From Promethearchaeota archaeon (GTDB taxonomy: Archaea > Asgardarchaeota > Lokiarchaeia > Sigyniarchaeales > SOKP01): DNA of 64,000 nucleotides. The position numbers were made by a program, and so were the translations under genes. Location: contig JBHLNF010000002.1 in the NCBI GenBank assembly GCA_048937405.1, positions 256,001 to 320,000 on the forward strand. The letters run 5' to 3'. Below are positions 1 to 64,000 of the stretch, piece by piece. Below the pieces are notes generated by a model, which was given only the letters and a program-made list of their open reading frames with translations, made no database searches and was not told the origin of the DNA. Positions within the stretch are counted from its first letter, which is position 1, and the number at the start of each line of letters is the position of its first letter.

Positions 1-2
1 AT

Positions 3-557
3 GCAGGAGATAAAAGAAAATGGGCAATTAAATTAACTATATTAGGTGATGCTGCAGTAGGAAAAACTTCTTTAATTGATAAATATATTACAGATTCCTT
101 CAAGGAAAATTATCAACCAACCTTAGGTGTTAACATTGTAACCAAAGATATACGAATTAAAGATAATAATTCCGACGTTCGTTTGCTTCTTTGGGATATT
201 GCGGGACAAGATAAATATGAATTAACACGTCAAATGTTTTTTCAAGGATGTACTGGATCGCTTTTAGTATATGATATGACAAGATATTCTACATTTGAAC
301 GGATTAAAACTAAATGGCTCAAGGATTTTCAGAAGTATGGCAGACAGGATGGAATATATATATTAATTGGTAATAAATCAGATTTGAAAGACTCAATTAA
401 AGTATCATCGGAAGAGGGAGAATTATTATCAAAAGAGATTAATGCAGTAGAATTCATTGAAACCTCTGCTAAATATGGTGAAAATGTTGAAAAAGCTTTT
501 AAATCTTTAGTATCTCATGTATTAGGAAAATTTGGTGTTAAAATAGATTTTGAATAA
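3..557 (+). CDS. Rab/Ras-like small GTPase, 5' end cut by the window edge
   Basis: The frame is open from base 3 (AGDKRKWAIKLTILGDAAVGKTS...), so the listed 183 start is internal. G1 GDAAVGKT, G3 WDIAGQD, G4 NKSD, G5 ETSAK. Confidence 0.93.
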   Translation, partial: AGDKRKWAIKLTILGDAAVGKTSLIDKYITDSFKENYQPTLGVNIVTKDIRIKDNNSDVRLLLWDIAGQDKYELTRQMFFQGCTGSLLVYDMTRYSTFERIKTKWLKDFQKYGRQDGIYILIGNKSDLKDSIKVSSEEGELLSKEINAVEFIETSAKYGENVEKAFKSLVSHVLGKFGVKIDFE

Positions 558-603
558 GAATGAATTTATAAAGATAAAAAATAATATATTATAACATATC
601 AAA

Positions 604-1170
604 ATGATAGGGGACTATAAAGGATTCGTAAAGAATAAAGTTGTAGTAGCGCTACTCCAAGCATATCATGATATACTTGATTATGATGGAATGAAATCTA
701 TTTTAAGAGAAGCAGAAATGATGCATTTAAAGGATGTACACACTATGAGTCCTAATGACTCAATGGATTTCTTTTCTTTCAAAAAAGTCATTTCTGCTCA
801 AAATTGTCTATTATATGATTCATCTATACTTCTTTTTGAGATTGGAAAAAAATTCTCTTTTTACTTATTTCCTTTTGGAATTAGTTTTAAAGAAATAATT
901 GAGAAAATTAATTCATTAATTAATACGGATTGGAAAGTTGAAATTATCGGAAATAACACAAATGAAATCATAGTTCGAGTAGATAAATGCATATTTTGTT
1001 CTGAAATTGGAGTTCCTTGCGATTTATTTGTGGGATTCCTAGTTAATTCTTTACAAAAATCATTACCCTCAGAACAGGTTGTTAACTATGAAATAGATAA
1101 ACAAGATACAAATGATCCGAGTCACAATAATTATATTATTAAACTAAAAATTAGAAGATACATTAAATAA
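604..1170 (+). CDS. V4R (4-vinyl reductase/Bet3-like) domain protein
   Basis: N-terminal LLQAYHDILDYDGMKSILREA pattern and VRVDKCIFC...PCDLFVGFL motif typical of V4R proteins; the C-terminal Cys pair is absent. Confidence 0.65.
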   Translation: MIGDYKGFVKNKVVVALLQAYHDILDYDGMKSILREAEMMHLKDVHTMSPNDSMDFFSFKKVISAQNCLLYDSSILLFEIGKKFSFYLFPFGISFKEIIEKINSLINTDWKVEIIGNNTNEIIVRVDKCIFCSEIGVPCDLFVGFLVNSLQKSLPSEQVVNYEIDKQDTNDPSHNNYIIKLKIRRYIK

Positions 1171-1279
1171 ATTTATAGCAAAGATAATAATTGAAATCCT
1201 CTTTAAAGAATAAAGACTTTCTTTTAAAAACTAGAAATAAAGTATTAAATAGACATACAACAAAGTTATTAATTGCATA

Positions 1280-1837
1280 ATGATTAAAGAAGAAGAGTCT
1301 AGAGATCTAAGAGAATTTGTATTTAAAATAGTAATTATTGGAGATGCTGCTGTAGGTAAAACTTCTTTAATAAATCAATTTGTAGAGAGTTCCTTTACTG
1401 AGGATTATAAACCTACACTTGGAGCTAATATAGTTCGCAAAGATGTAAATTTAGATAACACAAAAGTTAGATTGATAATCTGGGACCTCGCAGGTCAAGA
1501 AAAATATCGTGTAGTTCGGAGTATGTACTTTCAGGGATGCGAAGGAGCTCTCCTTGTTTATGATGTTACAAGATATAGTACATTGGATAACATCAACAAT
1601 AAATGGTTAAAAGATTATAAAAAACATGTAAAAAAAATGGGAGCGTTTATATTAATTGGAAACAAGACCGATTTAAAAGATCAGGTAGCAGTTCCAACAG
1701 AAAAAGGAGAAGAAGTGGCGAAAAAAATAAAAGCGAGCTATTTTATAGAAACATCAGCAAAACTCGGAGAAAATATTGAAACAGCATTTTCTCTTTTAGT
1801 GAGTCAAATTTTAAGTAATCATAATGTAATAGTTTAA
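1280..1837 (+). CDS. Rab-like small GTPase
   Basis: GDAAVGKT, WDLAGQE, NKTD, ETSAK; no C-terminal Cys for prenylation. Confidence 0.95.
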   Translation: MIKEEESRDLREFVFKIVIIGDAAVGKTSLINQFVESSFTEDYKPTLGANIVRKDVNLDNTKVRLIIWDLAGQEKYRVVRSMYFQGCEGALLVYDVTRYSTLDNINNKWLKDYKKHVKKMGAFILIGNKTDLKDQVAVPTEKGEEVAKKIKASYFIETSAKLGENIETAFSLLVSQILSNHNVIV

Positions 1838-1926
1838 AAAGCTTTAATAGTTTCAAAAAACTCTTTTTTGTATTATTTAATTGAGAACTAAATCAATCTT
1901 TATTAATTAAGAAGAGTAGATTTATT

Positions 1927-3078
1927 ATGAAAGAAACATCTCTTAGAGTAGCTAAAGCTCCTAAATCAGCAATTAGAGAATTATTTGATCTTGCTTCGGG
2001 GCGTTCAGATATTATTAGTTTAGGGATCGGACAACCAGATTTTATAACACCCGAAGCAGTAATACAGGGAAATATTAATGCATTAAAGAACAAAATCACT
2101 ACATATGCTCCTACTAAAGGAGTACCAGAGTTATTAGAATTGTTAGAGAAAAAAGTCAAGAAAATAAATGGCATTAATACAATTTGGAAAGATAATATAA
2201 TAGTCACAAATGGTGGTAGTCAAGCAATTACTTTAGCATTTGCTTCAATTTTTAATCCTGGTGATGAATTAATAATTTCTTCACCGAATTTTATCTCCTA
2301 CTTCTATTGTGCTGTGTTTTTTGGAGTAAAAGCAGTTGAAGTTGAAAGAAACAAAGATTTTAGTCTTAACATTGAAGGAATACAAGACGCAATTACATCT
2401 AAAACTAAGGCGATATTACTTAATTCTCCAAATAATCCAACGGGTTATGCATTAACATCAAGTGAATTGAAAAAAATTGTTGAAATGACCATTGAAAATG
2501 ATTTATATTTAATTTCAGATGAAGTATATGAAAATTACATTTATGATGGATTAAAGCATGTAAGTCCAGCCTCTTTAAATGGAATGTTTGAAAGAACTAT
2601 TACATTAAATGCAATGTCAAAAATATTCTCAGCTACAGGATTTAGACTTGGATATGTTGTTGCTTCAAAAGAAATCATAGATTTAATGGAAAAGTTTCAC
2701 CAATATACAGTAGCGGGAACAAATCATGCGGCTCAATATGGATTTATTGAAGGTTTAAAAATGAATATTGGATTTTTTGAAGAAATTTTAAATAGTTTTG
2801 ATGAGAGGCGAAATCTGGTTTATAATAGATTGAAAGAGATTGGTTTTGATGTTGTAAAGCCAAGTGGTGCTTTTTACATTATGCCCTCAACAAAAAATTT
2901 TAATATCACTGGAAAAGAATTTTCATTAAAGCTTATGAAAGAACAGGCAGTTGCAGTTGTTCCTGGAGGTATCTTTGGTTCCTTTTCCGATTATATGATA
3001 AGGATATCCTATGCTACCGAAATTGAGAAACTTAAGGAAGCCTTGATAAGAATTGAGAAGTTTGTTCAAAATCTCTAA
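1927..3078 (+). CDS. PLP-dependent aminotransferase class I/II (aspartate aminotransferase-like)
   Basis: GQPDF, NSPNNPTG, SDEVY and SKIFSATGFRLGY (PLP lysine). Confidence 0.95.
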   Translation: MKETSLRVAKAPKSAIRELFDLASGRSDIISLGIGQPDFITPEAVIQGNINALKNKITTYAPTKGVPELLELLEKKVKKINGINTIWKDNIIVTNGGSQAITLAFASIFNPGDELIISSPNFISYFYCAVFFGVKAVEVERNKDFSLNIEGIQDAITSKTKAILLNSPNNPTGYALTSSELKKIVEMTIENDLYLISDEVYENYIYDGLKHVSPASLNGMFERTITLNAMSKIFSATGFRLGYVVASKEIIDLMEKFHQYTVAGTNHAAQYGFIEGLKMNIGFFEEILNSFDERRNLVYNRLKEIGFDVVKPSGAFYIMPSTKNFNITGKEFSLKLMKEQAVAVVPGGIFGSFSDYMIRISYATEIEKLKEALIRIEKFVQNL

Positions 3079-3177
3079 TTTTTATTTTTAAAAATTTAAA
3101 TCATTAAGATATTTGGTTTAATAATATAGAACCAAAAATTTAAATAAAAATATAAAAAATTCTCATGAATAACTTAG

Positions 3178-5463
<2,286 letters not shown>

Positions 5464-5572
5464 CTAACGAATAAGTTATCATATTTTGGAAAATAAATTT
5501 ATCTAAATACAAGTAAAAAAAGTAAATTATGTTTTATTTTCTTTTTCTTTAATTTTTATAAAAGTTAAAATA

Positions 5573-6394
5573 TTAGAGTTTTTCTGAAACTTTGATATTT
5601 AGTTTTTTTTCTAAAAACTTTTTAAATGTAATTAAAATTTCAGATTTTTTAAGTGCTTTATTTCTATTTTCCTTTACATAATCCTTTCGCAGCTTAATAA
5701 TCTTCTTTTTTAAAGGTAAATAAGTCGAATTATGCAAAAGAGAACTTACATAAATCCTTGTGATTTTATCTAGACTTTCATTATCCAAATTTTTTTGATT
5801 ATTATTTAAAACTAGCACTTCTAATTTGGTATTCCTGCTCTTTCTTTTTTTTTGTATTTTGGCTAAAGTTTCATTAATTATATGATTCAAATCTTTATCT
5901 CTTGATAGATCGTACACCAAATCTGGTCTATCCCATTTATACTTATTAAACTCATCAATTCTTTCATTAATTTTTTTAATTACATTGTTTGGAATTGGAT
6001 TACCTCGATAATTATTCCACTTAAGACAAATTTCAATAGGAGTTGCCACATATATCATAAAAAACATTAAATTAAGCATTTCAGCAATAACTTTCAATTC
6101 ATGTCTCATACTAGTATAATAATTTAAATCATCACTAATTACGATATTGCCTCTTTCCAATTCCCTCCTTATTACATTTAGATTTTCCTTTCTAATAATC
6201 TGTTCTTTATCGTGATCAAATTCATCTGGGGTCAGATTGTGCCTTATAATGTCTGGATCTACGATTTTAACATTCAAATTATCAAATTTTTTTGTAAGAC
6301 CTATTTTTAAAGCATTAGCAAAGGTACTTTTTCCTGAAGCTGGGAGACCTACTAAACATATTAAAAAGTTTTGGTTAACCAATAATAAAATCAA
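5573..6394 (-). CDS. pstK: O-phosphoseryl-tRNA(Sec) kinase / KTI12-family P-loop kinase
   Basis: GLPASGKST, DIIR, DDLNYYTSMRHEL, WDRP and a helical C-terminal domain. Confidence 0.8.
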   Translation of the reverse strand: MILLLVNQNFLICLVGLPASGKSTFANALKIGLTKKFDNLNVKIVDPDIIRHNLTPDEFDHDKEQIIRKENLNVIRRELERGNIVISDDLNYYTSMRHELKVIAEMLNLMFFMIYVATPIEICLKWNNYRGNPIPNNVIKKINERIDEFNKYKWDRPDLVYDLSRDKDLNHIINETLAKIQKKRKSRNTKLEVLVLNNNQKNLDNESLDKITRIYVSSLLHNSTYLPLKKKIIKLRKDYVKENRNKALKKSEILITFKKFLEKKLNIKVSEKL

Positions 6395-6670
6395 CTAATT
6401 TGTGTCAATAACTATGCTTTTTATTAATTCTTTTTTTTGTTGCCTAGAAAATGATTTAATCTCTAATTCTCTCCTCATTGCTTCCTTTCTATTCTGATAA
6501 GATTCAAAATATTTTAATTCAATATGTTTTTTACCACGACAGAATTTAGCGCCAGTTCCGGCTCTATGTTCATGCCATCTTCTGTATAGATTATTTGTAT
6601 ATCCAGTGTAATACATTACTCTTCCATTTTTAGCAAGAACCTCTAAAATATACACATAATAGACAACCAT
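6395..6670 (-). CDS. GIY-YIG nuclease family protein (YhbQ/UPF0213-like)
   Basis: YVYIL...YYTGYTNNLYRRWHEH...GAKF...AMRRELEIK. Confidence 0.9.
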   Translation of the reverse strand: MVVYYVYILEVLAKNGRVMYYTGYTNNLYRRWHEHRAGTGAKFCRGKKHIELKYFESYQNRKEAMRRELEIKSFSRQQKKELIKSIVIDTN

Positions 6671-6875
6671 ATCGAAACCTCTAGGTAATAGATCGATATT
6701 GTTCTATTTATTTTTTTAGTTCATTTCTGTAAATATAGTTAAAAGTTTCAAGTTTACGGGTAAATATTTATATTACAATATCATATTTGATTAATTAAGT
6801 AATTAAGAATTAACTTATTAATTATCAACTATTATTTTATTATTAAGATTTAAACTGGGTTTTATTCGATAAACA

Positions 6876-7508
6876 ATGCCAAATGGTATTTTTCTAATTC
6901 AATGGGATGAAGTGGAGGGTGGTATGGTTTATTTAAAATATCCCGATGATTTAGAGATCCCAAACCCTGTTGTCCAGCAAATTACAATATCACATAATTT
7001 TACAGAATCTTATATAATTACAGAAGAAAAAAATTGGAACTCAGTTTCTTATTATAATGAAAATAAAGAATTAATCGTTGTTTTGGTTTTAAGTAAATAC
7101 GATGATGGAAATGATTATTTAGAAATTCTTGAAAAATTCAATAGGGAAATTGATAAATTAAACGAACAGAAACTAAAAGAAAATTTAGAAGCCATGTTTC
7201 ATATCAGTCTAGATGCCTTTCGTACAACTGATGAAGTAATTACTAAACTAAGCAATGAAGTAGCATATCTTAAAACAAGAGAATATGATTTTGGAGTAAA
7301 ATTTGATTTTATAACTAGATCAAATCACTTATCAGTGAAAAGTAAAATTTTGTTTCTATTAGCAATAAATGAATATGTAACCTTCGAAGACTTCGAAAAA
7401 GTAATAAAAACAAGTAAACGATGGTTTCAAAACGTACTTGAAACACTTGTAAAAAATAAAGTTGTTGGATATGATTCTAACAAAGATAGTTATTTTTTAA
7501 GAGTATGA
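6876..7508 (+). CDS. Longin/uDENN-like N-terminal domain, coiled coil and C-terminal winged helix
   Basis: IFLIQWDEVEGGMVYLKYP resembles the F-D-x-x-x-G-P...YP start of uDENN/longin folds; the C-terminus (KILFLL...VLETLVKNKVVGYDSNKDSYFL) fits a wHTH. Confidence 0.55.
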   Translation: MPNGIFLIQWDEVEGGMVYLKYPDDLEIPNPVVQQITISHNFTESYIITEEKNWNSVSYYNENKELIVVLVLSKYDDGNDYLEILEKFNREIDKLNEQKLKENLEAMFHISLDAFRTTDEVITKLSNEVAYLKTREYDFGVKFDFITRSNHLSVKSKILFLLAINEYVTFEDFEKVIKTSKRWFQNVLETLVKNKVVGYDSNKDSYFLRV

Positions 7509-7786
7509 AAACTACGAGGATAAAAATTAAGGTATTTGGATATGTTCAAGGTGTATTTTTTCGATATACAACTCGGAAAATCGCCCGAAGTCTTGGATTA
7601 ACTGGATATGTTAAAAATATGCCTGATGGTACTGTGTATATCGAAGCTCAAGGACCTGAGGATAAAATAATTGAATTATTAGAATTTTCTAAAAAAGGAC
7701 CAAAACATGCTCAAGTAGATAATGTTGAATACAAATATTTTGAGCCCACAAACAAATTTAAAGGATTTGATTATCAGTTTGAATAG
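7505..7786 (+). CDS. acyP: Acylphosphatase
   Basis: GYVQGVFFRY, GYVKNMPDGTV, KGPKHAQV. Confidence 0.95.
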   Translation: MKTTRIKIKVFGYVQGVFFRYTTRKIARSLGLTGYVKNMPDGTVYIEAQGPEDKIIELLEFSKKGPKHAQVDNVEYKYFEPTNKFKGFDYQFE

Positions 7787-7844
7787 TTAATATGATATCT
7801 CCGTAATACACCCTTTGAAAAATGAGTGATTAAATTCTATATTT

Positions 7845-8183
7845 ATGTCGGTGTATTTAAAACGATATAACTATTTAAAAATGTTTCAATTACTCCATCA
7901 TACTAAAATTAGATTTCAGACACCGTTAATAATAAGAATGTTTGGAATATTAAATCAGGTAAATATGCGAAATGAAAATCGGTATATATTATGCAATTTT
8001 CTTGATCAAAATAGTGACCAAATAGGGTTAACTGAAGATATTTATGATCTTAATAATAAAATATCTCTTAATCAATTGTTTCTATTGGCTTTTAATAAAG
8101 CTAAAGAATATAATTTAGTAAATGCTTTATATAAAGAATATATTGATTCTATTGGTGCTATAAAAGGGAAGAAATCATTTTAA
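7845..8183 (+). CDS. Hypothetical protein (start may be the Met at 7881)
   Basis: Host-like ORF with no recognisable motif. Confidence 0.6.
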   Translation: MSVYLKRYNYLKMFQLLHHTKIRFQTPLIIRMFGILNQVNMRNENRYILCNFLDQNSDQIGLTEDIYDLNNKISLNQLFLLAFNKAKEYNLVNALYKEYIDSIGAIKGKKSF

Positions 8184-8247
8184 TGCTACTTCTTATTAAG
8201 ATTTTTAGACAATAGAATTTAAATGAAAGAAAAAAAACTGAAATAAA

Positions 8248-8910
8248 TTAAATAAAGGTTATATCTTGATATTCTGAATCTCCAATATCCGTTTTTGCTA
8301 CTCCCAATTCCCTAACCTGTTGGTTTAACTTTAGGACAGCATCTCTTACAATTTCTTTTTGTTTTGCTCCAGTACAAACTATGCGTCCTGTGCTGAATAT
8401 CAAAAATACAGTCTTAGGGTCTTGCATTCTATAAATTAATCCTGGAAATACTTCAGGTTCATACATAGCATATTCCATAACGATTGCAGCCATGTTTAAA
8501 TCAATATTTGTATGTAAATCCCCTGAAGCTACAATATTTTGAATAGTAATTTCTGGATTTGATAATTTTATTCCTGCTTTTCTGATATTTTTAACAACTT
8601 TATCAACTACTCGTTCTGCCTCTGAAGCTTGCCTAAGACCTGTTACCACCATTTTACCTGTTGAAAATATTAAAATTGTTGCTCGAGGTTTTTCAATCCG
8701 CATTACAAGTCCAGGAAAGCGTTCAGGATTATACTCTACTTCCTCATGACGTCTTGCTATCTGATTTAAATCAATTTTTTCTGTGATTTCGACTGTAACT
8801 GTAGCTACTACATTTTCAATTTTATAATCTAAATCCGTCTCATAGTCATATTCTTTTTCTTCTTCTTCTTCCTCTTCTTCAAAATCTTCATCAAATTCTT
8901 CTTCTGACAT
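8248..8910 (-). CDS. tbp: TATA-box binding protein
   Basis: Two TBP repeats (YNPERFPGLVMR...LIFSTGKMVVTG and YEPEVFPGLIYR...LIFSTGRIVCTG); acidic N-terminal extension. Confidence 0.98.
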   Translation of the reverse strand: MSEEEFDEDFEEEEEEEEKEYDYETDLDYKIENVVATVTVEITEKIDLNQIARRHEEVEYNPERFPGLVMRIEKPRATILIFSTGKMVVTGLRQASEAERVVDKVVKNIRKAGIKLSNPEITIQNIVASGDLHTNIDLNMAAIVMEYAMYEPEVFPGLIYRMQDPKTVFLIFSTGRIVCTGAKQKEIVRDAVLKLNQQVRELGVAKTDIGDSEYQDITFI

Positions 8911-9129
8911 GATTATATTAAGTGATAATTATGATTTGAAATCTAAAAAATTAAAATAAACTTCATAACTACGTTTTTTGTTAATTTTATTTAAATAAAT
9001 CTTCCTTTATAAAGGTGGTAGATTTAAAAAAGGTTAGTGCTGAAAGCACAAAATTTTGATAGTTGTTAAGTAATTTTGATCATCAATTTTAGATAAAAAT
9101 CAATAAATCAAAATAATTGACTTAATTAT

Positions 9130-9660
9130 TTAAGTATTATTTGAAATTTGATCTAATATTCTTTTCGTTAATTCACTAAATGCTTCTTCAACATTTTCGC
9201 CTGTTTTAGCAGAAGTAATAATCATTCCTAAATTGTTTGCTTCTGCGAACTCCTTTGATTGATTTTCTGTTATTTTAATTTGATTTTTCAGATCAGATTT
9301 ATTTCCAATTAATATTATAGGAGCAGCATCTCTAGCTTCCCTGAAGTCATTTATCCAATCATTAAGTTTCTCAAATGTCTTAGAACTAGTCATATCATAG
9401 ACTAATAATGCCCCATTTGCTCCTTCTAAATATAATTTTCTTAGTGACTTAAATGATTCTTGTCCTCCGAGATCCCATATTTGAGCAGATACATCACCAT
9501 ACACCTCTATAGTCATATCTTTTTTTAAAAGGTTAACACCAAGAGTACTTTTGTAATTTTCTCTAAATTTATTTTCTATAAATCTATATACGAGTGAAGT
9601 TTTTCCCACATTGGCTTCTCCGAGTAAAGTTATCTTAATAATGTATTTTGCCTCTGTCAT
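9130..9660 (-). CDS. Rab-like small GTPase
   Basis: GEANVGKT, WDLGGQE, NKSD, TSAK. Confidence 0.95.
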   Translation of the reverse strand: MTEAKYIIKITLLGEANVGKTSLVYRFIENKFRENYKSTLGVNLLKKDMTIEVYGDVSAQIWDLGGQESFKSLRKLYLEGANGALLVYDMTSSKTFEKLNDWINDFREARDAAPIILIGNKSDLKNQIKITENQSKEFAEANNLGMIITSAKTGENVEEAFSELTKRILDQISNNT

Positions 9661-9819
9661 TAATCATAACCTAATAAAATACTAACAAAATTATTATATA
9701 TTCAAAGTATAATTTGCACTTATTAATAATTTTCTGATAAAAATTCTAAATTATACAATCAATTTTATGAGTAAGAATACCTTTCAAAAAAAGTAATAGT
9801 AAAAAAATATTATATAAAA

Positions 9820-10299
9820 TTAATCTTTCTGGAATACTATCATAAATTCACAATAATTCTCGCCGGTTTGTAAACTACATCCGAGCTCTTGAGCAAAACA
9901 ATGCCGGTCGCTTAATTTTTCTACTATTCCAGCTAATAATCCAGCTTCAAATGAACAAAAGCTTCCTGATGATTTAATTCCTTTTTTAATTAAATCTTTT
10001 ATAGATGAATGTTCTTGTAATTTTAGTTGTACAATTTCTTCACTACTTTCTGTAATCTCAACTGATCCGATGTTGAATTCAGAAATAATTCGATTTAATT
10101 CTTCTGGAATTTGAGATACATCTTTAACAGCTTTAATTTTTAGTATAGATCCTAATTCATGTCCTAAATAATAAAAAATAGCTTCAAGTTGATGTCCTAA
10201 TGCAAGTAAAGCACCTACTTTCATATCTCCGATATCTTTACCTTCTTTTAAATTTTTTTTCATTTGGGCAAGAATTTTTGATAATAATTGTCTATCCAT
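9820..10299 (-). CDS. V4R domain protein
   Basis: FCSFEAGLLAGIV...QELGC...YCEF, the canonical V4R Cys/Glu pattern. Confidence 0.88.
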   Translation of the reverse strand: MDRQLLSKILAQMKKNLKEGKDIGDMKVGALLALGHQLEAIFYYLGHELGSILKIKAVKDVSQIPEELNRIISEFNIGSVEITESSEEIVQLKLQEHSSIKDLIKKGIKSSGSFCSFEAGLLAGIVEKLSDRHCFAQELGCSLQTGENYCEFMIVFQKD

Positions 10300-10341
10300 T
10301 AAATTTCACTTTATTTTGTTTATTTTTATTTTCTTTAATGA

Positions 10342-10641
10342 TTATATTTTAACTGAAGATATAAATGCATAAAGAATCGCATCTATAATTTCCTCTTCTT
10401 GTATATTAACTGATATTCTCTTGTCTGCTATAATTAAAGTGGGTACCGAAGTTATACGATAATCTTGAGTAAACTTCCGATTTTCTTCTAAGTCAATTGA
10501 TATTTTTTCAATTCTTAATTTTTTTCCGAACAAAGATATATTTATTCTTTTTAACATTTCTTCAACTGGTTTGCATGGTGCACAATGATTTGAAGAGAAA
10601 AATAAGATTTTCGGATATCCTTGGTTGATATCATCATACAT
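10342..10641 (-). CDS. Small thioredoxin-fold protein (CxxC)
   Basis: CAPC motif and cis-Pro loop SVPTLII. Confidence 0.85.
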   Translation of the reverse strand: MYDDINQGYPKILFFSSNHCAPCKPVEEMLKRINISLFGKKLRIEKISIDLEENRKFTQDYRITSVPTLIIADKRISVNIQEEEIIDAILYAFISSVKI

Positions 10642-10644
10642 TTT

Positions 10645-11184
10645 CTAATCTTCTTTATATTTATTATATAACTCTTTAATTATTGCTTGGAATGCTTCAA
10701 AAACACCTTGTCCGGTCTTTGCAGAAGTTTTGTAATACCCAAGAAAATTCCTCTCATCTACGATTTTCTTTACTTTTTTATCATCTAAATCTTTTTCCTC
10801 AACTAAATCGGTTTTATTTCCAAATAAAACGATAGGGAGTTCTCCAGTATACTTTTTAATATCTTCATGCCAATCTAGTATACTATCAAAACTTTTCTTA
10901 TCCGTATGCGAAAATACTATGATTGCAGCCTTGCTACCCTTATAAAACGTAGGTCGCATAAAATTAAACTCATCTTGTCCAGCAATGTCCCAAAAAAATA
11001 ATTTACAATTATCTCCTTCAACTTCTTCATCATATTTTGAAAATTGTGCCCCCAACGTTTTAATATAATCTTTTTGAAAACTCCCTTGAGTATATTTTTT
11101 AATTAAGGAGGTTTTCCCTACAGCGCCATTCCCTATTACAGTTATTTTAAATACGAATCCTTTAGTAGCATCATTTTTTCCCAT
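10645..11184 (-). CDS. Rab-like small GTPase
   Basis: GNGAVGKT, WDIAGQD, NKTD, TSAK. Confidence 0.95.
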   Translation of the reverse strand: MGKNDATKGFVFKITVIGNGAVGKTSLIKKYTQGSFQKDYIKTLGAQFSKYDEEVEGDNCKLFFWDIAGQDEFNFMRPTFYKGSKAAIIVFSHTDKKSFDSILDWHEDIKKYTGELPIVLFGNKTDLVEEKDLDDKKVKKIVDERNFLGYYKTSAKTGQGVFEAFQAIIKELYNKYKED

Positions 11185-11315
11185 TTAAATCACTCTGTTA
11201 ATTTTATTTGTTAAATTCTGTTATTGTAGTAATATTTATCAAAAGTATACTATATTATTATTTTATTTAATTTTATTTTTTATTAATTTATATTAATAAT
11301 AACTACTCATTTTAA

Positions 11316-11780
11316 ATGTTTACATTGAGAGTCAAGGTTCAAGATCCAAATGATATGATGTTTTGTTCTCAATGTAAAATGAATGTTTACCCTTCAAGAC
11401 CTAAATTCAATATTGTTTTATTTGTTGTTTTAGCTATAATTATGTTATTTGTATTCACTACAATAACTCTAATATCTATGTCATTTTTTTCAGAATTTCT
11501 TCTTTTTATTTTTTTTATGTGGGGATTTTTGATAATTAATCCCTATTTAGTCTATTTTGGATTAAGGAGGAAGCAAAATTGTCCCTTATGCTTTAAAAAG
11601 GCTTCTGAAAAAAACTTAGAATATAAACCATTTGGAGAAAAAGAACCAGAGATTTATAAAAAAATAGATCCTCCTCAACAAACTAATATAAAGTGGTTTT
11701 GTCCTTATTGTGGGGTTTCTTTAAATGAGGGCGCTATATATTGTGGCTCATGTGGGAAAAAATTTGAAATTAATCAATAA
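11316..11780 (+). CDS. Membrane protein with zinc-ribbon motifs
   Basis: CSQC, two TM helices, CPLC, and a C-terminal CPYCG/CGSCG ribbon. Confidence 0.8.
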   Translation: MFTLRVKVQDPNDMMFCSQCKMNVYPSRPKFNIVLFVVLAIIMLFVFTTITLISMSFFSEFLLFIFFMWGFLIINPYLVYFGLRRKQNCPLCFKKASEKNLEYKPFGEKEPEIYKKIDPPQQTNIKWFCPYCGVSLNEGAIYCGSCGKKFEINQ

Positions 11781-11788
11781 ATTAAATT

Positions 11789-12262
11789 ATGGGAATATTA
11801 CGCAGAATAGAAAAAATAGTGAGAATTTTCTCAGAGAAAAAACTAAAAATTTCAGTAGCTGAAAGTTGTACTGGAGGTTTTATCTCTCATATGTTTACAA
11901 ATATTTCTGGATCATCAAAAGTCTTTGAAAGAGGAATTGTCTGTTATAGTAATGAAGCAAAGATAGAACTACTGAAAGTAGATCCAAAAATTATTGAAAT
12001 CTATGGTGCTGTATCAGAAAAAGTAGTTAATTCATTAGCTTATAATATTAGAATTCAATCAAATGTTGATTTTGGAATAGGAATCAGTGGAATTGCTGGA
12101 CCTACTGGAGGCACTCCAGAAAAACCAGTGGGGCTTGTATTTATAGGCATTTCAACAGAGAAGGATACAATTGTACAGAAATTCATTTTTAAAACAAACC
12201 GTATAAATTTTAAAAGAAAAGTATTGGAAAAAGTAATTGATATCTTAGAAGAATCTCAGTAA
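11789..12262 (+). CDS. pncC: NMN amidohydrolase (CinA C-terminal/PncC)
   Basis: AESCTGG, SGSS, YSNEAK, GAVS, GIAGPTGGTPEKPVG. Confidence 0.92.
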   Translation: MGILRRIEKIVRIFSEKKLKISVAESCTGGFISHMFTNISGSSKVFERGIVCYSNEAKIELLKVDPKIIEIYGAVSEKVVNSLAYNIRIQSNVDFGIGISGIAGPTGGTPEKPVGLVFIGISTEKDTIVQKFIFKTNRINFKRKVLEKVIDILEESQ

Positions 12263-12303
12263 GCAATTTCAGATAATAAAATGAAGAGTAAGAAAAAAAG
12301 AAC

Positions 12304-13491
12304 TTATTCTTCAATTAATTTCCCATTTTCCATTATACTTTTTTTAGAACCATCTATATACTCAACAGTTATGTTTGCTTTAGGAGAAGTAACAAAATCC
12401 CAATGCATTTGAGATGCGGATGTACCTCCAAATCCCTTATTTGAGCCAAAAGCAACATGAACACTTCCATTAATTTTTTCATCAGTAAGAATGTATCCAA
12501 TTGCTTTTGTTATTACAGGATTACATCCTATTCCAAGTTCACCTACGTTATACGTTCTGATCTCTGGTACATTATTTTCTCTATCTACTTTCTCACTCTG
12601 TTTAAAAGCATCTATTAAGAGATCCAGGTTAATATCCGCTGAAACCTTATCGATCAATAGTTTACCATCCTTGAAACTAAGTTCTACATTTTTTAAAATT
12701 TTATGAGTGTAACGTTCAATTGTTAAAGGACAAAATAATGTTCCTTCTCCCTGTTTTTCATGTGGTGGGAAAAAAACTTCTCCGGCAGGCAAGTTTCCTC
12801 CTAAATCTCCTAAGGCAATTTGTTCTTCAGATATTAAACCATCATCAAGAATTTTATCTCGATTTTCTATTGATACCCAAAAGTCAGTACCATAATCATC
12901 ACTAACATATACTTTTTTAGCTTTTTCAAAAAATTTTCCAATATTTTCTGTAATTTTGGTTAAATCTTCTGAAGGAATACACATACCATTAATAATGAAT
13001 TTTTCAAGTAAATCATACTCAATTTTATAGTAATTTGCCATTTTCTCTGAAGGCCAACATGAGTATATCCATCTTTTTCCTGGAGCATATTCTTCTTTAT
13101 ATCCATACAATATATCATTTAATGACGCACGTCCTTCTTGATAAGCTTCAAGCTTATCTTTTGGTGCTCTATTACGAACTAAAGGGTCTTCGGGGTACTC
13201 AATTACAATGTAAGCATCGATTTTTTTAATCATTTCCAAATAAGGGAGTGGCGTACTTTTAATTGTTTTGGCTTTAATTTGGTCATCTTGCCACATTGAA
13301 TTCTCATAATAGTCACTTATCGGGCTAATATGCGGATTTCCTCCTTTTCTAAGAACACTTACCCCTATTTCGTCTAATAAGTCGTAACAATAGAGACCGC
13401 CCTTTATAAGAATGAATTCATTTTCTTTTTTGATGTTTATACCTTTAACAATGTTTTCTGCACATAATTTAATTTTTTCTTTAGGGATCAT
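12304..13491 (-). CDS. Peptidase M29 aminopeptidase (AmpS/PepS-like); probable true start MIPKEKIK at 13491
   Basis: NLPAGEVF, GELGIG, DEKINGSVHVAFG, HWDFV. The start is reassigned because the ATG at 13491 lies in the att-like repeat, and the extra 16 codons of the listed ORF lie inside the element. Confidence 0.9.
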   Translation of the reverse strand: MIPKEKIKLCAENIVKGINIKKENEFILIKGGLYCYDLLDEIGVSVLRKGGNPHISPISDYYENSMWQDDQIKAKTIKSTPLPYLEMIKKIDAYIVIEYPEDPLVRNRAPKDKLEAYQEGRASLNDILYGYKEEYAPGKRWIYSCWPSEKMANYYKIEYDLLEKFIINGMCIPSEDLTKITENIGKFFEKAKKVYVSDDYGTDFWVSIENRDKILDDGLISEEQIALGDLGGNLPAGEVFFPPHEKQGEGTLFCPLTIERYTHKILKNVELSFKDGKLLIDKVSADINLDLLIDAFKQSEKVDRENNVPEIRTYNVGELGIGCNPVITKAIGYILTDEKINGSVHVAFGSNKGFGGTSASQMHWDFVTSPKANITVEYIDGSKKSIMENGKLIEE

Positions 13492-13492
13492 A
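13468..13492. repeat. Left att-like direct repeat (attL)
   Basis: tttaattttttctttAgggatcata is 24/25 identical to 24799-24823 and encodes the aminopeptidase start MIPKEKIK on the minus strand. Confidence 0.85.
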
Positions 13493-13736
13493 TCATTATC
13501 AAATATTTCATGAATATTATTTATTGCTATATTCTGCATTTTGAAATTAGCATATAAGAGAATATAAAAAAATAAGAAATTAAATGAAATTAATTTTGCA
13601 TAAAAATTGAAGTAATATCAATTGATCTTTTTGATTTAAAGGAGAATAAATTTAAATTTAGATCTAAACTTCAAAAATTATTATCTATATTGAAAATATA
13701 ATTGTTCTTAATCAGTTATCAAGAATGTGATATACA

Positions 13737-14399
13737 TCAGGAAAATTTTTTTTGAACTTTTGTTTTTTGAAGTTCCTCTCTTCGGAACCTATCTCCTTCA
13801 AGTACGTCTTGGGGTAATATTAATTTAACTATCCAGTCTACATCAATTTCCTTTTGATTTTTTACTGTATTCTTTATATCATGTCTAATTGGAATCCTGT
13901 CTGGAGCTATAATAAAGGGATAGTCATCGTTTATTTTACCTTGTTCTCGAAGTTTTTTTACAACTTGATTGTTGGATTCCCAAGTAATCTTTGTCTTTAC
14001 ACCTTCTTTATAATTCTTTATTGCTTCTCGAAACTCAGATAAATAATAAAACCTCTCGGCTTTATCTTTTTCATCAAATAACTGGTCCTTTTCATCGTCC
14101 CAATTAGAATTGATTAAGATAAGCTCTTTGAGTGCGTTTGTCATCTTAGCCCCAAATTTCATCAAATATACGCCTAAAACTTGATATGCCAATCGGGATT
14201 TTTGTTTAATTGCAAGTCTAACTAAATCCTCATATGTCTGTTCAATTAATTCTTTGTTCCTTTCATCGGAGATTTCCCTTAAAGTTTCTTTTTCAATGTC
14301 ACTTAAAGCATTATCAACTATATCATTAAATCTGGCAAAAAAAATGTTTGCTTGACTATTCCCCATGATTGTGTAAGACCAAGTTCTCATTTCTGTCAT
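13737..14399 (-). CDS. Candidate immunity protein (DUF4259-like), directly downstream of the giant gene
   Basis: N-terminus MRTWSYTIMGNSQA resembles the MGxWxxxxxxND start of DUF4259; later W-D-D-E...ERxxYL helix; co-oriented 48 bp after the giant gene stop. Confidence 0.45.
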   Translation of the reverse strand: MTEMRTWSYTIMGNSQANIFFARFNDIVDNALSDIEKETLREISDERNKELIEQTYEDLVRLAIKQKSRLAYQVLGVYLMKFGAKMTNALKELILINSNWDDEKDQLFDEKDKAERFYYLSEFREAIKNYKEGVKTKITWESNNQVVKKLREQGKINDDYPFIIAPDRIPIRHDIKNTVKNQKEIDVDWIVKLILPQDVLEGDRFRREELQKTKVQKKFS

Positions 14400-14447
14400 A
14401 TTTAAAAATAAATTTTCTTTCTAATAGCAATATAAAAAATATAGTAT

Positions 14448-17400
14448 TTAAATGTTTGACCTCGACCCTAAAAATTGATCGAACCAATATTCATTAACTC
14501 CCATTTCATTTAAACTTATGATTGCATCATCTTTTTTATCCATTAAAGCATTAAATGCATCTTCATCACCTTTGAGTGATTCTTTCTTGAGTTTCATTAA
14601 TATATTGATTTCTGGAGGAAGTGGATTATCCGGATTAGTCCCTGTCCCAGCTAATCCTAAGAAATTCGACAAATCCTCAATTGTAATAACGTTTATACGA
14701 TCTGGGAAATCGTCAACTAATTTTTTAATATCTCTATCCCATTTAGGAGCTAAATAATGACGTTTTTCATTATATAGCACAATTAATAGATGTGTGTCGT
14801 CAGTATAATAACCTTTTTCTAACTTTTCTTGAATTTTATCGAATCTTGTATTCATTGTCCAATCTATAACAATCCTTTTTATATCTTTGTCAAAATGAGG
14901 AATAGTATAGAAATATTTTTTGTCTTTGTGAAAGTAAAATCTTCCTTGTAAGTCTTGTAAACGATTTTCATCCTCAAAGAAATTTATAAATTCTGTTGTT
15001 CTTGGAATAAGAGTGTCAACTTTAGTGCCTTTATCAAAATCAAGGTTATACCTCTTCGCTCGGATTTCATAAAAGCTTTTAAAATTCCTATCAAGTAAAG
15101 ATCTGATAAATATTTCTGAAATCGGAACATGGAATAAGGTACCAATATCTTCTCTTTTATAATCTCCAATATTTTTTAAGAAATCATTAACCCAGTCTAT
15201 TGCATTTCGCTTTGATTTTGAAGAAACTGATGAAGTTAAACTATTAATTTTCTGTTTAAGATTTATAAATACTGATTTCTTGGGAGTAATCCCTCTCCTT
15301 AAATCTGTCATAAGAGTTGGAGCTATCTTATATATTGATACTATTTCTCTGTTGTTATCATCAGCAAACGCAAACATTGCAGAAATGATAAGATTTAATA
15401 AATCTTGATCAATATCATCTATCAAAACATCCTGCTTCTGCAATTTTACAGTAAAACCATACCTTAAGATATGACCTATCACTAACTTATTGATCGAGGT
15501 AACAAACTCTTTAAAATTATTTTTATCTATATATAAATCTACATCTGTTTCTTTGATTATTATATTTCTTGTCTGCTTGAAATTTAACCTATTAGAATAA
15601 TATATAAATTCAAAAAGAGTTGTAAAATCAAATTCATCTCTTTTTTTGGAATATGTGTGAGATTTTAAAGATCTTAAGACCTTGTCTGGATGTTCAGAAT
15701 GTCCAGAATATAAAATTTTTGATATTAACTCATCAGTCAAAGGTTTTTTAACTCCACATTTTCCAATAAGCTTTTGTAATTCTTCAATAATATTATCTAC
15801 TAATTCTACTCGGTTCGGTTTATCAACTTCTTCTGAATAACGTTTATTATACCAAATATCTAACATTGGATCTGTGAAATGTTCAATTGCACTTACTCTA
15901 ACAAATTCAGGGAGGAACTGGAATGTCTTTCTTTTTAGGATATTAGTAGAAATCTTAATTATAGAATCAATTTCTACAAATTTACGCTTCCCTTTTCTAA
16001 GTTCACCTACCCAACCCGCATTCATTCCAAGCTCTAAACTAAGTCTCTGATATGAAAACTTCTGTTCCCCGTTCCATTTATAGAAAAATTCACTTCCGCC
16101 TATTTTTCTTTTATTAGCTTCTCTAATATTCGCTTGAAGATAATTGATTAAACGAATTGCCAAATTGTTGATACGTTTTATTTGATTTGGATTTAGCCCT
16201 CGAGCTCCAATAACATTACCAGTATTTTCACTTACTGAATAATCATGATCAGGATAGAATTGGAAATTCTTGATACCTAATATTAAATGCGCAAGTGGAT
16301 TATATCTCGTCGCTAACAACAGCTCTACTGTAGAATCAAATAATTCATCTTTTATGAGAGGCTTCTGAGTTTGACCCAACTGGGCCCATTCTATTGCTTC
16401 ACTAAGATCATCTTGTACTATATCGTTTATAGTAACATATTCCAAAAGTGAATCAGAAATTCTATCGGTAAGATAAGTATTTGAAGCTTTAACCTGTTGC
16501 TTTTGTAATACCGACTTATATATATCCTTCAATGAATCTAAAGTCTCTGCGGAAGTTCCAATGCCTATTAGAAGATTTCCGAATCCTGCACTGATGGAGC
16601 CCAAAAGACCCCCAGTAAGAGCTCCAGCAAGCATAATGAAAGGAGAGAAATCATCTATATAATCAATCATTCCCTTTTTAGTTTCTTGCTGTTCTTTAGC
16701 TTTAATCTTTAAGTCATTGGTGGTTTCGATTTGAGATTGAACGCGAATATTAGGCTCGATTTCAGCTTTAATCTGTATTTGAGATTGTTCTTGAAAGTGT
16801 GTATTCATACCGGAACCCGTCCAAATGAGCTGGTTGAGATCACCGGTCATTTCACGTCCCGATTCGGCAAGCCCGCTCCATAAAATCTGAGCAGCAACAC
16901 CATATCCACAGTCGGCAACATAATTAGATACCACTGAGTCAATCCACGGATCCACATACACTTCTTCAATCGATTCGCTTATCATGGCTCCAAAAATACG
17001 GTACATGCCCATGTGTTTACCCCCAAGATCTTCAAACTTACTTCCAATATTTTTGAGAACTTGAGAAGTCATTGTTTTCGAAGATTCCGCAGCCAATGCT
17101 TTGCCTTGAGTAGTGATACTATTACCGAGGCTGCCGAATGCCTTATCAATCCCCATAGTAGCTCCAATGGAGAGCGCGGTGCTAATTACGGTTATAAACA
17201 CTGTGTAGCAAATTTCACTTAAGCGCTGTTGCGTCTGCTCTGCGACCGTAAACTGATAAAGATATTGGAGCATGGATTGATGAGTAGATTGCATGGTAGC
17301 AATTCTCTGAGCTTCTTCTGGAGTGATGTCATCTCTTTCCACAGTGATATCGCGATATTTCTCAATGTGAAAGTCAAGCACAATATATGCATCATATGAG

Positions 17401-20400
17401 GATTGTCCTGGAGATGGATGGTCTTCTTTTGCATCGTTAATAATTGCATTTAACGTTGAATAAATATCTTTACCTGAAATAAGAGATACCTCACCTGTGA
17501 ATGGATTGTATTCTGTATCAATATTTAAACCATCTTTCTGTTCAACTGTTCCTATATTATCAACTAACCATACATCGACTCCTACAATATTGGACATTAA
17601 GGGGCGGTTGGCAAGATATTCATCGGGAATTAACTGAATGGTCTCAGTGGTCTCATCATAAATTTTATAGATATGGTTATATTCATCGTATAGTTCTTGC
17701 TCTTCATATTTTTCATGGGTAACATAAATAGGATAATTCAGGTAAAATTCAGGGACTGCCGTAGTTTCGGAGTCTAACACTTGTAAAGAAGGCTTTACGG
17801 ACATCATATACGGAATAATGCGGTTATAGGACTTTTCCTCGTTTTCGGTGAGGGAGGATATCTGGTCTTCAAGATACATGAGGGAATTTCGCATATATTT
17901 AATATTTTTATTACGGGGTTTTGTGATGGTCATGTCTTTCAAATTGATAGTTCCATCGAGTATTCCTTCACTAGTTACTTCATTTTCCTCCTCGATTGGT
18001 TCGGTAACTACTAAGAATGGTTCCAATCGAGGATCCTCAATATCGGAATATGCTTCATAACTACGAGTCTGTTGGGAATAATCCAATACAATCTTATTAA
18101 ATTTAGTTCCAAAATTGGTGGTTTTATCAATTCCCGGGGAAGCAATAAGAAATTGCCCTTGATAAATATGCTCATCGGTCTCTACCTTAATCTCTGAATA
18201 TACACCTCCTGTCGTTCCAAGTAAGGCGTTGGTCATATGCTCATGGAAGTAACGGTCCTTCCACCATTTATCAGATAAGGTCTCTGTTGTCTTATAATTT
18301 TCATTATACGTCATCTGAGAGACGAGGTAGTTATTTACTTTCTTTTGTTGCTCGATGGCATTTAGGGAATTAATCAGCCAATACGTAAGCATTCCAACAA
18401 CAAATCCGATGGCAGCACCAATATATCCTCCTCCTGCTGTTCCAATAGATGTTCCTTCTAATGCTGCTCCGAGTACTCCCGCAAGAGTAATCCCAACCAC
18501 TTTCCCAATTGTATAAGATGCCACCATGGCACTTACTTGAAATGTGATATCCCCCACTATTTTTTGGGGAGTAAGGGCTTCTATAAATTGATGGGAGGTA
18601 ATACTCATAGCAAGTTTCATTAACTTACTTGACTTTCCAGAATAATCCATCTTCCATACATCGAAAAGCGAATCCCTAAAGGTGGGTTCGACAAATAACC
18701 CGTCAAAATTATTATAATCTTTGTAATTTATTAACCTTCCCTCAGCGATATTTAATGATGTGGCAAAAGAATCGGGAATTTCAGCAGTAGCTGCCTCGCT
18801 TTTTATAATATGCTTTTCCACAGGCATAGATTTATGAGGTTCAAAATATGCGTTTCCATCATAATCAAGCCCAATTCCTACCGTATATCCTTCTGAATCG
18901 GTGATAAAGATGACATTATACAGTCCATCACCATCATCATCATAATACAGATACTTATAATCCTCAATGGTATCCTTGTTATATCCTTCAGTATTATCAT
19001 ATGCAACTCCCATTTCGGGAATTACTTCAATTGCATCCACAGTAATTTGCTGCTCTTCGGTATAATCAGCAATCCCGGAACCTTCATTATATGATCCAGG
19101 AACGGTGATTACTTTTTCGGTGGCTAAAATATTAGAAACCTCAACAGGACTGTTTACAGTGATTTTCCTATCATAAATAGCGGGTACATTATCATCTGGG
19201 TGGGAAAGACTCAAAAGATTTTCAAGTAAGGGCGCTTGTATTTCAATGTCATTGGAAGGATCAGAATCCCCTTGGGTGTCTACGACGGGTATCAGATTAT
19301 TATCTAAGTTATATATTTCAGAAAGCTCGTTTGGAAATACATCATCATAATACCTAGTGCTTACCACTTCACCATATTCAAAATCCCTGAATGTATAGGA
19401 TATGCTGTCATCTGTTATAATATAAGATGAGTTTCGATATTCGGTGAAATTTGCAACTGCATATTTATGATTTACATCATCACTTTTGAAAAATGTGAGA
19501 TAAGTGATTTCGGTGGTACATACTATAGCATAAGTGCTAGTAAATATTTGTTCAGAGGTAAGTTCACTATCTATGTATCCATCTTGATCGATATCTTTTT
19601 GAATTAAAGTGGATAATTTACTAACTCGAGTAGTAGTAGTGGTATTGGTAATTATGGTACGTGTAGCCCACACTCCATTGTTGGCTACTTCATATTGCTC
19701 TGTTTCTCGAATTTCTCCGTTTTTATTTACATTTACTTCAGTAGAGAATACTTCCTGCACTAAGGTATGGAAAGAAATCTCTCCTACGGGATTGATATAT
19801 CCATATTTGAAGGAATCATAGGTGCCATCTCCTGTAATATCATCTTTTTGGACAACATATTCATGGGTACAATCCTCATCATAATCATAGAATTCCAGTA
19901 TAGTTTTTGGATCATCAATTTTTGTAAAGTTGTCGAAATCTTGTCCTTGATCTCCGAACGTAAGGGAATAGGGCTGACTGGGTGGATTATAGAGCACAAA
20001 CCCCTTATTTCGCATATATTCAAAATGCTCAAACATGGACTCTTCTGAGCCCACCGCATACTCTTCCATAAGTAGGAAGTAATCAATATCATTGTATTCA
20101 AAATCAACGTAAAGGCTATCATTTTTTGTCCACGCTGGTGCTTCAGGATGGTTAATAGTAGCAGCATCAGTCATTTTAAATTGGGTATAATCTGAATAAG
20201 CTCCTTCTGAAAAGTTGAGATATACTAAAATTTTCTCAAAATGTTCAAAGGTATATCCATTTGGTGGGGTAATTTCGATCGTTTTTGCTGTGGGGTATAT
20301 AATTACTTGATCTGGATCAAAATCAATGCTGGTTTCGTTGAAAAAATACCCTTTAATGAGCATGATATCGAGGTCTAGGGCGTTCGAGTAATCCTGCGAT

Positions 20401-22655
20401 AAGGTAAAATTCACTTCAGTTGGAACGGTAGCAAACCACGGATAGATAGTCTCTACTGCAATATTTCGAGCTTTGAAGTCTCCAAGAGTTTGATTGTATA
20501 CCACTGATTCATAGTCTTCTGAGCCCTCATCATACCATTCAAAGGTAATATCGAGGGTGTCAATATTGATATTAGGAGATTCAATAGTGTGCCATTCTGA
20601 CCAGGCATTCTCATCTGCCCATGAAATATAGAGATAACTGTAATTTGCAATATGGGGTTGATAATAGTCATATAATTCTTCAAGATTTTCTTTTCCCTCG
20701 ATGTAGGCATTATAATATTCTCCCGAATACATGGGGTTCCAGGTAATATCATAGATTCCAAGTGAAGTATTTTTCCCTATTAAATGAGAATCAAAATAAT
20801 AATAATTCCCATCGCTGTCAAACGCATCAAAATAGAAGGTTTCATTGATGGAGTGATCTCCTGCGTAGAGTGGTAAATAAACGGAAGCATCTAAGGTTCG
20901 CAATTCAGAATAAATATCCTCGTAATTCCCGTAATAAAATGATTGAATGTGATTATTTGGATAAATATCAAATATTTCCGAATCATATAAGGTAGCATTG
21001 TAATCAAATTCAAAAATAAAGAAGGAATCCACGACCACTTGATATCTTGGATCGTTAGATGTAATTAACACATCGGTAATATAGCAATATTCAATGCTGT
21101 TTGAATCGGTGGTTTTAAACTCAGAAGAAATATCTTCAAAAGAAATATTCAATACTTTCTGCTGATAGGTATCATAAAACTCATTTTCGAATGGAGTTAA
21201 ATCTAAAGCCGTTTCCCAAGCTACTAATTTACCTCGCTCTGAATAGATATCATCTATGGTGTAGGTATTACCGTCGTTATGTATTCCGAGAAGTGAAATT
21301 TCCGCAATAGGTACATCATCAATATTGGTAAGGTAATCAGTGATGTAAGGTGCTTTTTGGAGTACCATCTGGTCAATAGTAAGTCCTATTGATTGCTCTA
21401 ACGTGGCATTAAATTTTAAATATAAGATATCACCATCTTTCATATACATAAGATTACCATTTGGATCTATGTACGATTCAGGAAGTGAAATGTTATTATA
21501 CTCCACTTCATAGGTCTGTTGATTATCATAAATGTTAAGTTCTTCGGTTCTGGTATCCACATTGTAAATTGGATAGATTGGTTCATATAACTCATTTAAC
21601 ACAATTACGTATTGATTATGTGAATAACTTTCATTTAACATTCTGATAAGATCTACATTGAGCAATCCGTTTTTCGCTAATTCAGAATCCCACTCAATCG
21701 TCTGTACCGTTGGTATACCTTTTTTGTAAAAATCACCTACAAAATCGGTCGCATTATTAAAGATCGGAGTAAACATAATAGACGCATCATTTGCTACTTT
21801 GAAATTAGACCATTGATTTGGTTGACTTGGTTCTGGAAGGGTGATATAGAGAGTTCCTGAATCATCCTCAAACATATCAAGAGACACCAATGTAGATCCT
21901 ATATAGTTATTCTGTTCGTTATAATAAAAGGAAACATTAAGATATCTGAGCACATCGGGATTTAGAAAGCCCATTTTTAGGATTAATGTATCAAAGGAAT
22001 CCCATCCGTCATAGGGGTCGTTAAGATCTTCGGTAAGATAATAAATGAGGCTGTTGGTGCTATCCTTAGAGCTATTAAGAATGGCAAAAATTTGCTGTAC
22101 CTTACCCCTACTTACAGTAGTATAAGGATCGGTATCATAAATAAAGTGCGACGATTCATAATTTGCCATAAGTGTATCTTCGGGATGTTGAGTAGTAGTC
22201 CAGTTAAGAAGGGTGATCTGATCGGTTGCCAAATTCACAGTAAAGCTATGATAATTCTGATATTTATTATAATAATTGGCATAAATAGTAAGAGTTATCA
22301 TATCATTTTCTCCAAGTTCGCCATCCGAGAGCTCATCTAAATTCGAAATGGTGACTGAATTGTTTGAACTATAATAGTAAATATAAATCTCATCAATAAC
22401 TTCCTGCTGTCCTGTGGAATTCATAAAGGACGCTAATATAATAGGGGTACTATCAGAATATTGTTGGGGTACATTTGGATCCAATTCAATATTGACTTTT
22501 TTATTGGCAATATCTCCATTATTCAAAATTGTTTCAAAGGTTAAAATTGCTTTTTCCTGGAGTCTGTAGTTTAACGCCATCTGATATTGATAGTTTGCTG
22601 ATAGATTGTAGTACAGAGGTGCAATAATTGAACTTCCACTGAACGGATAATAATT
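14448..22655 (-). CDS. Giant acidic protein, 5'-truncated, polymorphic-toxin-like (stalk, hydrophobic helices, HTH, putative PD-(D/E)XK nuclease)
   Basis: >2700 codons. Dx[DN]xDG-type loops (DIDQDG, DDDGDG, DITGDG), Gly-rich hydrophobic helices, basic C-terminus with GTLFH...KVDTLI...IVIDWT. No signal peptide; the first ~22 codons of the listed ORF are the antisense of another gene. Confidence 0.7.
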   Translation of the reverse strand, partial: NYYPFSGSSIIAPLYYNLSANYQYQMALNYRLQEKAILTFETILNNGDIANKKVNIELDPNVPQQYSDSTPIILASFMNSTGQQEVIDEIYIYYYSSNNSVTISNLDELSDGELGENDMITLTIYANYYNKYQNYHSFTVNLATDQITLLNWTTTQHPEDTLMANYESSHFIYDTDPYTTVSRGKVQQIFAILNSSKDSTNSLIYYLTEDLNDPYDGWDSFDTLILKMGFLNPDVLRYLNVSFYYNEQNNYIGSTLVSLDMFEDDSGTLYITLPEPSQPNQWSNFKVANDASIMFTPIFNNATDFVGDFYKKGIPTVQTIEWDSELAKNGLLNVDLIRMLNESYSHNQYVIVLNELYEPIYPIYNVDTRTEELNIYDNQQTYEVEYNNISLPESYIDPNGNLMYMKDGDILYLKFNATLEQSIGLTIDQMVLQKAPYITDYLTNIDDVPIAEISLLGIHNDGNTYTIDDIYSERGKLVAWETALDLTPFENEFYDTYQQKVLNISFEDISSEFKTTDSNSIEYCYITDVLITSNDPRYQVVVDSFFIFEFDYNATLYDSEIFDIYPNNHIQSFYYGNYEDIYSELRTLDASVYLPLYAGDHSINETFYFDAFDSDGNYYYFDSHLIGKNTSLGIYDITWNPMYSGEYYNAYIEGKENLEELYDYYQPHIANYSYLYISWADENAWSEWHTIESPNINIDTLDITFEWYDEGSEDYESVVYNQTLGDFKARNIAVETIYPWFATVPTEVNFTLSQDYSNALDLDIMLIKGYFFNETSIDFDPDQVIIYPTAKTIEITPPNGYTFEHFEKILVYLNFSEGAYSDYTQFKMTDAATINHPEAPAWTKNDSLYVDFEYNDIDYFLLMEEYAVGSEESMFEHFEYMRNKGFVLYNPPSQPYSLTFGDQGQDFDNFTKIDDPKTILEFYDYDEDCTHEYVVQKDDITGDGTYDSFKYGYINPVGEISFHTLVQEVFSTEVNVNKNGEIRETEQYEVANNGVWATRTIITNTTTTTRVSKLSTLIQKDIDQDGYIDSELTSEQIFTSTYAIVCTTEITYLTFFKSDDVNHKYAVANFTEYRNSSYIITDDSISYTFRDFEYGEVVSTRYYDDVFPNELSEIYNLDNNLIPVVDTQGDSDPSNDIEIQAPLLENLLSLSHPDDNVPAIYDRKITVNSPVEVSNILATEKVITVPGSYNEGSGIADYTEEQQITVDAIEVIPEMGVAYDNTEGYNKDTIEDYKYLYYDDDGDGLYNVIFITDSEGYTVGIGLDYDGNAYFEPHKSMPVEKHIIKSEAATAEIPDSFATSLNIAEGRLINYKDYNNFDGLFVEPTFRDSLFDVWKMDYSGKSSKLMKLAMSITSHQFIEALTPQKIVGDITFQVSAMVASYTIGKVVGITLAGVLGAALEGTSIGTAGGGYIGAAIGFVVGMLTYWLINSLNAIEQQKKVNNYLVSQMTYNENYKTTETLSDKWWKDRYFHEHMTNALLGTTGGVYSEIKVETDEHIYQGQFLIASPGIDKTTNFGTKFNKIVLDYSQQTRSYEAYSDIEDPRLEPFLVVTEPIEEENEVTSEGILDGTINLKDMTITKPRNKNIKYMRNSLMYLEDQISSLTENEEKSYNRIIPYMMSVKPSLQVLDSETTAVPEFYLNYPIYVTHEKYEEQELYDEYNHIYKIYDETTETIQLIPDEYLANRPLMSNIVGVDVWLVDNIGTVEQKDGLNIDTEYNPFTGEVSLISGKDIYSTLNAIINDAKEDHPSPGQSSYDAYIVLDFHIEKYRDITVERDDITPEEAQRIATMQSTHQSMLQYLYQFTVAEQTQQRLSEICYTVFITVISTALSIGATMGIDKAFGSLGNSITTQGKALAAESSKTMTSQVLKNIGSKFEDLGGKHMGMYRIFGAMISESIEEVYVDPWIDSVVSNYVADCGYGVAAQILWSGLAESGREMTGDLNQLIWTGSGMNTHFQEQSQIQIKAEIEPNIRVQSQIETTNDLKIKAKEQQETKKGMIDYIDDFSPFIMLAGALTGGLLGSISAGFGNLLIGIGTSAETLDSLKDIYKSVLQKQQVKASNTYLTDRISDSLLEYVTINDIVQDDLSEAIEWAQLGQTQKPLIKDELFDSTVELLLATRYNPLAHLILGIKNFQFYPDHDYSVSENTGNVIGARGLNPNQIKRINNLAIRLINYLQANIREANKRKIGGSEFFYKWNGEQKFSYQRLSLELGMNAGWVGELRKGKRKFVEIDSIIKISTNILKRKTFQFLPEFVRVSAIEHFTDPMLDIWYNKRYSEEVDKPNRVELVDNIIEELQKLIGKCGVKKPLTDELISKILYSGHSEHPDKVLRSLKSHTYSKKRDEFDFTTLFEFIYYSNRLNFKQTRNIIIKETDVDLYIDKNNFKEFVTSINKLVIGHILRYGFTVKLQKQDVLIDDIDQDLLNLIISAMFAFADDNNREIVSIYKIAPTLMTDLRRGITPKKSVFINLKQKINSLTSSVSSKSKRNAIDWVNDFLKNIGDYKREDIGTLFHVPISEIFIRSLLDRNFKSFYEIRAKRYNLDFDKGTKVDTLIPRTTEFINFFEDENRLQDLQGRFYFHKDKKYFYTIPHFDKDIKRIVIDWTMNTRFDKIQEKLEKGYYTDDTHLLIVLYNEKRHYLAPKWDRDIKKLVDDFPDRINVITIEDLSNFLGLAGTGTNPDNPLPPEINILMKLKKESLKGDEDAFNALMDKKDDAIISLNEMGVNEYWFDQFLGSRSNI

Positions 22656-22867
22656 ATTGTAAAATTTATAATAAAGATGATAGATTATTGGGAATTTATT
22701 TTTATGACACCTTAGAACAGGCAAAAAAAGAGTTCTTACATTATGATAGTTTTATTACAGGATATTGTATTATAACCGATAGAACCACTAAGACTCAGTT
22801 AAAGATAACTGATAATGGGAAAGAGTCAGTCATTATCTTAGGAAAACAACTTTCCATCAATTCTTAA
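22643..22867 (+). pseudogene. 5'-truncated small ORF (..YCKIYNKDDRLLGIYFYDTLEQAKKEFLHYDSFITGYCIITDRTTKTQLKITDNGKESVIILGKQLSINS*)
   Basis: Open + frame from 22643 to TAA 22865-22867, protein-like, no ATG, first of a run of small + ORFs. Confidence 0.55.
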
Positions 22868-22897
22868 CATTTTTTTCTTTAAATAAATCAAAAAGAA

Positions 22898-23128
22898 GTG
22901 ATAGTAATGAGTCGAGCTTTAAATTTTGAATTGGTAAAGGAGGGTATTTTGAAAGCTATTGAACTAAATGATTTTGAACAGTTACACCATTTCAAATCGA
23001 TGTTAAGTGAACTTATTGCACAAGTTCAGTTTCTAATCGAGAGTAATCCATTGATCAATAAAAACAATGTTGATATATTGGAGAAAGCTCAGAAATTATA
23101 TTTGTTAGCAGTAAATATCTCAAATTAG
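22898..23128 (+). CDS. Small helical hypothetical protein (element-borne)
   Basis: ORF with SD-like GAAGTGA ahead of the ATG at 22907. Confidence 0.65.
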   Translation: MIVMSRALNFELVKEGILKAIELNDFEQLHHFKSMLSELIAQVQFLIESNPLINKNNVDILEKAQKLYLLAVNISN

Positions 23129-23232
23129 TAGAAAGGAATGACTGAAAAAATGAATCACTACTTATTAAGAATCACTTTTCTTTCTTACTAATATTTTTCT
23201 TCATTTTAAAATAATTTTAAGAAATTTGCGAG

Positions 23233-23619
23233 AAGAATGAGGGATTGCTTTGGAAATATTTGTAATTATATGAGATAAATTGAAAGCCTTCCTATTTTGC
23301 TGAAAAAGTTACTAATTTATCATTACTTTGAGAAAATTTAAATATGGTATAGGATGAGAAAATAATATTTCACATTCTTGCATATAACTTACTTCTCCTC
23401 AAATTTGAAATATAATTCAGAAAAATAGCATATATTTTCAAGTACTTCTTAATATCTCTCTTAAAATCTATCATTTCTGTATATTTCTTGAAGATGACAT
23501 ATTTGAGGTATTTCACCTATATAATTGTTCTTTCTTAATGTTTCGTTGGTTTTCTCATTTAATTTTGTTGGGATACAGTTTTTCCAATCTCCTTCCCTAC
23601 GATGCAATCCCTCATTCTT
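23233..23619. repeat. Perfect 16-bp inverted repeat pair, 355 bp apart
   Basis: aagaatgagggattgc (23233-23248) and gcaatccctcattctt (23604-23619); extends outward imperfectly (tgcg/cgca). Confidence 0.85.
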
Positions 23620-23915
23620 ACGCAGATCTTTCTTTCTTACTCCGTATTCTTCCCTAAGATATGTTCAAATAGACTTCAAAAGGTCGCGTACATGCTGAAA
23701 AGGTACTAATATTCTTCAGCGATTCCAAGATTATATATTTTTTAGATTATGTAAAAATGGCTTCAAAAAGCTTAGGTTTTGCGAATCTTTGAAGATAAAA
23801 TTTGGTAATGGCATGGAAGATTAACAGAAATTCCATAAATCATCAATCTCTCATTATTGATAAATGATTCAGTCTATTCTATTCATATAAGAAAACATAT
23901 AAAATGGTAGCTTAA

Positions 23916-24161
23916 ATGATTGATACCCAAAAATACATGGATTTGATAAAAGAAAGCGAAATGGCAAAAGATTTAGAGAAACTCAATGACCTCTTAGACA
24001 CGGTGTCCAGCCTCTTAGTCGAATTACAATCTCATAGAGGGAACTCCTATAGTGAAGTACAGCAACTCGAAACCCTAATCTGCTGTATATTTCACAGCTA
24101 CGGGAAGGTTTCGCGAAATCGTGAGTTTAAGCTATCCAAAACACCAAAATTAAAAAAATAA
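23916..24161 (+). CDS. Small hypothetical protein (element-borne)
   Basis: 81-aa helical ORF in the co-oriented small-gene run. Confidence 0.65.
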   Translation: MIDTQKYMDLIKESEMAKDLEKLNDLLDTVSSLLVELQSHRGNSYSEVQQLETLICCIFHSYGKVSRNREFKLSKTPKLKK

Positions 24162-24185
24162 CAAAAAAGGATGTGAAAATAAAAA

Positions 24186-24374
24186 ATGTGCTATTATGTG
24201 GTAGATTTTTGTAAAAAGACAATTACCAAGTGTGAAACGCAAGGACAAGCGAAAGCCTTGTGTATTTTAGCCTTGACCAAGTCTCCCTCTCTTAATATTT
24301 TTTCGTATAACGAGATTGATTTTAACAAGTTGGAGTTAAATAAAACCGAATTTGAAGAATTAACAGTTTTTTAG
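24186..24374 (+). CDS. Small hypothetical protein (element-borne)
   Basis: 62-aa ORF with an SD-like GGATGTGA upstream. Confidence 0.6.
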   Translation: MCYYVVDFCKKTITKCETQGQAKALCILALTKSPSLNIFSYNEIDFNKLELNKTEFEELTVF

Positions 24375-24392
24375 AATTCAAGAGGAGATGAT

Positions 24393-24791
24393 ATGAAAAT
24401 GATTTATCAAGATATTTATAGGCTGTTAAGTGAGATTGTGGATTTATCTACATTGCGAGATCAGGGATATTTAAAATACAAATCAAGCGGATTTATGGAT
24501 CTAAACGTGGACTTTCTCATGGAAGATGAGCAAAAGCGGGAAATTATCGCCCTTTCTCATTATTATAAGCAAAATGGTGATATGATTGCCGATCCTGATA
24601 TGGAACTAAGGATTGATTATGCATGGGATAATCCTACTTGTGAGGCATTGTCTTATCAAGACTATTTTGGTTATAAAAAAGTGTATAATGAGATTGGGAA
24701 TTTTGATCCCAAGATAAAAGCTGATTTAAATGAGTTTTTATTGATATGGTTAAAGAATCTCAAGAATCAACAATTCAAACTATTTATTTAA
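24393..24791 (+). CDS. DUF1249/DUF6908-like protein typical of mobile elements
   Basis: GFMDLNV...ALSHYYKQNGDMIADPDMEL...LNEFLLIWLKNLKNQ; SD GAGGAG. Confidence 0.8.
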   Translation: MKMIYQDIYRLLSEIVDLSTLRDQGYLKYKSSGFMDLNVDFLMEDEQKREIIALSHYYKQNGDMIADPDMELRIDYAWDNPTCEALSYQDYFGYKKVYNEIGNFDPKIKADLNEFLLIWLKNLKNQQFKLFI

Positions 24792-24798
24792 TAATTTT

Positions 24799-24823
24799 TT
24801 TAATTTTTTCTTTGGGGATCATA
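24799..24823. repeat. Right att-like direct repeat (attR); displaced original aminopeptidase 5' end
   Basis: tttaattttttctttGgggatcata; the minus strand reads ATG ATC CCC AAA GAA AAA ATT AAA (MIPKEKIK). Confidence 0.85.
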
Positions 24824-24997
24824 CATTAATTCAATATTTTATTAATAATATTAGTTATTAGATTTATTAAAAAAAATCAATATGCAAGAGTACAAAAGCA
24901 TTTATTATTAAAAGTTCGTATATTAAAAATATTAAACTAATTGTATTATTAAACTATTATTCTAAATATCTCAAAATCGTACACAAAGCTCTCACTT

Positions 24998-25459
24998 ATG
25001 GTTGTTCGAGAAGCAGGACTGTTATTTAGGGGCTATACATTAGTAAAAAAAAGTTATCACAAATCTACAAAAGGAAAAATTGATACTGACTTAAGAAGTG
25101 GATTGCTTACTGCAATCTTAAATTTTGCTCAATCTACTTTTTCAAAAGACTTTGTTGAATATTTTGAAGGTAAAAAATATCTTATTGCATTTACAGAGGA
25201 CGCAATTAATGCTGAAGATAGTTTTGAACCAGAACTTTTAATTTCTTATGTTATTTTAGATAAAGAGAAAAAAATTGAAAAATATATTAGGAAAATTATT
25301 CAACCATTACTTAAACAAATAACTAAAGAATTTAAAACACAAAATGTTGGAAAAAATTTATCAGAAGTTTCTCAATTTAAAGATTTTAAACTATATTTAG
25401 ATAAAATTTTTGGTTCTGATACAAAAACAATTGATCAAAAATTTAAGAATTTATTTTAA
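24998..25459 (+). CDS. Longin-like domain protein
   Basis: DTDLRSGLLTAILNFAQ helix motif typical of Asgard longin-like domains; paralogue of 45988-46449. Confidence 0.6.
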   Translation: MVVREAGLLFRGYTLVKKSYHKSTKGKIDTDLRSGLLTAILNFAQSTFSKDFVEYFEGKKYLIAFTEDAINAEDSFEPELLISYVILDKEKKIEKYIRKIIQPLLKQITKEFKTQNVGKNLSEVSQFKDFKLYLDKIFGSDTKTIDQKFKNLF

Positions 25460-25497
25460 TAAAATAAACTTAGTTATGCAAATATTCTCAATATACA

Positions 25498-26445
25498 TTA
25501 TTTTTTTAGTATGTTTATCAAATACCACAAAATTATTGGTAAAACAATAGTTGCATCTGAAATCACAGTACAATATTTTGCTTTTTCATTCACTTTACCC
25601 CATGAAATTGCTTCTCTCAAACTAGCTCCACTCAATCCTCCGGGTTCTGGACGATCCATAGTAATTTGGATGGCAAAAGTGGCAGAATTTGGGCAAAATT
25701 GTAATGATTGCATAATAAAATTCTTTGGTACACCACCGCCAACTATACATATACCAGCATTTTTAGCATCCCATGCTAAATTTACCATTTCTAGCATATC
25801 TTTAAAGTGATTTAAATTTAAATTTTTATGATGAAATCCTAATTGCATAGCTAATCCTGAATCAGTAAATGCAGGACAGAAAATGGGTATCTCTTTCTCG
25901 GCACATACTCTAAGAATGGAATAAGATGATGTCGGTAGCTTTTCACCAAGAAATTTAAGAAATGAACTTACCGACATTTGACTATCTGGTATTGTTAATT
26001 TGGAAATGAAGTTTTCAATTCCTTCATATACGTTATTTGGCATGAATATATCATATATTCTATTTATTTCTGTCTTATGTAAATCTCGATCATCAACATC
26101 ATCCAAATTAATATTGCCTTGTAAATGATGATATCCTAGGGCTTCTGCGAGATCATGGGTTAAGTTTGCACCTGTAGTTACTAAGACATCTATAAATCCT
26201 TCCTGTAAGAAATCAAATATAATTTTTTGTAATCCAACAGGAACCATAGCTCCTGCTAATCCGAAAAATTTTACACAGTCATTAGTTCTTATCATTTTTT
26301 CATAAATTTCGCAAGCTTCCGCTAATCTCTTTGCATTAAATCCTGTATTTTTCAGAGATTTGACCAAATCAACAATTTTGGTACCCTCATTTATTTCAAA
26401 TTGCTCTACTTCTCTTAATTTCTCTTTAAAATCTTCTTTTGACAT
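25498..26445 (-). CDS. dys: Deoxyhypusine synthase
   Basis: TGFNA, TTGANLTHD, NRIYD, CPAFTDS, GGGVPKN, GGLSGASLREAISWGKV (catalytic Lys). Confidence 0.95.
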   Translation of the reverse strand: MSKEDFKEKLREVEQFEINEGTKIVDLVKSLKNTGFNAKRLAEACEIYEKMIRTNDCVKFFGLAGAMVPVGLQKIIFDFLQEGFIDVLVTTGANLTHDLAEALGYHHLQGNINLDDVDDRDLHKTEINRIYDIFMPNNVYEGIENFISKLTIPDSQMSVSSFLKFLGEKLPTSSYSILRVCAEKEIPIFCPAFTDSGLAMQLGFHHKNLNLNHFKDMLEMVNLAWDAKNAGICIVGGGVPKNFIMQSLQFCPNSATFAIQITMDRPEPGGLSGASLREAISWGKVNEKAKYCTVISDATIVLPIILWYLINILKK

Positions 26446-27357
26446 TTATACCATATCTTTTTCCTTACTTGCAATAAATGAAATCAGCTCTATTATTATT
26501 TTTGCAGCCAAATTACATGTCATTTTATTTTTTAAATCTAAATTGGGTGCAACTTCAACTAAATCAAATCCAATAATTTTAAAATTTACAGATACCTCTT
26601 TTAATATTTTCCATAATTCTCTATAAGAAAAACCTCCTGGAATTGCAAATCCTGTCCCAGGTGCGATAGAGGGATCAAAAGCATCAATATCTATTGAAAC
26701 ATAAAGATAGTTGATATTAGATTTTTTGAAAAAATCAGTAATTCCTGAGATAATATTATCTAATCCATCTGTTAAATGATAAGCACTAATATATTCAATG
26801 CTTTCTGCTTTGGCTAACTCTAACTCTGGGATATCTATATCTCTAGCTCCAACAACAAGGAGATTTTTATTATTTATATAATCAAAATCATAAATTCTAT
26901 GAGAAACTGTGGCATGAGAATAGACGCCCTTATCCCATTCTTGATAAAAATCTAAATGAGAATCAAATACTAACACACCAAATTCTTCTTTTTTTTCAAA
27001 ATGATCTCCAATTGTTTTTATTACAGGATAAGAACAGAAATGATCACCCCCAATCATAATAGGAATTATGTTTTCATTTTTCTTGTATATATCTTCTATG
27101 AAATTCTTGATATTTTTAAGATTTTTATCTATATTCATTTTCTCGACAGGAATATCTCCAATATCAACTACTTTTAATTTAGTTATATGATATCCTAGTT
27201 CCGATGTCAAACCAATATCATTAGTTACATTTCTGATTTTTTCTGGAGCAATTGAAGAGTTAGGTAAATCAATTGAAGTTAAATAATCCCATGGTATACC
27301 AAAAATAACAAATTGTGTATCTTTTTTGATATCTTTTTCAAAATCAAAAAATCTCAT
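26446..27357 (-). CDS. speB: Agmatinase (ureohydrolase family)
   Basis: GGDH, DSHLD, SHAT, SIDIDAFDPSIAPGTG, DLVEVAP. Confidence 0.9.
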   Translation of the reverse strand: MRFFDFEKDIKKDTQFVIFGIPWDYLTSIDLPNSSIAPEKIRNVTNDIGLTSELGYHITKLKVVDIGDIPVEKMNIDKNLKNIKNFIEDIYKKNENIIPIMIGGDHFCSYPVIKTIGDHFEKKEEFGVLVFDSHLDFYQEWDKGVYSHATVSHRIYDFDYINNKNLLVVGARDIDIPELELAKAESIEYISAYHLTDGLDNIISGITDFFKKSNINYLYVSIDIDAFDPSIAPGTGFAIPGGFSYRELWKILKEVSVNFKIIGFDLVEVAPNLDLKNKMTCNLAAKIIIELISFIASKEKDMV

Positions 27358-27385
27358 TTTTTACTTACTATTTTTTTTAATTTTC

Positions 27386-29095
27386 TCACATTTTATCTAA
27401 AGTTTCAATTCCTAGTATATCTAGTCCTATTTTAATAACAATTTTTACACAATATATAAGTAATAACCTTGCCTTTTCTAAATCTTTATTATTAGATATA
27501 ACTTGACAGGATGTATAAAATGAATTGAATGCCTGACATAACGTGAGAAGATATTGTGGAATTAGATGAATATTATAGGATTTTTCTGCTGTATCAATTA
27601 CTTCAGGAAAGTAAATCAGTTGTTTTATTAGAAATTTTTCTTTTTCATGAGAAAGTAAATCCCATTTAATATTTGTTGTTATTTCTCTTTCTGACTTTGA
27701 AATAATTGAGATAATCCTTGCATAACAATATTGAATATAAGGTCCTGTTTCACCCTCAAAAGAGATACTTTCATCAGGTTTGAATACAAAACCCTTTACT
27801 GGACTATATTTGAGAAGGTAAAAGATTACTGAAGCTAAACCAATAATTTCGGCTCTTTTTTTCTTTTCATCATTATGTAATTCAGGATATCTCTTATTTA
27901 CTTCCTCAAGTGCAAGGTTTTCAACTTCTTCAATTACATCATCAGCATCAACAACAGTACCTTCTCTACTTTTCATTTTACCACTAGGTAGACTAATCAT
28001 ACCATATGAAAGATGATAATTATCTCCTTCAAATCCTAAAATATCTAATATAGCAAAGAGCCATTTAAAATGCTGTATCTGTGGATCTCCAACAATATAA
28101 ATTGATCTGTCATAATTAAAATCTTCTTTTTTTTTATATGCTAGGTATATATCCTGTGTTATATAAATAGAAGTTCCATCGCTCCTTATCAAAATTTTGT
28201 CATCTAGATCATATTTCTCTTTTAATTTGGCGATTATAGCACCATCATTGGTTTTTTCAAAAAGACCTTTTTTCAATCCATCTAAAATTATCTCTTTTCC
28301 TTTCAAGTATAAATCAGATTCAAAATACTCTTTGGTAAATTTAATTCCAAATTTATTAAATGTAGTTTTAAATCCCTCAAGTGCCCATTTATTCATCTTT
28401 TTCCATAAATCTCTAGTTTCTTTATCTCCCTTTTCCCAAGATCTTAATAATTCTTGGGCTTCTATCTCTAAATTAGCATCTGATTTAAATTTTTGAGTAT
28501 ATAATACATAATATTCACCAACGAAATGATCACTTTTTTTATCTGGGGCCTTTCCATTTCCCCATTTCTTATATGCAAGCATACTTTTACAAATATGAAT
28601 TCCTCTGTCATTATTTAAATTAACTTGAAATACCTTATGTTTTTTATATTCTAATAAATTAGATAAAGATTTACCAAGAACCATATTCCGAACATGTCCA
28701 AAATGAAGTGGTTTATTAGTATTAGGAGAAGGATATTCAACTACTATTCTAAGTTTATTAGATTTTTCTGAAATATCTCTTATTCTACCATAATCATTGT
28801 TATAATCAAAAATATTTTCAAGAATAGGTCTTTGTTTTATTGTAAAATTTAAATAAGGTCCTTTGACATCAATGTTTTCTATAAACTCCGGGATCTTAAT
28901 TTTATCTTTTAATTCTTGAGTTATTAATTGTGGTGCTCTTTTCTGTAATTTTGCAAGTTTAAAACAAGGAAATGCATAGTGATACTCATAATCAGGAGGA
29001 GGTATTTCTATTGATGATTCGATTTCTTCTAAATTAAGATTGGGGATATATTCCATTAAGATATTGGCTATTGATTTTTTATCTATAATTTTCAT
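27386..29095 (-). CDS. argS: Arginyl-tRNA synthetase
   Basis: VEYPSPNTNKPLHFGH (HIGH), RSDGTSIY, MKSREG, FEGETGPYIQY and DALR-type anticodon domain. Confidence 0.97.
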   Translation of the reverse strand: MKIIDKKSIANILMEYIPNLNLEEIESSIEIPPPDYEYHYAFPCFKLAKLQKRAPQLITQELKDKIKIPEFIENIDVKGPYLNFTIKQRPILENIFDYNNDYGRIRDISEKSNKLRIVVEYPSPNTNKPLHFGHVRNMVLGKSLSNLLEYKKHKVFQVNLNNDRGIHICKSMLAYKKWGNGKAPDKKSDHFVGEYYVLYTQKFKSDANLEIEAQELLRSWEKGDKETRDLWKKMNKWALEGFKTTFNKFGIKFTKEYFESDLYLKGKEIILDGLKKGLFEKTNDGAIIAKLKEKYDLDDKILIRSDGTSIYITQDIYLAYKKKEDFNYDRSIYIVGDPQIQHFKWLFAILDILGFEGDNYHLSYGMISLPSGKMKSREGTVVDADDVIEEVENLALEEVNKRYPELHNDEKKKRAEIIGLASVIFYLLKYSPVKGFVFKPDESISFEGETGPYIQYCYARIISIISKSEREITTNIKWDLLSHEKEKFLIKQLIYFPEVIDTAEKSYNIHLIPQYLLTLCQAFNSFYTSCQVISNNKDLEKARLLLIYCVKIVIKIGLDILGIETLDKM

Positions 29096-29336
29096 ATGAA
29101 TAATCAGAATAAATTCTAAAACTATTATTTATAAATTGATTGATATCTGTATCCTATTTTGATAATTATATATGAAATTATTCATAAAATTTATGAATAT
29201 GAATTGAGGATGTAAATATCGTTAAAATTAAGATTAAATAATATTAATTTTATATTGTAATAAAAAAAATTAAAATTTTTTAATAAAGAAGATAATTTAA
29301 TTTCTAGATATTTTAAAATAGCTTATTGGGAATACA

Positions 29337-29681
29337 ATGACAGAAAAAAAAGACAATTTCATATTAAAATGGCATGATGATTCTGGTACATTTATGCCAA
29401 TCGAATCTGATGCAGATATGAATGAAGGGATTTTCATTGAACTGGTCAATGACTCTAAATGGAGATATTTCTATATTAAAGGTGCATCATTAATCTCTAG
29501 ACGTACAGCACTTAGAGCTGCAAATGGTATTTCAAAAACAGGATATATTCACCCAAAAACAAATATTCGATATGGTATAGAATGTGAACTTAAAGAGGAA
29601 ATATCCCCATATGAGGATATGCCTGATACTCTCAGAAAATCTCAACGTTCATGGTATAAAGGTGAATATAAACAATATTAA
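29337..29681 (+). CDS. Hypothetical protein, possibly a divergent single gelsolin-like domain
   Basis: A strand-strand-KGASLISRRTALRAANGI helix loosely matches the gelsolin core; weak. Confidence 0.4.
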   Translation: MTEKKDNFILKWHDDSGTFMPIESDADMNEGIFIELVNDSKWRYFYIKGASLISRRTALRAANGISKTGYIHPKTNIRYGIECELKEEISPYEDMPDTLRKSQRSWYKGEYKQY

Positions 29682-29771
29682 CATATCAATATAATACTTA
29701 AATCCTTTTTCTGTTTATTTCTTAAAAAAATTAAAATTCTAAACTAATTGGAGATCTCTTCCCACTATTTA

Positions 29772-30560
29772 TTATGCTACAAAATTAGTTAACTCAACCT
29801 TCTCATCTTTTAAATCCTTTCGATTAAGAATTATCTCCTTAATTTTTGGTAATACTTTATCAAAAAATACAAATAAATAAGGGACACCTTGATTGGTTAA
29901 TATTAATGAATCATATAATAATAATTCAACCCCGGATGGTCTCATTTGCGTAATGAGTAAATATGATTCCATCATAAAAGAAAGCATAAAACCAATCCAA
30001 AAAATATATAGAATCGTTTTATAGTCATATCTCAATACAATTAGCAATAAAAATCCACATAAAACGGTAATAATTTCTACTATTCTTAAACTACGCATAT
30101 GTCTAACCGTAGTTATTTCTAAATCAAGCAAGGGTAATATTTGCGACAAACTAGCTGTTACTAACCAACCACCATATAAAAAAAGAGTCCATAATATTAT
30201 TTCCTTTAGATTATTCCTTTCAAACATTATCATTACCCAACTAAAGGCTACCAAACCATAGCTAAAATCCATCATAAAATCTACAAAAAATTTGTATTCG
30301 GGGGGAAAAATTTCACGAACTCCGGTATTCCACCAAATTATACTATCTATTATTAGAAAAAGTACTCCACATAAAAGACCAACATAAAGTGGTTTTCTTT
30401 TTTTCTTAATAATTAGAACTGTAAGAAAAATTAAGAAGAAAATTAAATCGAAAATAAGATAATCCAAATCAAAGTTTCTTGTTATATCATATGTAATCTG
30501 TATCATGAAAATCATTAGTCGAATATTTCCTTTCCATTGATCTATTGAAATTAATAACAA
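29772..30560 (-). CDS. Multi-pass membrane protein (start likely ~30504-30513)
   Basis: About 7 hydrophobic segments. Confidence 0.75.
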   Translation of the reverse strand: MLLISIDQWKGNIRLMIFMIQITYDITRNFDLDYLIFDLIFFLIFLTVLIIKKKRKPLYVGLLCGVLFLIIDSIIWWNTGVREIFPPEYKFFVDFMMDFSYGLVAFSWVMIMFERNNLKEIILWTLFLYGGWLVTASLSQILPLLDLEITTVRHMRSLRIVEIITVLCGFLLLIVLRYDYKTILYIFWIGFMLSFMMESYLLITQMRPSGVELLLYDSLILTNQGVPYLFVFFDKVLPKIKEIILNRKDLKDEKVELTNFVA

Positions 30561-30658
30561 TTTTAATATTTTTCAATTGCTTATTATTAATTCTGAAATT
30601 TAACGCGATGAAGAAAAAATATTGCAAGTAAATTTAACTAAACTTTTTTCATGATAGC

Positions 30659-31240
30659 TCAAGAAAATCTCTTTCTTTATGGATGGGATGAATTAAGGAT
30701 GAGAAGAAAAATCATTATATCATTAAACACACCTCTTTTTAAACAAATTACTCTCTATTATATTAATCTGAAACTGACTTAAAAGAAAAACGAAACAGGT
30801 GATACAAAAAGGAATAAAAACCACAAAATCCTCAACTATTCAGTTCATATCATAGGCTATTTGTCACGATTTGTCGAATTCTTAACCTATAATGAGGAAA
30901 AAATAGGTAAAAGAGTAATAAGAATTGATGAGTCCAAGACTACAAAAGTCTGTTGTAATGGTAAAAAACTGAAAAAAAGGTTACTCTTCGAAAGAAATAT
31001 TACATGCGACCGTGGAACTCATGTTGACCAAGACCTCAATTCGGTACTCAAAATCATGAGATCATGACTCTTTTTTAAGTCTTCAAGCATAACTATGAAT
31101 CCCTATCGCATTAACCCTCTGTGAACGGGGAATTATTCCTAACATGATGGAATGGTTTTCTACGACATAAAGACCAACCCGTACTAGAAGCGGTTGCGTA
31201 CTCGTACAAAAACATAGCCTTTAAGCTATGCCTAGTTCAT
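30659..31240 (+). mobile_element. Internally deleted IS200/IS605-family element (non-autonomous, ~580 bp)
   Basis: Left-end-like tcaagaaaatctc...gggatgaatt; tnpB 3' fragment; right-end hairpin catagc-ctttaa-gctatg followed by ctagttcat. Confidence 0.75.
30798..31067 (+). pseudogene. tnpB: TnpB C-terminal remnant
   Basis: LNYSVHIIGYLSRFVEFLTY...IDESKTTKVCC...CDRG...DQDLNS, a degenerate Zn finger and RuvC-III. Confidence 0.85.
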
Positions 31241-31790
31241 AAACCAAATAATCTACTTTATGTGGATTCTTTTTTTCATTAGTCATATTTCTAACACCAT
31301 TATAATGAAAAGTGATGAATATAATTAAAGTGAACTAATGCAAAAAATAAGTAAAAAAAAATTATTTGTATTTATAGTAGTATTATTATTTGAATATTTT
31401 TCTATTGAATATTCTAATTATTTAAAAACTACTTATAATAATATTTAATTAAATAAAGAGATTGGATTTATATATCAAATTAGTATGGGCTAAGTTCTTA
31501 TTTCACAATAGTTATAAAATAGTTAAATAAAAATGAAATATTAAAATTAAGCATATTAATTAATTTTTTGATAGGTCAATAAAATACAATCACATAAAAT
31601 TTTAAACAAATATTATAATCTTTTTAATATATCACATCGAAATATTTAATATATATAAAAAAAGTTATAGATTATAGAAATCGTATTAGTGATTAACTCT
31701 AAAAACAAGAATTCTCACTAAAAGAAGCAAAAATACACAAAAACCTTTCAAATAATAAAACCTACTAAAAAAGGGAGGTAAGCATGCAAA

Positions 31791-32321
31791 TTGTATGATG
31801 CAACGTATAAAATTGTAATCTTTGGAGATGCAGGTTGCGGAAAAACTACATTAACTCAAAGGTTTTTGACAAATTTATTTAAATCAGATTCAAAAATGAC
31901 TATAGGCGTTGATTTCGAAGTAAAAAGCCTAGAAATCAATGGAAAAAAAATAAAACTCCAAATCTGGGATTTTGGTGGAGAAGAACGATTTAGGTTCTTA
32001 TTACCAACTTATGTTAGGGGAGCCAATGGAGCTCTTTTCATGTATGACGTAACAAATTATAGTTCATTAGCCCACATTGATGATTGGCTTATGGTAATAA
32101 AAAAGGAATTAAGAGCTGAAGATCAATTTCCTATTATTGTTGTTGGTGGAAAAGCGGACCTAGTTGGAGAACGTGAAGTAACTGGCGAAGAGGGAATTAA
32201 TATTGCTAGATCCAGAGTTGTTGATGGTTTTATTGAATGTAGCTCAAAAACGGGTGAAAATGTTGAGGAAACATTCGAAGCTTTAACTCGATTGATGTTA
32301 CAAAAGTCAAATTTAATCTAA
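31791..32321 (+). CDS. Rab-like small GTPase
   Basis: GDAGCGKT, TIGVDF, KLQIWDFGGEERF, GKAD, ECSSK; SD GGAGGT upstream. Confidence 0.95.
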   Translation: MYDATYKIVIFGDAGCGKTTLTQRFLTNLFKSDSKMTIGVDFEVKSLEINGKKIKLQIWDFGGEERFRFLLPTYVRGANGALFMYDVTNYSSLAHIDDWLMVIKKELRAEDQFPIIVVGGKADLVGEREVTGEEGINIARSRVVDGFIECSSKTGENVEETFEALTRLMLQKSNLI

Positions 32322-32388
32322 ATATAAAAATCTTATTTTTTTAAAAAAAGATTAAAATTAATAAGAGTGACACTGTTAACTTTTAAAA

Positions 32389-33324
32389 CTATGAATTAAT
32401 ATCTTCTTCTAATGCTAATCTTTGCTTAAGTCTTAAATCTCTTCTTCTCCTTGAAACCATTATTTGAAACTCTAAATCTTTTTTGTATCTCTCAGCACAA
32501 CGCAGAATTTCTTTAGAAACATCTTTTTCATTAATTTCATAGGAAATTTTGATTCCATCAAAAATCGGTATTTCTGAAAACTTATCAAAAATGATTTCTA
32601 AAAAATCTTCTGGTAATAGATCTGATCTATCTTTTACAGCGATCTCAATTATTTCTTCAAGCTTTTTGTAGATCTCTCTTTTACTAAATTGACAAAATAC
32701 ACACTTAGACATACGATTTTTGAAAATGTTTAAAATTATTAATCCTGTTATAAATTTGAAATTTCGAATTAATAGATTTTCATCTTCGCTATTATAAACA
32801 CTAATGTATTGCTGAATATATTTAGTTGTATTAAGATATAATCTAGAAAATAGCTTTGCTCTATCAAAATAAGCAGGAACGATGCAAAAGATACGAGTAA
32901 ACCAGAATGGATTCATATCTATTGGGGGATCTTGATAAAATATATAATAAACAGTCCTTCCATCTCTTTCTTTGTATAAGGTAGATTCCTTTTTGAGCAT
33001 ATTTAAATATGTTGAAATTGTTGTACGAGCAATTTCTTTAAAGTATCGTTTGTATTCTTCTTCAACTTCTCCTGTTGTTATTTTTTTTTTCCCCGCTAAA
33101 TAAAATTTTAAAAGAATACCTAAGATCCGGTTCTCGTGAAGTCGACCAGTCTTAATCTGTTGTTCTTCTGATTCATCTTCTCGAAATTGGTATAAATAAC
33201 CAATTTCTGGAGCAAAATCTTGAATAACTTTATCTATTAATTTAAGTTCAGTATCTTTAATTTCTAAACTTACTAATTTCGTGCTTTCAATTATGAGTTT
33301 TTCAATTTCAGATCTTTCAGACAA
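32389..33324 (-). CDS. Winged-helix DNA-binding protein
   Basis: ITTGEV...IARTTISTYLNMLKKE...KERDGRTVYY, a BlaI/ArsR-like wHTH. Confidence 0.7.
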   Translation of the reverse strand: MSERSEIEKLIIESTKLVSLEIKDTELKLIDKVIQDFAPEIGYLYQFREDESEEQQIKTGRLHENRILGILLKFYLAGKKKITTGEVEEEYKRYFKEIARTTISTYLNMLKKESTLYKERDGRTVYYIFYQDPPIDMNPFWFTRIFCIVPAYFDRAKLFSRLYLNTTKYIQQYISVYNSEDENLLIRNFKFITGLIILNIFKNRMSKCVFCQFSKREIYKKLEEIIEIAVKDRSDLLPEDFLEIIFDKFSEIPIFDGIKISYEINEKDVSKEILRCAERYKKDLEFQIMVSRRRRDLRLKQRLALEEDINS

Positions 33325-33426
33325 TGCTAAAATACTCTTTAAGTTAAACTTATTTTAATATTAAACTACATTATTAAAATAATTTCATTATTTTAATAAA
33401 GTTACTATTTAAATTATATAATATGA

Positions 33427-35217
33427 TTATATTTTTTCTCTATATTTTTTTTTCCATATAGGATCTGCTTCTTGTAATATTCTCCTTTGAATCTTTCCAA
33501 TTAAATTCTTTGGAATTTCACCGATAACAGCAACGCTATGAGGAACTTTGTAATTTGCCATATTTTCCTTTGCCCATTCTTTTATTTTTTGAGGTGAGCA
33601 ATCGGAATCTTCTTTAATTGAAACCCATGCTTTTATTATTTCTCCGTATTCTTCGTCAGGAAGACCTGCTACAGCAACCTCTACTATATCGGGATGCTTT
33701 ATTAATAATTTTTCAACCTCTTTAGGAAATACTGAATATCCTTTACATTTTATAATTTGTTTTTTCCTGTCTCTAATTTCTATAGTTCCATCTTCATTCA
33801 TAAAACCAATATCTCCAGTTAAAAGCCATAATTTTCCATTATACTCTATAATAGTTTGTTCTGTTTCTTCTGATTCTTCAAGATATTCCATCATTATTTG
33901 AGGACCACTTATATAAATCTCACCTGTGTGATCAATTCCAAAATTTTTATCATCAGAATTCCCCATACTTATTGGTCCTTTATTAGGATCGTCAATAGGC
34001 CAAATACCCCATTCTGTACCTGTTAAGGGCATTCCAATAGTTCCAATAGGACTCTCACTAAATAAGTTGCCTGCACTTACAACAGGACTAGCTTCTGATA
34101 GACCATATCCTTCAACAATCCTACCACCTGTATTTTTAACGAAAGCATCTCGAACAGATTCATGTAAAGGTCCTGCGCCTGAAATACATAAAATTAATTT
34201 ACCGATAACTCCTGGAAATCTTATTTTTAAATTTTTTAATTCTGCTAATCTTTTAAATAAAATTTCTGTCCCCGCATATATTAACCCTTCCTTACAAGGT
34301 AATTTCTCAATTTGTTCACATAATTCCGTTTGAGAAGGAGGAGTTGGGAACAGCATTATCCAGCCACCAACAGCCAAGGAAGTATTCATTACAGCTGTAT
34401 GAGCGAAACTATGAAATAATGGTAAAATACCAATATTTCCTATTCCGGGTCTCTCACCCCCTAACCATAGTTTACACTGCAATGCATTAGAGACGACATT
34501 AAAATGAGTTAAAACGGCAGCTTTTGGTAACCCTGTAGTTCCGCCTGTCATAATATAAGTAGCAGGGTGATATTTTACATCAATATTAATTTTCGGAATA
34601 TTTACTTCCGTTTTTAGGAGTTCTTGAAATTTAAATGCCCTATGAAAATCAACTTTTCCTGTAGGTATTTTTTTAATAAATTTACTAATAGCTCTCTTTA
34701 CTCCTTTAATTTCGGATAAATCTGCTAGATTTGTATAAACAACAATTTTTATTATTGACTCGTGAATAATTGGCTTAATTGAAGAATCATATAACGCATC
34801 TAATACTATAAGCATTTTTGGCTTTATTATCTCAAGCTGGTGAAGAACTTCCATTGGTTGAAAAGTAGGATTAATTCCACTAGCAATTGCACCAATCCTT
34901 GTAATTGCAAAATATGCTACAATATATTGAGGACAATTAGGAAGGTATATTGCAACAACATCACCTTTTTTAATACCTTGGTTTACTAAAGCTGTAGCAA
35001 ATGACTTCACATAGTCCTGAAACTGCTTATAAGTAATCCAACTATCTAAAAACCATATAAAATTATCTTTTGCGTATTTTTCAACTTGTTCATCTAGAAA
35101 ATCATTTAACGTTTTTTCTTCGAAGTTAAAATTATAGGGTACATTTTCTGGCCACCATTTTTTAAACCAACGTTTATTTTCATCAACATAGAAGGATTTC
35201 TGTATTTTTAAAGCCAT
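33427..35217 (-). CDS. Long-chain acyl-CoA synthetase (AMP-binding)
   Basis: MTGGTTGLPK, EGYGLSE, TGDIG, DRKK, GKIQRR. Confidence 0.95.
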   Translation of the reverse strand: MALKIQKSFYVDENKRWFKKWWPENVPYNFNFEEKTLNDFLDEQVEKYAKDNFIWFLDSWITYKQFQDYVKSFATALVNQGIKKGDVVAIYLPNCPQYIVAYFAITRIGAIASGINPTFQPMEVLHQLEIIKPKMLIVLDALYDSSIKPIIHESIIKIVVYTNLADLSEIKGVKRAISKFIKKIPTGKVDFHRAFKFQELLKTEVNIPKINIDVKYHPATYIMTGGTTGLPKAAVLTHFNVVSNALQCKLWLGGERPGIGNIGILPLFHSFAHTAVMNTSLAVGGWIMLFPTPPSQTELCEQIEKLPCKEGLIYAGTEILFKRLAELKNLKIRFPGVIGKLILCISGAGPLHESVRDAFVKNTGGRIVEGYGLSEASPVVSAGNLFSESPIGTIGMPLTGTEWGIWPIDDPNKGPISMGNSDDKNFGIDHTGEIYISGPQIMMEYLEESEETEQTIIEYNGKLWLLTGDIGFMNEDGTIEIRDRKKQIIKCKGYSVFPKEVEKLLIKHPDIVEVAVAGLPDEEYGEIIKAWVSIKEDSDCSPQKIKEWAKENMANYKVPHSVAVIGEIPKNLIGKIQRRILQEADPIWKKKYREKI

Positions 35218-35396
35218 AATTTCTAAACAGTTTTTGGAATTTTTTTTGTTTGCTTATATCACTTTGATTATCTAAAATTTAAAGTTTTGTAAGTATTAAT
35301 AACTGAAAAATCTTAGTCTTAACAAAAATTATCAAATTTGATATTAGAAATCAGTAAATTTAAACAAAAAATAAAAAAAATTAAAAGAAATTAAAA

Positions 35397-37454
35397 TTAG
35401 TATCTTCTATCCTTTCTCCGCTTTATCAATATAGTAGCAACACCTACTAAACTTACTCCAGCAATCAAAACGATTATAGCCCAGAAACCTTCCTCTTCGA
35501 AAACCATATAGACACTGAAGGTTGGATCGTGCCATATCCCTTGACCAGTACCATTAAACTCAGGATAACAAACCGCATATACCATCACATTAAATTCTGT
35601 ACTAATTCTAATATCTGAAGCATAGGTTTTGGATTCAGTCCCATTACCTAATTCAAAGGTATCATGTCTATTCAATTCCCATTTGTACAGAACAAGCGGT
35701 AATACATTTGTATTTGCATTATGTTCTTCCGCTGTACTTCTATCATTACCAAGTTCATAGAAAAAACCTGCAATATCGACAAAGTCTAACTTTTCTTCTG
35801 CTTTTCTACCAATGTAATTTCCTACCTTTAATTCATGTGTTTCATCAACATAATCTTCGTTCGGATCTAAAATTACCTCAGGTTCATCTGCTTCTTCATT
35901 AACATTTACATTTAAGTGAAAGTGTAATACGGTAGATACATAAATAATAGCTAAATCTAATCCCGCAATATTTGAATTAGGACCATTACCGTCATTCCAA
36001 GGAGCAAAAAATTGATCCAATTTAACATTTCCTCTCGCATATCCAGTTTCTTCATCCTTAGTTGGTATAAATGTGAATCCAAAGTAAATGTATTCAAGAT
36101 TTTCCTGTTCTGTTTGTAAATATGAATCTAAATCAACAAACATAGGAACTGCAGATATATTTACATCATTTATCCTTAAGCCCCATGAAATACTATTTTC
36201 TCCTTCGGCAGGATCTGGTTTTCTAAACTCAAATTCTCCTACAGAGCCTAAAATGAGTCTATGACTTAGTTCAGAACCATCAGGAATCTGTATAGGATCT
36301 CCAGCTTCATCTAATATAACATCACCATCAGCATCAGTTACATTTACATAACTCGCTGAGATTTTGTTATTTGAATCTGCATCATTATATAAGAACGCGC
36401 CTGCTAAATGATGAGTAAAAAGGTAAAATTCAATATCACAACCGTTAAAAGCACTGGCTATAGCTTGTTCTGCTGATCCGCCATCTCCAGTAAAAGCATC
36501 TAAAATCTCACTAACATCAATATGAATTTCGAAATTTTTAACCCATAATTGAATTAAATCAAAAGAGAACTGAGTCCAAAGTTTTTCAGCTAAATCTCCT
36601 TCTGTAGTATTTGTTAATAACCATTCCATATAATTATCTCTTCTATTCGTAGCATTAATAAGCCAAGCTTCTTTTTCAACATCGGGAACCTCTATATCAC
36701 CTTCAGTTATATTATAATCAGAACCGGTATATTTCCAAGTCTTCTCAATAGTATAGCTTGATGGTGTAATATTTAATTTTTGCCAAGTTATGGGATTTAA
36801 TATGAATAATTCATCTCCAGTAAATATATCATTAAAATGAATTAAAAACCAGGTAATTATTGAAATTCCCTCCTTAATAACATTCTGAGATATTTCTACA
36901 CCTCTCTCTTGAAGTGTTAATATTTTCCTCAAAAAACCAAGTACTCTATTTATCGCATCCACAAATGATTTATCATGGTCCCAAATGATTAGAGTGACCG
37001 CAGCACCTGCTTCTAATTCAAAAGAATAACTACCGTCTTTAGTAATTTCACAATAAGCAAAGCCTTTATCAGAAGATGTTTCATAATCATTCGGAAGATA
37101 ATAATATTCTTTATTATTCCCTGAGTCAAAATCTTTTATACCAGAAATTGTTCTTGTGGTATTGGCACTTAACACATAGACACTATCCATTTTTTCATGT
37201 TTAGTAAGATTTAATCCCTGCATTAATAATGCTTCGAATACAGTTCCGAGGATTTGTCCAGCATATCCTAAGTTATTACTAAAAATTGATCCAAAACCTC
37301 CCCGAAAACCATCAAAAATACCAGCATCCACTTGATTCAAATTTAAATCATTGTTATAATCCTTTTCTTGCCCCAATACTGCCATTGGCATTGTAAATAC
37401 GGAAGTAACTACGATCGTGATAACCATTAAGGATTTCATATTTAAATTTTTCAT
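35397..37454 (-). CDS. Secreted, C-terminally anchored cell-surface protein
   Basis: N-terminal signal peptide, acidic beta-rich body, HDPTFSVY followed by a TM helix and KRRKDRRY tail. Confidence 0.8.
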   Translation of the reverse strand: MKNLNMKSLMVITIVVTSVFTMPMAVLGQEKDYNNDLNLNQVDAGIFDGFRGGFGSIFSNNLGYAGQILGTVFEALLMQGLNLTKHEKMDSVYVLSANTTRTISGIKDFDSGNNKEYYYLPNDYETSSDKGFAYCEITKDGSYSFELEAGAAVTLIIWDHDKSFVDAINRVLGFLRKILTLQERGVEISQNVIKEGISIITWFLIHFNDIFTGDELFILNPITWQKLNITPSSYTIEKTWKYTGSDYNITEGDIEVPDVEKEAWLINATNRRDNYMEWLLTNTTEGDLAEKLWTQFSFDLIQLWVKNFEIHIDVSEILDAFTGDGGSAEQAIASAFNGCDIEFYLFTHHLAGAFLYNDADSNNKISASYVNVTDADGDVILDEAGDPIQIPDGSELSHRLILGSVGEFEFRKPDPAEGENSISWGLRINDVNISAVPMFVDLDSYLQTEQENLEYIYFGFTFIPTKDEETGYARGNVKLDQFFAPWNDGNGPNSNIAGLDLAIIYVSTVLHFHLNVNVNEEADEPEVILDPNEDYVDETHELKVGNYIGRKAEEKLDFVDIAGFFYELGNDRSTAEEHNANTNVLPLVLYKWELNRHDTFELGNGTESKTYASDIRISTEFNVMVYAVCYPEFNGTGQGIWHDPTFSVYMVFEEEGFWAIIVLIAGVSLVGVATILIKRRKDRRY

Positions 37455-37759
37455 AATATTCTAATTTTTTATTGTTATAATTTAGTATCTATTAGTTTTA
37501 TAATCAAAATATGATTTTTTAATAATTTTTGTTCTAATATAATAGAGACTTTAAAAAAATTTACGTTGAATATATATAAATGATGAAAAGTCCATAGAAA
37601 GTGTAATTCTAATTTCCTTTTCTACTTAAAATTATCAATATAACAATTATTTTTTATATAAATTGATCGAGATAAAATTTATCTCCAATAAAAGGATTGG
37701 GTTGTAAAATGTTCCTGAAATCCTCCTACTTTCTGGGAAATAAAATTATCAGATTTATT

Positions 37760-38764
37760 TCATTCAGCTTGGAAAAATGTATAAAAAAATACAGAAATAT
37801 ATAAAACCGCTGAAAGAATTAAGCTCCAAATTCTTAAGAATCCAGAAATTTCTGTCGTAGAGAATAGTACATTTGAACCTACAAACACAGCAGCAATAAG
37901 ATATCCGAATAAATGACTTTTAAAACTCTTTACTTTTGATTTTCCTTGGAAATAATTTACAATCGAAATAATAAGAATAAGAATAAATCCTCCCCAATAA
38001 AAAAGTTCAATTACTTCAAACTTATATAGGTCTAGAAATAAAAAAAAGGCAAAAAGAAATATCTCAAAAATTCGAATATCCCAGATAATATCTCTTTTTG
38101 AAGAATCTACCCACAGTTGTTCATATTCACTAATACCAGAATTATACAACAATAATATAAAAGACCCTATAGCCAAGGCAGTAAATAACGAGTAAGAGAT
38201 ACTGAATAAAAACGGAAGAAATTTAAGCCATATATCATTCCATAGAAAATCTGTTAATGCTAAAAAACCGGGTAAAACACTTACTGCGCAAAATATTGGA
38301 ATTACCGATGCCAAGATCATCATAATCCATGTTATTTTTGAAATCTTTGTATCATCCTCCCATCTTTCTTTTCTAAATGTTGTTAATCTCCATGCCATAG
38401 AAGCAAAGCTTAGAATGGATATTAATGGTGTAATTATAGGAAAAATGAAAATCATCATAATATAAATAGCATTTATCCCATAGAAGAATTTCAATCTTGA
38501 TGGAACTACACTAACAGTCTTATCAAAATCATCAAGAGTATTAGCAAAACGATTAATAAAAAGAATCATGAAAAATAACCATGAAACACTAAAAATAAAT
38601 GGACTCAATATCTTAATTACTAGTATTGTAATTGTAGGATCATTTGTATACCATAAATTAAAATCAGCTAAATTATAGATTAAAAAAATCGCAATAGGAA
38701 TTAAAATTATTGATAGCAAAACAATTAAACGACTGACTATAATCCCTTTTATCTCTTTAGGCAT
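37760..38764 (-). CDS. Multi-pass membrane protein
   Basis: About 9-10 hydrophobic segments. Confidence 0.8.
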   Translation of the reverse strand: MPKEIKGIIVSRLIVLLSIILIPIAIFLIYNLADFNLWYTNDPTITILVIKILSPFIFSVSWLFFMILFINRFANTLDDFDKTVSVVPSRLKFFYGINAIYIMMIFIFPIITPLISILSFASMAWRLTTFRKERWEDDTKISKITWIMMILASVIPIFCAVSVLPGFLALTDFLWNDIWLKFLPFLFSISYSLFTALAIGSFILLLYNSGISEYEQLWVDSSKRDIIWDIRIFEIFLFAFFLFLDLYKFEVIELFYWGGFILILIISIVNYFQGKSKVKSFKSHLFGYLIAAVFVGSNVLFSTTEISGFLRIWSLILSAVLYISVFFYTFFQAE

Positions 38765-38904
38765 AATTTATATTCTTACATTGAACTTTTAATATTAATA
38801 TAGAATACTATGATTCAATAATTAATATATTTTTATTGAAAATATTATCAGATTTAAAAAAATTGATAATTATATTATGTTTTAAAATTTTAAGCTATTA
38901 ATAT

Positions 38905-39672
38905 CTATTTTTTTGCTCCGCAATTTGTGCAAAATAAATCTTCACTAGTCAATTTAGCTCCACAATTTTTGCAGTAATCAGATGTAGGAGTACTCTCCTC
39001 TTCTATAACTTCTCTAGCGAACATTTCGCCCGGTACTAGATCCTCATCCTTGACTTTTATTTTCTTCTTTTTTTTTTTTTCTTTCCCACCTGTAGGTTTA
39101 TATTTCAAACTTCCTATAAATGCACCAAATACAGCACCAACTAATGTTCCTTCCAAAACTGCTGTAAGAACAGCGACTAGATATGGCAAATCAGTTAATC
39201 CTATTAATAATCCATCCAAAATTGCGGGTCCTAATCCTGCTGGTATCACAATTGCTAATATGATGTAAATTATTGAAAGTATAATTACATATCCAATTCC
39301 TATGGCAAAACTAGTATGTACTCCTCCACGCGGAGAATGAGCAAATAGACCACTAGTAATAGCACAGCATAGAATCCAAGGAATGGTTACTGCTATTATA
39401 AGCATTACATCATCGGGACGATAAAATAAACACCAATGTATAGGAAATAAGAATATTAATACTGCTCCAATTAACATTCCAGCAAGTATTTGTAGTAATA
39501 AACCAATCCCACCAAGCTCACTAGTTAATGATCCTATAGCATCATCAACATTAGTAATCAATCCTCCAGTTATACCCTCAGTGAGGTTGAGAAACCTAAA
39601 TGAAACAAATGCCATTGGAATAAGGCAACACATACCCGCGCATCCTGACTTAATAACACGACCCCATCCCAT
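38905..39672 (-). CDS. Membrane protein with C-terminal zinc ribbon
   Basis: About 5 TMs, a poly-Lys stretch, CKNCG...CTNCG. Confidence 0.8.
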   Translation of the reverse strand: MGWGRVIKSGCAGMCCLIPMAFVSFRFLNLTEGITGGLITNVDDAIGSLTSELGGIGLLLQILAGMLIGAVLIFLFPIHWCLFYRPDDVMLIIAVTIPWILCCAITSGLFAHSPRGGVHTSFAIGIGYVIILSIIYIILAIVIPAGLGPAILDGLLIGLTDLPYLVAVLTAVLEGTLVGAVFGAFIGSLKYKPTGGKEKKKKKKIKVKDEDLVPGEMFAREVIEEESTPTSDYCKNCGAKLTSEDLFCTNCGAKK

Positions 39673-39874
39673 AATTATCCCAAGTTAAAAGTGATTAAAT
39701 GATTTTAATTTCATTATTACTATTCAACAACTAAAAACTATTTATACTTTTGTTTTACTTTAATATCTCCAAAACTGTCTATCTTACTTGGAGTATAATT
39801 TTACTAATTAAATGATTAACTTATTATTTTATAATCTTAAAATTTTTAAAAAAAGGAATAAAAAATATTGGATT

Positions 39875-40582
39875 TTATTTAATAGAAATAATTTTCCCGC
39901 CATCCATTCTAATTGTTTTAGTTCCATAGGAAGATAAGTCTCTATGTGTTACTACCAAAACAGTAGTTTCCATTTCTTTATTTATCTTTTTTAGTAGTCC
40001 CATAACTTCTTTTTCAGATTGAGGATCTAGGTTTCCTGAGGGTTCATCTGCTAAAATAACCCGAGGTCTATGGATTATAGCCCGTGCAATCGCACACCTC
40101 TGTTTTTCTCCACCAGACATCTGCACAGGAAAATGATCTTTACGATCAAGTAAATCAACATCTCTCAATGCAGCAATCGCTCTATTTTCAATCTCTTTTT
40201 GTCGTAAGACAGTTGGCCATAAAACAGATTCAACATTTTCTATAGCTGTTAAAGTTCTAACAAGATTAAAATCTTGAAACACAAATCCAATTTTCTGTCT
40301 TCTAAGCTTACTTAATCTATCTTCTGTTGATCTAGCGATGTTCTCTCCATCTAATATAATTCTCCCTGAATCTGGGAGATCCAATCCGGAAAGAACATTA
40401 AGGAGAGTAGATTTTCCACAACCAGTAGGACCTTGGATTATAGCAAATTCTCCAGATCTTATTTTTAAATTCACATCTGCTAATGCTCGTATTATAGCAC
40501 CAGCTCTTCTATATTCTTTATTAACATCAATAGCTTCAATCATAATATCTTTTTCTGACATTTTTTCTACCTCCTTATTCAC
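39875..40582 (-). CDS. ABC transporter ATPase (LolD/MacB/FtsE-like)
   Basis: GPTGCGKST, GFVFQDFNL, MSGGEKQR, LADEPSGNLD, VTH. Confidence 0.95.
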   Translation of the reverse strand: MNKEVEKMSEKDIMIEAIDVNKEYRRAGAIIRALADVNLKIRSGEFAIIQGPTGCGKSTLLNVLSGLDLPDSGRIILDGENIARSTEDRLSKLRRQKIGFVFQDFNLVRTLTAIENVESVLWPTVLRQKEIENRAIAALRDVDLLDRKDHFPVQMSGGEKQRCAIARAIIHRPRVILADEPSGNLDPQSEKEVMGLLKKINKEMETTVLVVTHRDLSSYGTKTIRMDGGKIISIK

Positions 40583-41096
40583 CTACTTTTTTAAGTGCTA
40601 TTATTGGCCTCACCTTAAGGACTTTTCTATAGGCTACAATAAATGCTATTATTTGAACACCTATAAATATACCACTAGTAACAACCACAGGAACTAAGTC
40701 TACTAAGATTAAAAGAGTGATATCTAAATCTGTTTGGTTAATATAAGCAACAATAGCAGCGTAATGAAATAACATTTCAATTACAATAAAAAAACCTACT
40801 ATAGTTGTAAAAAAGATCATACCTGAAACTAAGGACAATATATTTTTATTAGTATAACCAATACATTTAAATGTAGCCCAAATACGCCTTTTTCTCGAAA
40901 CTAAAATCCAAGCATAAAGTAATGAAAGAAATAAACTGGTAATAAAAAAAATTGACAGAAAATAAGGACCTAAATCTAATTGTATAGCTAAACTTGTTAA
41001 AAATATTAATACCGTATATATCAATGTAAAAATAATAAATACTTTTTTTTCACGTAAAGAGAGAAGAACCGCTTTTCTCCACATTCTAAAAACCAA
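40575..41096 (-). CDS. Minimal FtsX-like ABC permease
   Basis: 4 TMs, RKRRIWATFKCIGYT and C-terminal RKVLKVRPIIALK, as in FtsX domains; overlaps the ATPase start. Confidence 0.75.
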   Translation of the reverse strand: MVFRMWRKAVLLSLREKKVFIIFTLIYTVLIFLTSLAIQLDLGPYFLSIFFITSLFLSLLYAWILVSRKRRIWATFKCIGYTNKNILSLVSGMIFFTTIVGFFIVIEMLFHYAAIVAYINQTDLDITLLILVDLVPVVVTSGIFIGVQIIAFIVAYRKVLKVRPIIALKKVGE

Positions 41097-41202
41097 ATAA
41101 TGTCACCGTACTTTTTTCAATTTATTTTTAAATTATATTTAAATTTATAATTGATTTTATTTATGTTATTATAACAATTTAATAATAAATATTTTGGTGG
41201 AA

Positions 41203-41604
41203 ATGTCTGAAATTGAAGCACTTATTGATGAATTGTTAAATGAAGAACAAAATATCTTTGGAGTAGCGATAATAAGCAAAGATGGTAGATTGCTAACTCA
41301 AACTGAAAATTGGAATATTGTAGGTGATTTAGATTTAATCAATGAATTACTTAACCAGAAGCTTGAGTTAGGTGAAAAGGGAATTAGTAGTATCACAATT
41401 CAAGGAATAAAATATATGATCGTAGAAAATACTGAAGAAAGAAAAATTGGCACAAATATCACAGGTAAAGGGCATATCATCATTTGTCCTGTTCCAATCG
41501 GAGGTACGGGTGCATTAATCTGTTATATTAATCCCCAAGCAGGACCAAGAGATGCTCTCTTTGCAGCTCAAGAGTATGCTTTAAAATTAAAGGATTTGGT
41601 ATAA
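41203..41604 (+). CDS. Loki-type profilin
   Basis: AIISKDG...TQTENW...IQGIKYMIVENTEERKIGTNITGKGH...GPRDAL closely recalls characterised Lokiarchaeota profilins; start placed at MSEIE. Confidence 0.92.
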   Translation: MSEIEALIDELLNEEQNIFGVAIISKDGRLLTQTENWNIVGDLDLINELLNQKLELGEKGISSITIQGIKYMIVENTEERKIGTNITGKGHIIICPVPIGGTGALICYINPQAGPRDALFAAQEYALKLKDLV

Positions 41605-41610
41605 TTTATT

Positions 41611-42738
41611 TTAATTTTTTTTTTTAAATGAAGGCCAGTAATTACTTAAAAGATTTTTTAAATTAGATTTAATCTTATCAATTTCATTCTTTTTTGATTT
41701 ATTTGAAAAGTCTAGATATTCAAAAGGAGGTCTTTCATATTTCTCTTTCAATAAAGCTTGTATAACTGAATAAACGCAAACAGGTAAACCTAATAGGCTA
41801 TATCCACCTTCAAGGATAAAAATCAATTTTCCTTCACAGATATCTTCAGCAATCTTTAAAATTTTTTCAGTAAATTTATAATATGAACTCGATGTTAATA
41901 AACCATTTCCAATAGGATCTGTATAATGCATATCAAAACCAGCAGCAACTATAATAATATCTGGACTAAATTCTTTCAAAATAGGTTCAACGATTTCTAC
42001 AAACTCTAAAAAGTCATCATCAACGCAATTCATTGGGATTGGAAAATTTATATTCTTTCCAATACTTTTGCCTGCTCCTAATTCATTTATAAATCCAATA
42101 TCTCCTTCTATAAAGTCAAATTCATGAATAGAGAAATAAAGAACACTGGGATCCTCATAGAAATATTGTGCCAGACCATCTCCAAAATGATTGTCAATAT
42201 CTAAAATTGCAATTTTTTTATTAAAATTGAGTCTATCGCGCAAGTATAAAATTGAATTAGCAATATTATTAAAGATACAGAGACCTGATCCACTTTCTCG
42301 TAAAGCATGATGCCCAGGAGGTCTAATAAGGGCGAAAGATTGCATTACATCGTTTTCTATAACTGATTCAATTGCTTGGATTGCTCCTCCGATTGCTAAT
42401 TTGGCGAGCTTGAATGAATCTTTTGTAATAAATACCTCTTCATTCAACATAGCACCTTCTAAACTTGAAAGATACTTAATAGAATCGATATAATATTTAG
42501 TATGGGCTAATTGAATAATTGATTCATCTATTTTTTTAGGTTTTATTAAGGTAATTCTGTCGTCATTAAGAACATTTTTACTTTCTAAATAAGTTAGAAT
42601 AGCATGAATTCGAATAGGGGTTTCATACGAAAAAAAAATAGGATGTGGATAAGGGGGCTTATTTTTTGATGAAAAATCATCATCTATTATTAATCCAATT
42701 TTGTTTTTTTTTATCATACTAAAATTAAAAATATTCAA
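41611..42738 (-). CDS. Histone deacetylase / acetylpolyamine amidohydrolase family
   Basis: RPPGHHA, GLCIFNN, DIDNHFGDG, SIH, AGFDMH, LEGGY. Confidence 0.93.
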   Translation of the reverse strand: MNIFNFSMIKKNKIGLIIDDDFSSKNKPPYPHPIFFSYETPIRIHAILTYLESKNVLNDDRITLIKPKKIDESIIQLAHTKYYIDSIKYLSSLEGAMLNEEVFITKDSFKLAKLAIGGAIQAIESVIENDVMQSFALIRPPGHHALRESGSGLCIFNNIANSILYLRDRLNFNKKIAILDIDNHFGDGLAQYFYEDPSVLYFSIHEFDFIEGDIGFINELGAGKSIGKNINFPIPMNCVDDDFLEFVEIVEPILKEFSPDIIIVAAGFDMHYTDPIGNGLLTSSSYYKFTEKILKIAEDICEGKLIFILEGGYSLLGLPVCVYSVIQALLKEKYERPPFEYLDFSNKSKKNEIDKIKSNLKNLLSNYWPSFKKKN

Positions 42739-42819
42739 AAATACCTAAATAATTATAATAAAATTAGCAATGTTTTCTTAAATATAATTCTTTAAAAAAA
42801 AAATGATCGTGAGAATAGA

Positions 42820-45039
42820 ATGAGTGTGAGTGATGTTTTTTTCACAATAATTCTTAATGTTATTCCAATATTGATTTTAATTATCCCGTATTTCTTCATT
42901 CGAAAAAAATTTCTTGGAAAGTTATATTTGAGAATCTATCTGGGAATTTTAATTTTTTATGTTGTGTATTGGTTTCTCCCTATTATATTCCAAACAGATA
43001 TTTCTCCAGAAAATTTAGAGCATACGACAGATATTCAAGGTTTTGGTTTTTTGGCAGCACACTTTGGATCACTTGTTTCACTTTTCGCTTTCTATCCATT
43101 AGTTACCTTACCCTATATTTTTTTTGTAACACCTTTTATTTCTGTATTATATGTATGGAATCGATTAAGAAAAGAAGATGGTTCAACAAAATCAAACTTG
43201 ATCCATCTAACTTACCAATTTACAGAGAGTCCTGTTAAACAAATTCGCAGGAGCATTTTAAAAAGCGACTGGACAAGAGAAAAAGAAATCCTTAAACTAT
43301 TAATTGTACTTTTACCCATATCTCTTTATCTTCTGCAAGTTATTCTCTCTGTTTCAAACTTAGAGACTGATCCTGTAATTACAGGAAAAACTGCTTTAGG
43401 ATGGTTTTTAGAGATTTTATTTGTATATTTGGCAATATTTATCTTTAGTATTGAATTACTCTTTAGTTCCCAAATAGCATTAAAGGGAAGATATATCGGT
43501 GAAGACATAAGAACCCAGACATATAAAAGTTTATATACAGTTGGAGCCCCAATTTCAATATTATCTTTATTACTATTTATCGCACAATATGGTTCTTCTA
43601 TTCTTATCATTTTATACTTTTTTGCATATTTTATAATGGCTTCGGTAATTTTTATCCTATTTCTTAAGATCTTTGAACCAATCTCTATATTGATTTTTAT
43701 AAAACTAATTGATTGGTGGAAAAATAGGAAACAGAAAGTTAAAAACGTAAATTATACAAACTTTTACTATGGAATAATTATTGCTTTTATAGCCATTATA
43801 TTGTTTTTTCTTCTAAATTTAATAGCATTTCAGCCATTATTTTCAATTGGTTTTCCTGATAGTAGTAACATAATCGATTCTGCACAATTTATACCATCAG
43901 TGAATCCTACTTTATCTTCTGCAATTTCTTTTGATCTTATGATAGTTTTTAATTTCATTATTTTAGAACTATTCCCCATAATCATTATGGCAGGACTTTT
44001 AGCGTATATTCTGAAATATATGAAAAGCACTTTCTTAGGACTTATAATTTATTTTATGGTTATAATATCATTTTCAGCTCTCCTAAGTCTTCTTGGAATA
44101 CCTTCATTAATTAATTTTACTCCAGAGGAATATTGGATCACAGGGCAAACCAGCTATACTACCATTCTTAATTTTAATTTTTATACTCTTCGCTCTGCAG
44201 CATTAGATGCTAACTTAAAAGGAGTATTAGGAGCTTTAGCACTTCCATATCTGTATACCAGATATGTATTTAATATCATAATTTGGAGCTTAATGATATT
44301 TTATAGTAGAAAGCTATTTAAAACCAAAAATATTCCTCTTGATGATAAAAACATAGAAAAAGTTGTATTTACGACTCTTACCGATTATCTCTCCTTTGAT
44401 GAATATGATCAAGGAAGTTCAGAAATCCTAATTTCAAGAAAAAAAGATTTCTATGGAAAAGAACTCGAACTAGAACGAGAAGAAGTAAAAGAACTATTGA
44501 ATAATCTGAACGAGGACAAATTTTTAGATGTTCTTAGGCCTGAAGATGAAAATGAGAGAAAAAGATTCTTTTTCACTTTAAAATATCTCTTTCAAAAGAA
44601 TTTAATCGATATATGGGAACCAGAATTCAAGTATACGTTTGAAAAAGTTGAAAAACAAGGACTTTATATTATATATGGGGACGGGAGAGGTGTTTTTAAT
44701 TATGCTTTTAAGAGTGAAGAAGCTCAAGATCCCGGATTGGTATCTGGAATGTTCTCTGCAATCACAGCATTTATTAAAGAAATGACTAAATCGACAGAAA
44801 CTTTAAAAAAAATTGACCACGGAGATATTACAATACTTCTTGAATATGGAGAAAGAATATTTGGAGCATTATTTATAAAAGGTATTCAAAGCTCAGAAAT
44901 ACGAGCTCCTCTGAAAGAATTTATCCAGAAATTTGAAGCAAAATACAAAAATATATTGAAAGATTGGACAGGAGCTCTCCAACATTTTGAAAGTGAAGAA
45001 GATAATAGACTTATAGAAGAGATTTTTAAAGAAGTCTAA
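42820..45039 (+). CDS. Polytopic membrane protein with C-terminal longin-like domain
   Basis: About 10-12 TMs, then GLYIIYGDG...DPGLVSGMFSAITAFIKEM...LKEFIQKFEAKY. Confidence 0.75.
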   Translation: MSVSDVFFTIILNVIPILILIIPYFFIRKKFLGKLYLRIYLGILIFYVVYWFLPIIFQTDISPENLEHTTDIQGFGFLAAHFGSLVSLFAFYPLVTLPYIFFVTPFISVLYVWNRLRKEDGSTKSNLIHLTYQFTESPVKQIRRSILKSDWTREKEILKLLIVLLPISLYLLQVILSVSNLETDPVITGKTALGWFLEILFVYLAIFIFSIELLFSSQIALKGRYIGEDIRTQTYKSLYTVGAPISILSLLLFIAQYGSSILIILYFFAYFIMASVIFILFLKIFEPISILIFIKLIDWWKNRKQKVKNVNYTNFYYGIIIAFIAIILFFLLNLIAFQPLFSIGFPDSSNIIDSAQFIPSVNPTLSSAISFDLMIVFNFIILELFPIIIMAGLLAYILKYMKSTFLGLIIYFMVIISFSALLSLLGIPSLINFTPEEYWITGQTSYTTILNFNFYTLRSAALDANLKGVLGALALPYLYTRYVFNIIIWSLMIFYSRKLFKTKNIPLDDKNIEKVVFTTLTDYLSFDEYDQGSSEILISRKKDFYGKELELEREEVKELLNNLNEDKFLDVLRPEDENERKRFFFTLKYLFQKNLIDIWEPEFKYTFEKVEKQGLYIIYGDGRGVFNYAFKSEEAQDPGLVSGMFSAITAFIKEMTKSTETLKKIDHGDITILLEYGERIFGALFIKGIQSSEIRAPLKEFIQKFEAKYKNILKDWTGALQHFESEEDNRLIEEIFKEV

Positions 45040-45215
45040 AAAAGATATTTTAATAATATTTTAAAATTCAGAAATTATGATTTTCTATGATTTTTAGAGC
45101 TCTACTAAAAAAATAATATTTATCATAGTTGGTGGAGAGAAGAAGTATTTTATATAATAAAGTTTTATTATATTTTGAATAAATTTTAGATGAAATAGGA
45201 GTTAAATGATGTATC

Positions 45216-45899
45216 ATGGATATTCTCAATATTATAAAAATAACTACAGCAATAATCTCTGTCTCTTTAGCATTAGTAATTGGAATTAATGTGTTATTTT
45301 TAAATCCAGATAATTTATTAAATAAATGGTTTTCCTTATTTTTCTTTTCAGCTTCAGGAGGATTCTTGACATATACAATTTACCATTTAGAAACCACTAA
45401 TGCCAACATTATTATTCCCCTTATGATAACAACTCAAATTCTTTACAATATTATCTTTATATCTTTAGTAATGACCATATTTGTATTAGAAAAATATAAA
45501 GATATCGCAATGAGTTTCAGGTATCTTGGAATAATGATCGTTATATTAATTATAATGAGTTTTGGGTATTTTATTTGGGTTCCTGAATTAAACATGGAAG
45601 ATTTTGAACAGGGGATTGTTAATACCGAAACTCCAAGAGTCTGGTTTATTTTTGTGAATATTATCAGGATAGCTTTAGCTATATATGTTGTATATAAATA
45701 TGGTATGATGACAAGAAAGGTTGGAGAAGAAACTAAAAAACGGATTCAATGGCTCTTTCTAGCAGTATTTATAGTTATTTTAGGACTTTTACTCAATTTA
45801 ATTGGGGGATTATTTGAATCAATTTTCGTTGAGATTTTTGCTATGATAGCATTTGATTTCGGGCTAATTGTATTATTTAAAGGCTTTTTAATCAAATAA
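45216..45899 (+). CDS. Stand-alone 7TM membrane protein (HisKA_7TM-like sensor region)
   Basis: 7 hydrophobic helices, NLLNKWFSLFF after TM1, ETKKRIQW before TM6. Confidence 0.6.
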   Translation: MDILNIIKITTAIISVSLALVIGINVLFLNPDNLLNKWFSLFFFSASGGFLTYTIYHLETTNANIIIPLMITTQILYNIIFISLVMTIFVLEKYKDIAMSFRYLGIMIVILIIMSFGYFIWVPELNMEDFEQGIVNTETPRVWFIFVNIIRIALAIYVVYKYGMMTRKVGEETKKRIQWLFLAVFIVILGLLLNLIGGLFESIFVEIFAMIAFDFGLIVLFKGFLIK

Positions 45900-45987
45900 A
45901 TGTGTTCGATTTTTTACTATTTCATGTACCTCTCTCAAATAGGTCCTCGATTTTTGACTTGTGAGTTATAATAGATTAAATTATTTT

Positions 45988-46449
45988 CTATTTTCTAAAA
46001 ATTGATTTAATACGATCCTCTATATTTAATCTTAGATCTCCAAGAATATCATTCATATGGGGTACAAATGCTTTAAAATACTTAGGATCCTTGAAAAAAA
46101 TATCCTTGAGAGAATACATCCTAAGAAATTGAGATAGTAATTCTTCTAAGCGACTTTTTACCAACTTACGATTTGTACCTCTCTCAGAAATGGCGAATAA
46201 TAATAAAGGTTGTGGTTTACTGTCAGGTTTATCTAAAAACTGAATCATTGCGTAATGACAGATAATTTCAAAGTCCTTTAGGGATATAACATTAATCTCA
46301 TCATCAAAAACTTCTGTGATAAAATCCTTTAAACCAGCTAAAAATCTAGCTCGTACATTAGGATCCAAAATTTTATCCGAAGATAAATGATACTTAATAT
46401 CAACTAAGTTTTTCTCACCGAGGTTAACTCCAACTTCTACTACTACCAT
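45988..46449 (-). CDS. Longin-like domain protein
   Basis: Paralogue of 24998-25459 (MVVxExG start, D-x-x-[VL]R helix, FxxxxxxIxG C-terminus). Confidence 0.55.
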   Translation of the reverse strand: MVVVEVGVNLGEKNLVDIKYHLSSDKILDPNVRARFLAGLKDFITEVFDDEINVISLKDFEIICHYAMIQFLDKPDSKPQPLLLFAISERGTNRKLVKSRLEELLSQFLRMYSLKDIFFKDPKYFKAFVPHMNDILGDLRLNIEDRIKSIFRK

Positions 46450-46807
46450 AAAAAAAGAACTTAGAGGGTTATAGGCTATTTTATATCAATATATTCTTTT
46501 ATTACAATAATTAATTATTAGCATATTTATAATTTTATTTAATACCCCTATTTTCTAAAAAAAGATTTTCCCATGATTCTTAAAAAGATTTTTATGCAAA
46601 CAGAAATTCTGTGAAGAATGTGGAGTAGATCTTAATGAAATATGTTAAAGAACACAAAAAAAAAAATAGGATAAAAATTCACAGCTGTCGATTCTATTCC
46701 AAATAGAATCTATGTGAATGGGATTTCCTATTTATACCATTGGTTAAGAAATTTAATAATTATATAAATTAAATTATAGAATATGAATTTTCGATTTTTA
46801 GTGGAAA

Positions 46808-47881
46808 TTACTTAAGATTTTTCCTTTTTGCCTTAATTACTGCCTTTCCCATTTCCCTCACTCTATCGAATGGTGCTTCTCCATCTTCTCTCAATCGCAT
46901 TTTTATTGCTTCTTCAGGACAAGCTGTAGCGCATAGACCACATCCAAGACATTTCTCTCTGGATACAACAGCGATATTATCCAATTCTATAGCTCCAACA
47001 GGACAACGTTCAACACAAGTTCCACAACTAACACAGAGTTCTTCATCAATAATTGATTCAAACATGGCATTCAAAAACTCATGTCTATCTAATCCTTTTT
47101 CAGTAATTCCTTTCATTGTAAGACAACAACAAGGGCAACAATTACAGATATTTGATAGGTGTTTGGAATTAGCTCCCGCATGTATGCAACCTGCTTCGTC
47201 TGTTTCTTTAATGATTCTTATTGCTTCATCAGCGGAGATTTTCCTTCCAATACCATTTTCAATATAATATTCAGCAGCTACACCAAAACTAAGACAAGAT
47301 TCAATAGGACGATCACATCCTATACCATTCAATTTCGCCTCCTTTCGACATATGCAATCTGCTACAGAAATCACTCGTGCGTTTCTAATACTTTCCTTTA
47401 ATTTATGATAAGGATAAAGAGTAGTATTTGGTTCAATCATTTCTTCAATAGGAACTACTTTAAATCCTGGAACACCGCTAATTCCCATTTCTTCTTGATA
47501 TGCTGTATCATAATATTCCTTATAATATTTAGCAAGCTCTTTATCTATTTTATTAACAGAATATTCGTATATACCTATCATAAAAGGCGCTGCGTTGTAC
47601 AAAGTATTATTATTTCTTCGAATTTTAAAAATTAAACCCTTTTTCGCCATCGAATCTAACTTATTTTCTAAATTAATAACTTCCATTCCAGTTCTTTTAG
47701 CAATTTCACTAACTTCTTCCGGAATGCGAGTCAACATTATTGTTAATTTCGCTTCTTCTTCAGTAAAGAGCCTTTTTAAAATTTTAATTTCAACTCCAGA
47801 TGGAGTTTCGGGGTAACCTAAAGGAAATTGATTTAAGAATTCTCTTAACTTTAAATACGCTTCATCAGACATTCTGATCAA
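46808..47881 (-). CDS. 4Fe-4S dicluster protein with N-terminal HTH-like region
   Basis: CICR, ICNCCPCCC and two CxxCxxCxxxCP motifs. Confidence 0.9.
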   Translation of the reverse strand: MIRMSDEAYLKLREFLNQFPLGYPETPSGVEIKILKRLFTEEEAKLTIMLTRIPEEVSEIAKRTGMEVINLENKLDSMAKKGLIFKIRRNNNTLYNAAPFMIGIYEYSVNKIDKELAKYYKEYYDTAYQEEMGISGVPGFKVVPIEEMIEPNTTLYPYHKLKESIRNARVISVADCICRKEAKLNGIGCDRPIESCLSFGVAAEYYIENGIGRKISADEAIRIIKETDEAGCIHAGANSKHLSNICNCCPCCCLTMKGITEKGLDRHEFLNAMFESIIDEELCVSCGTCVERCPVGAIELDNIAVVSREKCLGCGLCATACPEEAIKMRLREDGEAPFDRVREMGKAVIKAKRKNLK

Positions 47882-48169
47882 CTATCTGATAAATTGTTTC
47901 ACTTTTTAATAGTTAACTATTTTTGAATTTTTACATGAAATTTTCTTTTAGAGGTTTATCATGAATTAAGTAAATAAGCCTAAAACTTTTTCAAATTCAT
48001 ATCATTCATTTTGAAAACAAAAAATAATTGTTTAAAATAGAAAAAAGATTATTCAGTATACTTTTTTTTGAGCTTTATATGTTTTATGGAGCAATAACAA
48101 TTCTATAATTCTTATTTAATTATTGTAGCATTCTTAGCAATTTTATTTAGTTTAAGTAGTGAAGATTAA

Positions 48170-51100
48170 TTATCTTAAGATTTCCTCATAAAGTTTCAGG
48201 ACGAAACCTTCAAAATCATCTTTTGTAAATTTGACATTCAGCATATGCCATAATAACCGAGGAATATCATCATCATCTTCATAAATAGGAATAATTTTCA
48301 TTAATCCTTTTTTAACCATTTGATAAGCTGACTGCCATTCTCCTTTTACAGCTTCAGATTTCATAGAATTCTTAGAACAAAATAAAATGAATGTGTTGGT
48401 CTTTTTCAGAGCCTCCTCCATATATTCAACAATATTTTGTTTGCTATCCGCTTTCCAGAATAAGACTTCTCCTATTTCAGGATATAATTCTAAACGGCTA
48501 AAAACTTTTGGGATTTGAAAGTAATCAGAATCTATTGTAGCATAACTTAAAAAAATATTATATTTCGCAATTTTTTCCTTTTCTGGTATAGGCGTGACTC
48601 GTTTTAACTTAAGGGATTTAGAACTTGAGAAATAATCACCATAAATTTCTTTCTTATTGATCATATCCTCAATTACAGTTTCGATTAATTCTTCATTTTG
48701 AATTCCAGTTCTCTCACTGATATCTGTCAGTTGTAAAAGAGTATATTCCCCACCTAATGCTAAAATTGTCTGCTTAATTTTAGAAATAGTTTCTGCTTCT
48801 GATTTTCTATACAAAATTATCTTTTCTTCAATTATGTTTACAATTTTTGATAAATTATACACCTGAGCTGCTTTTTGAATTGCAATTAATGCCTTAATAG
48901 ATTTATCAAATTTGCTTTCCTTGATCAGGTCCTCAATTAATTTGAGACTTTTCTTTAGATTTTTTAAATTTTTAACTTCATTTTCTCCAAATTTAAAGAC
49001 CAACTTCTCTTCTTGTTCTGTTTTTGGAACAAACAATTTTTTCTTCCATACTAAAACACCCGTTACGCTTAAAACAGCAATAATACTGATGATAATAATT
49101 ATTATGATTTCGATTGGAACTTGAGTCCCACCTCCAATTGAAAGATTATTATCAGAAATTATATTACCTATGCTCTTTCCTTCCTGTTTAATTGCTCCCT
49201 TATGATTATCTCTCAAATCATTATAGGTTACATTATTATAACTAGAATTCTCTAAATAAATTCCAAATTCGCTATTAAAGTTTATTGTATTATTGCTGAT
49301 TTTATTATAATCACTTAGCCGTAAATGAATCCCATATCTCTTATTATGATTTATAGTCTCATCATTGTATTTAATGGAGATATTTTTACAATTTGATAAG
49401 AGAATCCCATTATAACTATTATTATTTACAGTACTATGCGAAATTGTAATGTTTTCACATGAATCTAAAAAGATACCACTTCCAAAATTCTGGGAACAAT
49501 TATTAGAGAATAATCGTCCATTATTTGCCAATTTTAATTTAAGTCCTGCCATATTTTCAGAACTACCTGAACTATAAAATATACAATCTCTAATTACAAA
49601 ATAGGAACTAGTATTACTAATTTCTAAGCCGCTAGAAGAATTATGACCATCAATTATTATATTTTCAATCACATAAGGATCAGCTGAAGTCCCAGAACCA
49701 GTACATAATCCTAAATTAAATGCTTCAGTCCAGTTATAAGTTCCCGTCCCTAAATCGTCAATTATAAAAGGTGGAAGAAGCCATATTCCTACTCGTTTTA
49801 TGACTCGAAGTACTTGAGTTTGAATATGACCCGCAGTATCATTCGCATAAAATGTAATAATAATTAACCCATTTCCAAACAAATTCCATTGTTCTTGCAT
49901 AATATTCCCATTCCAATCAAATTTGTCAGACGTTACCGCACTATTTTGTAATGTAAACCATGTGTGTTCTAAATTGGGATCAGTAATACTCACATTAATA
50001 GAGGGAGGAGTAGTTGCAAATTTTTCATAGTCCTCTGGTGAATTAATCGTAATAACTGGCTTTGTATCATCTCCATCACTATAAATTGGTAAATAATCAA
50101 TAACCCCATTCTTGCTATAAGGAGTATCTCCTATCCCATCATCGTTCAAATCGGAACCACTATAATCACTCCAGGAATTCCCTATTATAGAATTATTCCA
50201 ATCATTATTACCATTATCAATTGCGTTTATATCATTATCCAAAGTATTATTATAAAAGAGATTATCTTGACAATCACTAGTAGATATATATATTCCATAT
50301 AAATTATTACTAGAGATGCTATTCCCTGATAACGTGTTATCGTCGCAATTATCCCCTAAATATATTCCGTGGTTTGTGTTGTTATTTGAAACATTTTCAG
50401 AGATGTTGTTCTTTTTGCAATTGTTGGTCAAAAATAATCCACTGTCTTTATTGCTACTTACATTATTGTTCGAGATGGTGTTATTACTACTAAATTCTAA
50501 ATATATTCCATAGTTTGTGTTATTATTTGCATTATTTCCTGAGATTTGATTATTATTGCAATTATTCCCTAAACTAATCCCAATTCCATTGTTGTTAGTA
50601 GTATTATTCGAGATTATATTATCAACATTACCATTACTTAAAGCTATTCCAGCTGTGTTGTTAAACGCAGTGTTTCCTGAGATATTGTTATTATAACAAT
50701 TCATCCCCAAAAGAATCCCGGCATAATTATTTATTGCGGTGTTTTCCAAGAACTTGTTATTACTACTAGAAGATAAAAATATCCCATAATTGTTTTTAAT
50801 AAAAAAGTTTCCCGATAAATTATTATCGCTAGAATCTTCCATATATACCGCATAGAATGTGTTGTTAATAAAGGTATTTCCCAATAAAATGATATTATAA
50901 CCATAAAATAATGATATTCCGAATCTATTATTTAAAAAATCATTATTTATCAAACTTCCATTGCCCGTACCATACAAACAGATTCCTGCATAAAGAAAAA
51001 AACTTCCTGCATTATGGACTTTACAATTTTTTATGGTAAAATAAACGTTTGAATTTTGAATTGTAATACATGCTTCGGATCCTCCTCCATCAATCTCTAA

Positions 51101-52897
51101 ACCATCAATGATATATGGATCAAAATAGGTTCCTGAACCCGAAACCCATGCTTTTAGTTTGGCTATTTGACTCCAATTATTTAAACCTGGACCCGAATCG
51201 TCAATATTAATTATTTCTCCTTCATAAACAGGACTTTCTACTAGTGGAAAATAATCTATACTACCTGCAGTTCCATTAATCGATATATATTCGGTATCAA
51301 CAATGTTATCAGTGTTATCGTCAGGGGATGTGTGATTATCCCAATAATTACCAACAATCGAATTATTCCAGTGATTATTGATGCCCGTGTCGCTCGCATG
51401 CCATTTATTGTTTTCTTTCAGAGCATTATGATAGATTAAATTATTCTGACTACTAATATCATCTATTTGAATTCCATTAATTAGATTACTTTTGATAAGA
51501 TTTCCCACAATGGTGTTATTACTACTAGAGGATAAATAAATTCCGTTTTCCGTATTGTTATTTACAATATTTCCGGATATGGTGTTATTATCACTAGAGG
51601 ATAAATAAATTCCATTTTCCGTATTGTTATTTACAATATTTCCTGATATGGTGTTATTATTTCCTGAGGAAATATATATCCCACTCTTAATATTATTAGT
51701 TGCATTATTTTCTGAAACAATATTGGAAGAGCTATCATACAATAATTTAATCCCGCATTCTGTGTTATTGTTTACGTTATTTTCTGAGATGTTATTATTC
51801 TTGTTATCGGTACTTAAACAAATTCCAACTTGATTGTTATTAACAGTGTTGTTTGAGATAGTGTTATCACTACTAAGTTGAATACTTATCCCACAATCTG
51901 AGTTGTTGTTTACACTGTTTCCAAAGATAACATTATTATTGGAACTGGTTACAATTATCCCGCATTCTGTGTTATTGTTTAAATCATTTCCTATGATGAA
52001 GCTATTATTGGTGTATATCCATATCCCTCTTCTATTCTTGTTTGCAATATTTCCTGTGACAGTAGTGTAATCGCAATATGCCCATAACTCTATCCCTTCA
52101 TAAAAATTTTCATATACGGTATTTTCTGAAACGGTATTATATTCACTCCAATATATATCAATACCATATTTGTTGTTATTTGCGGTGTTTTGTGAGAAAG
52201 TGTTATTATTACTAAAATTTATATTTATCCCACACATTGAGTTGTTGTTTGCTGTGTTTCCTGAAACGATGTTATTGTAACTAGAGGATAAAAATATCCC
52301 ATCGGACGTGTTGTTATTTACGATGTTTTTCGAGATTGTGTTACTTTGACTTGAGGATAAATATATTCCATCGTAAGTGTTGTTATTTACAGTGTTTTCC
52401 GAGATTGTATTATTATTACAACTATTAAACAACCAAATACCATTACCTCCATTATAAGAACAATTGTTTTTGAATAAGTTTCCGTTGTTGGTATTTCTCA
52501 ATTTGATTGCAGCATCCTCATGATCTATTCCTGCGTTGAAAATTGTAACATTTCTGATGACAAAGTAAACATTTTTAGAATTTTCTATGAAAATTCCATT
52601 TCCCGTAGGTGAACTGGATGCATCAATTGTGACATTTTCGATAACATAGGGATTGCTCCATGAACCATCACCATTACACCAATCGTTTAACGATGTAAGG
52701 GACCAGTTATCATTAATATGGATATACGTAAGTTCCCAAGAATTTGACTTCTTAAGGTTTTTTAAATTAATATCATCTGAATCTGTTGAATTTGACATAT
52801 TGTAAATATATAGATTATTTAACAACAATATTGTCATCAAAAAAATGAAGCTTGTTATTAACACATATTTCCTACCGATTTTTTTTTTCAATTTCAT
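48170..52897 (-). CDS. Single-pass receptor: NosD/parallel beta-helix repeats, Ig-like, TM, PCI-like wHTH, TIR
   Basis: N-terminal hydrophobic signal, many NNTISxN...NNxxGIxL repeats, TM IIIIIIISIIAVLSVTGVLVWKKK, and TIR NIFLSYA...FILFCSKNSMKSEAVKGEW...IIPIY. Confidence 0.9.
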   Translation of the reverse strand: MKLKKKIGRKYVLITSFIFLMTILLLNNLYIYNMSNSTDSDDINLKNLKKSNSWELTYIHINDNWSLTSLNDWCNGDGSWSNPYVIENVTIDASSSPTGNGIFIENSKNVYFVIRNVTIFNAGIDHEDAAIKLRNTNNGNLFKNNCSYNGGNGIWLFNSCNNNTISENTVNNNTYDGIYLSSSQSNTISKNIVNNNTSDGIFLSSSYNNIVSGNTANNNSMCGININFSNNNTFSQNTANNNKYGIDIYWSEYNTVSENTVYENFYEGIELWAYCDYTTVTGNIANKNRRGIWIYTNNSFIIGNDLNNNTECGIIVTSSNNNVIFGNSVNNNSDCGISIQLSSDNTISNNTVNNNQVGICLSTDNKNNNISENNVNNNTECGIKLLYDSSSNIVSENNATNNIKSGIYISSGNNNTISGNIVNNNTENGIYLSSSDNNTISGNIVNNNTENGIYLSSSSNNTIVGNLIKSNLINGIQIDDISSQNNLIYHNALKENNKWHASDTGINNHWNNSIVGNYWDNHTSPDDNTDNIVDTEYISINGTAGSIDYFPLVESPVYEGEIINIDDSGPGLNNWSQIAKLKAWVSGSGTYFDPYIIDGLEIDGGGSEACITIQNSNVYFTIKNCKVHNAGSFFLYAGICLYGTGNGSLINNDFLNNRFGISLFYGYNIILLGNTFINNTFYAVYMEDSSDNNLSGNFFIKNNYGIFLSSSSNNKFLENTAINNYAGILLGMNCYNNNISGNTAFNNTAGIALSNGNVDNIISNNTTNNNGIGISLGNNCNNNQISGNNANNNTNYGIYLEFSSNNTISNNNVSSNKDSGLFLTNNCKKNNISENVSNNNTNHGIYLGDNCDDNTLSGNSISSNNLYGIYISTSDCQDNLFYNNTLDNDINAIDNGNNDWNNSIIGNSWSDYSGSDLNDDGIGDTPYSKNGVIDYLPIYSDGDDTKPVITINSPEDYEKFATTPPSINVSITDPNLEHTWFTLQNSAVTSDKFDWNGNIMQEQWNLFGNGLIIITFYANDTAGHIQTQVLRVIKRVGIWLLPPFIIDDLGTGTYNWTEAFNLGLCTGSGTSADPYVIENIIIDGHNSSSGLEISNTSSYFVIRDCIFYSSGSSENMAGLKLKLANNGRLFSNNCSQNFGSGIFLDSCENITISHSTVNNNSYNGILLSNCKNISIKYNDETINHNKRYGIHLRLSDYNKISNNTINFNSEFGIYLENSSYNNVTYNDLRDNHKGAIKQEGKSIGNIISDNNLSIGGGTQVPIEIIIIIIISIIAVLSVTGVLVWKKKLFVPKTEQEEKLVFKFGENEVKNLKNLKKSLKLIEDLIKESKFDKSIKALIAIQKAAQVYNLSKIVNIIEEKIILYRKSEAETISKIKQTILALGGEYTLLQLTDISERTGIQNEELIETVIEDMINKKEIYGDYFSSSKSLKLKRVTPIPEKEKIAKYNIFLSYATIDSDYFQIPKVFSRLELYPEIGEVLFWKADSKQNIVEYMEEALKKTNTFILFCSKNSMKSEAVKGEWQSAYQMVKKGLMKIIPIYEDDDDIPRLLWHMLNVKFTKDDFEGFVLKLYEEILR
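51510..51659. repeat. 69-bp tandem repeat (23 aa), ~2.2 copies, inside the receptor gene
   Basis: Units start at 51510, 51579 and 51648; nearly identical DNA encoding NNTISGNIVNNNTENGIYLSSS[D/S]. Confidence 0.9.
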
Positions 52898-53206
52898 TTA
52901 AATTCCACCTATTTCACCCTTATTTTATCCCTTATCATTAAATAGTGTTAATTTGCATTTTGAACTCGTGGTAAATGGTATTTTTAGATTTCTTTTTATA
53001 ATTTACTTATAAAATTCTCTAGCTTATAAATATCTTTATTTTCCTATTAGAAGATAGATTTAATTCATTCTTTTAAAAAAGATAAGGTATAAAATTCTGG
53101 AGAACTCAAATTAATAAGATCATCTGGCATAAAATAATGTTAAAACATATATACATTATTTTGATTTTTTCCACGTTATTCTTCTTTATCGTATAACTAT
53201 AATCCT

Positions 53207-53842
53207 TCATAAAAAAAATGGTAGACAGGTGGTAAAACCTAATAAAATGCCTGCTGTTATCCCTCCAATTAGCAATGAAATTGCCATTTTTGGATTAAAA
53301 GGTATTTTATTCACCATATACCATACAGCAATTACTAAATCTGTGATTGCTATAAACGATCCAAATGCCACGACATAATAGATTGTTTGTTCATGTGGGT
53401 AAATGGATGCACTTATATCCATAATTCTATTCATTGTAAAAGGATCAATAATTCCACTAAAATTAATAAAGTTAAAAATCAGCCTATCGGGTAATGGTTC
53501 TAATACAAAAATTAAAACCATTGTAAGCCAATTGAATAAAATTCCAAATGCTAGTGCAATATAAATAGAACCTAAAATAAGCCGTGGTCTTCTTAATTTA
53601 TTAACTTCCTTCATATCTTTTAAACCCTTATCTCCATATTTCATTCTCTCTTGAAGATAAGTTCCGCGTAATTTTACCAATGTTAAAATTCCAATCGATA
53701 GCATTACGAAAAATAAAATATATTTCACAAACCCAAAAAAAATTACAGCAAATTCATTAAATGCAACACACCATGCCTCTAATCCATTAAAAAGGTCGGT
53801 AAAAGGATTATTAAGATATTTATCTAAAGGAAGGTATATCAT
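53207..53842 (-). CDS. Membrane protein (~4 TM)
   Basis: Hydrophobic segments; co-oriented 53 bp after the HerA-like gene. Confidence 0.75.
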   Translation of the reverse strand: MIYLPLDKYLNNPFTDLFNGLEAWCVAFNEFAVIFFGFVKYILFFVMLSIGILTLVKLRGTYLQERMKYGDKGLKDMKEVNKLRRPRLILGSIYIALAFGILFNWLTMVLIFVLEPLPDRLIFNFINFSGIIDPFTMNRIMDISASIYPHEQTIYYVVAFGSFIAITDLVIAVWYMVNKIPFNPKMAISLLIGGITAGILLGFTTCLPFFL

Positions 53843-53895
53843 CTATAATCTATTTTATCTCAAATATTTAAAGTCTACAAAGAAATTTCTTATAC

Positions 53896-55692
53896 CTATT
53901 TGCGTTTTTGTTGTTTTACATATAACTCATCCAGATAATTCTTAAGATTCTCATATGCCTCTTCAGGATCAACAGAAGATTCTGATATATCATCATTAAC
54001 TTCATATTCACTAGAATAATTGTCTAAATATTCGTCACCATTCAAAATCTCATTTGATTTGGCTTTATTTTTATTTATCTTGTTATTCTTCTCTCCATCT
54101 TTAATTTTTATTTTTTTTAAAAAACCAGTAAATTTTTCTATAAAATTTCTAAAATTGTGAGTTTGTTTTGTATTTTTTATTTCTACACTCTTATTTTTTA
54201 ACTGATCGAATTTTTTTAATACTCTTTCATTATTTTTATTAATTTCAGTAATCTTTAGCCATTCACGAGGAATATGAGGGACTTTTAGGAGAAATGGTCT
54301 CTCTATTGAATTCACACGAGCAATACATTGCCCCTTCTTTAAAATCGATAAATAATCTTCATGTTCTATATCCAAATTTAAAAGTTTACATAAAAATTCT
54401 TTATCCATATGAGTTTTAAAACATATTAAAACTCCACAATTTGCCAAAATCTCTTCGCTAATATCTGGGTGAGTTGCCAGTGATATCAAACATTCTCCGG
54501 TACCTCTCTGAAGTAAAGCAATATCTTCAAGATACGTGGTTAGCTTACTTTTTCGGGTAAGATCTTTTGGAGCAAAATATTGAGTATCTTCTACTATGGT
54601 TATATGCTTTATTCCTTGAAAATTATACGCTCCACGAGTAAGATTTCTGTCCCAGAGGTATTTTAAAAGCATATTCAAAAAGAAAAGAGCATCTTCCTTT
54701 TCTCCACCAAGACGGATAATTGAACTGAGATCTATCAAGATATTTCTGCTAAAAAGGGTATCAGTTTTTATTTTATGCTCAGTATCGAATAGCACTTTAA
54801 GAGGGCCTAACGAAAATCTTCGTATTCGATTGGTGATACTAATGATGGTCTGACTGAGCATAGGAATCTCCTTTTTTTTATTGATGGCATACCCATTGCA
54901 ATATTTATAAAATCCTTCCCAACTCTGAAATTGTTTCTTTTGGCACACTTTTGTTAAGATATCTACTAGAACCTTTTGCATCTGTGCGGAATATTCCTCT
55001 GTGGTATCGAGGAATTTACCACTCTTTAATATATCAAATATTCTTTCAGCATGGATTTCTGGAGGCGATGTTCCAGGATTAAAGATATTTATAGAAAAAT
55101 TCTCACCGGGACGAATAACTAACAAATCTTCAATCTTTCTCTGGAGAAAATGATATTCTCCTTTAAATTCTGCAAGCATAAATGGAATTTTATATCGTCG
55201 TATAAGATTGATTAAGAAATGTTGTAAAAAATTACTTTTACCTGTACCAGTCGCACCACAGATAAACATATGCTTCTCAAGGTCTTCGAGAGAAAGATAA
55301 AATGGTCGTTTAGTTCTCCCATTTTCTATGATGGTTCCTGCCTTAACTTTTCCCTTTCGAGACTGTAACAATGATGGTTTATCTAATTTTACAATGTCGC
55401 TTTCATAGTGAAATGAGGAACAAATAAACATTCCGGCAGAAAATAGCAGCGAAAAAAAGAATATATTGCTAAATATCCCTTTTATAGGAAACGTTGCAGA
55501 ATCAGGATTAATGGTAAGATAAGGGAGTGAACTAAGAGTGAAAATTAGAATTTCTGTTCCTAATAAACATATAAAGAACAATTTCGATAGTGTTCGTGAA
55601 CCTCCTCGCTTCCTAGTATAGTAAAAAATAACGCTATATACAATTAAAACAACAATGAGAATTATACTTATTGAATCTATGAGAGTAGACAT
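53896..55692 (-). CDS. Membrane-anchored HerA/FtsK/VirB4-like ATPase (DUF87)
   Basis: 3 N-terminal TMs, KHMFICGATGTGKS, EFKGEY, variant Walker B ITIVEDTQ, QRGTG, ATHP. Confidence 0.85.
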   Translation of the reverse strand: MSTLIDSISIILIVVLIVYSVIFYYTRKRGGSRTLSKLFFICLLGTEILIFTLSSLPYLTINPDSATFPIKGIFSNIFFFSLLFSAGMFICSSFHYESDIVKLDKPSLLQSRKGKVKAGTIIENGRTKRPFYLSLEDLEKHMFICGATGTGKSNFLQHFLINLIRRYKIPFMLAEFKGEYHFLQRKIEDLLVIRPGENFSINIFNPGTSPPEIHAERIFDILKSGKFLDTTEEYSAQMQKVLVDILTKVCQKKQFQSWEGFYKYCNGYAINKKKEIPMLSQTIISITNRIRRFSLGPLKVLFDTEHKIKTDTLFSRNILIDLSSIIRLGGEKEDALFFLNMLLKYLWDRNLTRGAYNFQGIKHITIVEDTQYFAPKDLTRKSKLTTYLEDIALLQRGTGECLISLATHPDISEEILANCGVLICFKTHMDKEFLCKLLNLDIEHEDYLSILKKGQCIARVNSIERPFLLKVPHIPREWLKITEINKNNERVLKKFDQLKNKSVEIKNTKQTHNFRNFIEKFTGFLKKIKIKDGEKNNKINKNKAKSNEILNGDEYLDNYSSEYEVNDDISESSVDPEEAYENLKNYLDELYVKQQKRK

Positions 55693-55811
55693 GTGACTTT
55701 TAATTGGTGTAGGATATTAAAAATAGCACGAAAAATGCTTATAATCCAATTTTCCTCAAACTAATGGGAATATAGTAAAAGATGTAGAGCCTACTTCTCA
55801 CCAATAATATT

Positions 55812-57055
55812 GGACTTTATATACGAAAAATGAATGCTAAGTTAAGGATTTAGTAAAATTATTAAATAAAAGATTATAGAAATTGAAGTGAATTAAGAAT
55901 TAACAATATAAAAATTTAAAAAAGAGGAAAAAAATGTTTTTGGAAGAAAAATGTAATAGGGATACGTGTGGAATTGCCTGTTTAACAAAATGTTATTATA
56001 TGGACTATTCAGAGCAACAGGCAAAAGAAGAATTTGAAAAATTAATAAGAGGTGAACTGTCTCCTGTAACATCGGAATGTATTACATGCTGTGCGTGCAC
56101 AATGTATTGCCCACATGGTGCAGATCCTTTTGATCTCATCAGCAGGAGAATGGAAGAAACAGGAACATTTATTGGGGATGAACGTGCAGTCAATCAAACG
56201 AAAATGGCTAATTTAATGCCATCATCTGTAAAAAAAGGGGATCCTGATAAGCCTATAATGAATCTTTGCACAGTTAATTTGATTGCAGGGTCAATTGAGG
56301 GACAATTATTTGAAGGATTAACCCTTCTTCAAGGAGGAGATTATTTCTGTCAAATTGGAGGATATCATGCCGGATTACCAAGTATGGTGAGAGAAAATGC
56401 CCAGAAATTCATTACTACCCTTACAAAAGTCGCTTCTGATGATAATTATGTAATTTGCTTCCATGACGATTGCTTTATGATGCTGGAACATTATGCAAAA
56501 GATTTTGGGATAGAAGTTCCGTTTAGATATATGCATATCATTGAATATCTTCGAGATTATGTGAAAAAGAATCCCGATAAAATTAAGAAACTCAACATGA
56601 AAGTGGCATACCAGCAACCATGCGCGTCTCGTATAGGATGGGATGCTTTCAGGAAAAAAGACAAAACACTTGATGAGTTATTCGATTTATTGGGTGTTGA
56701 AAGAGTAGCTCGAAAATATGATCGCGACGCAGCACTCTGTTGTACAGCAGTTATTTCTCCTAATGATAAATATTGGAAAATGAACATAGCCGATGCTAAA
56801 GAAGCAGGGGCAGAAGCGATGGTATTTCTCTGCCCCGTCTGTTGCTTATACCTAAGGAGCAAAGCTAAAGCAGAGGGGTTGGAACCTTATTTTCTAAGCA
56901 ATCTCGTAAGGGAAGCATTGGGTGAGAGGCTCCCCCAAGGGAAAGCCGGTAAAATTTATGAATAAAATAAAGCAAAAATACTATATTTTTTTTTAGTTGT
57001 CAAATCCAATTTATCTGTTTAGTACTAAAAATGTAGGACTTTAAATACGAAAAAT
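55812..57055. repeat. 20-bp direct repeat pair flanking the Fe-S gene
   Basis: ggactttaTatacgaaaaat (55812-55831) versus ggactttaAatacgaaaaat (57036-57055), 19/20 identical. Confidence 0.7.
55934..56965 (+). CDS. Fe-S oxidoreductase with CCG domains (HdrD/GlpC-like)
   Basis: CGIACLTKC, CITCCACTMYCP, YQQPC, LCC, CPVC. Confidence 0.85.
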   Translation: MFLEEKCNRDTCGIACLTKCYYMDYSEQQAKEEFEKLIRGELSPVTSECITCCACTMYCPHGADPFDLISRRMEETGTFIGDERAVNQTKMANLMPSSVKKGDPDKPIMNLCTVNLIAGSIEGQLFEGLTLLQGGDYFCQIGGYHAGLPSMVRENAQKFITTLTKVASDDNYVICFHDDCFMMLEHYAKDFGIEVPFRYMHIIEYLRDYVKKNPDKIKKLNMKVAYQQPCASRIGWDAFRKKDKTLDELFDLLGVERVARKYDRDAALCCTAVISPNDKYWKMNIADAKEAGAEAMVFLCPVCCLYLRSKAKAEGLEPYFLSNLVREALGERLPQGKAGKIYE

Positions 57056-57280
57056 ACAAGCTATAAGTACTGTATGATCACTATTTTTAGAAAAGAGAAC
57101 AAGAACCATAACACTTTCCCTCATTTACTTCTCTTTTCTTTTCTTCTCAAAAAATCTCTGAAAAATATAGATTTTAAGGCTTTTGACATAGAATAAATGG
57201 TCTATTGATTGTTTTATTCTCTCAATATAAATCTATTTTTACAAAAATTGACCAAAAAAAGAAAAAGAAGAAAGGGGAAA

Positions 57281-58417
57281 TTATAAAGCATTATAAAGAG
57301 CGTCAATAATTCTCTCACTTCGGGGATCTCCTGCGATGGTATTTGTCATTTTATTCATAACATAGGCAATACTTAACCTAGCATCAAGATCCATTCTGCA
57401 TACTGAACCTCCAGCTCCACCCCAATATAACACATTTTTATTTGGACCTTTAGGGCGTTCTTTTTGTTGCAACCCAAAACCCAAGCCGAAACGTACTGGT
57501 AATTGAACGACCAAATCTGTTCCATACGATTGTTCCTCTAGAGCCTTTTTAATAGTCTTTAATGAAAGTATCTGCACACCATCAAGTTCACCTCCACAGG
57601 CTATTGCTGCAGCTATTCTGGCAACAGAGCGAGCATTTCCATGACCATTTGCAGCTGGAATTTCGGCTCCACGCCAAGCGCGAGTCTTAACTTCTCCAGG
57701 AGGTATTGGAGAACTCATAACTGTTTTTATAACAACAGAATTTGGATCTAATTGTCCTAATTGGCTTAGATCTCTAGTGGGAGGAGGTATAAGTTCTCCG
57801 ACACGGGAATCATACTCTTCCGAAAGTCCGATGTGAAAGTCTGCATTGAGAGGTACAGCAACTTCTTCTCTAAAAAATGTTCCAAGGGTTTTTCCTGTTA
57901 TACGACGTACTATCTCACCTAATAAGTATCCAAAAGTTACCATATGATAACCGCTTTTGGTTCCAGGTTCCCACCATGGCTTTTGGGCAGCTAACAAGTT
58001 AACCGTTTTTTCCCAGTCATAAAGAGTCTTGATTCCAACGGGCTTATCGAAACCAGAAAGTCCCGATGTATGACTTAGTAGATACCGAACTGGTAATGTA
58101 TCTTTTCCTGCTTGGGCAAACTCAGGCCAATACTTAGCAACAGGAGCATCAAGATCTAGTTGACCTCGATCAACAAGCATGAGGGTGCATATTGCGGTCA
58201 TTATTTTTGTTGTTGAATAGACATTCACAATTGTATCCTTTTCCCATGGTTTTGTTTGGGCAACGTCAGAATGTCCCGCCCACATATCTATTATGAATTT
58301 GCCATTTAACGTTGCTGCAAATGAAGCTCCAACCTCTAAATCCTCTTCGAAATTTTGAGCAAAAGCGTCTTTCACCGCGTTAAATTGGTCATCACAAAAT
58401 CCATGAATTTCAACCAT
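57281..58417 (-). CDS. Serine hydrolase, beta-lactamase-related esterase family
   Basis: YSTTK (SxxK), LLSHTSGL, PWWEPG..GYH, WGGAGGS. Confidence 0.93.
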   Translation of the reverse strand: MVEIHGFCDDQFNAVKDAFAQNFEEDLEVGASFAATLNGKFIIDMWAGHSDVAQTKPWEKDTIVNVYSTTKIMTAICTLMLVDRGQLDLDAPVAKYWPEFAQAGKDTLPVRYLLSHTSGLSGFDKPVGIKTLYDWEKTVNLLAAQKPWWEPGTKSGYHMVTFGYLLGEIVRRITGKTLGTFFREEVAVPLNADFHIGLSEEYDSRVGELIPPPTRDLSQLGQLDPNSVVIKTVMSSPIPPGEVKTRAWRGAEIPAANGHGNARSVARIAAAIACGGELDGVQILSLKTIKKALEEQSYGTDLVVQLPVRFGLGFGLQQKERPKGPNKNVLYWGGAGGSVCRMDLDARLSIAYVMNKMTNTIAGDPRSERIIDALYNAL

Positions 58418-58559
58418 AATTTTTCACATTCAATTATTTAATTTAATTTGTAGGGGAGAATTTATTTTAAGTTTTCATTTTCTCCAAAATTTGGTGAAAA
58501 AATATCTAGTTTATTAATCCGAGGTTGATTAATATACATAAAACATTAATGTTAGAATT

Positions 58560-60101
58560 ATGAAAACTATAGTAAATACTTCTTTAGGAGAAATTGAAGG
58601 TATTCAAGAATCAGGCCATCAATCGTTTTTGGGGATTCGTTATGCTAAACCACCCGTGAATGAATTACGTTTTTCTACTCCTCTCCCAATTGAAGCATGG
58701 GACGGAACTTATGATGCGACTCATTTTGGTCATAATGCTCCTCAATTTGATAGGGGTATAGGATATTTTAAAGATAATTCTGAAGATTGTTTATTTTTGA
58801 ATGTGTATACTCCTAAGGCTGATGACGCAAAAAGGCCTGTAATGGTATGGATCCATGGTGGGGGTTTTGTATTTGGAACAGGGGCAACCGTAGGGTATGG
58901 AAAAAAAATAGTTCCAAGAGGTAATATTGTTTTGGTCACAATCAATTATCGATTAGGAGTTTTTGGCTTTTTTAATTGGCCTGATTTAACAAAAAATAAC
59001 GGATTGCTAGATCAAATTTGTGCTCTTGAATGGGTTAGAGATAATATTCGATATTTCGGAGGGGATAATACTAATGTAACGATTTTTGGGCAATCTTCTG
59101 GTGGAAGGGCAGTAACTACATTACTAACAATGCCTTCAGCAAAGGGATTATTCCACAAAGCAATCCCCCAAAGTGGTACCGCACATCCTTATGCGTATGA
59201 TACTAAGCCGAGTAAGGAAGCTTCAAGAGTCGTGTTTGATGTATTAGGAATTAAAACGGGGGATATCGATTCATTAAGAGAAGTAGAATGGTCCGAATTG
59301 AAAAAGGCTCAGGCTGAAATTTTTAGTAAACTAGATCCGAAAGAACATCGAATTATGTTTCCTTTTAGACCCGTACTTGATAAAGATACTATTCCAGTTG
59401 TACCCTTGGATGCCATTCGGAATGGATATGCAAAAAATATTCCGTTACTTATCGGAAACACATTGGACGAAAGGAAAATTTATAATAGAGGATTAATCCG
59501 GGCAAACCAAGTTGCATTAATACATAGACGACATGAAAACACAGATGATGCGAGGCTTTTAAAATTTGCTAATAGATATATGAAATACTACGGTAAAACA
59601 GAAGATGATGCAAAAGACTTAATTGAAACGTACAAAAAATCTAGAAAGGGTAAGTTACCAATAGAGTCCTATGAACTTGAATATGTTATCAATACTGATG
59701 AGGCATATCGAATACCAGTCATCCGAATTGCTGAAGCACAAAGCCAAAATCAACAAAATACTTATTGCTACCTATTTGGGTTCAAATCACCCGTCTATGA
59801 GGATTTGCTAGGTGCATGTCATATAATTGATTTACCATTTATTTTCGGCACTTATGATAATTCAGATCCGAATACAGAAGTAATGGTTGGAACCAATATA
59901 GAGGTACTTGAACCTTTTTCAAACATAATCATGGATACATGGATAGCATTTGCTAAAAATGGAGACCCGAATCACCGAGGGCTTCCCAAGTGGCCACAAT
60001 ACGATCTGAATAACCGTGCTACAATGATCCTCAAACCAAATCCAGAGGTTGTCAATGCCCCAATGGACGAGGTACGCGCTGCATGGGAAAAAGTTTTCTA
60101 A
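58560..60101 (+). CDS. Type B carboxylesterase
   Basis: SEDCLFLNVY, WIHGGGF, NYRLG, FGQSSG, GACH. Confidence 0.95.
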   Translation: MKTIVNTSLGEIEGIQESGHQSFLGIRYAKPPVNELRFSTPLPIEAWDGTYDATHFGHNAPQFDRGIGYFKDNSEDCLFLNVYTPKADDAKRPVMVWIHGGGFVFGTGATVGYGKKIVPRGNIVLVTINYRLGVFGFFNWPDLTKNNGLLDQICALEWVRDNIRYFGGDNTNVTIFGQSSGGRAVTTLLTMPSAKGLFHKAIPQSGTAHPYAYDTKPSKEASRVVFDVLGIKTGDIDSLREVEWSELKKAQAEIFSKLDPKEHRIMFPFRPVLDKDTIPVVPLDAIRNGYAKNIPLLIGNTLDERKIYNRGLIRANQVALIHRRHENTDDARLLKFANRYMKYYGKTEDDAKDLIETYKKSRKGKLPIESYELEYVINTDEAYRIPVIRIAEAQSQNQQNTYCYLFGFKSPVYEDLLGACHIIDLPFIFGTYDNSDPNTEVMVGTNIEVLEPFSNIIMDTWIAFAKNGDPNHRGLPKWPQYDLNNRATMILKPNPEVVNAPMDEVRAAWEKVF

Positions 60102-60143
60102 ATTAAATTTTTTTTTATAACACTTTTACTTGAGATTAAAATT

Positions 60144-61604
60144 ATGGGGGAAAAAAAGATAAAAAAAAACCGATTGGAGGAATTAATTGGAACAGTAAGT
60201 AAAGATCCTCACTTACTTTCTTCCCAGTTGGATTATCCATCTATTACTGAACCATTAGCTAAGTACATTTCAGAAACCCAATTTAGTACAATCCCAGACG
60301 ATATACTCGAACTTGCTAAACGCCATATCCTAGATACTTTGGCTTCAGTGGTGGTAAGTTCACAGTTAAAACCTTCTCGTCTAGCACGTCAATTTGCAAT
60401 CTTTAATGGTGGAAAAGCTGATACCGCACATTTACTTACTACAAATCAAACCACCACCTTATTGGATGCTATTTTTGCAAACGCAATAACGGCTCATGCA
60501 ACAGAAATAAATGATTTTTGCCCATCCGCATTCGTGCAACCTGGTCCTCCAATTATATCCACTGCATTATCTATTGGGGAAACTATAGGAGCATCTGGAG
60601 AAGAAATACTCAAAGCAGTTGTTATTGGTTATGAAATTGCGTGTAAACTACCAAAAGCCTTGGGAACGATGAACCTACGTACAGCGGGATTATCATCTCA
60701 TGGTGTCGGACCTACCTTTGGTTCAGCCGCAACAGCAGCATCACTTTTAAAATTACCAAAAAGGGAAATTAGATATGTTTTAGCTTATTGTGTTCAACAA
60801 GCATCAGGTTCTTTTAATTGGATTCGTGATGAAGAACATATCGAAAAAGCTTTTCTATTTGCTGGAATGCCTGCAAGAAATGGAGCTTCTGCCGCTTTAA
60901 TGGTTCATAAGGGATTTACAGGTGTAAATGATCCTTTTAAAGGAAGACCCAACTGGTTGCTCAGTTCTATTTTCATTGGAATTGATTCTGATCTTGATTT
61001 AAATAGATTAATTCATGATTTAGGAGTAGAATACGAGATGCCCTTGGTAGGGTATAAACGATATCCTGTAGGTGGTCCAGTCCAAGCCAGTGTTGAGGGA
61101 TTAATGGAGTTAATAAAAAAGGTAGACCGAACATCAATTATTAAAATTGAAATAAAGATGCCAGGAAATGTAAGCATTTTTTCTGATGCGGAAATGCCCG
61201 CATTAAATTTACGATATTTGGCAGCAGTTATTTTAGAGGATGGTGATCTATCCTTTCACATGGCACAATCTCACGAACGTATGTCCACAGAATCAATTAG
61301 AAAAAAAATGGAGTATGTTACCTTAATCCACGATCCCACTCAAGAAAAAGAACCTCGAGTAGAATCAGCACTAGTAAAAGTGACCCAAAAAAATGGTGAA
61401 AATCATGAGATTTTCATCGAACATGTCCTTGGATTCCCTGAACGCCCTATGAATCATCAAGATGTTGAAGATAAAGTGAAAAGCTTAATTACTCCGATAT
61501 TGGAATACTCAAAAGCAAATGACTTAATTGAGACAATATGGAATCTGGAATCCTTACCAAACATCCAGACCATTATTCCGTTATTAATTCCACCAAATAC
61601 TTAA
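60144..61604 (+). CDS. MmgE/PrpD family protein
   Basis: KRHILDT, AHATEINDF, GYEI, GFTG, YKRYP, GFPERPM. Confidence 0.9.
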   Translation: MGEKKIKKNRLEELIGTVSKDPHLLSSQLDYPSITEPLAKYISETQFSTIPDDILELAKRHILDTLASVVVSSQLKPSRLARQFAIFNGGKADTAHLLTTNQTTTLLDAIFANAITAHATEINDFCPSAFVQPGPPIISTALSIGETIGASGEEILKAVVIGYEIACKLPKALGTMNLRTAGLSSHGVGPTFGSAATAASLLKLPKREIRYVLAYCVQQASGSFNWIRDEEHIEKAFLFAGMPARNGASAALMVHKGFTGVNDPFKGRPNWLLSSIFIGIDSDLDLNRLIHDLGVEYEMPLVGYKRYPVGGPVQASVEGLMELIKKVDRTSIIKIEIKMPGNVSIFSDAEMPALNLRYLAAVILEDGDLSFHMAQSHERMSTESIRKKMEYVTLIHDPTQEKEPRVESALVKVTQKNGENHEIFIEHVLGFPERPMNHQDVEDKVKSLITPILEYSKANDLIETIWNLESLPNIQTIIPLLIPPNT

Positions 61605-61822
61605 TCATTCTGATTTTTTGCTAGTATTTTTAAAATTTTACCCAAAAACTCAATTGGAAAAAAATGGTAAATTTAATGTCTAATTTCAATGAAAATTCTT
61701 TTAAAAAATTTTAGGAACATTTTAGGAATATATGGATTTACTAATTAAGATGATTATTGTAAATGATAAACTAAAAACAAAATAAAAAGAAGATATAATA
61801 AAATTGGTTGATATTTAATGAG

Positions 61823-63856
61823 TTATTTATCAAGGTTATATGCAACTTCAAATCCTTCATGTACAGCCTCCAGCATTGTCCTCGGTTCTTTACTATCCCC
61901 TATATTAAACAGTTTGAATGAGGGATTCGTGGATTTTATTTTTTCATAAAGGTCGGTATTACTTTTCACGCCGGTTGCGAGGATAAATGTATCAACATTA
62001 TCAATTGTATGGATTTCTTGACCCTGATCGGGAATATTAATCCTGTATTCAATTGAATTTCCCTCGAATTTTATAATTTCTACGTTCAAAATCTCTTTTA
62101 TCTGTAATTTTTTTGAAATACCGATTAAATATCCTCTTGTTGTTCGTCCCACATTCATAGCCAGTTTCGGCAAAACATCTATTATGGTAACATTTCGATT
62201 TCCTTTTAGCCATCGTTTGATAATTTCCTCTTGGGGTATTAATTCATAAAAACTAAGGAAATGTGCAATATCGGAATTAATCGCTCCCAATTCAGCAGCC
62301 CAAATTGCTGTCTCTAAACCGGTTGCTCCCCCGCCAACAACAACGACATTTTTACCAACAACATGATTCCCAGCTAAGGCTTCCTCTGCAGAACACATAT
62401 CACTCCCATTTGATCCGTCAATACCAGGAATATCAGGGATGGAAATCTTTACACCAGTTGCAAATATCACTGCATCTGGATTAAAATCGTTGATAAATTC
62501 TGGTGTTGCTTCGGTAGCCAATCGTAATTTTATATGACGATGATGGATTTGTGCTTCATAATAGCGTATCATTTCTGAGATGTTTCTTCTGCTATGGGGA
62601 ACAGCAGCAGTTTTCATCTGTCCTCCAATAGAATCACTTTTTTCTACTATGGTAACGTCATGACCCAGTATAGCAGCAATACGTGCCGCTTCAAGTCCAC
62701 CCGGACCGCTCCCAACGATTAACACTTTTTGAGGATTGTCAGTTTTCTTACTTAGGTCAATATCTCCCTCTTTTGCGGTAATATAATTTCTCATACACAC
62801 GACAGACTTACCACTGAAGATAGTGTCAAAGCATCCTTGATTACATGCCACACATTTCATAATATCCCAAAGTCGGTTTTCTCTTGCTTTATTGGGTAAT
62901 TCAGGATCAGCGATTAACGCTCTTCCCATACTAATAGCATCTACTCTTTCATCTCTTAATATTTGCTCGGCAATTAAGGGATCATTTATCCGATTCGCCA
63001 TAAAAACAGGGACATTCACCTCCTTTTTAATGTTCTCACCGAGATATACATAGGCCGCTTGTGGCACCATCATAGGGATTTGAGGAATCCGTGTCTCGTG
63101 CCACCCTCCCGTTACATTCAAAAATTCTATTCCTGCTTCTTCATAGTGTTTTGAAAATATAGGGCTTTGCGTCCAATCATTGGATCCTGGAACGAAATCA
63201 TCACCAGCAACTCGCATTCCAACTCTCATTTTACCACCAACTCTCTTTTTCATCAGTTTTATTAGCTCGAGTGGATATCTTAATCGATTTTCTAAAGATC
63301 CACCATACTCATCGGTTCTTTTGTTGATCTTTGGGCTTAAAAATTGAGTAATTAAATACCCTGCACTTCCAAGTAATTCCACTCCATCAAAACCAGCTTC
63401 CAATAAACGTTCTGCAGCTAATGCATGATCTTCCTGTATTTGTTTTATTTCATCGATTGTTAATTCCTTAGGTATCAGGCCTGTAAGGTTTGATCTCACT
63501 GCAGAAGCAGATACCGCATTTTTACCAGAAAAATATGCTCCTGAATGCATTAATTGTGCCATAACTTTAACACCATGTTTATGCATTTTTTCGGCAAAAG
63601 CGGCATATCCAGGAATTAGTTTATCATCTCCGATATATGGTGTACCTCCACTATTAGGACTAATTCCTATTCCACCAATTATAATTAATCCTGCTCCACC
63701 TTTTGCTCGTTTTTCGTAAAAATTGCTAAAAATATCAGTTACTTCTCCTTTAGGTGTATACCCCAAACCCAGAGCGGGCATAACAATTCGATTTTTTATT
63801 TCTAAATCCTGAATTTTAAAAGGTTCAAATAATTTAATGAGTTTCATTTTTTTCAC
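61823..63856 (-). CDS. fadH: 2,4-dienoyl-CoA reductase (OYE-family flavin/Fe-S oxidoreductase)
   Basis: KNRIVMP, GFDGVELLGSAGYL, NKRTDEYGGS, GWHETRIP, CVACNQGC, GSGPGG, GGGATG. Confidence 0.85.
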   Translation of the reverse strand: MKKMKLIKLFEPFKIQDLEIKNRIVMPALGLGYTPKGEVTDIFSNFYEKRAKGGAGLIIIGGIGISPNSGGTPYIGDDKLIPGYAAFAEKMHKHGVKVMAQLMHSGAYFSGKNAVSASAVRSNLTGLIPKELTIDEIKQIQEDHALAAERLLEAGFDGVELLGSAGYLITQFLSPKINKRTDEYGGSLENRLRYPLELIKLMKKRVGGKMRVGMRVAGDDFVPGSNDWTQSPIFSKHYEEAGIEFLNVTGGWHETRIPQIPMMVPQAAYVYLGENIKKEVNVPVFMANRINDPLIAEQILRDERVDAISMGRALIADPELPNKARENRLWDIMKCVACNQGCFDTIFSGKSVVCMRNYITAKEGDIDLSKKTDNPQKVLIVGSGPGGLEAARIAAILGHDVTIVEKSDSIGGQMKTAAVPHSRRNISEMIRYYEAQIHHRHIKLRLATEATPEFINDFNPDAVIFATGVKISIPDIPGIDGSNGSDMCSAEEALAGNHVVGKNVVVVGGGATGLETAIWAAELGAINSDIAHFLSFYELIPQEEIIKRWLKGNRNVTIIDVLPKLAMNVGRTTRGYLIGISKKLQIKEILNVEIIKFEGNSIEYRINIPDQGQEIHTIDNVDTFILATGVKSNTDLYEKIKSTNPSFKLFNIGDSKEPRTMLEAVHEGFEVAYNLDK

Positions 63857-64000
63857 ATTTACTTTTATATTTATTAGATATTATTAGTTTTGAACTATTA
63901 ATGAATTTTAACTCTTTTCTTTTGATAAAATTGATATAATGGATTTTAAATTAGGATCAATTCATAGAAACCTTTGTATTTAAACATAGTATCATTTATT

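Follow-up and report, generated by a model that had tools for sequence, protein, structure and literature searches.

An 11.3-kb island at the start of ampS, an aminopeptidase gene of a Promethearchaeota archaeon, bordered by two diverged versions of the gene start

How did an 11-kb block of DNA come to lie exactly at the start codon of a host protein gene, and does the block carry the means to enter and leave? The question is raised by a 64,000-nt stretch of a Promethearchaeota archaeon genome (contig JBHLNF010000002.1, positions 256,001 to 320,000; referred to as the window, whose coordinates are used throughout). The gene concerned, ampS, encodes an M29-family aminopeptidase on the minus strand (12304..13491; Pfam PF02073 at 3e-20). 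A first-pass annotation of the window had proposed that an element integrates site-specifically into the 5' end of this gene, rebuilds that end and might act as an expression switch by excision.

The proposal was built on a 25-bp direct repeat located at 13468-13492 and 24799-24823, and all details given for it were borne out, with only the positions of the start codons being refined (13491-13489 and 24822-24820, minus strand). The two copies are identical at 24 of 25 positions. On the minus strand they read ATG ATC CC(T/C) AAA GAA AAA ATT AAA and encode MIPKEKIK; the sole mismatch, 13483 A versus 24814 G, is synonymous (CCT/CCC). A pattern search of the 4.47-Mb genome with up to 3 mismatches returned only the two flanking copies, hence a repeat recurring commonly in the genome, the case that would have refuted the proposal, is not what we see. 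As a control we used three order-3 Markov genomes equal in size to the real one; they contained 0, 1 and 2 chance direct pairs of 24/25 at a spacing of 1-50 kb, and the observed repeat is far beyond chance.

The looser similarity past this core was found as well: the full repeat is an ungapped match of 66 nt with 77% identity, comprising 24 coding bases and about 41 nt upstream of ampS. Its left, attL-like copy (13468..13533) holds codons 1-8 of ampS, and its right, attR-like copy (24799..24864) lies at the far end of the insert. In the 41 nt beyond the core 27 positions are identical between the copies, against a mean of 14.4 for AT-rich 41-mers from the same genome (P for at least 27 = 4.5e-5). 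To the left of the core the flanks share no similarity (14/36). The longest exact runs common to both copies measure 15 and 9 nt. Divergence is thus uneven, with 1/25 in the core versus 14/41 in the arm, which does not fit a uniform decay of an initially identical duplication, and the same unevenness is seen as the conservation pattern between species.

The site without the insert could be recognized in relatives. In most other species of the genus (46-47 of 53) ampS lies adjacent and divergent to a conserved host gene of 153 aa, found here at 24998..25459 on the plus strand, so that the predicted empty site does exist. The gap between the two genes measures 121-336 bp in relatives (836 bp in one), and in this genome 175 bp separate the right-hand ATG from the ATG of the neighbor. 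In-silico removal of the insert makes the site colinear with that of the closest relative, G053, whose native core is identical to the left repeat copy and carries the A at the mismatch where the right copy has G. The native intergenic stretch begins at 24824, inside the right copy; its remainder (24865..24997) is colinear with the G053 empty site, and the DNA next to the neighbor gene is nearly identical to G053 over ~115 bp. An 11.3-kb insert at the start of ampS occurs only in this genome (0/53 congeneric genomes), and other elements at the same site, for which a search had been suggested, were found in none of the 53 species. The block was inserted in this lineage alone, precisely where ampS begins, and is bounded by the repeat. 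The 153-aa neighbor, a longin in the first-pass annotation, has an orthologue in 52 of the 53 genus genomes; sequence searches of its protein against Pfam, NCBIfam and PDB were negative, and a roadblock/longin-like identity is a weak lead (Atlas score 0.88). G002 lacks ampS, in G049 the gene is interrupted, and it is dispensable in some relatives.

The inserted DNA (13493..24798) comprises 11,306 bp, or 11,331 bp with one repeat copy, is single-copy in the genome and has a G+C content of 33% versus 29% for the genome. A 220-aa ORF (13737..14399) and, upstream of it, a giant ORF of 2758 aa (14448..22724) are located on the minus strand; the 220-aa ORF could be placed in no family. On the plus strand follow small ORFs (22898-23128, 23916-24161 and 24186-24374) and a DUF6908 / YqiB-like gene (24393..24791; PF21849 at 4e-25), whose end lies 7 nt short of the right repeat copy. 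A 790-bp ORF-poor stretch within 22898..24374 contains a perfect 16-bp inverted repeat (23233-23248 / 23604-23619); being unique in the genome it was rejected as a MITE. No tRNA was detected in 8000-30000, an Rfam scan was also empty, and the insert abuts the ampS start; the annotation was therefore right in naming the 5' end of a protein gene rather than a tRNA as the target.

The effect on ampS is limited to its upstream region. The start conserved among relatives, 18 of which open the gene with M-I-[TP]-K-E-K at the equivalent codon, is the ATG at 13491-13489; a further in-frame ATG upstream, at 13539, sits in imported DNA and is not conserved. AmpS is closest to G053 over its whole length, with 90% nucleotide identity in the first 120 nt. 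We also considered a mosaic ampS with a foreign 5' patch and rejected it, these 120 nt being the most G053-like part of the gene. The idea that the element rebuilds the 5' end of the gene thus holds in one respect only: after the insertion ampS is preceded by element DNA, which supplies ~41 nt resembling the promoter-proximal region. The coding 5' end was not rebuilt but is host-type up to the ATG and identical to G053.

The imported look-alike (13493..13533, minus strand) resembles the native upstream 41 nt of relatives and includes a TATA-like AAATAATATT at approximately -31 to -22 from the ampS ATG. When each 41-nt arm was compared with the native upstream region of relatives, 27-30 of 41 positions matched (P ~5e-5 each; for the imported arm the compared 41 nt include the last core base, 13492, as their first). 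The imported arm matches relatives as well as the native arm does. Beyond -41 this similarity ends and only the right arm stays similar to relatives, running into native intergenic DNA. In G014 and G023 the native site agrees with reconstructed attP and with reconstructed attB at 51/66 positions each, and attP shows the same 51/66 identity to the native site of G016. Judged by these values both repeat copies are orthologue-like, as if taken from different species of the genus. The imported 41 nt may act as the ampS promoter. Against G053 both arms score 24/41 and neutral divergence from this closest available relative is saturated, so similarity cannot assign the arms to host or donor.

On balance we favor a fairly recent single-crossover (Campbell-type) insertion of circular DNA at the 5' end of ampS. 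The incoming circle would have carried its own version of the 66-bp ampS start, that is 8 codons and the ~41 bases before them, differing from the host version to the same extent as the copies in other species of the genus do. The exchange would have occurred in or beside the 25 conserved bases, probably within GGGATCATA (13484..13492), which takes in the ATG and the two codons after it; such a window holds only if the A/G mismatch already separated the two parent sequences, and if the single mismatch arose as a later mutation, which it could, the crossover point is undefined. As a result the host ampS frame would remain intact behind an imported promoter look-alike, and the native promoter region would be stranded 11.3 kb away together with an 8-codon decoy facing into the island. 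The decoy in the right copy extends into a 12-codon ORF (24822-24784, minus strand). The catalyst is not island-encoded and might be host homologous recombination or a trans-acting recombinase. Two versions of one host segment, as expected from insertion-duplication, are indeed present: the right copy runs into native DNA, the left into the island. A weak point of a crossover with a circle, itself a postulated intermediate, is that exact shared stretches of 15 and 9 nt are little for homologous recombination.

Similar duplications at unrelated loci of the same genome, with no element genes in common, provide the second line of evidence for insertion-duplication. At the hisS-pyrF locus a 154-bp repeat with 81% identity flanks a 10.5-kb island that lacks an integrase and shares no gene with the ampS island. 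Here the stranded hisS copy keeps the G053-type sequence and ending, and the working copy has a different, imported-looking end. The stranded copy is G053-like up to the gene-internal repeat edge, where the working copy differs; any crossover must therefore have taken place at or beyond that edge. A crude and crudely filtered scan of the whole genome yielded ~17 candidates for gene-end duplications. A repeat pair at C7:336847/371688 encloses RadA- and RPA-like genes. Since integrase-less gene-end duplications recur in this genome, a general route is likelier than a property of a self-mobile element, and a general insertion-duplication route is the best fit.

An identical final structure results if linear DNA, a chromosome fragment of a related strain or species, entered by homology-facilitated illegitimate recombination, with one end held in ampS by homology and the other joined illegitimately at codon 8. 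The whole left copy would then be donor DNA and the native 5' region a remnant. Several of the observations above agree with such an event, namely the orthologue-like appearance of both repeat copies, the many integrase-less gene-end duplications in one genome, and at hisS the G053-like stranded copy and the deviating working copy at the gene-internal edge. We nevertheless regard a linear import as unlikely: its donor must already have borne the island 41 nt upstream of ampS, which is the case in 0/53 species, the 90% G053-like first 120 nt of ampS leave no foreign patch, and the right junction, 7 nt past a stop codon, is tidy for a random break.

The reading closest to the first-pass annotation, in which a provirus, plasmid or cryptic integrated element is self-mobile, used its own site-specific integrase at an attB in the ampS start and switches ampS by excision, is distinctly improbable. 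The architecture seems to invite it, with attL/attR-like repeats, a near-perfect core at the gene-internal edge and a "restoring" arm on one side only as in elements that restore tRNA or gene ends, and so do the G+C content above that of the genome and the orientation of ampS, which is co-directional with the giant-gene operon of the island. What is missing is the machinery. Searches of all ORFs with Pfam, NCBIfam, PHROGs and PADLOC identified no integrase (PF00589, PF16795), transposase or casposase in the island, and neither stop-to-stop frames of the ORF-poor stretch nor read-through HMM searches of the genome added a mobility gene there. Excisionase, replication, capsid, conjugation and partition genes were likewise not found, the only match being DUF6908 (phrog_9098, function unassigned). 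No ORF extends into either end of the insert, and no split integrase was present at the ends. A startless 74-aa ORF (22643-22867) was examined as a beheaded recombinase and dismissed: HMMER matched only the ORF itself and two repeat proteins. The whole genome has two matches to PF00589/PF16795, C9:13802 and C28:148250, both outside the island. The latter was rejected as a helper, with no att-like repeat nearby and the core absent elsewhere in the genome.

Nor did public collections show a trace of excision. A scan for the att 22-mer gave no match in IMG/VR and 3 exact ones in JGI metagenomes, all with unrelated flanks, and no attB or attP junction; a circular form or a donor arrangement of the insert was not found in these viral and metagenome collections. 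Together with the missing recombinase and the loss or interruption of ampS in some relatives, which would make a switch of little obvious value, this speaks against the proposed control of ampS by excision, as the missing enzymes do against self-encoded site-specific integration. The same att being empty of elements in every other genome of the genus points in the same direction.

The right-hand genes of the island had appeared to support mobility. Homologues of the 62-aa ORF (ORF62) lie at loci of G053 and G045 that are unrelated to this one, DUF6908 fragments occur in G044 and G053, and these scattered pieces of an ORF62-DUF6908 module resemble decayed mobile DNA; the DUF6908 family is also present on phage contigs. 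Neither the ORF62 islet in G045 is flanked by a repeat nor does the DUF6908 remnant in G044 share the att after its stop codon. DUF6908 occurs in 13 of 399 Asgard genomes with a patchy, sometimes multi-copy distribution. In the 12 other genomes the homologues lie amid ordinary genes on contigs without a tyrosine integrase, and we discarded DUF6908 as a marker of mobile elements.

Direct repeats on both sides would also be left by a transposition or casposon-type insertion with a decayed target-site duplication, which is highly improbable: known target-site duplications are shorter than 25-66 bp, terminal inverted repeats are missing (best end-to-end inverted match 25 nt at 76%), as are a transposase and Cas1, and divergence of 1/25 versus 14/41 is uneven though the stranded copy is under no selection. 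That no insertion took place at all, the island being ancestral and lost elsewhere or an episome having been joined to the chromosome via shared bases in a metagenome-type assembly of 29 contigs with 5.7% contamination, is scarcely credible, as it requires loss in ~47 species with a clean site each time or, for the artefact, an exact shared run longer than the observed 15 nt, which is below usual assembly k-mers, and the two junctions are distinct in sequence with the host-type allele on the host side.

Campbell-type insertion-duplication and homology-facilitated illegitimate recombination have been described in naturally transformable bacteria. The ampS locus resembles their products in that foreign DNA lies between two short copies of a host segment, one imported and one native, and in that no element-encoded recombinase is needed. 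It would differ in its short shared segment, only 66 bp with 15+9 exact bases, situated at an Asgard promoter and start codon. Regulatory-switch prophages ("active lysogeny"), for example the Streptococcus pyogenes island located at the mutL 5' end and the Listeria comK prophage, are excised reversibly by an integrase and an excisionase of their own. The ampS island is similar in its position at a protein gene, directly at the 5' end or close to it, with a likely influence on expression. In contrast, the ampS island has no excision machinery and no excision junctions in public collections, and its imported DNA appears to preserve the promoter instead of removing it.

Known archaeal integrative elements share other features with the locus. 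A survey of 68 thaumarchaeal elements (Krupovic et al. 2019, PMC6563490) assigns 39 to tRNA genes, 15 to intergenic DNA and 14 to protein genes, in whose 3'-distal parts they lie, and crenarchaeal att sites cited in the same work measure 29-69 bp, a range that contains the length of the ampS repeat. Elements at the ends of tRNA or protein genes have direct repeats on both sides, an empty counterpart site in relatives and a "restoring" arm on one side only that keeps the target gene whole, as does the ampS island, but the latter is without integrase, has a 5' target and replaced the promoter region; the protein-gene targets in that survey are exclusively 3'-distal. Integrated elements of Atabeyarchaeia possess tyrosine integrases and an 11-bp att, and excised circles were seen in reads (Valentin-Alvarado et al. 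2024, PMC11529989). These too are Asgard chromosomal islands of ~8-11 kb bounded by a short repeated motif, but the ampS island lacks a tyrosine integrase and its repeat is 66 bp long. A protein gene targeted at its 5' end is unusual for archaea, where tRNA genes, intergenic DNA and 3' ends of genes are the reported targets.

The ampS locus shows at base-pair resolution how accessory genes amounting to 11 kb entered an Asgard genome that kept the target gene, with the incoming DNA carrying what looks by sequence like a stand-in for the ampS promoter region. Taken alone the island is one more instance and offers no new mechanism; together with the hisS case it points to recurrent integrase-less acquisition of islands in this genome. 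Whether Loki-type Asgard archaea in general frequently insert DNA at gene ends independently of an integrase (or with a recombinase in trans), the incoming DNA bringing a replacement end, here a core promoter and start codon, is a doubtful generalization that we put forward only tentatively.

Most of the gained DNA is taken up by the giant gene, which has predicted membrane helices. No toxin or immunity family was matched in it or in the 220-aa gene downstream using Pfam, NCBIfam and PADLOC. Residues 14 to ~2100 are common to homologues in G003 and G005, and the last ~630 aa are not. A conserved body, a variable tip and a small downstream gene recall the arrangement of polymorphic toxins, though no recognizable toxin domain was matched. 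An AlphaFold model of the last 330 aa was unusable (pLDDT 38), and an XRE-type helix-turn-helix in the tip of the giant protein is a weak lead from the Atlas.

The start of ampS, an M29-family aminopeptidase gene (12304..13491, minus strand), is present twice in the window. A 25-bp direct repeat at 13468-13492 and 24799-24823 matches at 24 of 25 positions, and on the minus strand both copies read ATG ATC CC(T/C) AAA GAA AAA ATT AAA (MIPKEKIK), the single mismatch being synonymous in the proline codon. The left copy forms the 5' start of the 395-aa aminopeptidase (PF02073); in the right copy the reading frame hits a stop after 12 codons. Position, match and peptide agree with the first-pass annotation, and the looser similarity that it had seen outside the core also holds: the ungapped repeat extends to 66 nt with 77% identity. 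The additional 41 nt, here called the arm, are identical at 27/41 positions (AT-rich 41-mers from the same genome as null: mean 14.4, P(≥27) = 4.5e-5). On the opposite side of the core we found no similarity between the copies (14/36). The duplicated segment comprises codons 1-8 of ampS and 41 upstream bases. A pattern search allowing up to 3 mismatches detected the 25-mer exactly twice in the 4.47-Mb genome, so that it is not a common genomic repeat. Three genomes of the same size generated under an order-3 Markov null contained 0, 1 and 2 direct pairs of equal quality within 1-50 kb. A chance origin of the repeat pair is excluded.

Orthologues of ampS and of the neighboring 153-aa host gene (24998..25459, plus strand) were sought in all 53 other species genomes of the genus. 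In 45 genomes the two genes are located head to head on one contig with a gap of 121-336 bp. Two contig ends of G060 share an overlap of ~77 bp, and the site is therefore empty there too. The 11.3 kb between both genes were found in the source genome (G000) only. The expectation that relatives would show the empty site was thus borne out, as was the proposal that removal of the interval restores the arrangement: with 13492 joined to 24824 the site is colinear with that of G053, the closest relative, whose ampS protein is 83% identical and whose 25-base core shows no differences from the left copy. Compared base by base, 18 relatives have their ampS start, M-I-[T/P]-K-E-K, at the codon that corresponds to 13491. 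We consider an 11.3-kb insertion at the ampS start codon, a location aptly chosen in the first pass, as solid.

The intergenic space is variable within the genus. In G003 the gap measures 836 bp and contains a small zinc-finger ORF (L057 2872-3273, G003:C4; 133 aa, cysteine-rich), and G009 has similar DNA. In G049 the neighbor adjoins the first 95 codons of ampS before an insert breaks the gene at ~codon 95 (L067, end of G049:C23; L068, end of G049:C1). This insert ends in GG(T/G)TAATTTTATAAA(C/T)GAAT and resembles an IS or MITE. At the locus of G002 ampS is missing, and an upstream CinA-like gene is followed directly by the neighbor. In the remaining genomes a contig end breaks the locus or ampS is absent. 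Since it is interrupted in G049 and absent at the locus in G002, ampS is dispensable in some relatives.

Which of the two copies is native can be read from their surroundings. Both arms are equally similar to native upstream regions of other species (27-30/41). After reconstruction, the incoming site (attP) and the host site (attB) show 51/66 identity to each other. Each also shares 51/66 positions with the native sites of G014 and G023, as does attP with that of G016. The copies therefore look like one region as found in two congeneric species. Beyond the 41 nt only the right arm keeps similarity to relatives and continues into intergenic DNA nearly identical to G053; the right copy is therefore native, and the island brought the left arm with it. 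Conservation within the repeat is strong in the coding bases and weak upstream, and the copies differ at 1/25 positions in the coding part versus 14/41 in the arms. The right copy is stranded and functionless, yet its coding part is nearly intact, so that decay of an initially identical duplication does not fit. The arms had already differed when the DNA arrived, and the insertion itself is recent. At the mismatch the left copy carries the host-type A and the right copy G; if this was a parental difference, the exchange would have taken place in the stretch spanning the start codon, GGGATCATA (13484-13492). The ampS coding sequence is host DNA, with the greatest similarity to G053 at its extreme 5' end. 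The earlier suggestion that the element rebuilds the 5' end of the gene therefore applies to the promoter-proximal region, which was replaced, and not to the protein N-terminus.

All versions retain an A/T-rich TATA-like box, which covers roughly -31 to -22 relative to the ATG. Its position is right for a leaderless archaeal transcript, making it a putative promoter. The native arm (24832-24851) and relatives (e.g. L021, L015) carry two AATATT palindromes with a spacing of 14 nt, located at -11 to -16 and -25 to -30 relative to the ampS ATG; the spacing in the imported arm (13502-13518) is 11 nt. The pair may represent a regulator site that overlaps the TATA-like box. The imported DNA (13493-13539) also introduces a further in-frame ATG upstream, at 13539. 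It is conserved in no relative and would extend the aminopeptidase by 16 residues (MQNIAINNIHEIFDND).

Searches of ORFs, stop-to-stop frames and read-throughs revealed no tyrosine or SSV-type integrase, resolvase, transposase or Cas1 in the island, and no replication, capsid or conjugation gene. Neither end is entered by an ORF, which excludes a split integrase, and terminal inverted repeats are absent from the ends. A startless ORF at 22643 was considered as a recombinase remnant and rejected, as a HMMER scan matched only the ORF itself and two repeat proteins. Known Asgard integrated elements bear an integrase and were seen as circles in reads (PMC11529989). The targets of thaumarchaeal elements are tRNA genes, intergenic DNA and gene 3' ends (PMC6563490), whereas here a gene 5' end is used. 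Scans of viral and metagenome collections detected neither an attB nor an attP junction, and the 53 congeneric genomes revealed no other occupant of the site. With no such junction and a dispensable ampS, the idea of excision as an expression switch found no support.

The island (13493-24798; 11,306 bp) has a G+C content of 33% versus 29% for the genome, rising to 40% inside a giant gene of 2758 aa with predicted membrane helices. It further contains a 220-aa ORF, three small ORFs on the plus strand, an ORF-poor stretch of 790 bp that includes a perfect 16-bp inverted repeat unique in the genome, and a DUF6908/YqiB-like gene whose stop lies 7 nt before the right repeat. Pfam, NCBIfam and profile searches matched none of the ORFs to a toxin or immunity family. 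G003 and G005 encode homologues of the giant protein elsewhere in their genomes; these cover residues 14 to ~2100 and leave the last ~630 aa uncovered, a pattern that would fit a giant protein with a variable tip. The G003 form is long, extending at least 614 residues further at the N-terminus (L056, G003:C8, 8331-18464); the short G005 form shares the start of our gene and adjoins an Mrr-like gene (L090, G005:C125, 4321-7425). ORFs of 12,000-20,000 aa are more distantly related. DUF6908 genes are patchy (13/399 Asgard genomes, in places multi-copy at contig ends), and two phage-like contigs carry them as well. In a different genus of the family (G214, G217; L081-L084, L089) they lie in repeated segments of ~1 kb near contig ends with up to 5 copies per genome, which suggests a multi-copy element. 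Fragments of a module of DUF6908 and a 62-aa ORF of the island were found in G053, G045 and G044 at loci unrelated to this one, a hint at mobile DNA, although the genes around them are ordinary ones.

A second island shows a similar arrangement. Outside the window, the 3' end of hisS is duplicated as a 154-bp direct repeat (81%; G000:C28:481692-481845 and 492238-492391, i.e. L106:2692-2845 and 13238-13391) around 10.5 kb between hisS and pyrF. This island encodes a PASTA-domain protein, glycosyltransferases, GH130 and genes without assigned function; it likewise lacks an integrase and has no gene in common with the ampS island. The hisS-pyrF spacing is 66-70 bp in G013 and G002, with inserts of other sizes in other relatives. 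The stranded copy is the native one and retains a G053-type sequence and C-terminal ending, and the working copy has a different end; the replacement gene end was again supplied by incoming DNA. A crude, crudely filtered scan of G000 gave 17 candidates for gene-end duplications. This recurrence moved our reading from a self-mobile element to a general insertion-duplication route. The description that fits the ampS insertion best is an integrase-less genomic island, acquired through recombination at the 5' end of the gene and bringing a promoter look-alike with it. Host recombination on a circular intermediate, a recombinase acting in trans and linear import with one illegitimate junction are routes that the data do not separate.

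Elsewhere in the genome, a direct repeat of 38/39 (G000:C7:72815-72853 and 94151-94189) spans 21.3 kb and has flanks of ~30 nt that are mutually reverse-complementary (X-core-Y ... Y'-core-X'). Possible readings are an invertible segment or an inverted-repeat pair whose center has flipped.

Follow-up and report, generated by a model that had tools for sequence, protein, structure and literature searches.

P0001, a 1575-aa protein of an Asgard archaeon, joins a large beta-helix ectodomain to a membrane span and a tail in which a PCI-like winged helix precedes a TIR domain. It belongs to a modular, Asgard-restricted family of TIR-tailed proteins. We give an even chance to the reading that P0001 is a type-I cell-surface sensor that signals via this tail. 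The gene lies in a stretch of 64,000 nucleotides from a Promethearchaeota archaeon (GCA_048937405.1, JBHLNF010000002.1:256001-320000), here called the window. Features are listed in Table 1.

Table 1. Features of the P0001 gene and protein. Positions are counted from the first base of the window.
Feature	Residues	Position	Strand	Basis or remark
Whole gene P0001	1-1575	48170..52897	(-)	Ectodomain, TM, helical region, PCI-like winged helix, TIR
N-terminal signal peptide or signal anchor	1-33	52799..52897	(-)	Basic n-region then hydrophobic core
Beta-helix module 1	~54-552	51242..52738	(-)	Cap at residue 76; end motif GNYW...DYFPL
Second array of 69-nt coil repeats		52241..52412	(-)	76-85% identical
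Tandem 69-nt repeats (23-aa beta-helix coil)		51470..51715	(-)	Up to 93% identical
Beta-helix module 2	~562-938	50084..51214	(-)	Cap at residue 587; end motif GNSWSDY...DYLPI
Probable Ig-like/beta-sandwich spacer	~946-1035	49793..50062	(-)	Lead only
Membrane-proximal beta-helix module 3	~1039-1257	49127..49783	(-)	Cap at residue 1067
Single transmembrane (TM) helix	1262-1284	49046..49114	(-)	KKK directly after
Cytoplasmic helical region	~1295-1384	48746..49015	(-)	Three long helices in AF2 model
PCI-like winged helix	~1385-1434	48596..48745	(-)	Profile, Foldseek, VIA, AF2 model
TIR domain	1445-1575	48173..48565	(-)	TIR_2, AF2, Foldseek, VIA
Glu1520 codon (VKGEW), catalytic-Glu position of enzymatic TIRs	1520	48338..48340	(-)	Alignment

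A single ORF fills the whole interval of the gene. In the public annotation the gene (P0002) begins 33 codons further downstream and so omits the signal or anchor. This segment, noticed in the initial annotation, is rich in Lys and Arg at its start and then hydrophobic, and the N-termini of homologues are of like kind. The one TM helix reported at about 49050-49115 was also recovered. Because this helix is followed by KKK, the C-terminus should be cytoplasmic. P0001 is predicted to be a type-I single-pass membrane protein, with the ectodomain facing outward. The domain order and topology originally described agree with the ORF, the Pfam matches and the TM and KKK signals.

The ectodomain had been described as three beta-helix modules with similar caps, and profile searches bear out the beta-helix. 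Beta_helix (E 2e-107) and NosD (E 1e-104) match nine stretches each, and the TIGR03804 repeat matches 18. The cap, G[SD]G[TS]xx[DN]PY[IV]I, occurs three times in P0001 and recurs in a consensus built from 42 homologous ectodomains. Module 3 is the part of the ectodomain best kept among relatives (45-50% identity). Judged by these profiles, the modules are right-handed beta-helices of the NosD/CASH type. NosD proper, the nitrous-oxide reductase maturation protein, was rejected; TIGR04247 reaches 219 bits, short of its cut-off of 300, and the two have no more than the repeat type in common. The 69-nt repeats at 51470..51715 mark a recent coil duplication. The Ig-like domain of the initial annotation is retained as a probable spacer, with leads from Glucodextran_B (E 0.16) and from Atlas feature matches to bacterial Ig-like Big_13/Big_7 clusters (0.81). 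The ectodomain holds an excess of NxS/T sequons (56 versus 1). Shuffled ectodomains give 45 +/- 5.6, and the excess is mostly due to composition.

A TIR domain with the Glu of VKGEW had been placed at 48170-48563. Profile searches and structure models bear this out. The Pfam TIR_2 model (PF13676; cut-off 28) scores 44.3 bits on the whole protein and 48.6 bits on the tail alone; the ThsB_TIR model scores 19.6-21.3 bits against a cut-off of 21.2. The AF2 model of the tail has a pLDDT of 78.4 overall and ~85-90 over the TIR (tail residues 162-291). Foldseek matched this model to the Hydra TRR-2 TIR (4w8g; TM 0.78), and also to SPARTA, MyD88 and SARM1. VIA matched it to the TIRs of Cat1, TRR-2 and MyD88 (Z 14.3, rmsd 1.8-3.5 over 116-128 residues). 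At the level of the model, a flavodoxin-like alpha/beta TIR fold is confirmed. Matches of this kind do not discriminate animal from other TIR types.

E1520 aligns with the Glu of plant AT1G72930 ('CLDEL'), Cat1 ('CWDEL') and the bacterial TIR-TPR 9m0n. All 22 homologous tails compared have this Glu, as do at least 90% of 61 diverse TIRs. At -4, where those three aligned TIRs have the Trp of a WxxxE motif, P0001 has Ala (S-E-A-V-K-G-E-W). This Trp is common among enzymatic TIRs, not universal. Since Ala takes its place, NADase competence is not assured. SARM1, SPARTA TIR-APAZ, Cat1, plant TIR-NLRs and TIR-TPR 9m0n resemble P0001 in coupling a TIR with a catalytic-position Glu to a sensing or assembly module, and their activity depends on oligomerisation. 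However, these proteins are cytosolic and respond to intracellular cues, whereas the sensing part of P0001 is predicted to be extracellular and its TIR lacks the Trp.

The layout of P0001 recalls animal Toll-like and Toll-related receptors (Hydra TRR-2, TLR2, TLR10), with which it has in common a type-I arrangement of signal sequence, large solenoid ectodomain, one TM helix and C-terminal cytoplasmic TIR. It differs from them as follows. First, the solenoid is a right-handed beta-helix and not an LRR; Beta_helix and NosD are the sole Pfam families matched in the ectodomain, and LRR is not among them. Second, ~160 aa of helices and PCI-like winged helix separate the TM helix from the TIR. Third, the TIR keeps the catalytic-type Glu. 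A family TIR profile searched against the PDB matched bacterial, plant and ThsB TIRs; at E <= 1, chains of animal TLRs or MyD88 were not among the matches. Because P0001 has no LRR and its TIR profile no such animal match, the resemblance to TLRs is most likely convergent and not by descent. The initial annotation had favoured the same view, and the fit of the profile to prokaryotic and plant TIRs supports it.

The winged helix had been called PCI-like. This identity is supported at the level of the family, but the P0001 copy itself lies under the Pfam cut-off. Briefly, PF01399 scores 16.4 bits on P0001 (E 0.011; cut-off 22). At E <= 1, the same model picks up 32 of the 40 homologues in the alignment (best E 2e-5), and TIR paralogues in the same genome reach 27.3, 25.7 and 22.9 bits. 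The best PDB matches of a family profile are all CSN3 PCI domains (E 0.004). In the AF2 model, helices at tail residues 11-100 are followed by strand-helix-helix-strand-strand at 103-149, and the helical region aligns with the last helices preceding the CSN3 winged helix. Foldseek finds CSN3 at E 1e-3, but with a TM of 0.2; in VIA, the winged helix of DDRGK1 is a match at Z 10, with an rmsd of 1.4 over 60 aa. The modelled order, helices then winged helix, may correspond to that in PCI proteins of the COP9 signalosome (CSN3), proteasome lid and eIF3, and the winged helix to the PCI-like one of DDRGK1. Unlike those complex subunits, P0001 is membrane-tethered and TIR-fused. Archaeal membrane kinases are known to carry PCI-like winged helices (PMC10936438), but our literature search turned up none fused to a TIR. 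The PCI-TIR fusion proposed at the outset is thus supported, its PCI-like part at family level.

All named relatives of P0001 are encoded by Asgard MAGs (Promethearchaeota, Lokiarchaeota, Hermod-, Hod-, Thor- or Odinarchaeota), which agrees with the Asgard origin given in the initial annotation. Members occur in 22 of 40 genomes of one taxonomic family, and ~150 genomes from most of the phylum's other families have none. There are 1-11 matches per genome, with several family genes in a row at one locus. Expansion of the family is lineage-specific and includes tandem arrays. The genome encoding P0001 holds about 15 TIR paralogues. Among 166 relatives of the P0001 TIR, 75 show the order ectodomain (longer than 150 aa), TM helix, TIR. 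Tails that are 50-64% identical bear heads of beta-helix, SBP_bac_5, Peripla_BP_6, PKD, SBBP/WD40/FG-GAP propeller, fn3 or Ig type. A survey for ectodomain shuffling on one PCI-TIR tail, suggested in the initial annotation, found it; in a tail tree of 22 rows, the presence of SBP_bac_5 changes at least six times, and the near-identical tails of P0008 and P0009 bear different heads. Within its clade, no terminal branch is longer than that of the P0001 tail (0.81 versus 0.2-0.4), a point against the sensor reading. Solute-binding-protein heads are ligand binders. Therefore, their occurrence on the family tail argues for sensing. No paper describing this Asgard family was found.

We compared 55 related loci. 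No neighbour of P0001 recurs beside its relatives; none of the 55 contains its HerA-like ATPase, its 211-aa gene or the rest. No SLOG or Macro effector gene lies within +/-6 kb of P0001. The genome's only LSDAT_prok match (C13:191105-191554) adjoins a family paralogue; it belongs to a RelA_SpoT+TPR+LSDAT_prok protein encoded two genes downstream of the paralogue at C13:195642-200558. Homologues of this RelA/SpoT-TPR-SLOG protein lie within 6 kb of a family member at 11 of the 55 loci, in 11 of ~25 genomes. Only by way of these paralogues is P0001 itself putatively linked to a SLOG reader. In Thoeris, a ThsB TIR signal synthase works with a SLOG- or Macro-domain effector. P0001 is similar in its TIR_2/ThsB-like TIR with catalytic Glu, and in the SLOG (LSDAT_prok) protein near its paralogues. 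However, the P0001 TIR ends a large membrane protein whereas ThsB is small and soluble, no effector adjoins P0001, and it is RelA/SpoT-like and TPR parts, not SIR2, that accompany the SLOG domain.

P0001 could instead have a structural or adhesive role at the cell surface. The beta-helix would serve in the envelope or in attachment to partners or substrates, and the PCI-like/TIR tail would be a non-enzymatic scaffold that ties it to partners in the cytoplasm and makes no nucleotide signal. TIR domains in animal TLR signalling tether partners in just this way. Eight other beta-helix proteins of the genome are simple surface proteins, each held by a TM anchor at the C-terminus with 2-16 aa of tail. 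Hence, the P0001 ectodomain is drawn from a general surface-protein pool. NosD/CASH modules with recently duplicated coils suit such a role, as do the missing WxxxE Trp and the soluble LRR-PCI proteins encoded adjacent to two family members. The locus also lacks defence or effector context; its neighbours are housekeeping-type genes, and neither these nor PADLOC revealed a defence island. PCI domains, moreover, are protein-protein assembly modules (PMC10936438). Nevertheless, we consider this explanation unlikely. An invariant catalytic-position Glu is unexpected in a pure scaffold, many relatives swap or extend the beta-helix with solute-binding domains usual in sensors but not in structural proteins, and genes of paralogues are linked to a nucleotide reader of SLOG type.

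Somewhat less likely again is a role in abortive infection. Virus attachment or damage at the ectodomain would trigger NAD+ depletion by the TIR, and the infected cell would be stopped or killed with no second messenger or reader. The catalytic-type Glu is kept, and structural matches include the NAD+-depleting TIRs of SPARTA, SARM1 and Cat1. Like immune genes, the family is patchy, variable in copy number and tandemly expanded. Ten genomes of the same genus yielded no orthologue whose tail exceeds 61% identity, and synteny at the locus was lacking in the three inspected. Furthermore, Rst 2TM TIR-NLR / 2TM_1TM_TIR is among the systems more frequent in Asgard genomes (Leao et al. 2024, PMC11291487). 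The bacterial defence system Rst_2TM_1TM_TIR, like P0001, is a prokaryotic case of a TIR on a protein that spans the membrane once. However, it couples a small 1TM-TIR to a 2TM partner, while P0001 has a 1250-aa ectodomain and a PCI-like insert; there is no 2TM partner gene at P0001 and no PADLOC match to the system. Indeed, PADLOC returned no defence match save a weak ThsB1 (E 0.003), and the neighbours are of housekeeping type. In addition, the solute-binding heads of relatives suit small-molecule better than virus sensing, and the SLOG linkage speaks for a signal over plain depletion. Finally, many right-handed beta-helices are glycan-active enzymes, and NCBIfam gives a weak match to mannuronan epimerase AlgG (E 4e-4, 19 bits versus a cut-off of 700), but a membrane-anchored extracellular lyase, hydrolase or epimerase acting on polysaccharide, with a tail that regulates or localises it and sends no inward signal, is very improbable, since no catalytic family in Pfam or NCBIfam matches P0001 at a meaningful score, and the tail is conserved while heads are exchanged for non-enzymatic binding domains.

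For the cell-surface sensor, we infer a receptor and NAD-signalling function that comprises ligand sensing, oligomerisation, enzymatic output and a link to the SLOG reader. A pattern-recognition or immune role, as proposed in the initial annotation, is putative, as are glycan binding and an active TIR. A ligand or contact at the surface, possibly a polysaccharide or the envelope of a cell or virus, would alter receptor clustering. The helical and PCI-like part would then gather receptor tails; PCI domains assemble multi-subunit complexes in eukaryotes. Assembled TIRs would cleave NAD+ or produce an NAD-derived signal nucleotide. A separate reader would take up this signal. The one RelA/SpoT-TPR-SLOG protein of the genome, encoded beside a paralogous receptor, is the candidate for it.

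More tentatively, the family may define an outside-in TIR pathway of Asgard archaea. Many receptors with swappable heads would share one PCI-like/TIR tail, the winged helix would drive assembly, and a single RelA/SpoT-TPR-SLOG-longin protein would read the NAD-derived nucleotide. If so, this would be the first prokaryotic pathway to couple extracellular sensing to TIR signalling. It would also be an Asgard TIR pathway built in part of modules otherwise typical of eukaryotes, namely PCI and longin.

The gene under study is a single ORF on the minus strand (window 48170–52897) of an AT-rich window (GC 0.26–0.38). It encodes 1575 amino acids, and every sequence feature named in the initial annotation was found in it. 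Briefly, the signal segment spans aa 1–33, with a basic and then hydrophobic N-terminus, and the three similar caps, G[SD]G[TS]xx[DN]PY[IV]I, lie at aa 76, 587 and 1067. The single transmembrane segment is a strong hydrophobic helix (aa 1262–1284, window 49046–49114) followed by KKK. The public gene call, P0002 (1542 aa), begins 33 codons further downstream and so lacks the signal or anchor (window 52799–52897); homologous sequences support the longer N-terminal form. The ectodomain matched two Pfam families, Beta_helix (E 2e-107) and NosD (E 1e-104), each over nine stretches; NCBIfam identified 18 parallel-beta-helix repeats. The NCBIfam NosD subfamily model scored under its cut-off. Hence, the protein is of the NosD repeat type only, and is not NosD. 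Two arrays of 69-nt tandem repeats, each unit a 23-aa coil, are up to 93% identical and show recent duplication of beta-helix coils. The proposed Ig-like domain corresponds to a spacer (aa ~946–1035) with only weak, lead-level matches in Pfam, PDB and Atlas. Cysteines number 22 in the ectodomain and 1 in the cytoplasmic tail. For NxS/T sequons the counts are 56 and 1, but shuffled ectodomains carry 45 ± 5.6, so the excess mostly reflects Asn-richness and is not independent evidence for topology. A search of sequencing runs placed the gene's DNA in sediment metagenomes from two studies, possibly including the source itself; no RNA run was listed.

The claim of a C-terminal TIR domain was borne out by both profile and structure. 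Pfam TIR_2 matched aa 1448–1563 with 44.3 bits (cut-off 28). AlphaFold2, run on an alignment of 22 homologous tails (A1), gave a tail model with a mean pLDDT of 78.4; the single-sequence model reached only 52.7. In the model, a winged helix (tail aa 103–149) is preceded by three long helices and followed by an alpha/beta domain with a TIR fold (tail aa 162–291). Foldseek matched this last domain to Hydra TRR-2 (TM 0.78), SPARTA TIR-APAZ, MyD88 and SARM1. A Foldseek-independent aligner gave Z 14.3 with the TIRs of Cat1, TRR-2 and MyD88. Against the PDB, the A1 tail profile found nothing at E ≤ 0.01, and a broader profile (A4), built from 61 diverse TIRs of the family, was needed. This matched a bacterial TIR-TPR protein (E 3e-7), and also Cat1, a bacterial SEFIR protein, plant AT1G72930 and ThsB; a literature search on PDB code 9M0N returned unrelated papers only. 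The VKGEW motif is present and its Glu is Glu1520, which lines up with the Glu in 'CLDEL' of the plant TIR and in 'CWDEL' of Cat1. Glu at this position is invariant in A1 and nearly so in A4. The Trp of WxxxE is missing, and the family has Ala four residues upstream of the Glu.

The winged helix had been described as PCI-like. The protein's own copy scored 16.4 bits with PF01399, under the cut-off of 22. Nevertheless, 32 of 40 aligned homologues had a PCI match at E ≤ 1 (best 2e-5), and the runner-up family matched only 5. The six PDB sequences that the family profile ranked highest all come from the CSN3 PCI domain (E 0.004), and the alignment takes in the final helices as well as the winged helix. 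CSN3 was also the top non-TIR Foldseek match of the tail model (E 1e-3, but TM 0.2). The winged helix superposed on that of DDRGK1, itself PCI-like, with Z 10 and an rmsd of 1.4 over 60 aa. In the window's own genome (G000), three soluble TIR paralogues score above Pfam's PCI cut-off at the corresponding position. Hence, we retain the name 'PCI-like' despite the low score of the copy itself, because several other lines converge. Winged helices of this PCI-like kind are on record for archaeal membrane kinases and Asgard ESCRT-linked proteins (PMC10936438). Our literature searches turned up none that is fused to a TIR domain. Two tandem SBBP beta-propeller and TSP3 genes lie 12–16 kb before the window start (locus L078, contig C28:239689–244247). 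Their tails match the family helical/PCI-like profile (E 1e-11) without a TIR, and a transmembrane scan gave a helix (aa 478) in one of the two proteins only. They appear to be relatives of the receptor tail that lack a TIR. A 593-aa protein, P0159 (beta-helix, TM and PCI-like), resembles them.

The same tail occurs under many heads. A word-indexed search identified 33 long proteins with the receptor tail, all with TIR_2. Their heads include Beta_helix/NosD, SBP_bac_5, Peripla_BP_6 and Kre9_KNH, with TPR in one soluble form, and every named protein belongs to a Promethearchaeota, Lokiarchaeota or Hermodarchaeota MAG. An exhaustive search returned 846 representatives at E ≤ 1e-3 (120 at E ≤ 1e-30). 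Of 166 inspected relatives of the TIR, 75 have the order ectodomain (>150 aa), TM helix, TIR, and 34 of these 75 also have the winged-helix linker. Among 42 further ectodomains NosD/Beta_helix was dominant (33); SBBP, WD40 and FG-GAP propellers, PKD, fn3, Ig, SBP_bac_5 and Peripla_BP_6 also occurred. Tails of relatives are 50–64% identical to that of the studied gene; ectodomains are 29–50% identical or unrelated, and best conserved in the membrane-proximal module 3. On a tail tree of 22 rows, SBP_bac_5 switches between present and absent six or more times, and nearly identical tails bear different heads. The clade of the studied gene (SH-aLRT 97) includes all head types, and the gene itself is its longest terminal branch. 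Ectodomain shuffling on one PCI–TIR tail, anticipated for Asgard paralogues, was thus evident in the 33 proteins, the 42 ectodomains and the tree. The studied gene is notable within the family for joining a triple beta-helix head to a complete PCI-like/TIR tail.

Scanning 185,579 species genomes with a pattern gave 55 loci, all labelled as Asgard MAGs or 'uncultured archaeon'. The receptor family was found in 22 of the 40 genomes of the window's own taxonomic family; two other taxonomic families in the phylum gave 2 of 3 and 1 of 10 genomes, and the remaining ~150 genomes searched within the phylum gave none. G000 encodes five receptor-type members, about ten soluble TIR paralogues, and eight beta-helix surface proteins with nothing but a C-terminal anchor. 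Our literature searches found no paper describing the family. Leao et al. 2024 (PMC11291487) list a 2TM/1TM TIR system ('Rst2TM TIR-NLR', '2TM 1TM TIR') among defence systems more frequent in Asgard genomes, and do not treat the receptors with a PCI-like/TIR tail.

Genes near the receptor and at paralogous loci are listed in the table.

Neighbours of the receptor gene (window coordinates) and features of paralogous loci
Feature	Location	Strand	Remarks
739-aa protein	42820–45039	+	no family match except weak TFIIE_alpha-like stretch (E 0.004)
TrmB-like winged helix with two 4Fe-4S ferredoxin motifs	46808–47881	-	
211-aa partner gene	53207–53842	-	directly after ATPase; no family match
HerA/FtsK-like ATPase (598 aa)	53896–55692	-	DUF87; weak CedD/CedB and PADLOC HerA matches
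Beta-lactamase-fold protein; carboxylesterase	within 56001–64000		receptor neighbours
Histone-deacetylase-family gene	window		receptor neighbour
Small proteins			receptor neighbours; no family match
Locus L076	G000 C13:190514–200558		beta-helix-TM-TIR receptor, then 526-aa protein (weak DUF4407), then RelA_SpoT-TPR-LSDAT_prok protein
Soluble LRR + PCI protein	L077:1158–3341 (G000 C13:245157–247340)	+	beside SBP_bac_5-TM-TIR receptor
Soluble LRR + PCI protein	L015:13443–15596	-	beside SBP_bac_5-TM-TIR receptor

We considered whether the ATPase and 211-aa genes, upstream on the same strand, form one system with the receptor. This was rejected because the pair recurs without a TIR gene (G000 C7:348038–350716; 44% and 35% identity) and because both genes are missing from all 55 related loci. 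The pair resembles a two-gene module unlinked to TIR genes. None of the other neighbours was found in those loci. Three same-genus genomes, from a divergent genus, have no positional ortholog of the receptor; they share only the HerA-like gene, with no TIR gene near. Hence, the receptor gene is a stand-alone unit. The last ~115 aa of the 739-aa protein recur in the C-terminal part of three large G000 proteins (C18:32308, C13:284002, C17:270908). The TrmB-like/4Fe-4S protein has about ten full-length paralogues in G000 (25–38% identity), possibly an expanded family of redox-sensing regulators. GC is 0.34–0.38 at window 16001–22000 and 56001–64000, and 0.26–0.31 elsewhere; the higher-GC blocks could be a compositional island or merely differently constrained genes.

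Candidate partners were found beside paralogues. The sole LSDAT_prok (SLOG) match in G000 lies two genes downstream of a paralogous receptor (C13:195642–200558), in an 857-aa protein that also has RelA_SpoT and TPR domains. In 11 of the 55 loci, a homologue of this protein lies no more than 6 kb from a family member, usually directly downstream, with one each in 11 of about 25 genomes. The 526-aa gene recurs in 9 of the 55. The LRR-PCI protein exceeds the PCI cut-off (31.9 bits), and at least three further MAGs (L021, L022, L023) pair such a protein with SBP-type receptors. As a candidate partner in the cytoplasm, it might bind the receptor via PCI–PCI contacts.

The reading that best fits is a surface sensor whose TIR output would be NAD+ cleavage or an NAD-derived signal. 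This rests on the architecture itself, on a conserved tail that bears exchangeable ligand-binding heads, on an invariant Glu at the catalytic position and on the SLOG linkage of paralogues. The PCI-like module would act as an assembly element of the tail. Thus the architecture of the proposed surface receptor stands, and its function we infer at every step. The main rival, in which the protein serves structure or adhesion at the surface and its tail is a scaffold, draws on the general pool of beta-helix surface proteins in G000, on the missing WxxxE Trp and on the absence of a local partner gene. Less likely readings are a pure abortive-infection role or an enzymatic ectodomain.

Animal TLRs share the layout of the Asgard receptor, but head type and insert differ, and so, apparently, does the TIR sequence type: the A4 profile matched no animal TLR or MyD88 TIR in the PDB at E ≤ 1. 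Hence, convergence, as first proposed, is the economical reading. TIR domains are common to bacterial, plant and animal immunity. To our knowledge, a TIR behind a large extracellular sensor is known in animals only. If the sensor reading is true, the Asgard receptors, which exchange their heads and come with a PCI-like assembly module and a linked SLOG reader, would mean that TIR signalling across the membrane also arose elsewhere than in animals, namely in the archaea closest to eukaryotes. They would offer a testable system for the ways in which partners, substrates or viruses are sensed at the Asgard cell surface, and bear on whether eukaryote-type modules such as PCI served signalling before eukaryogenesis.
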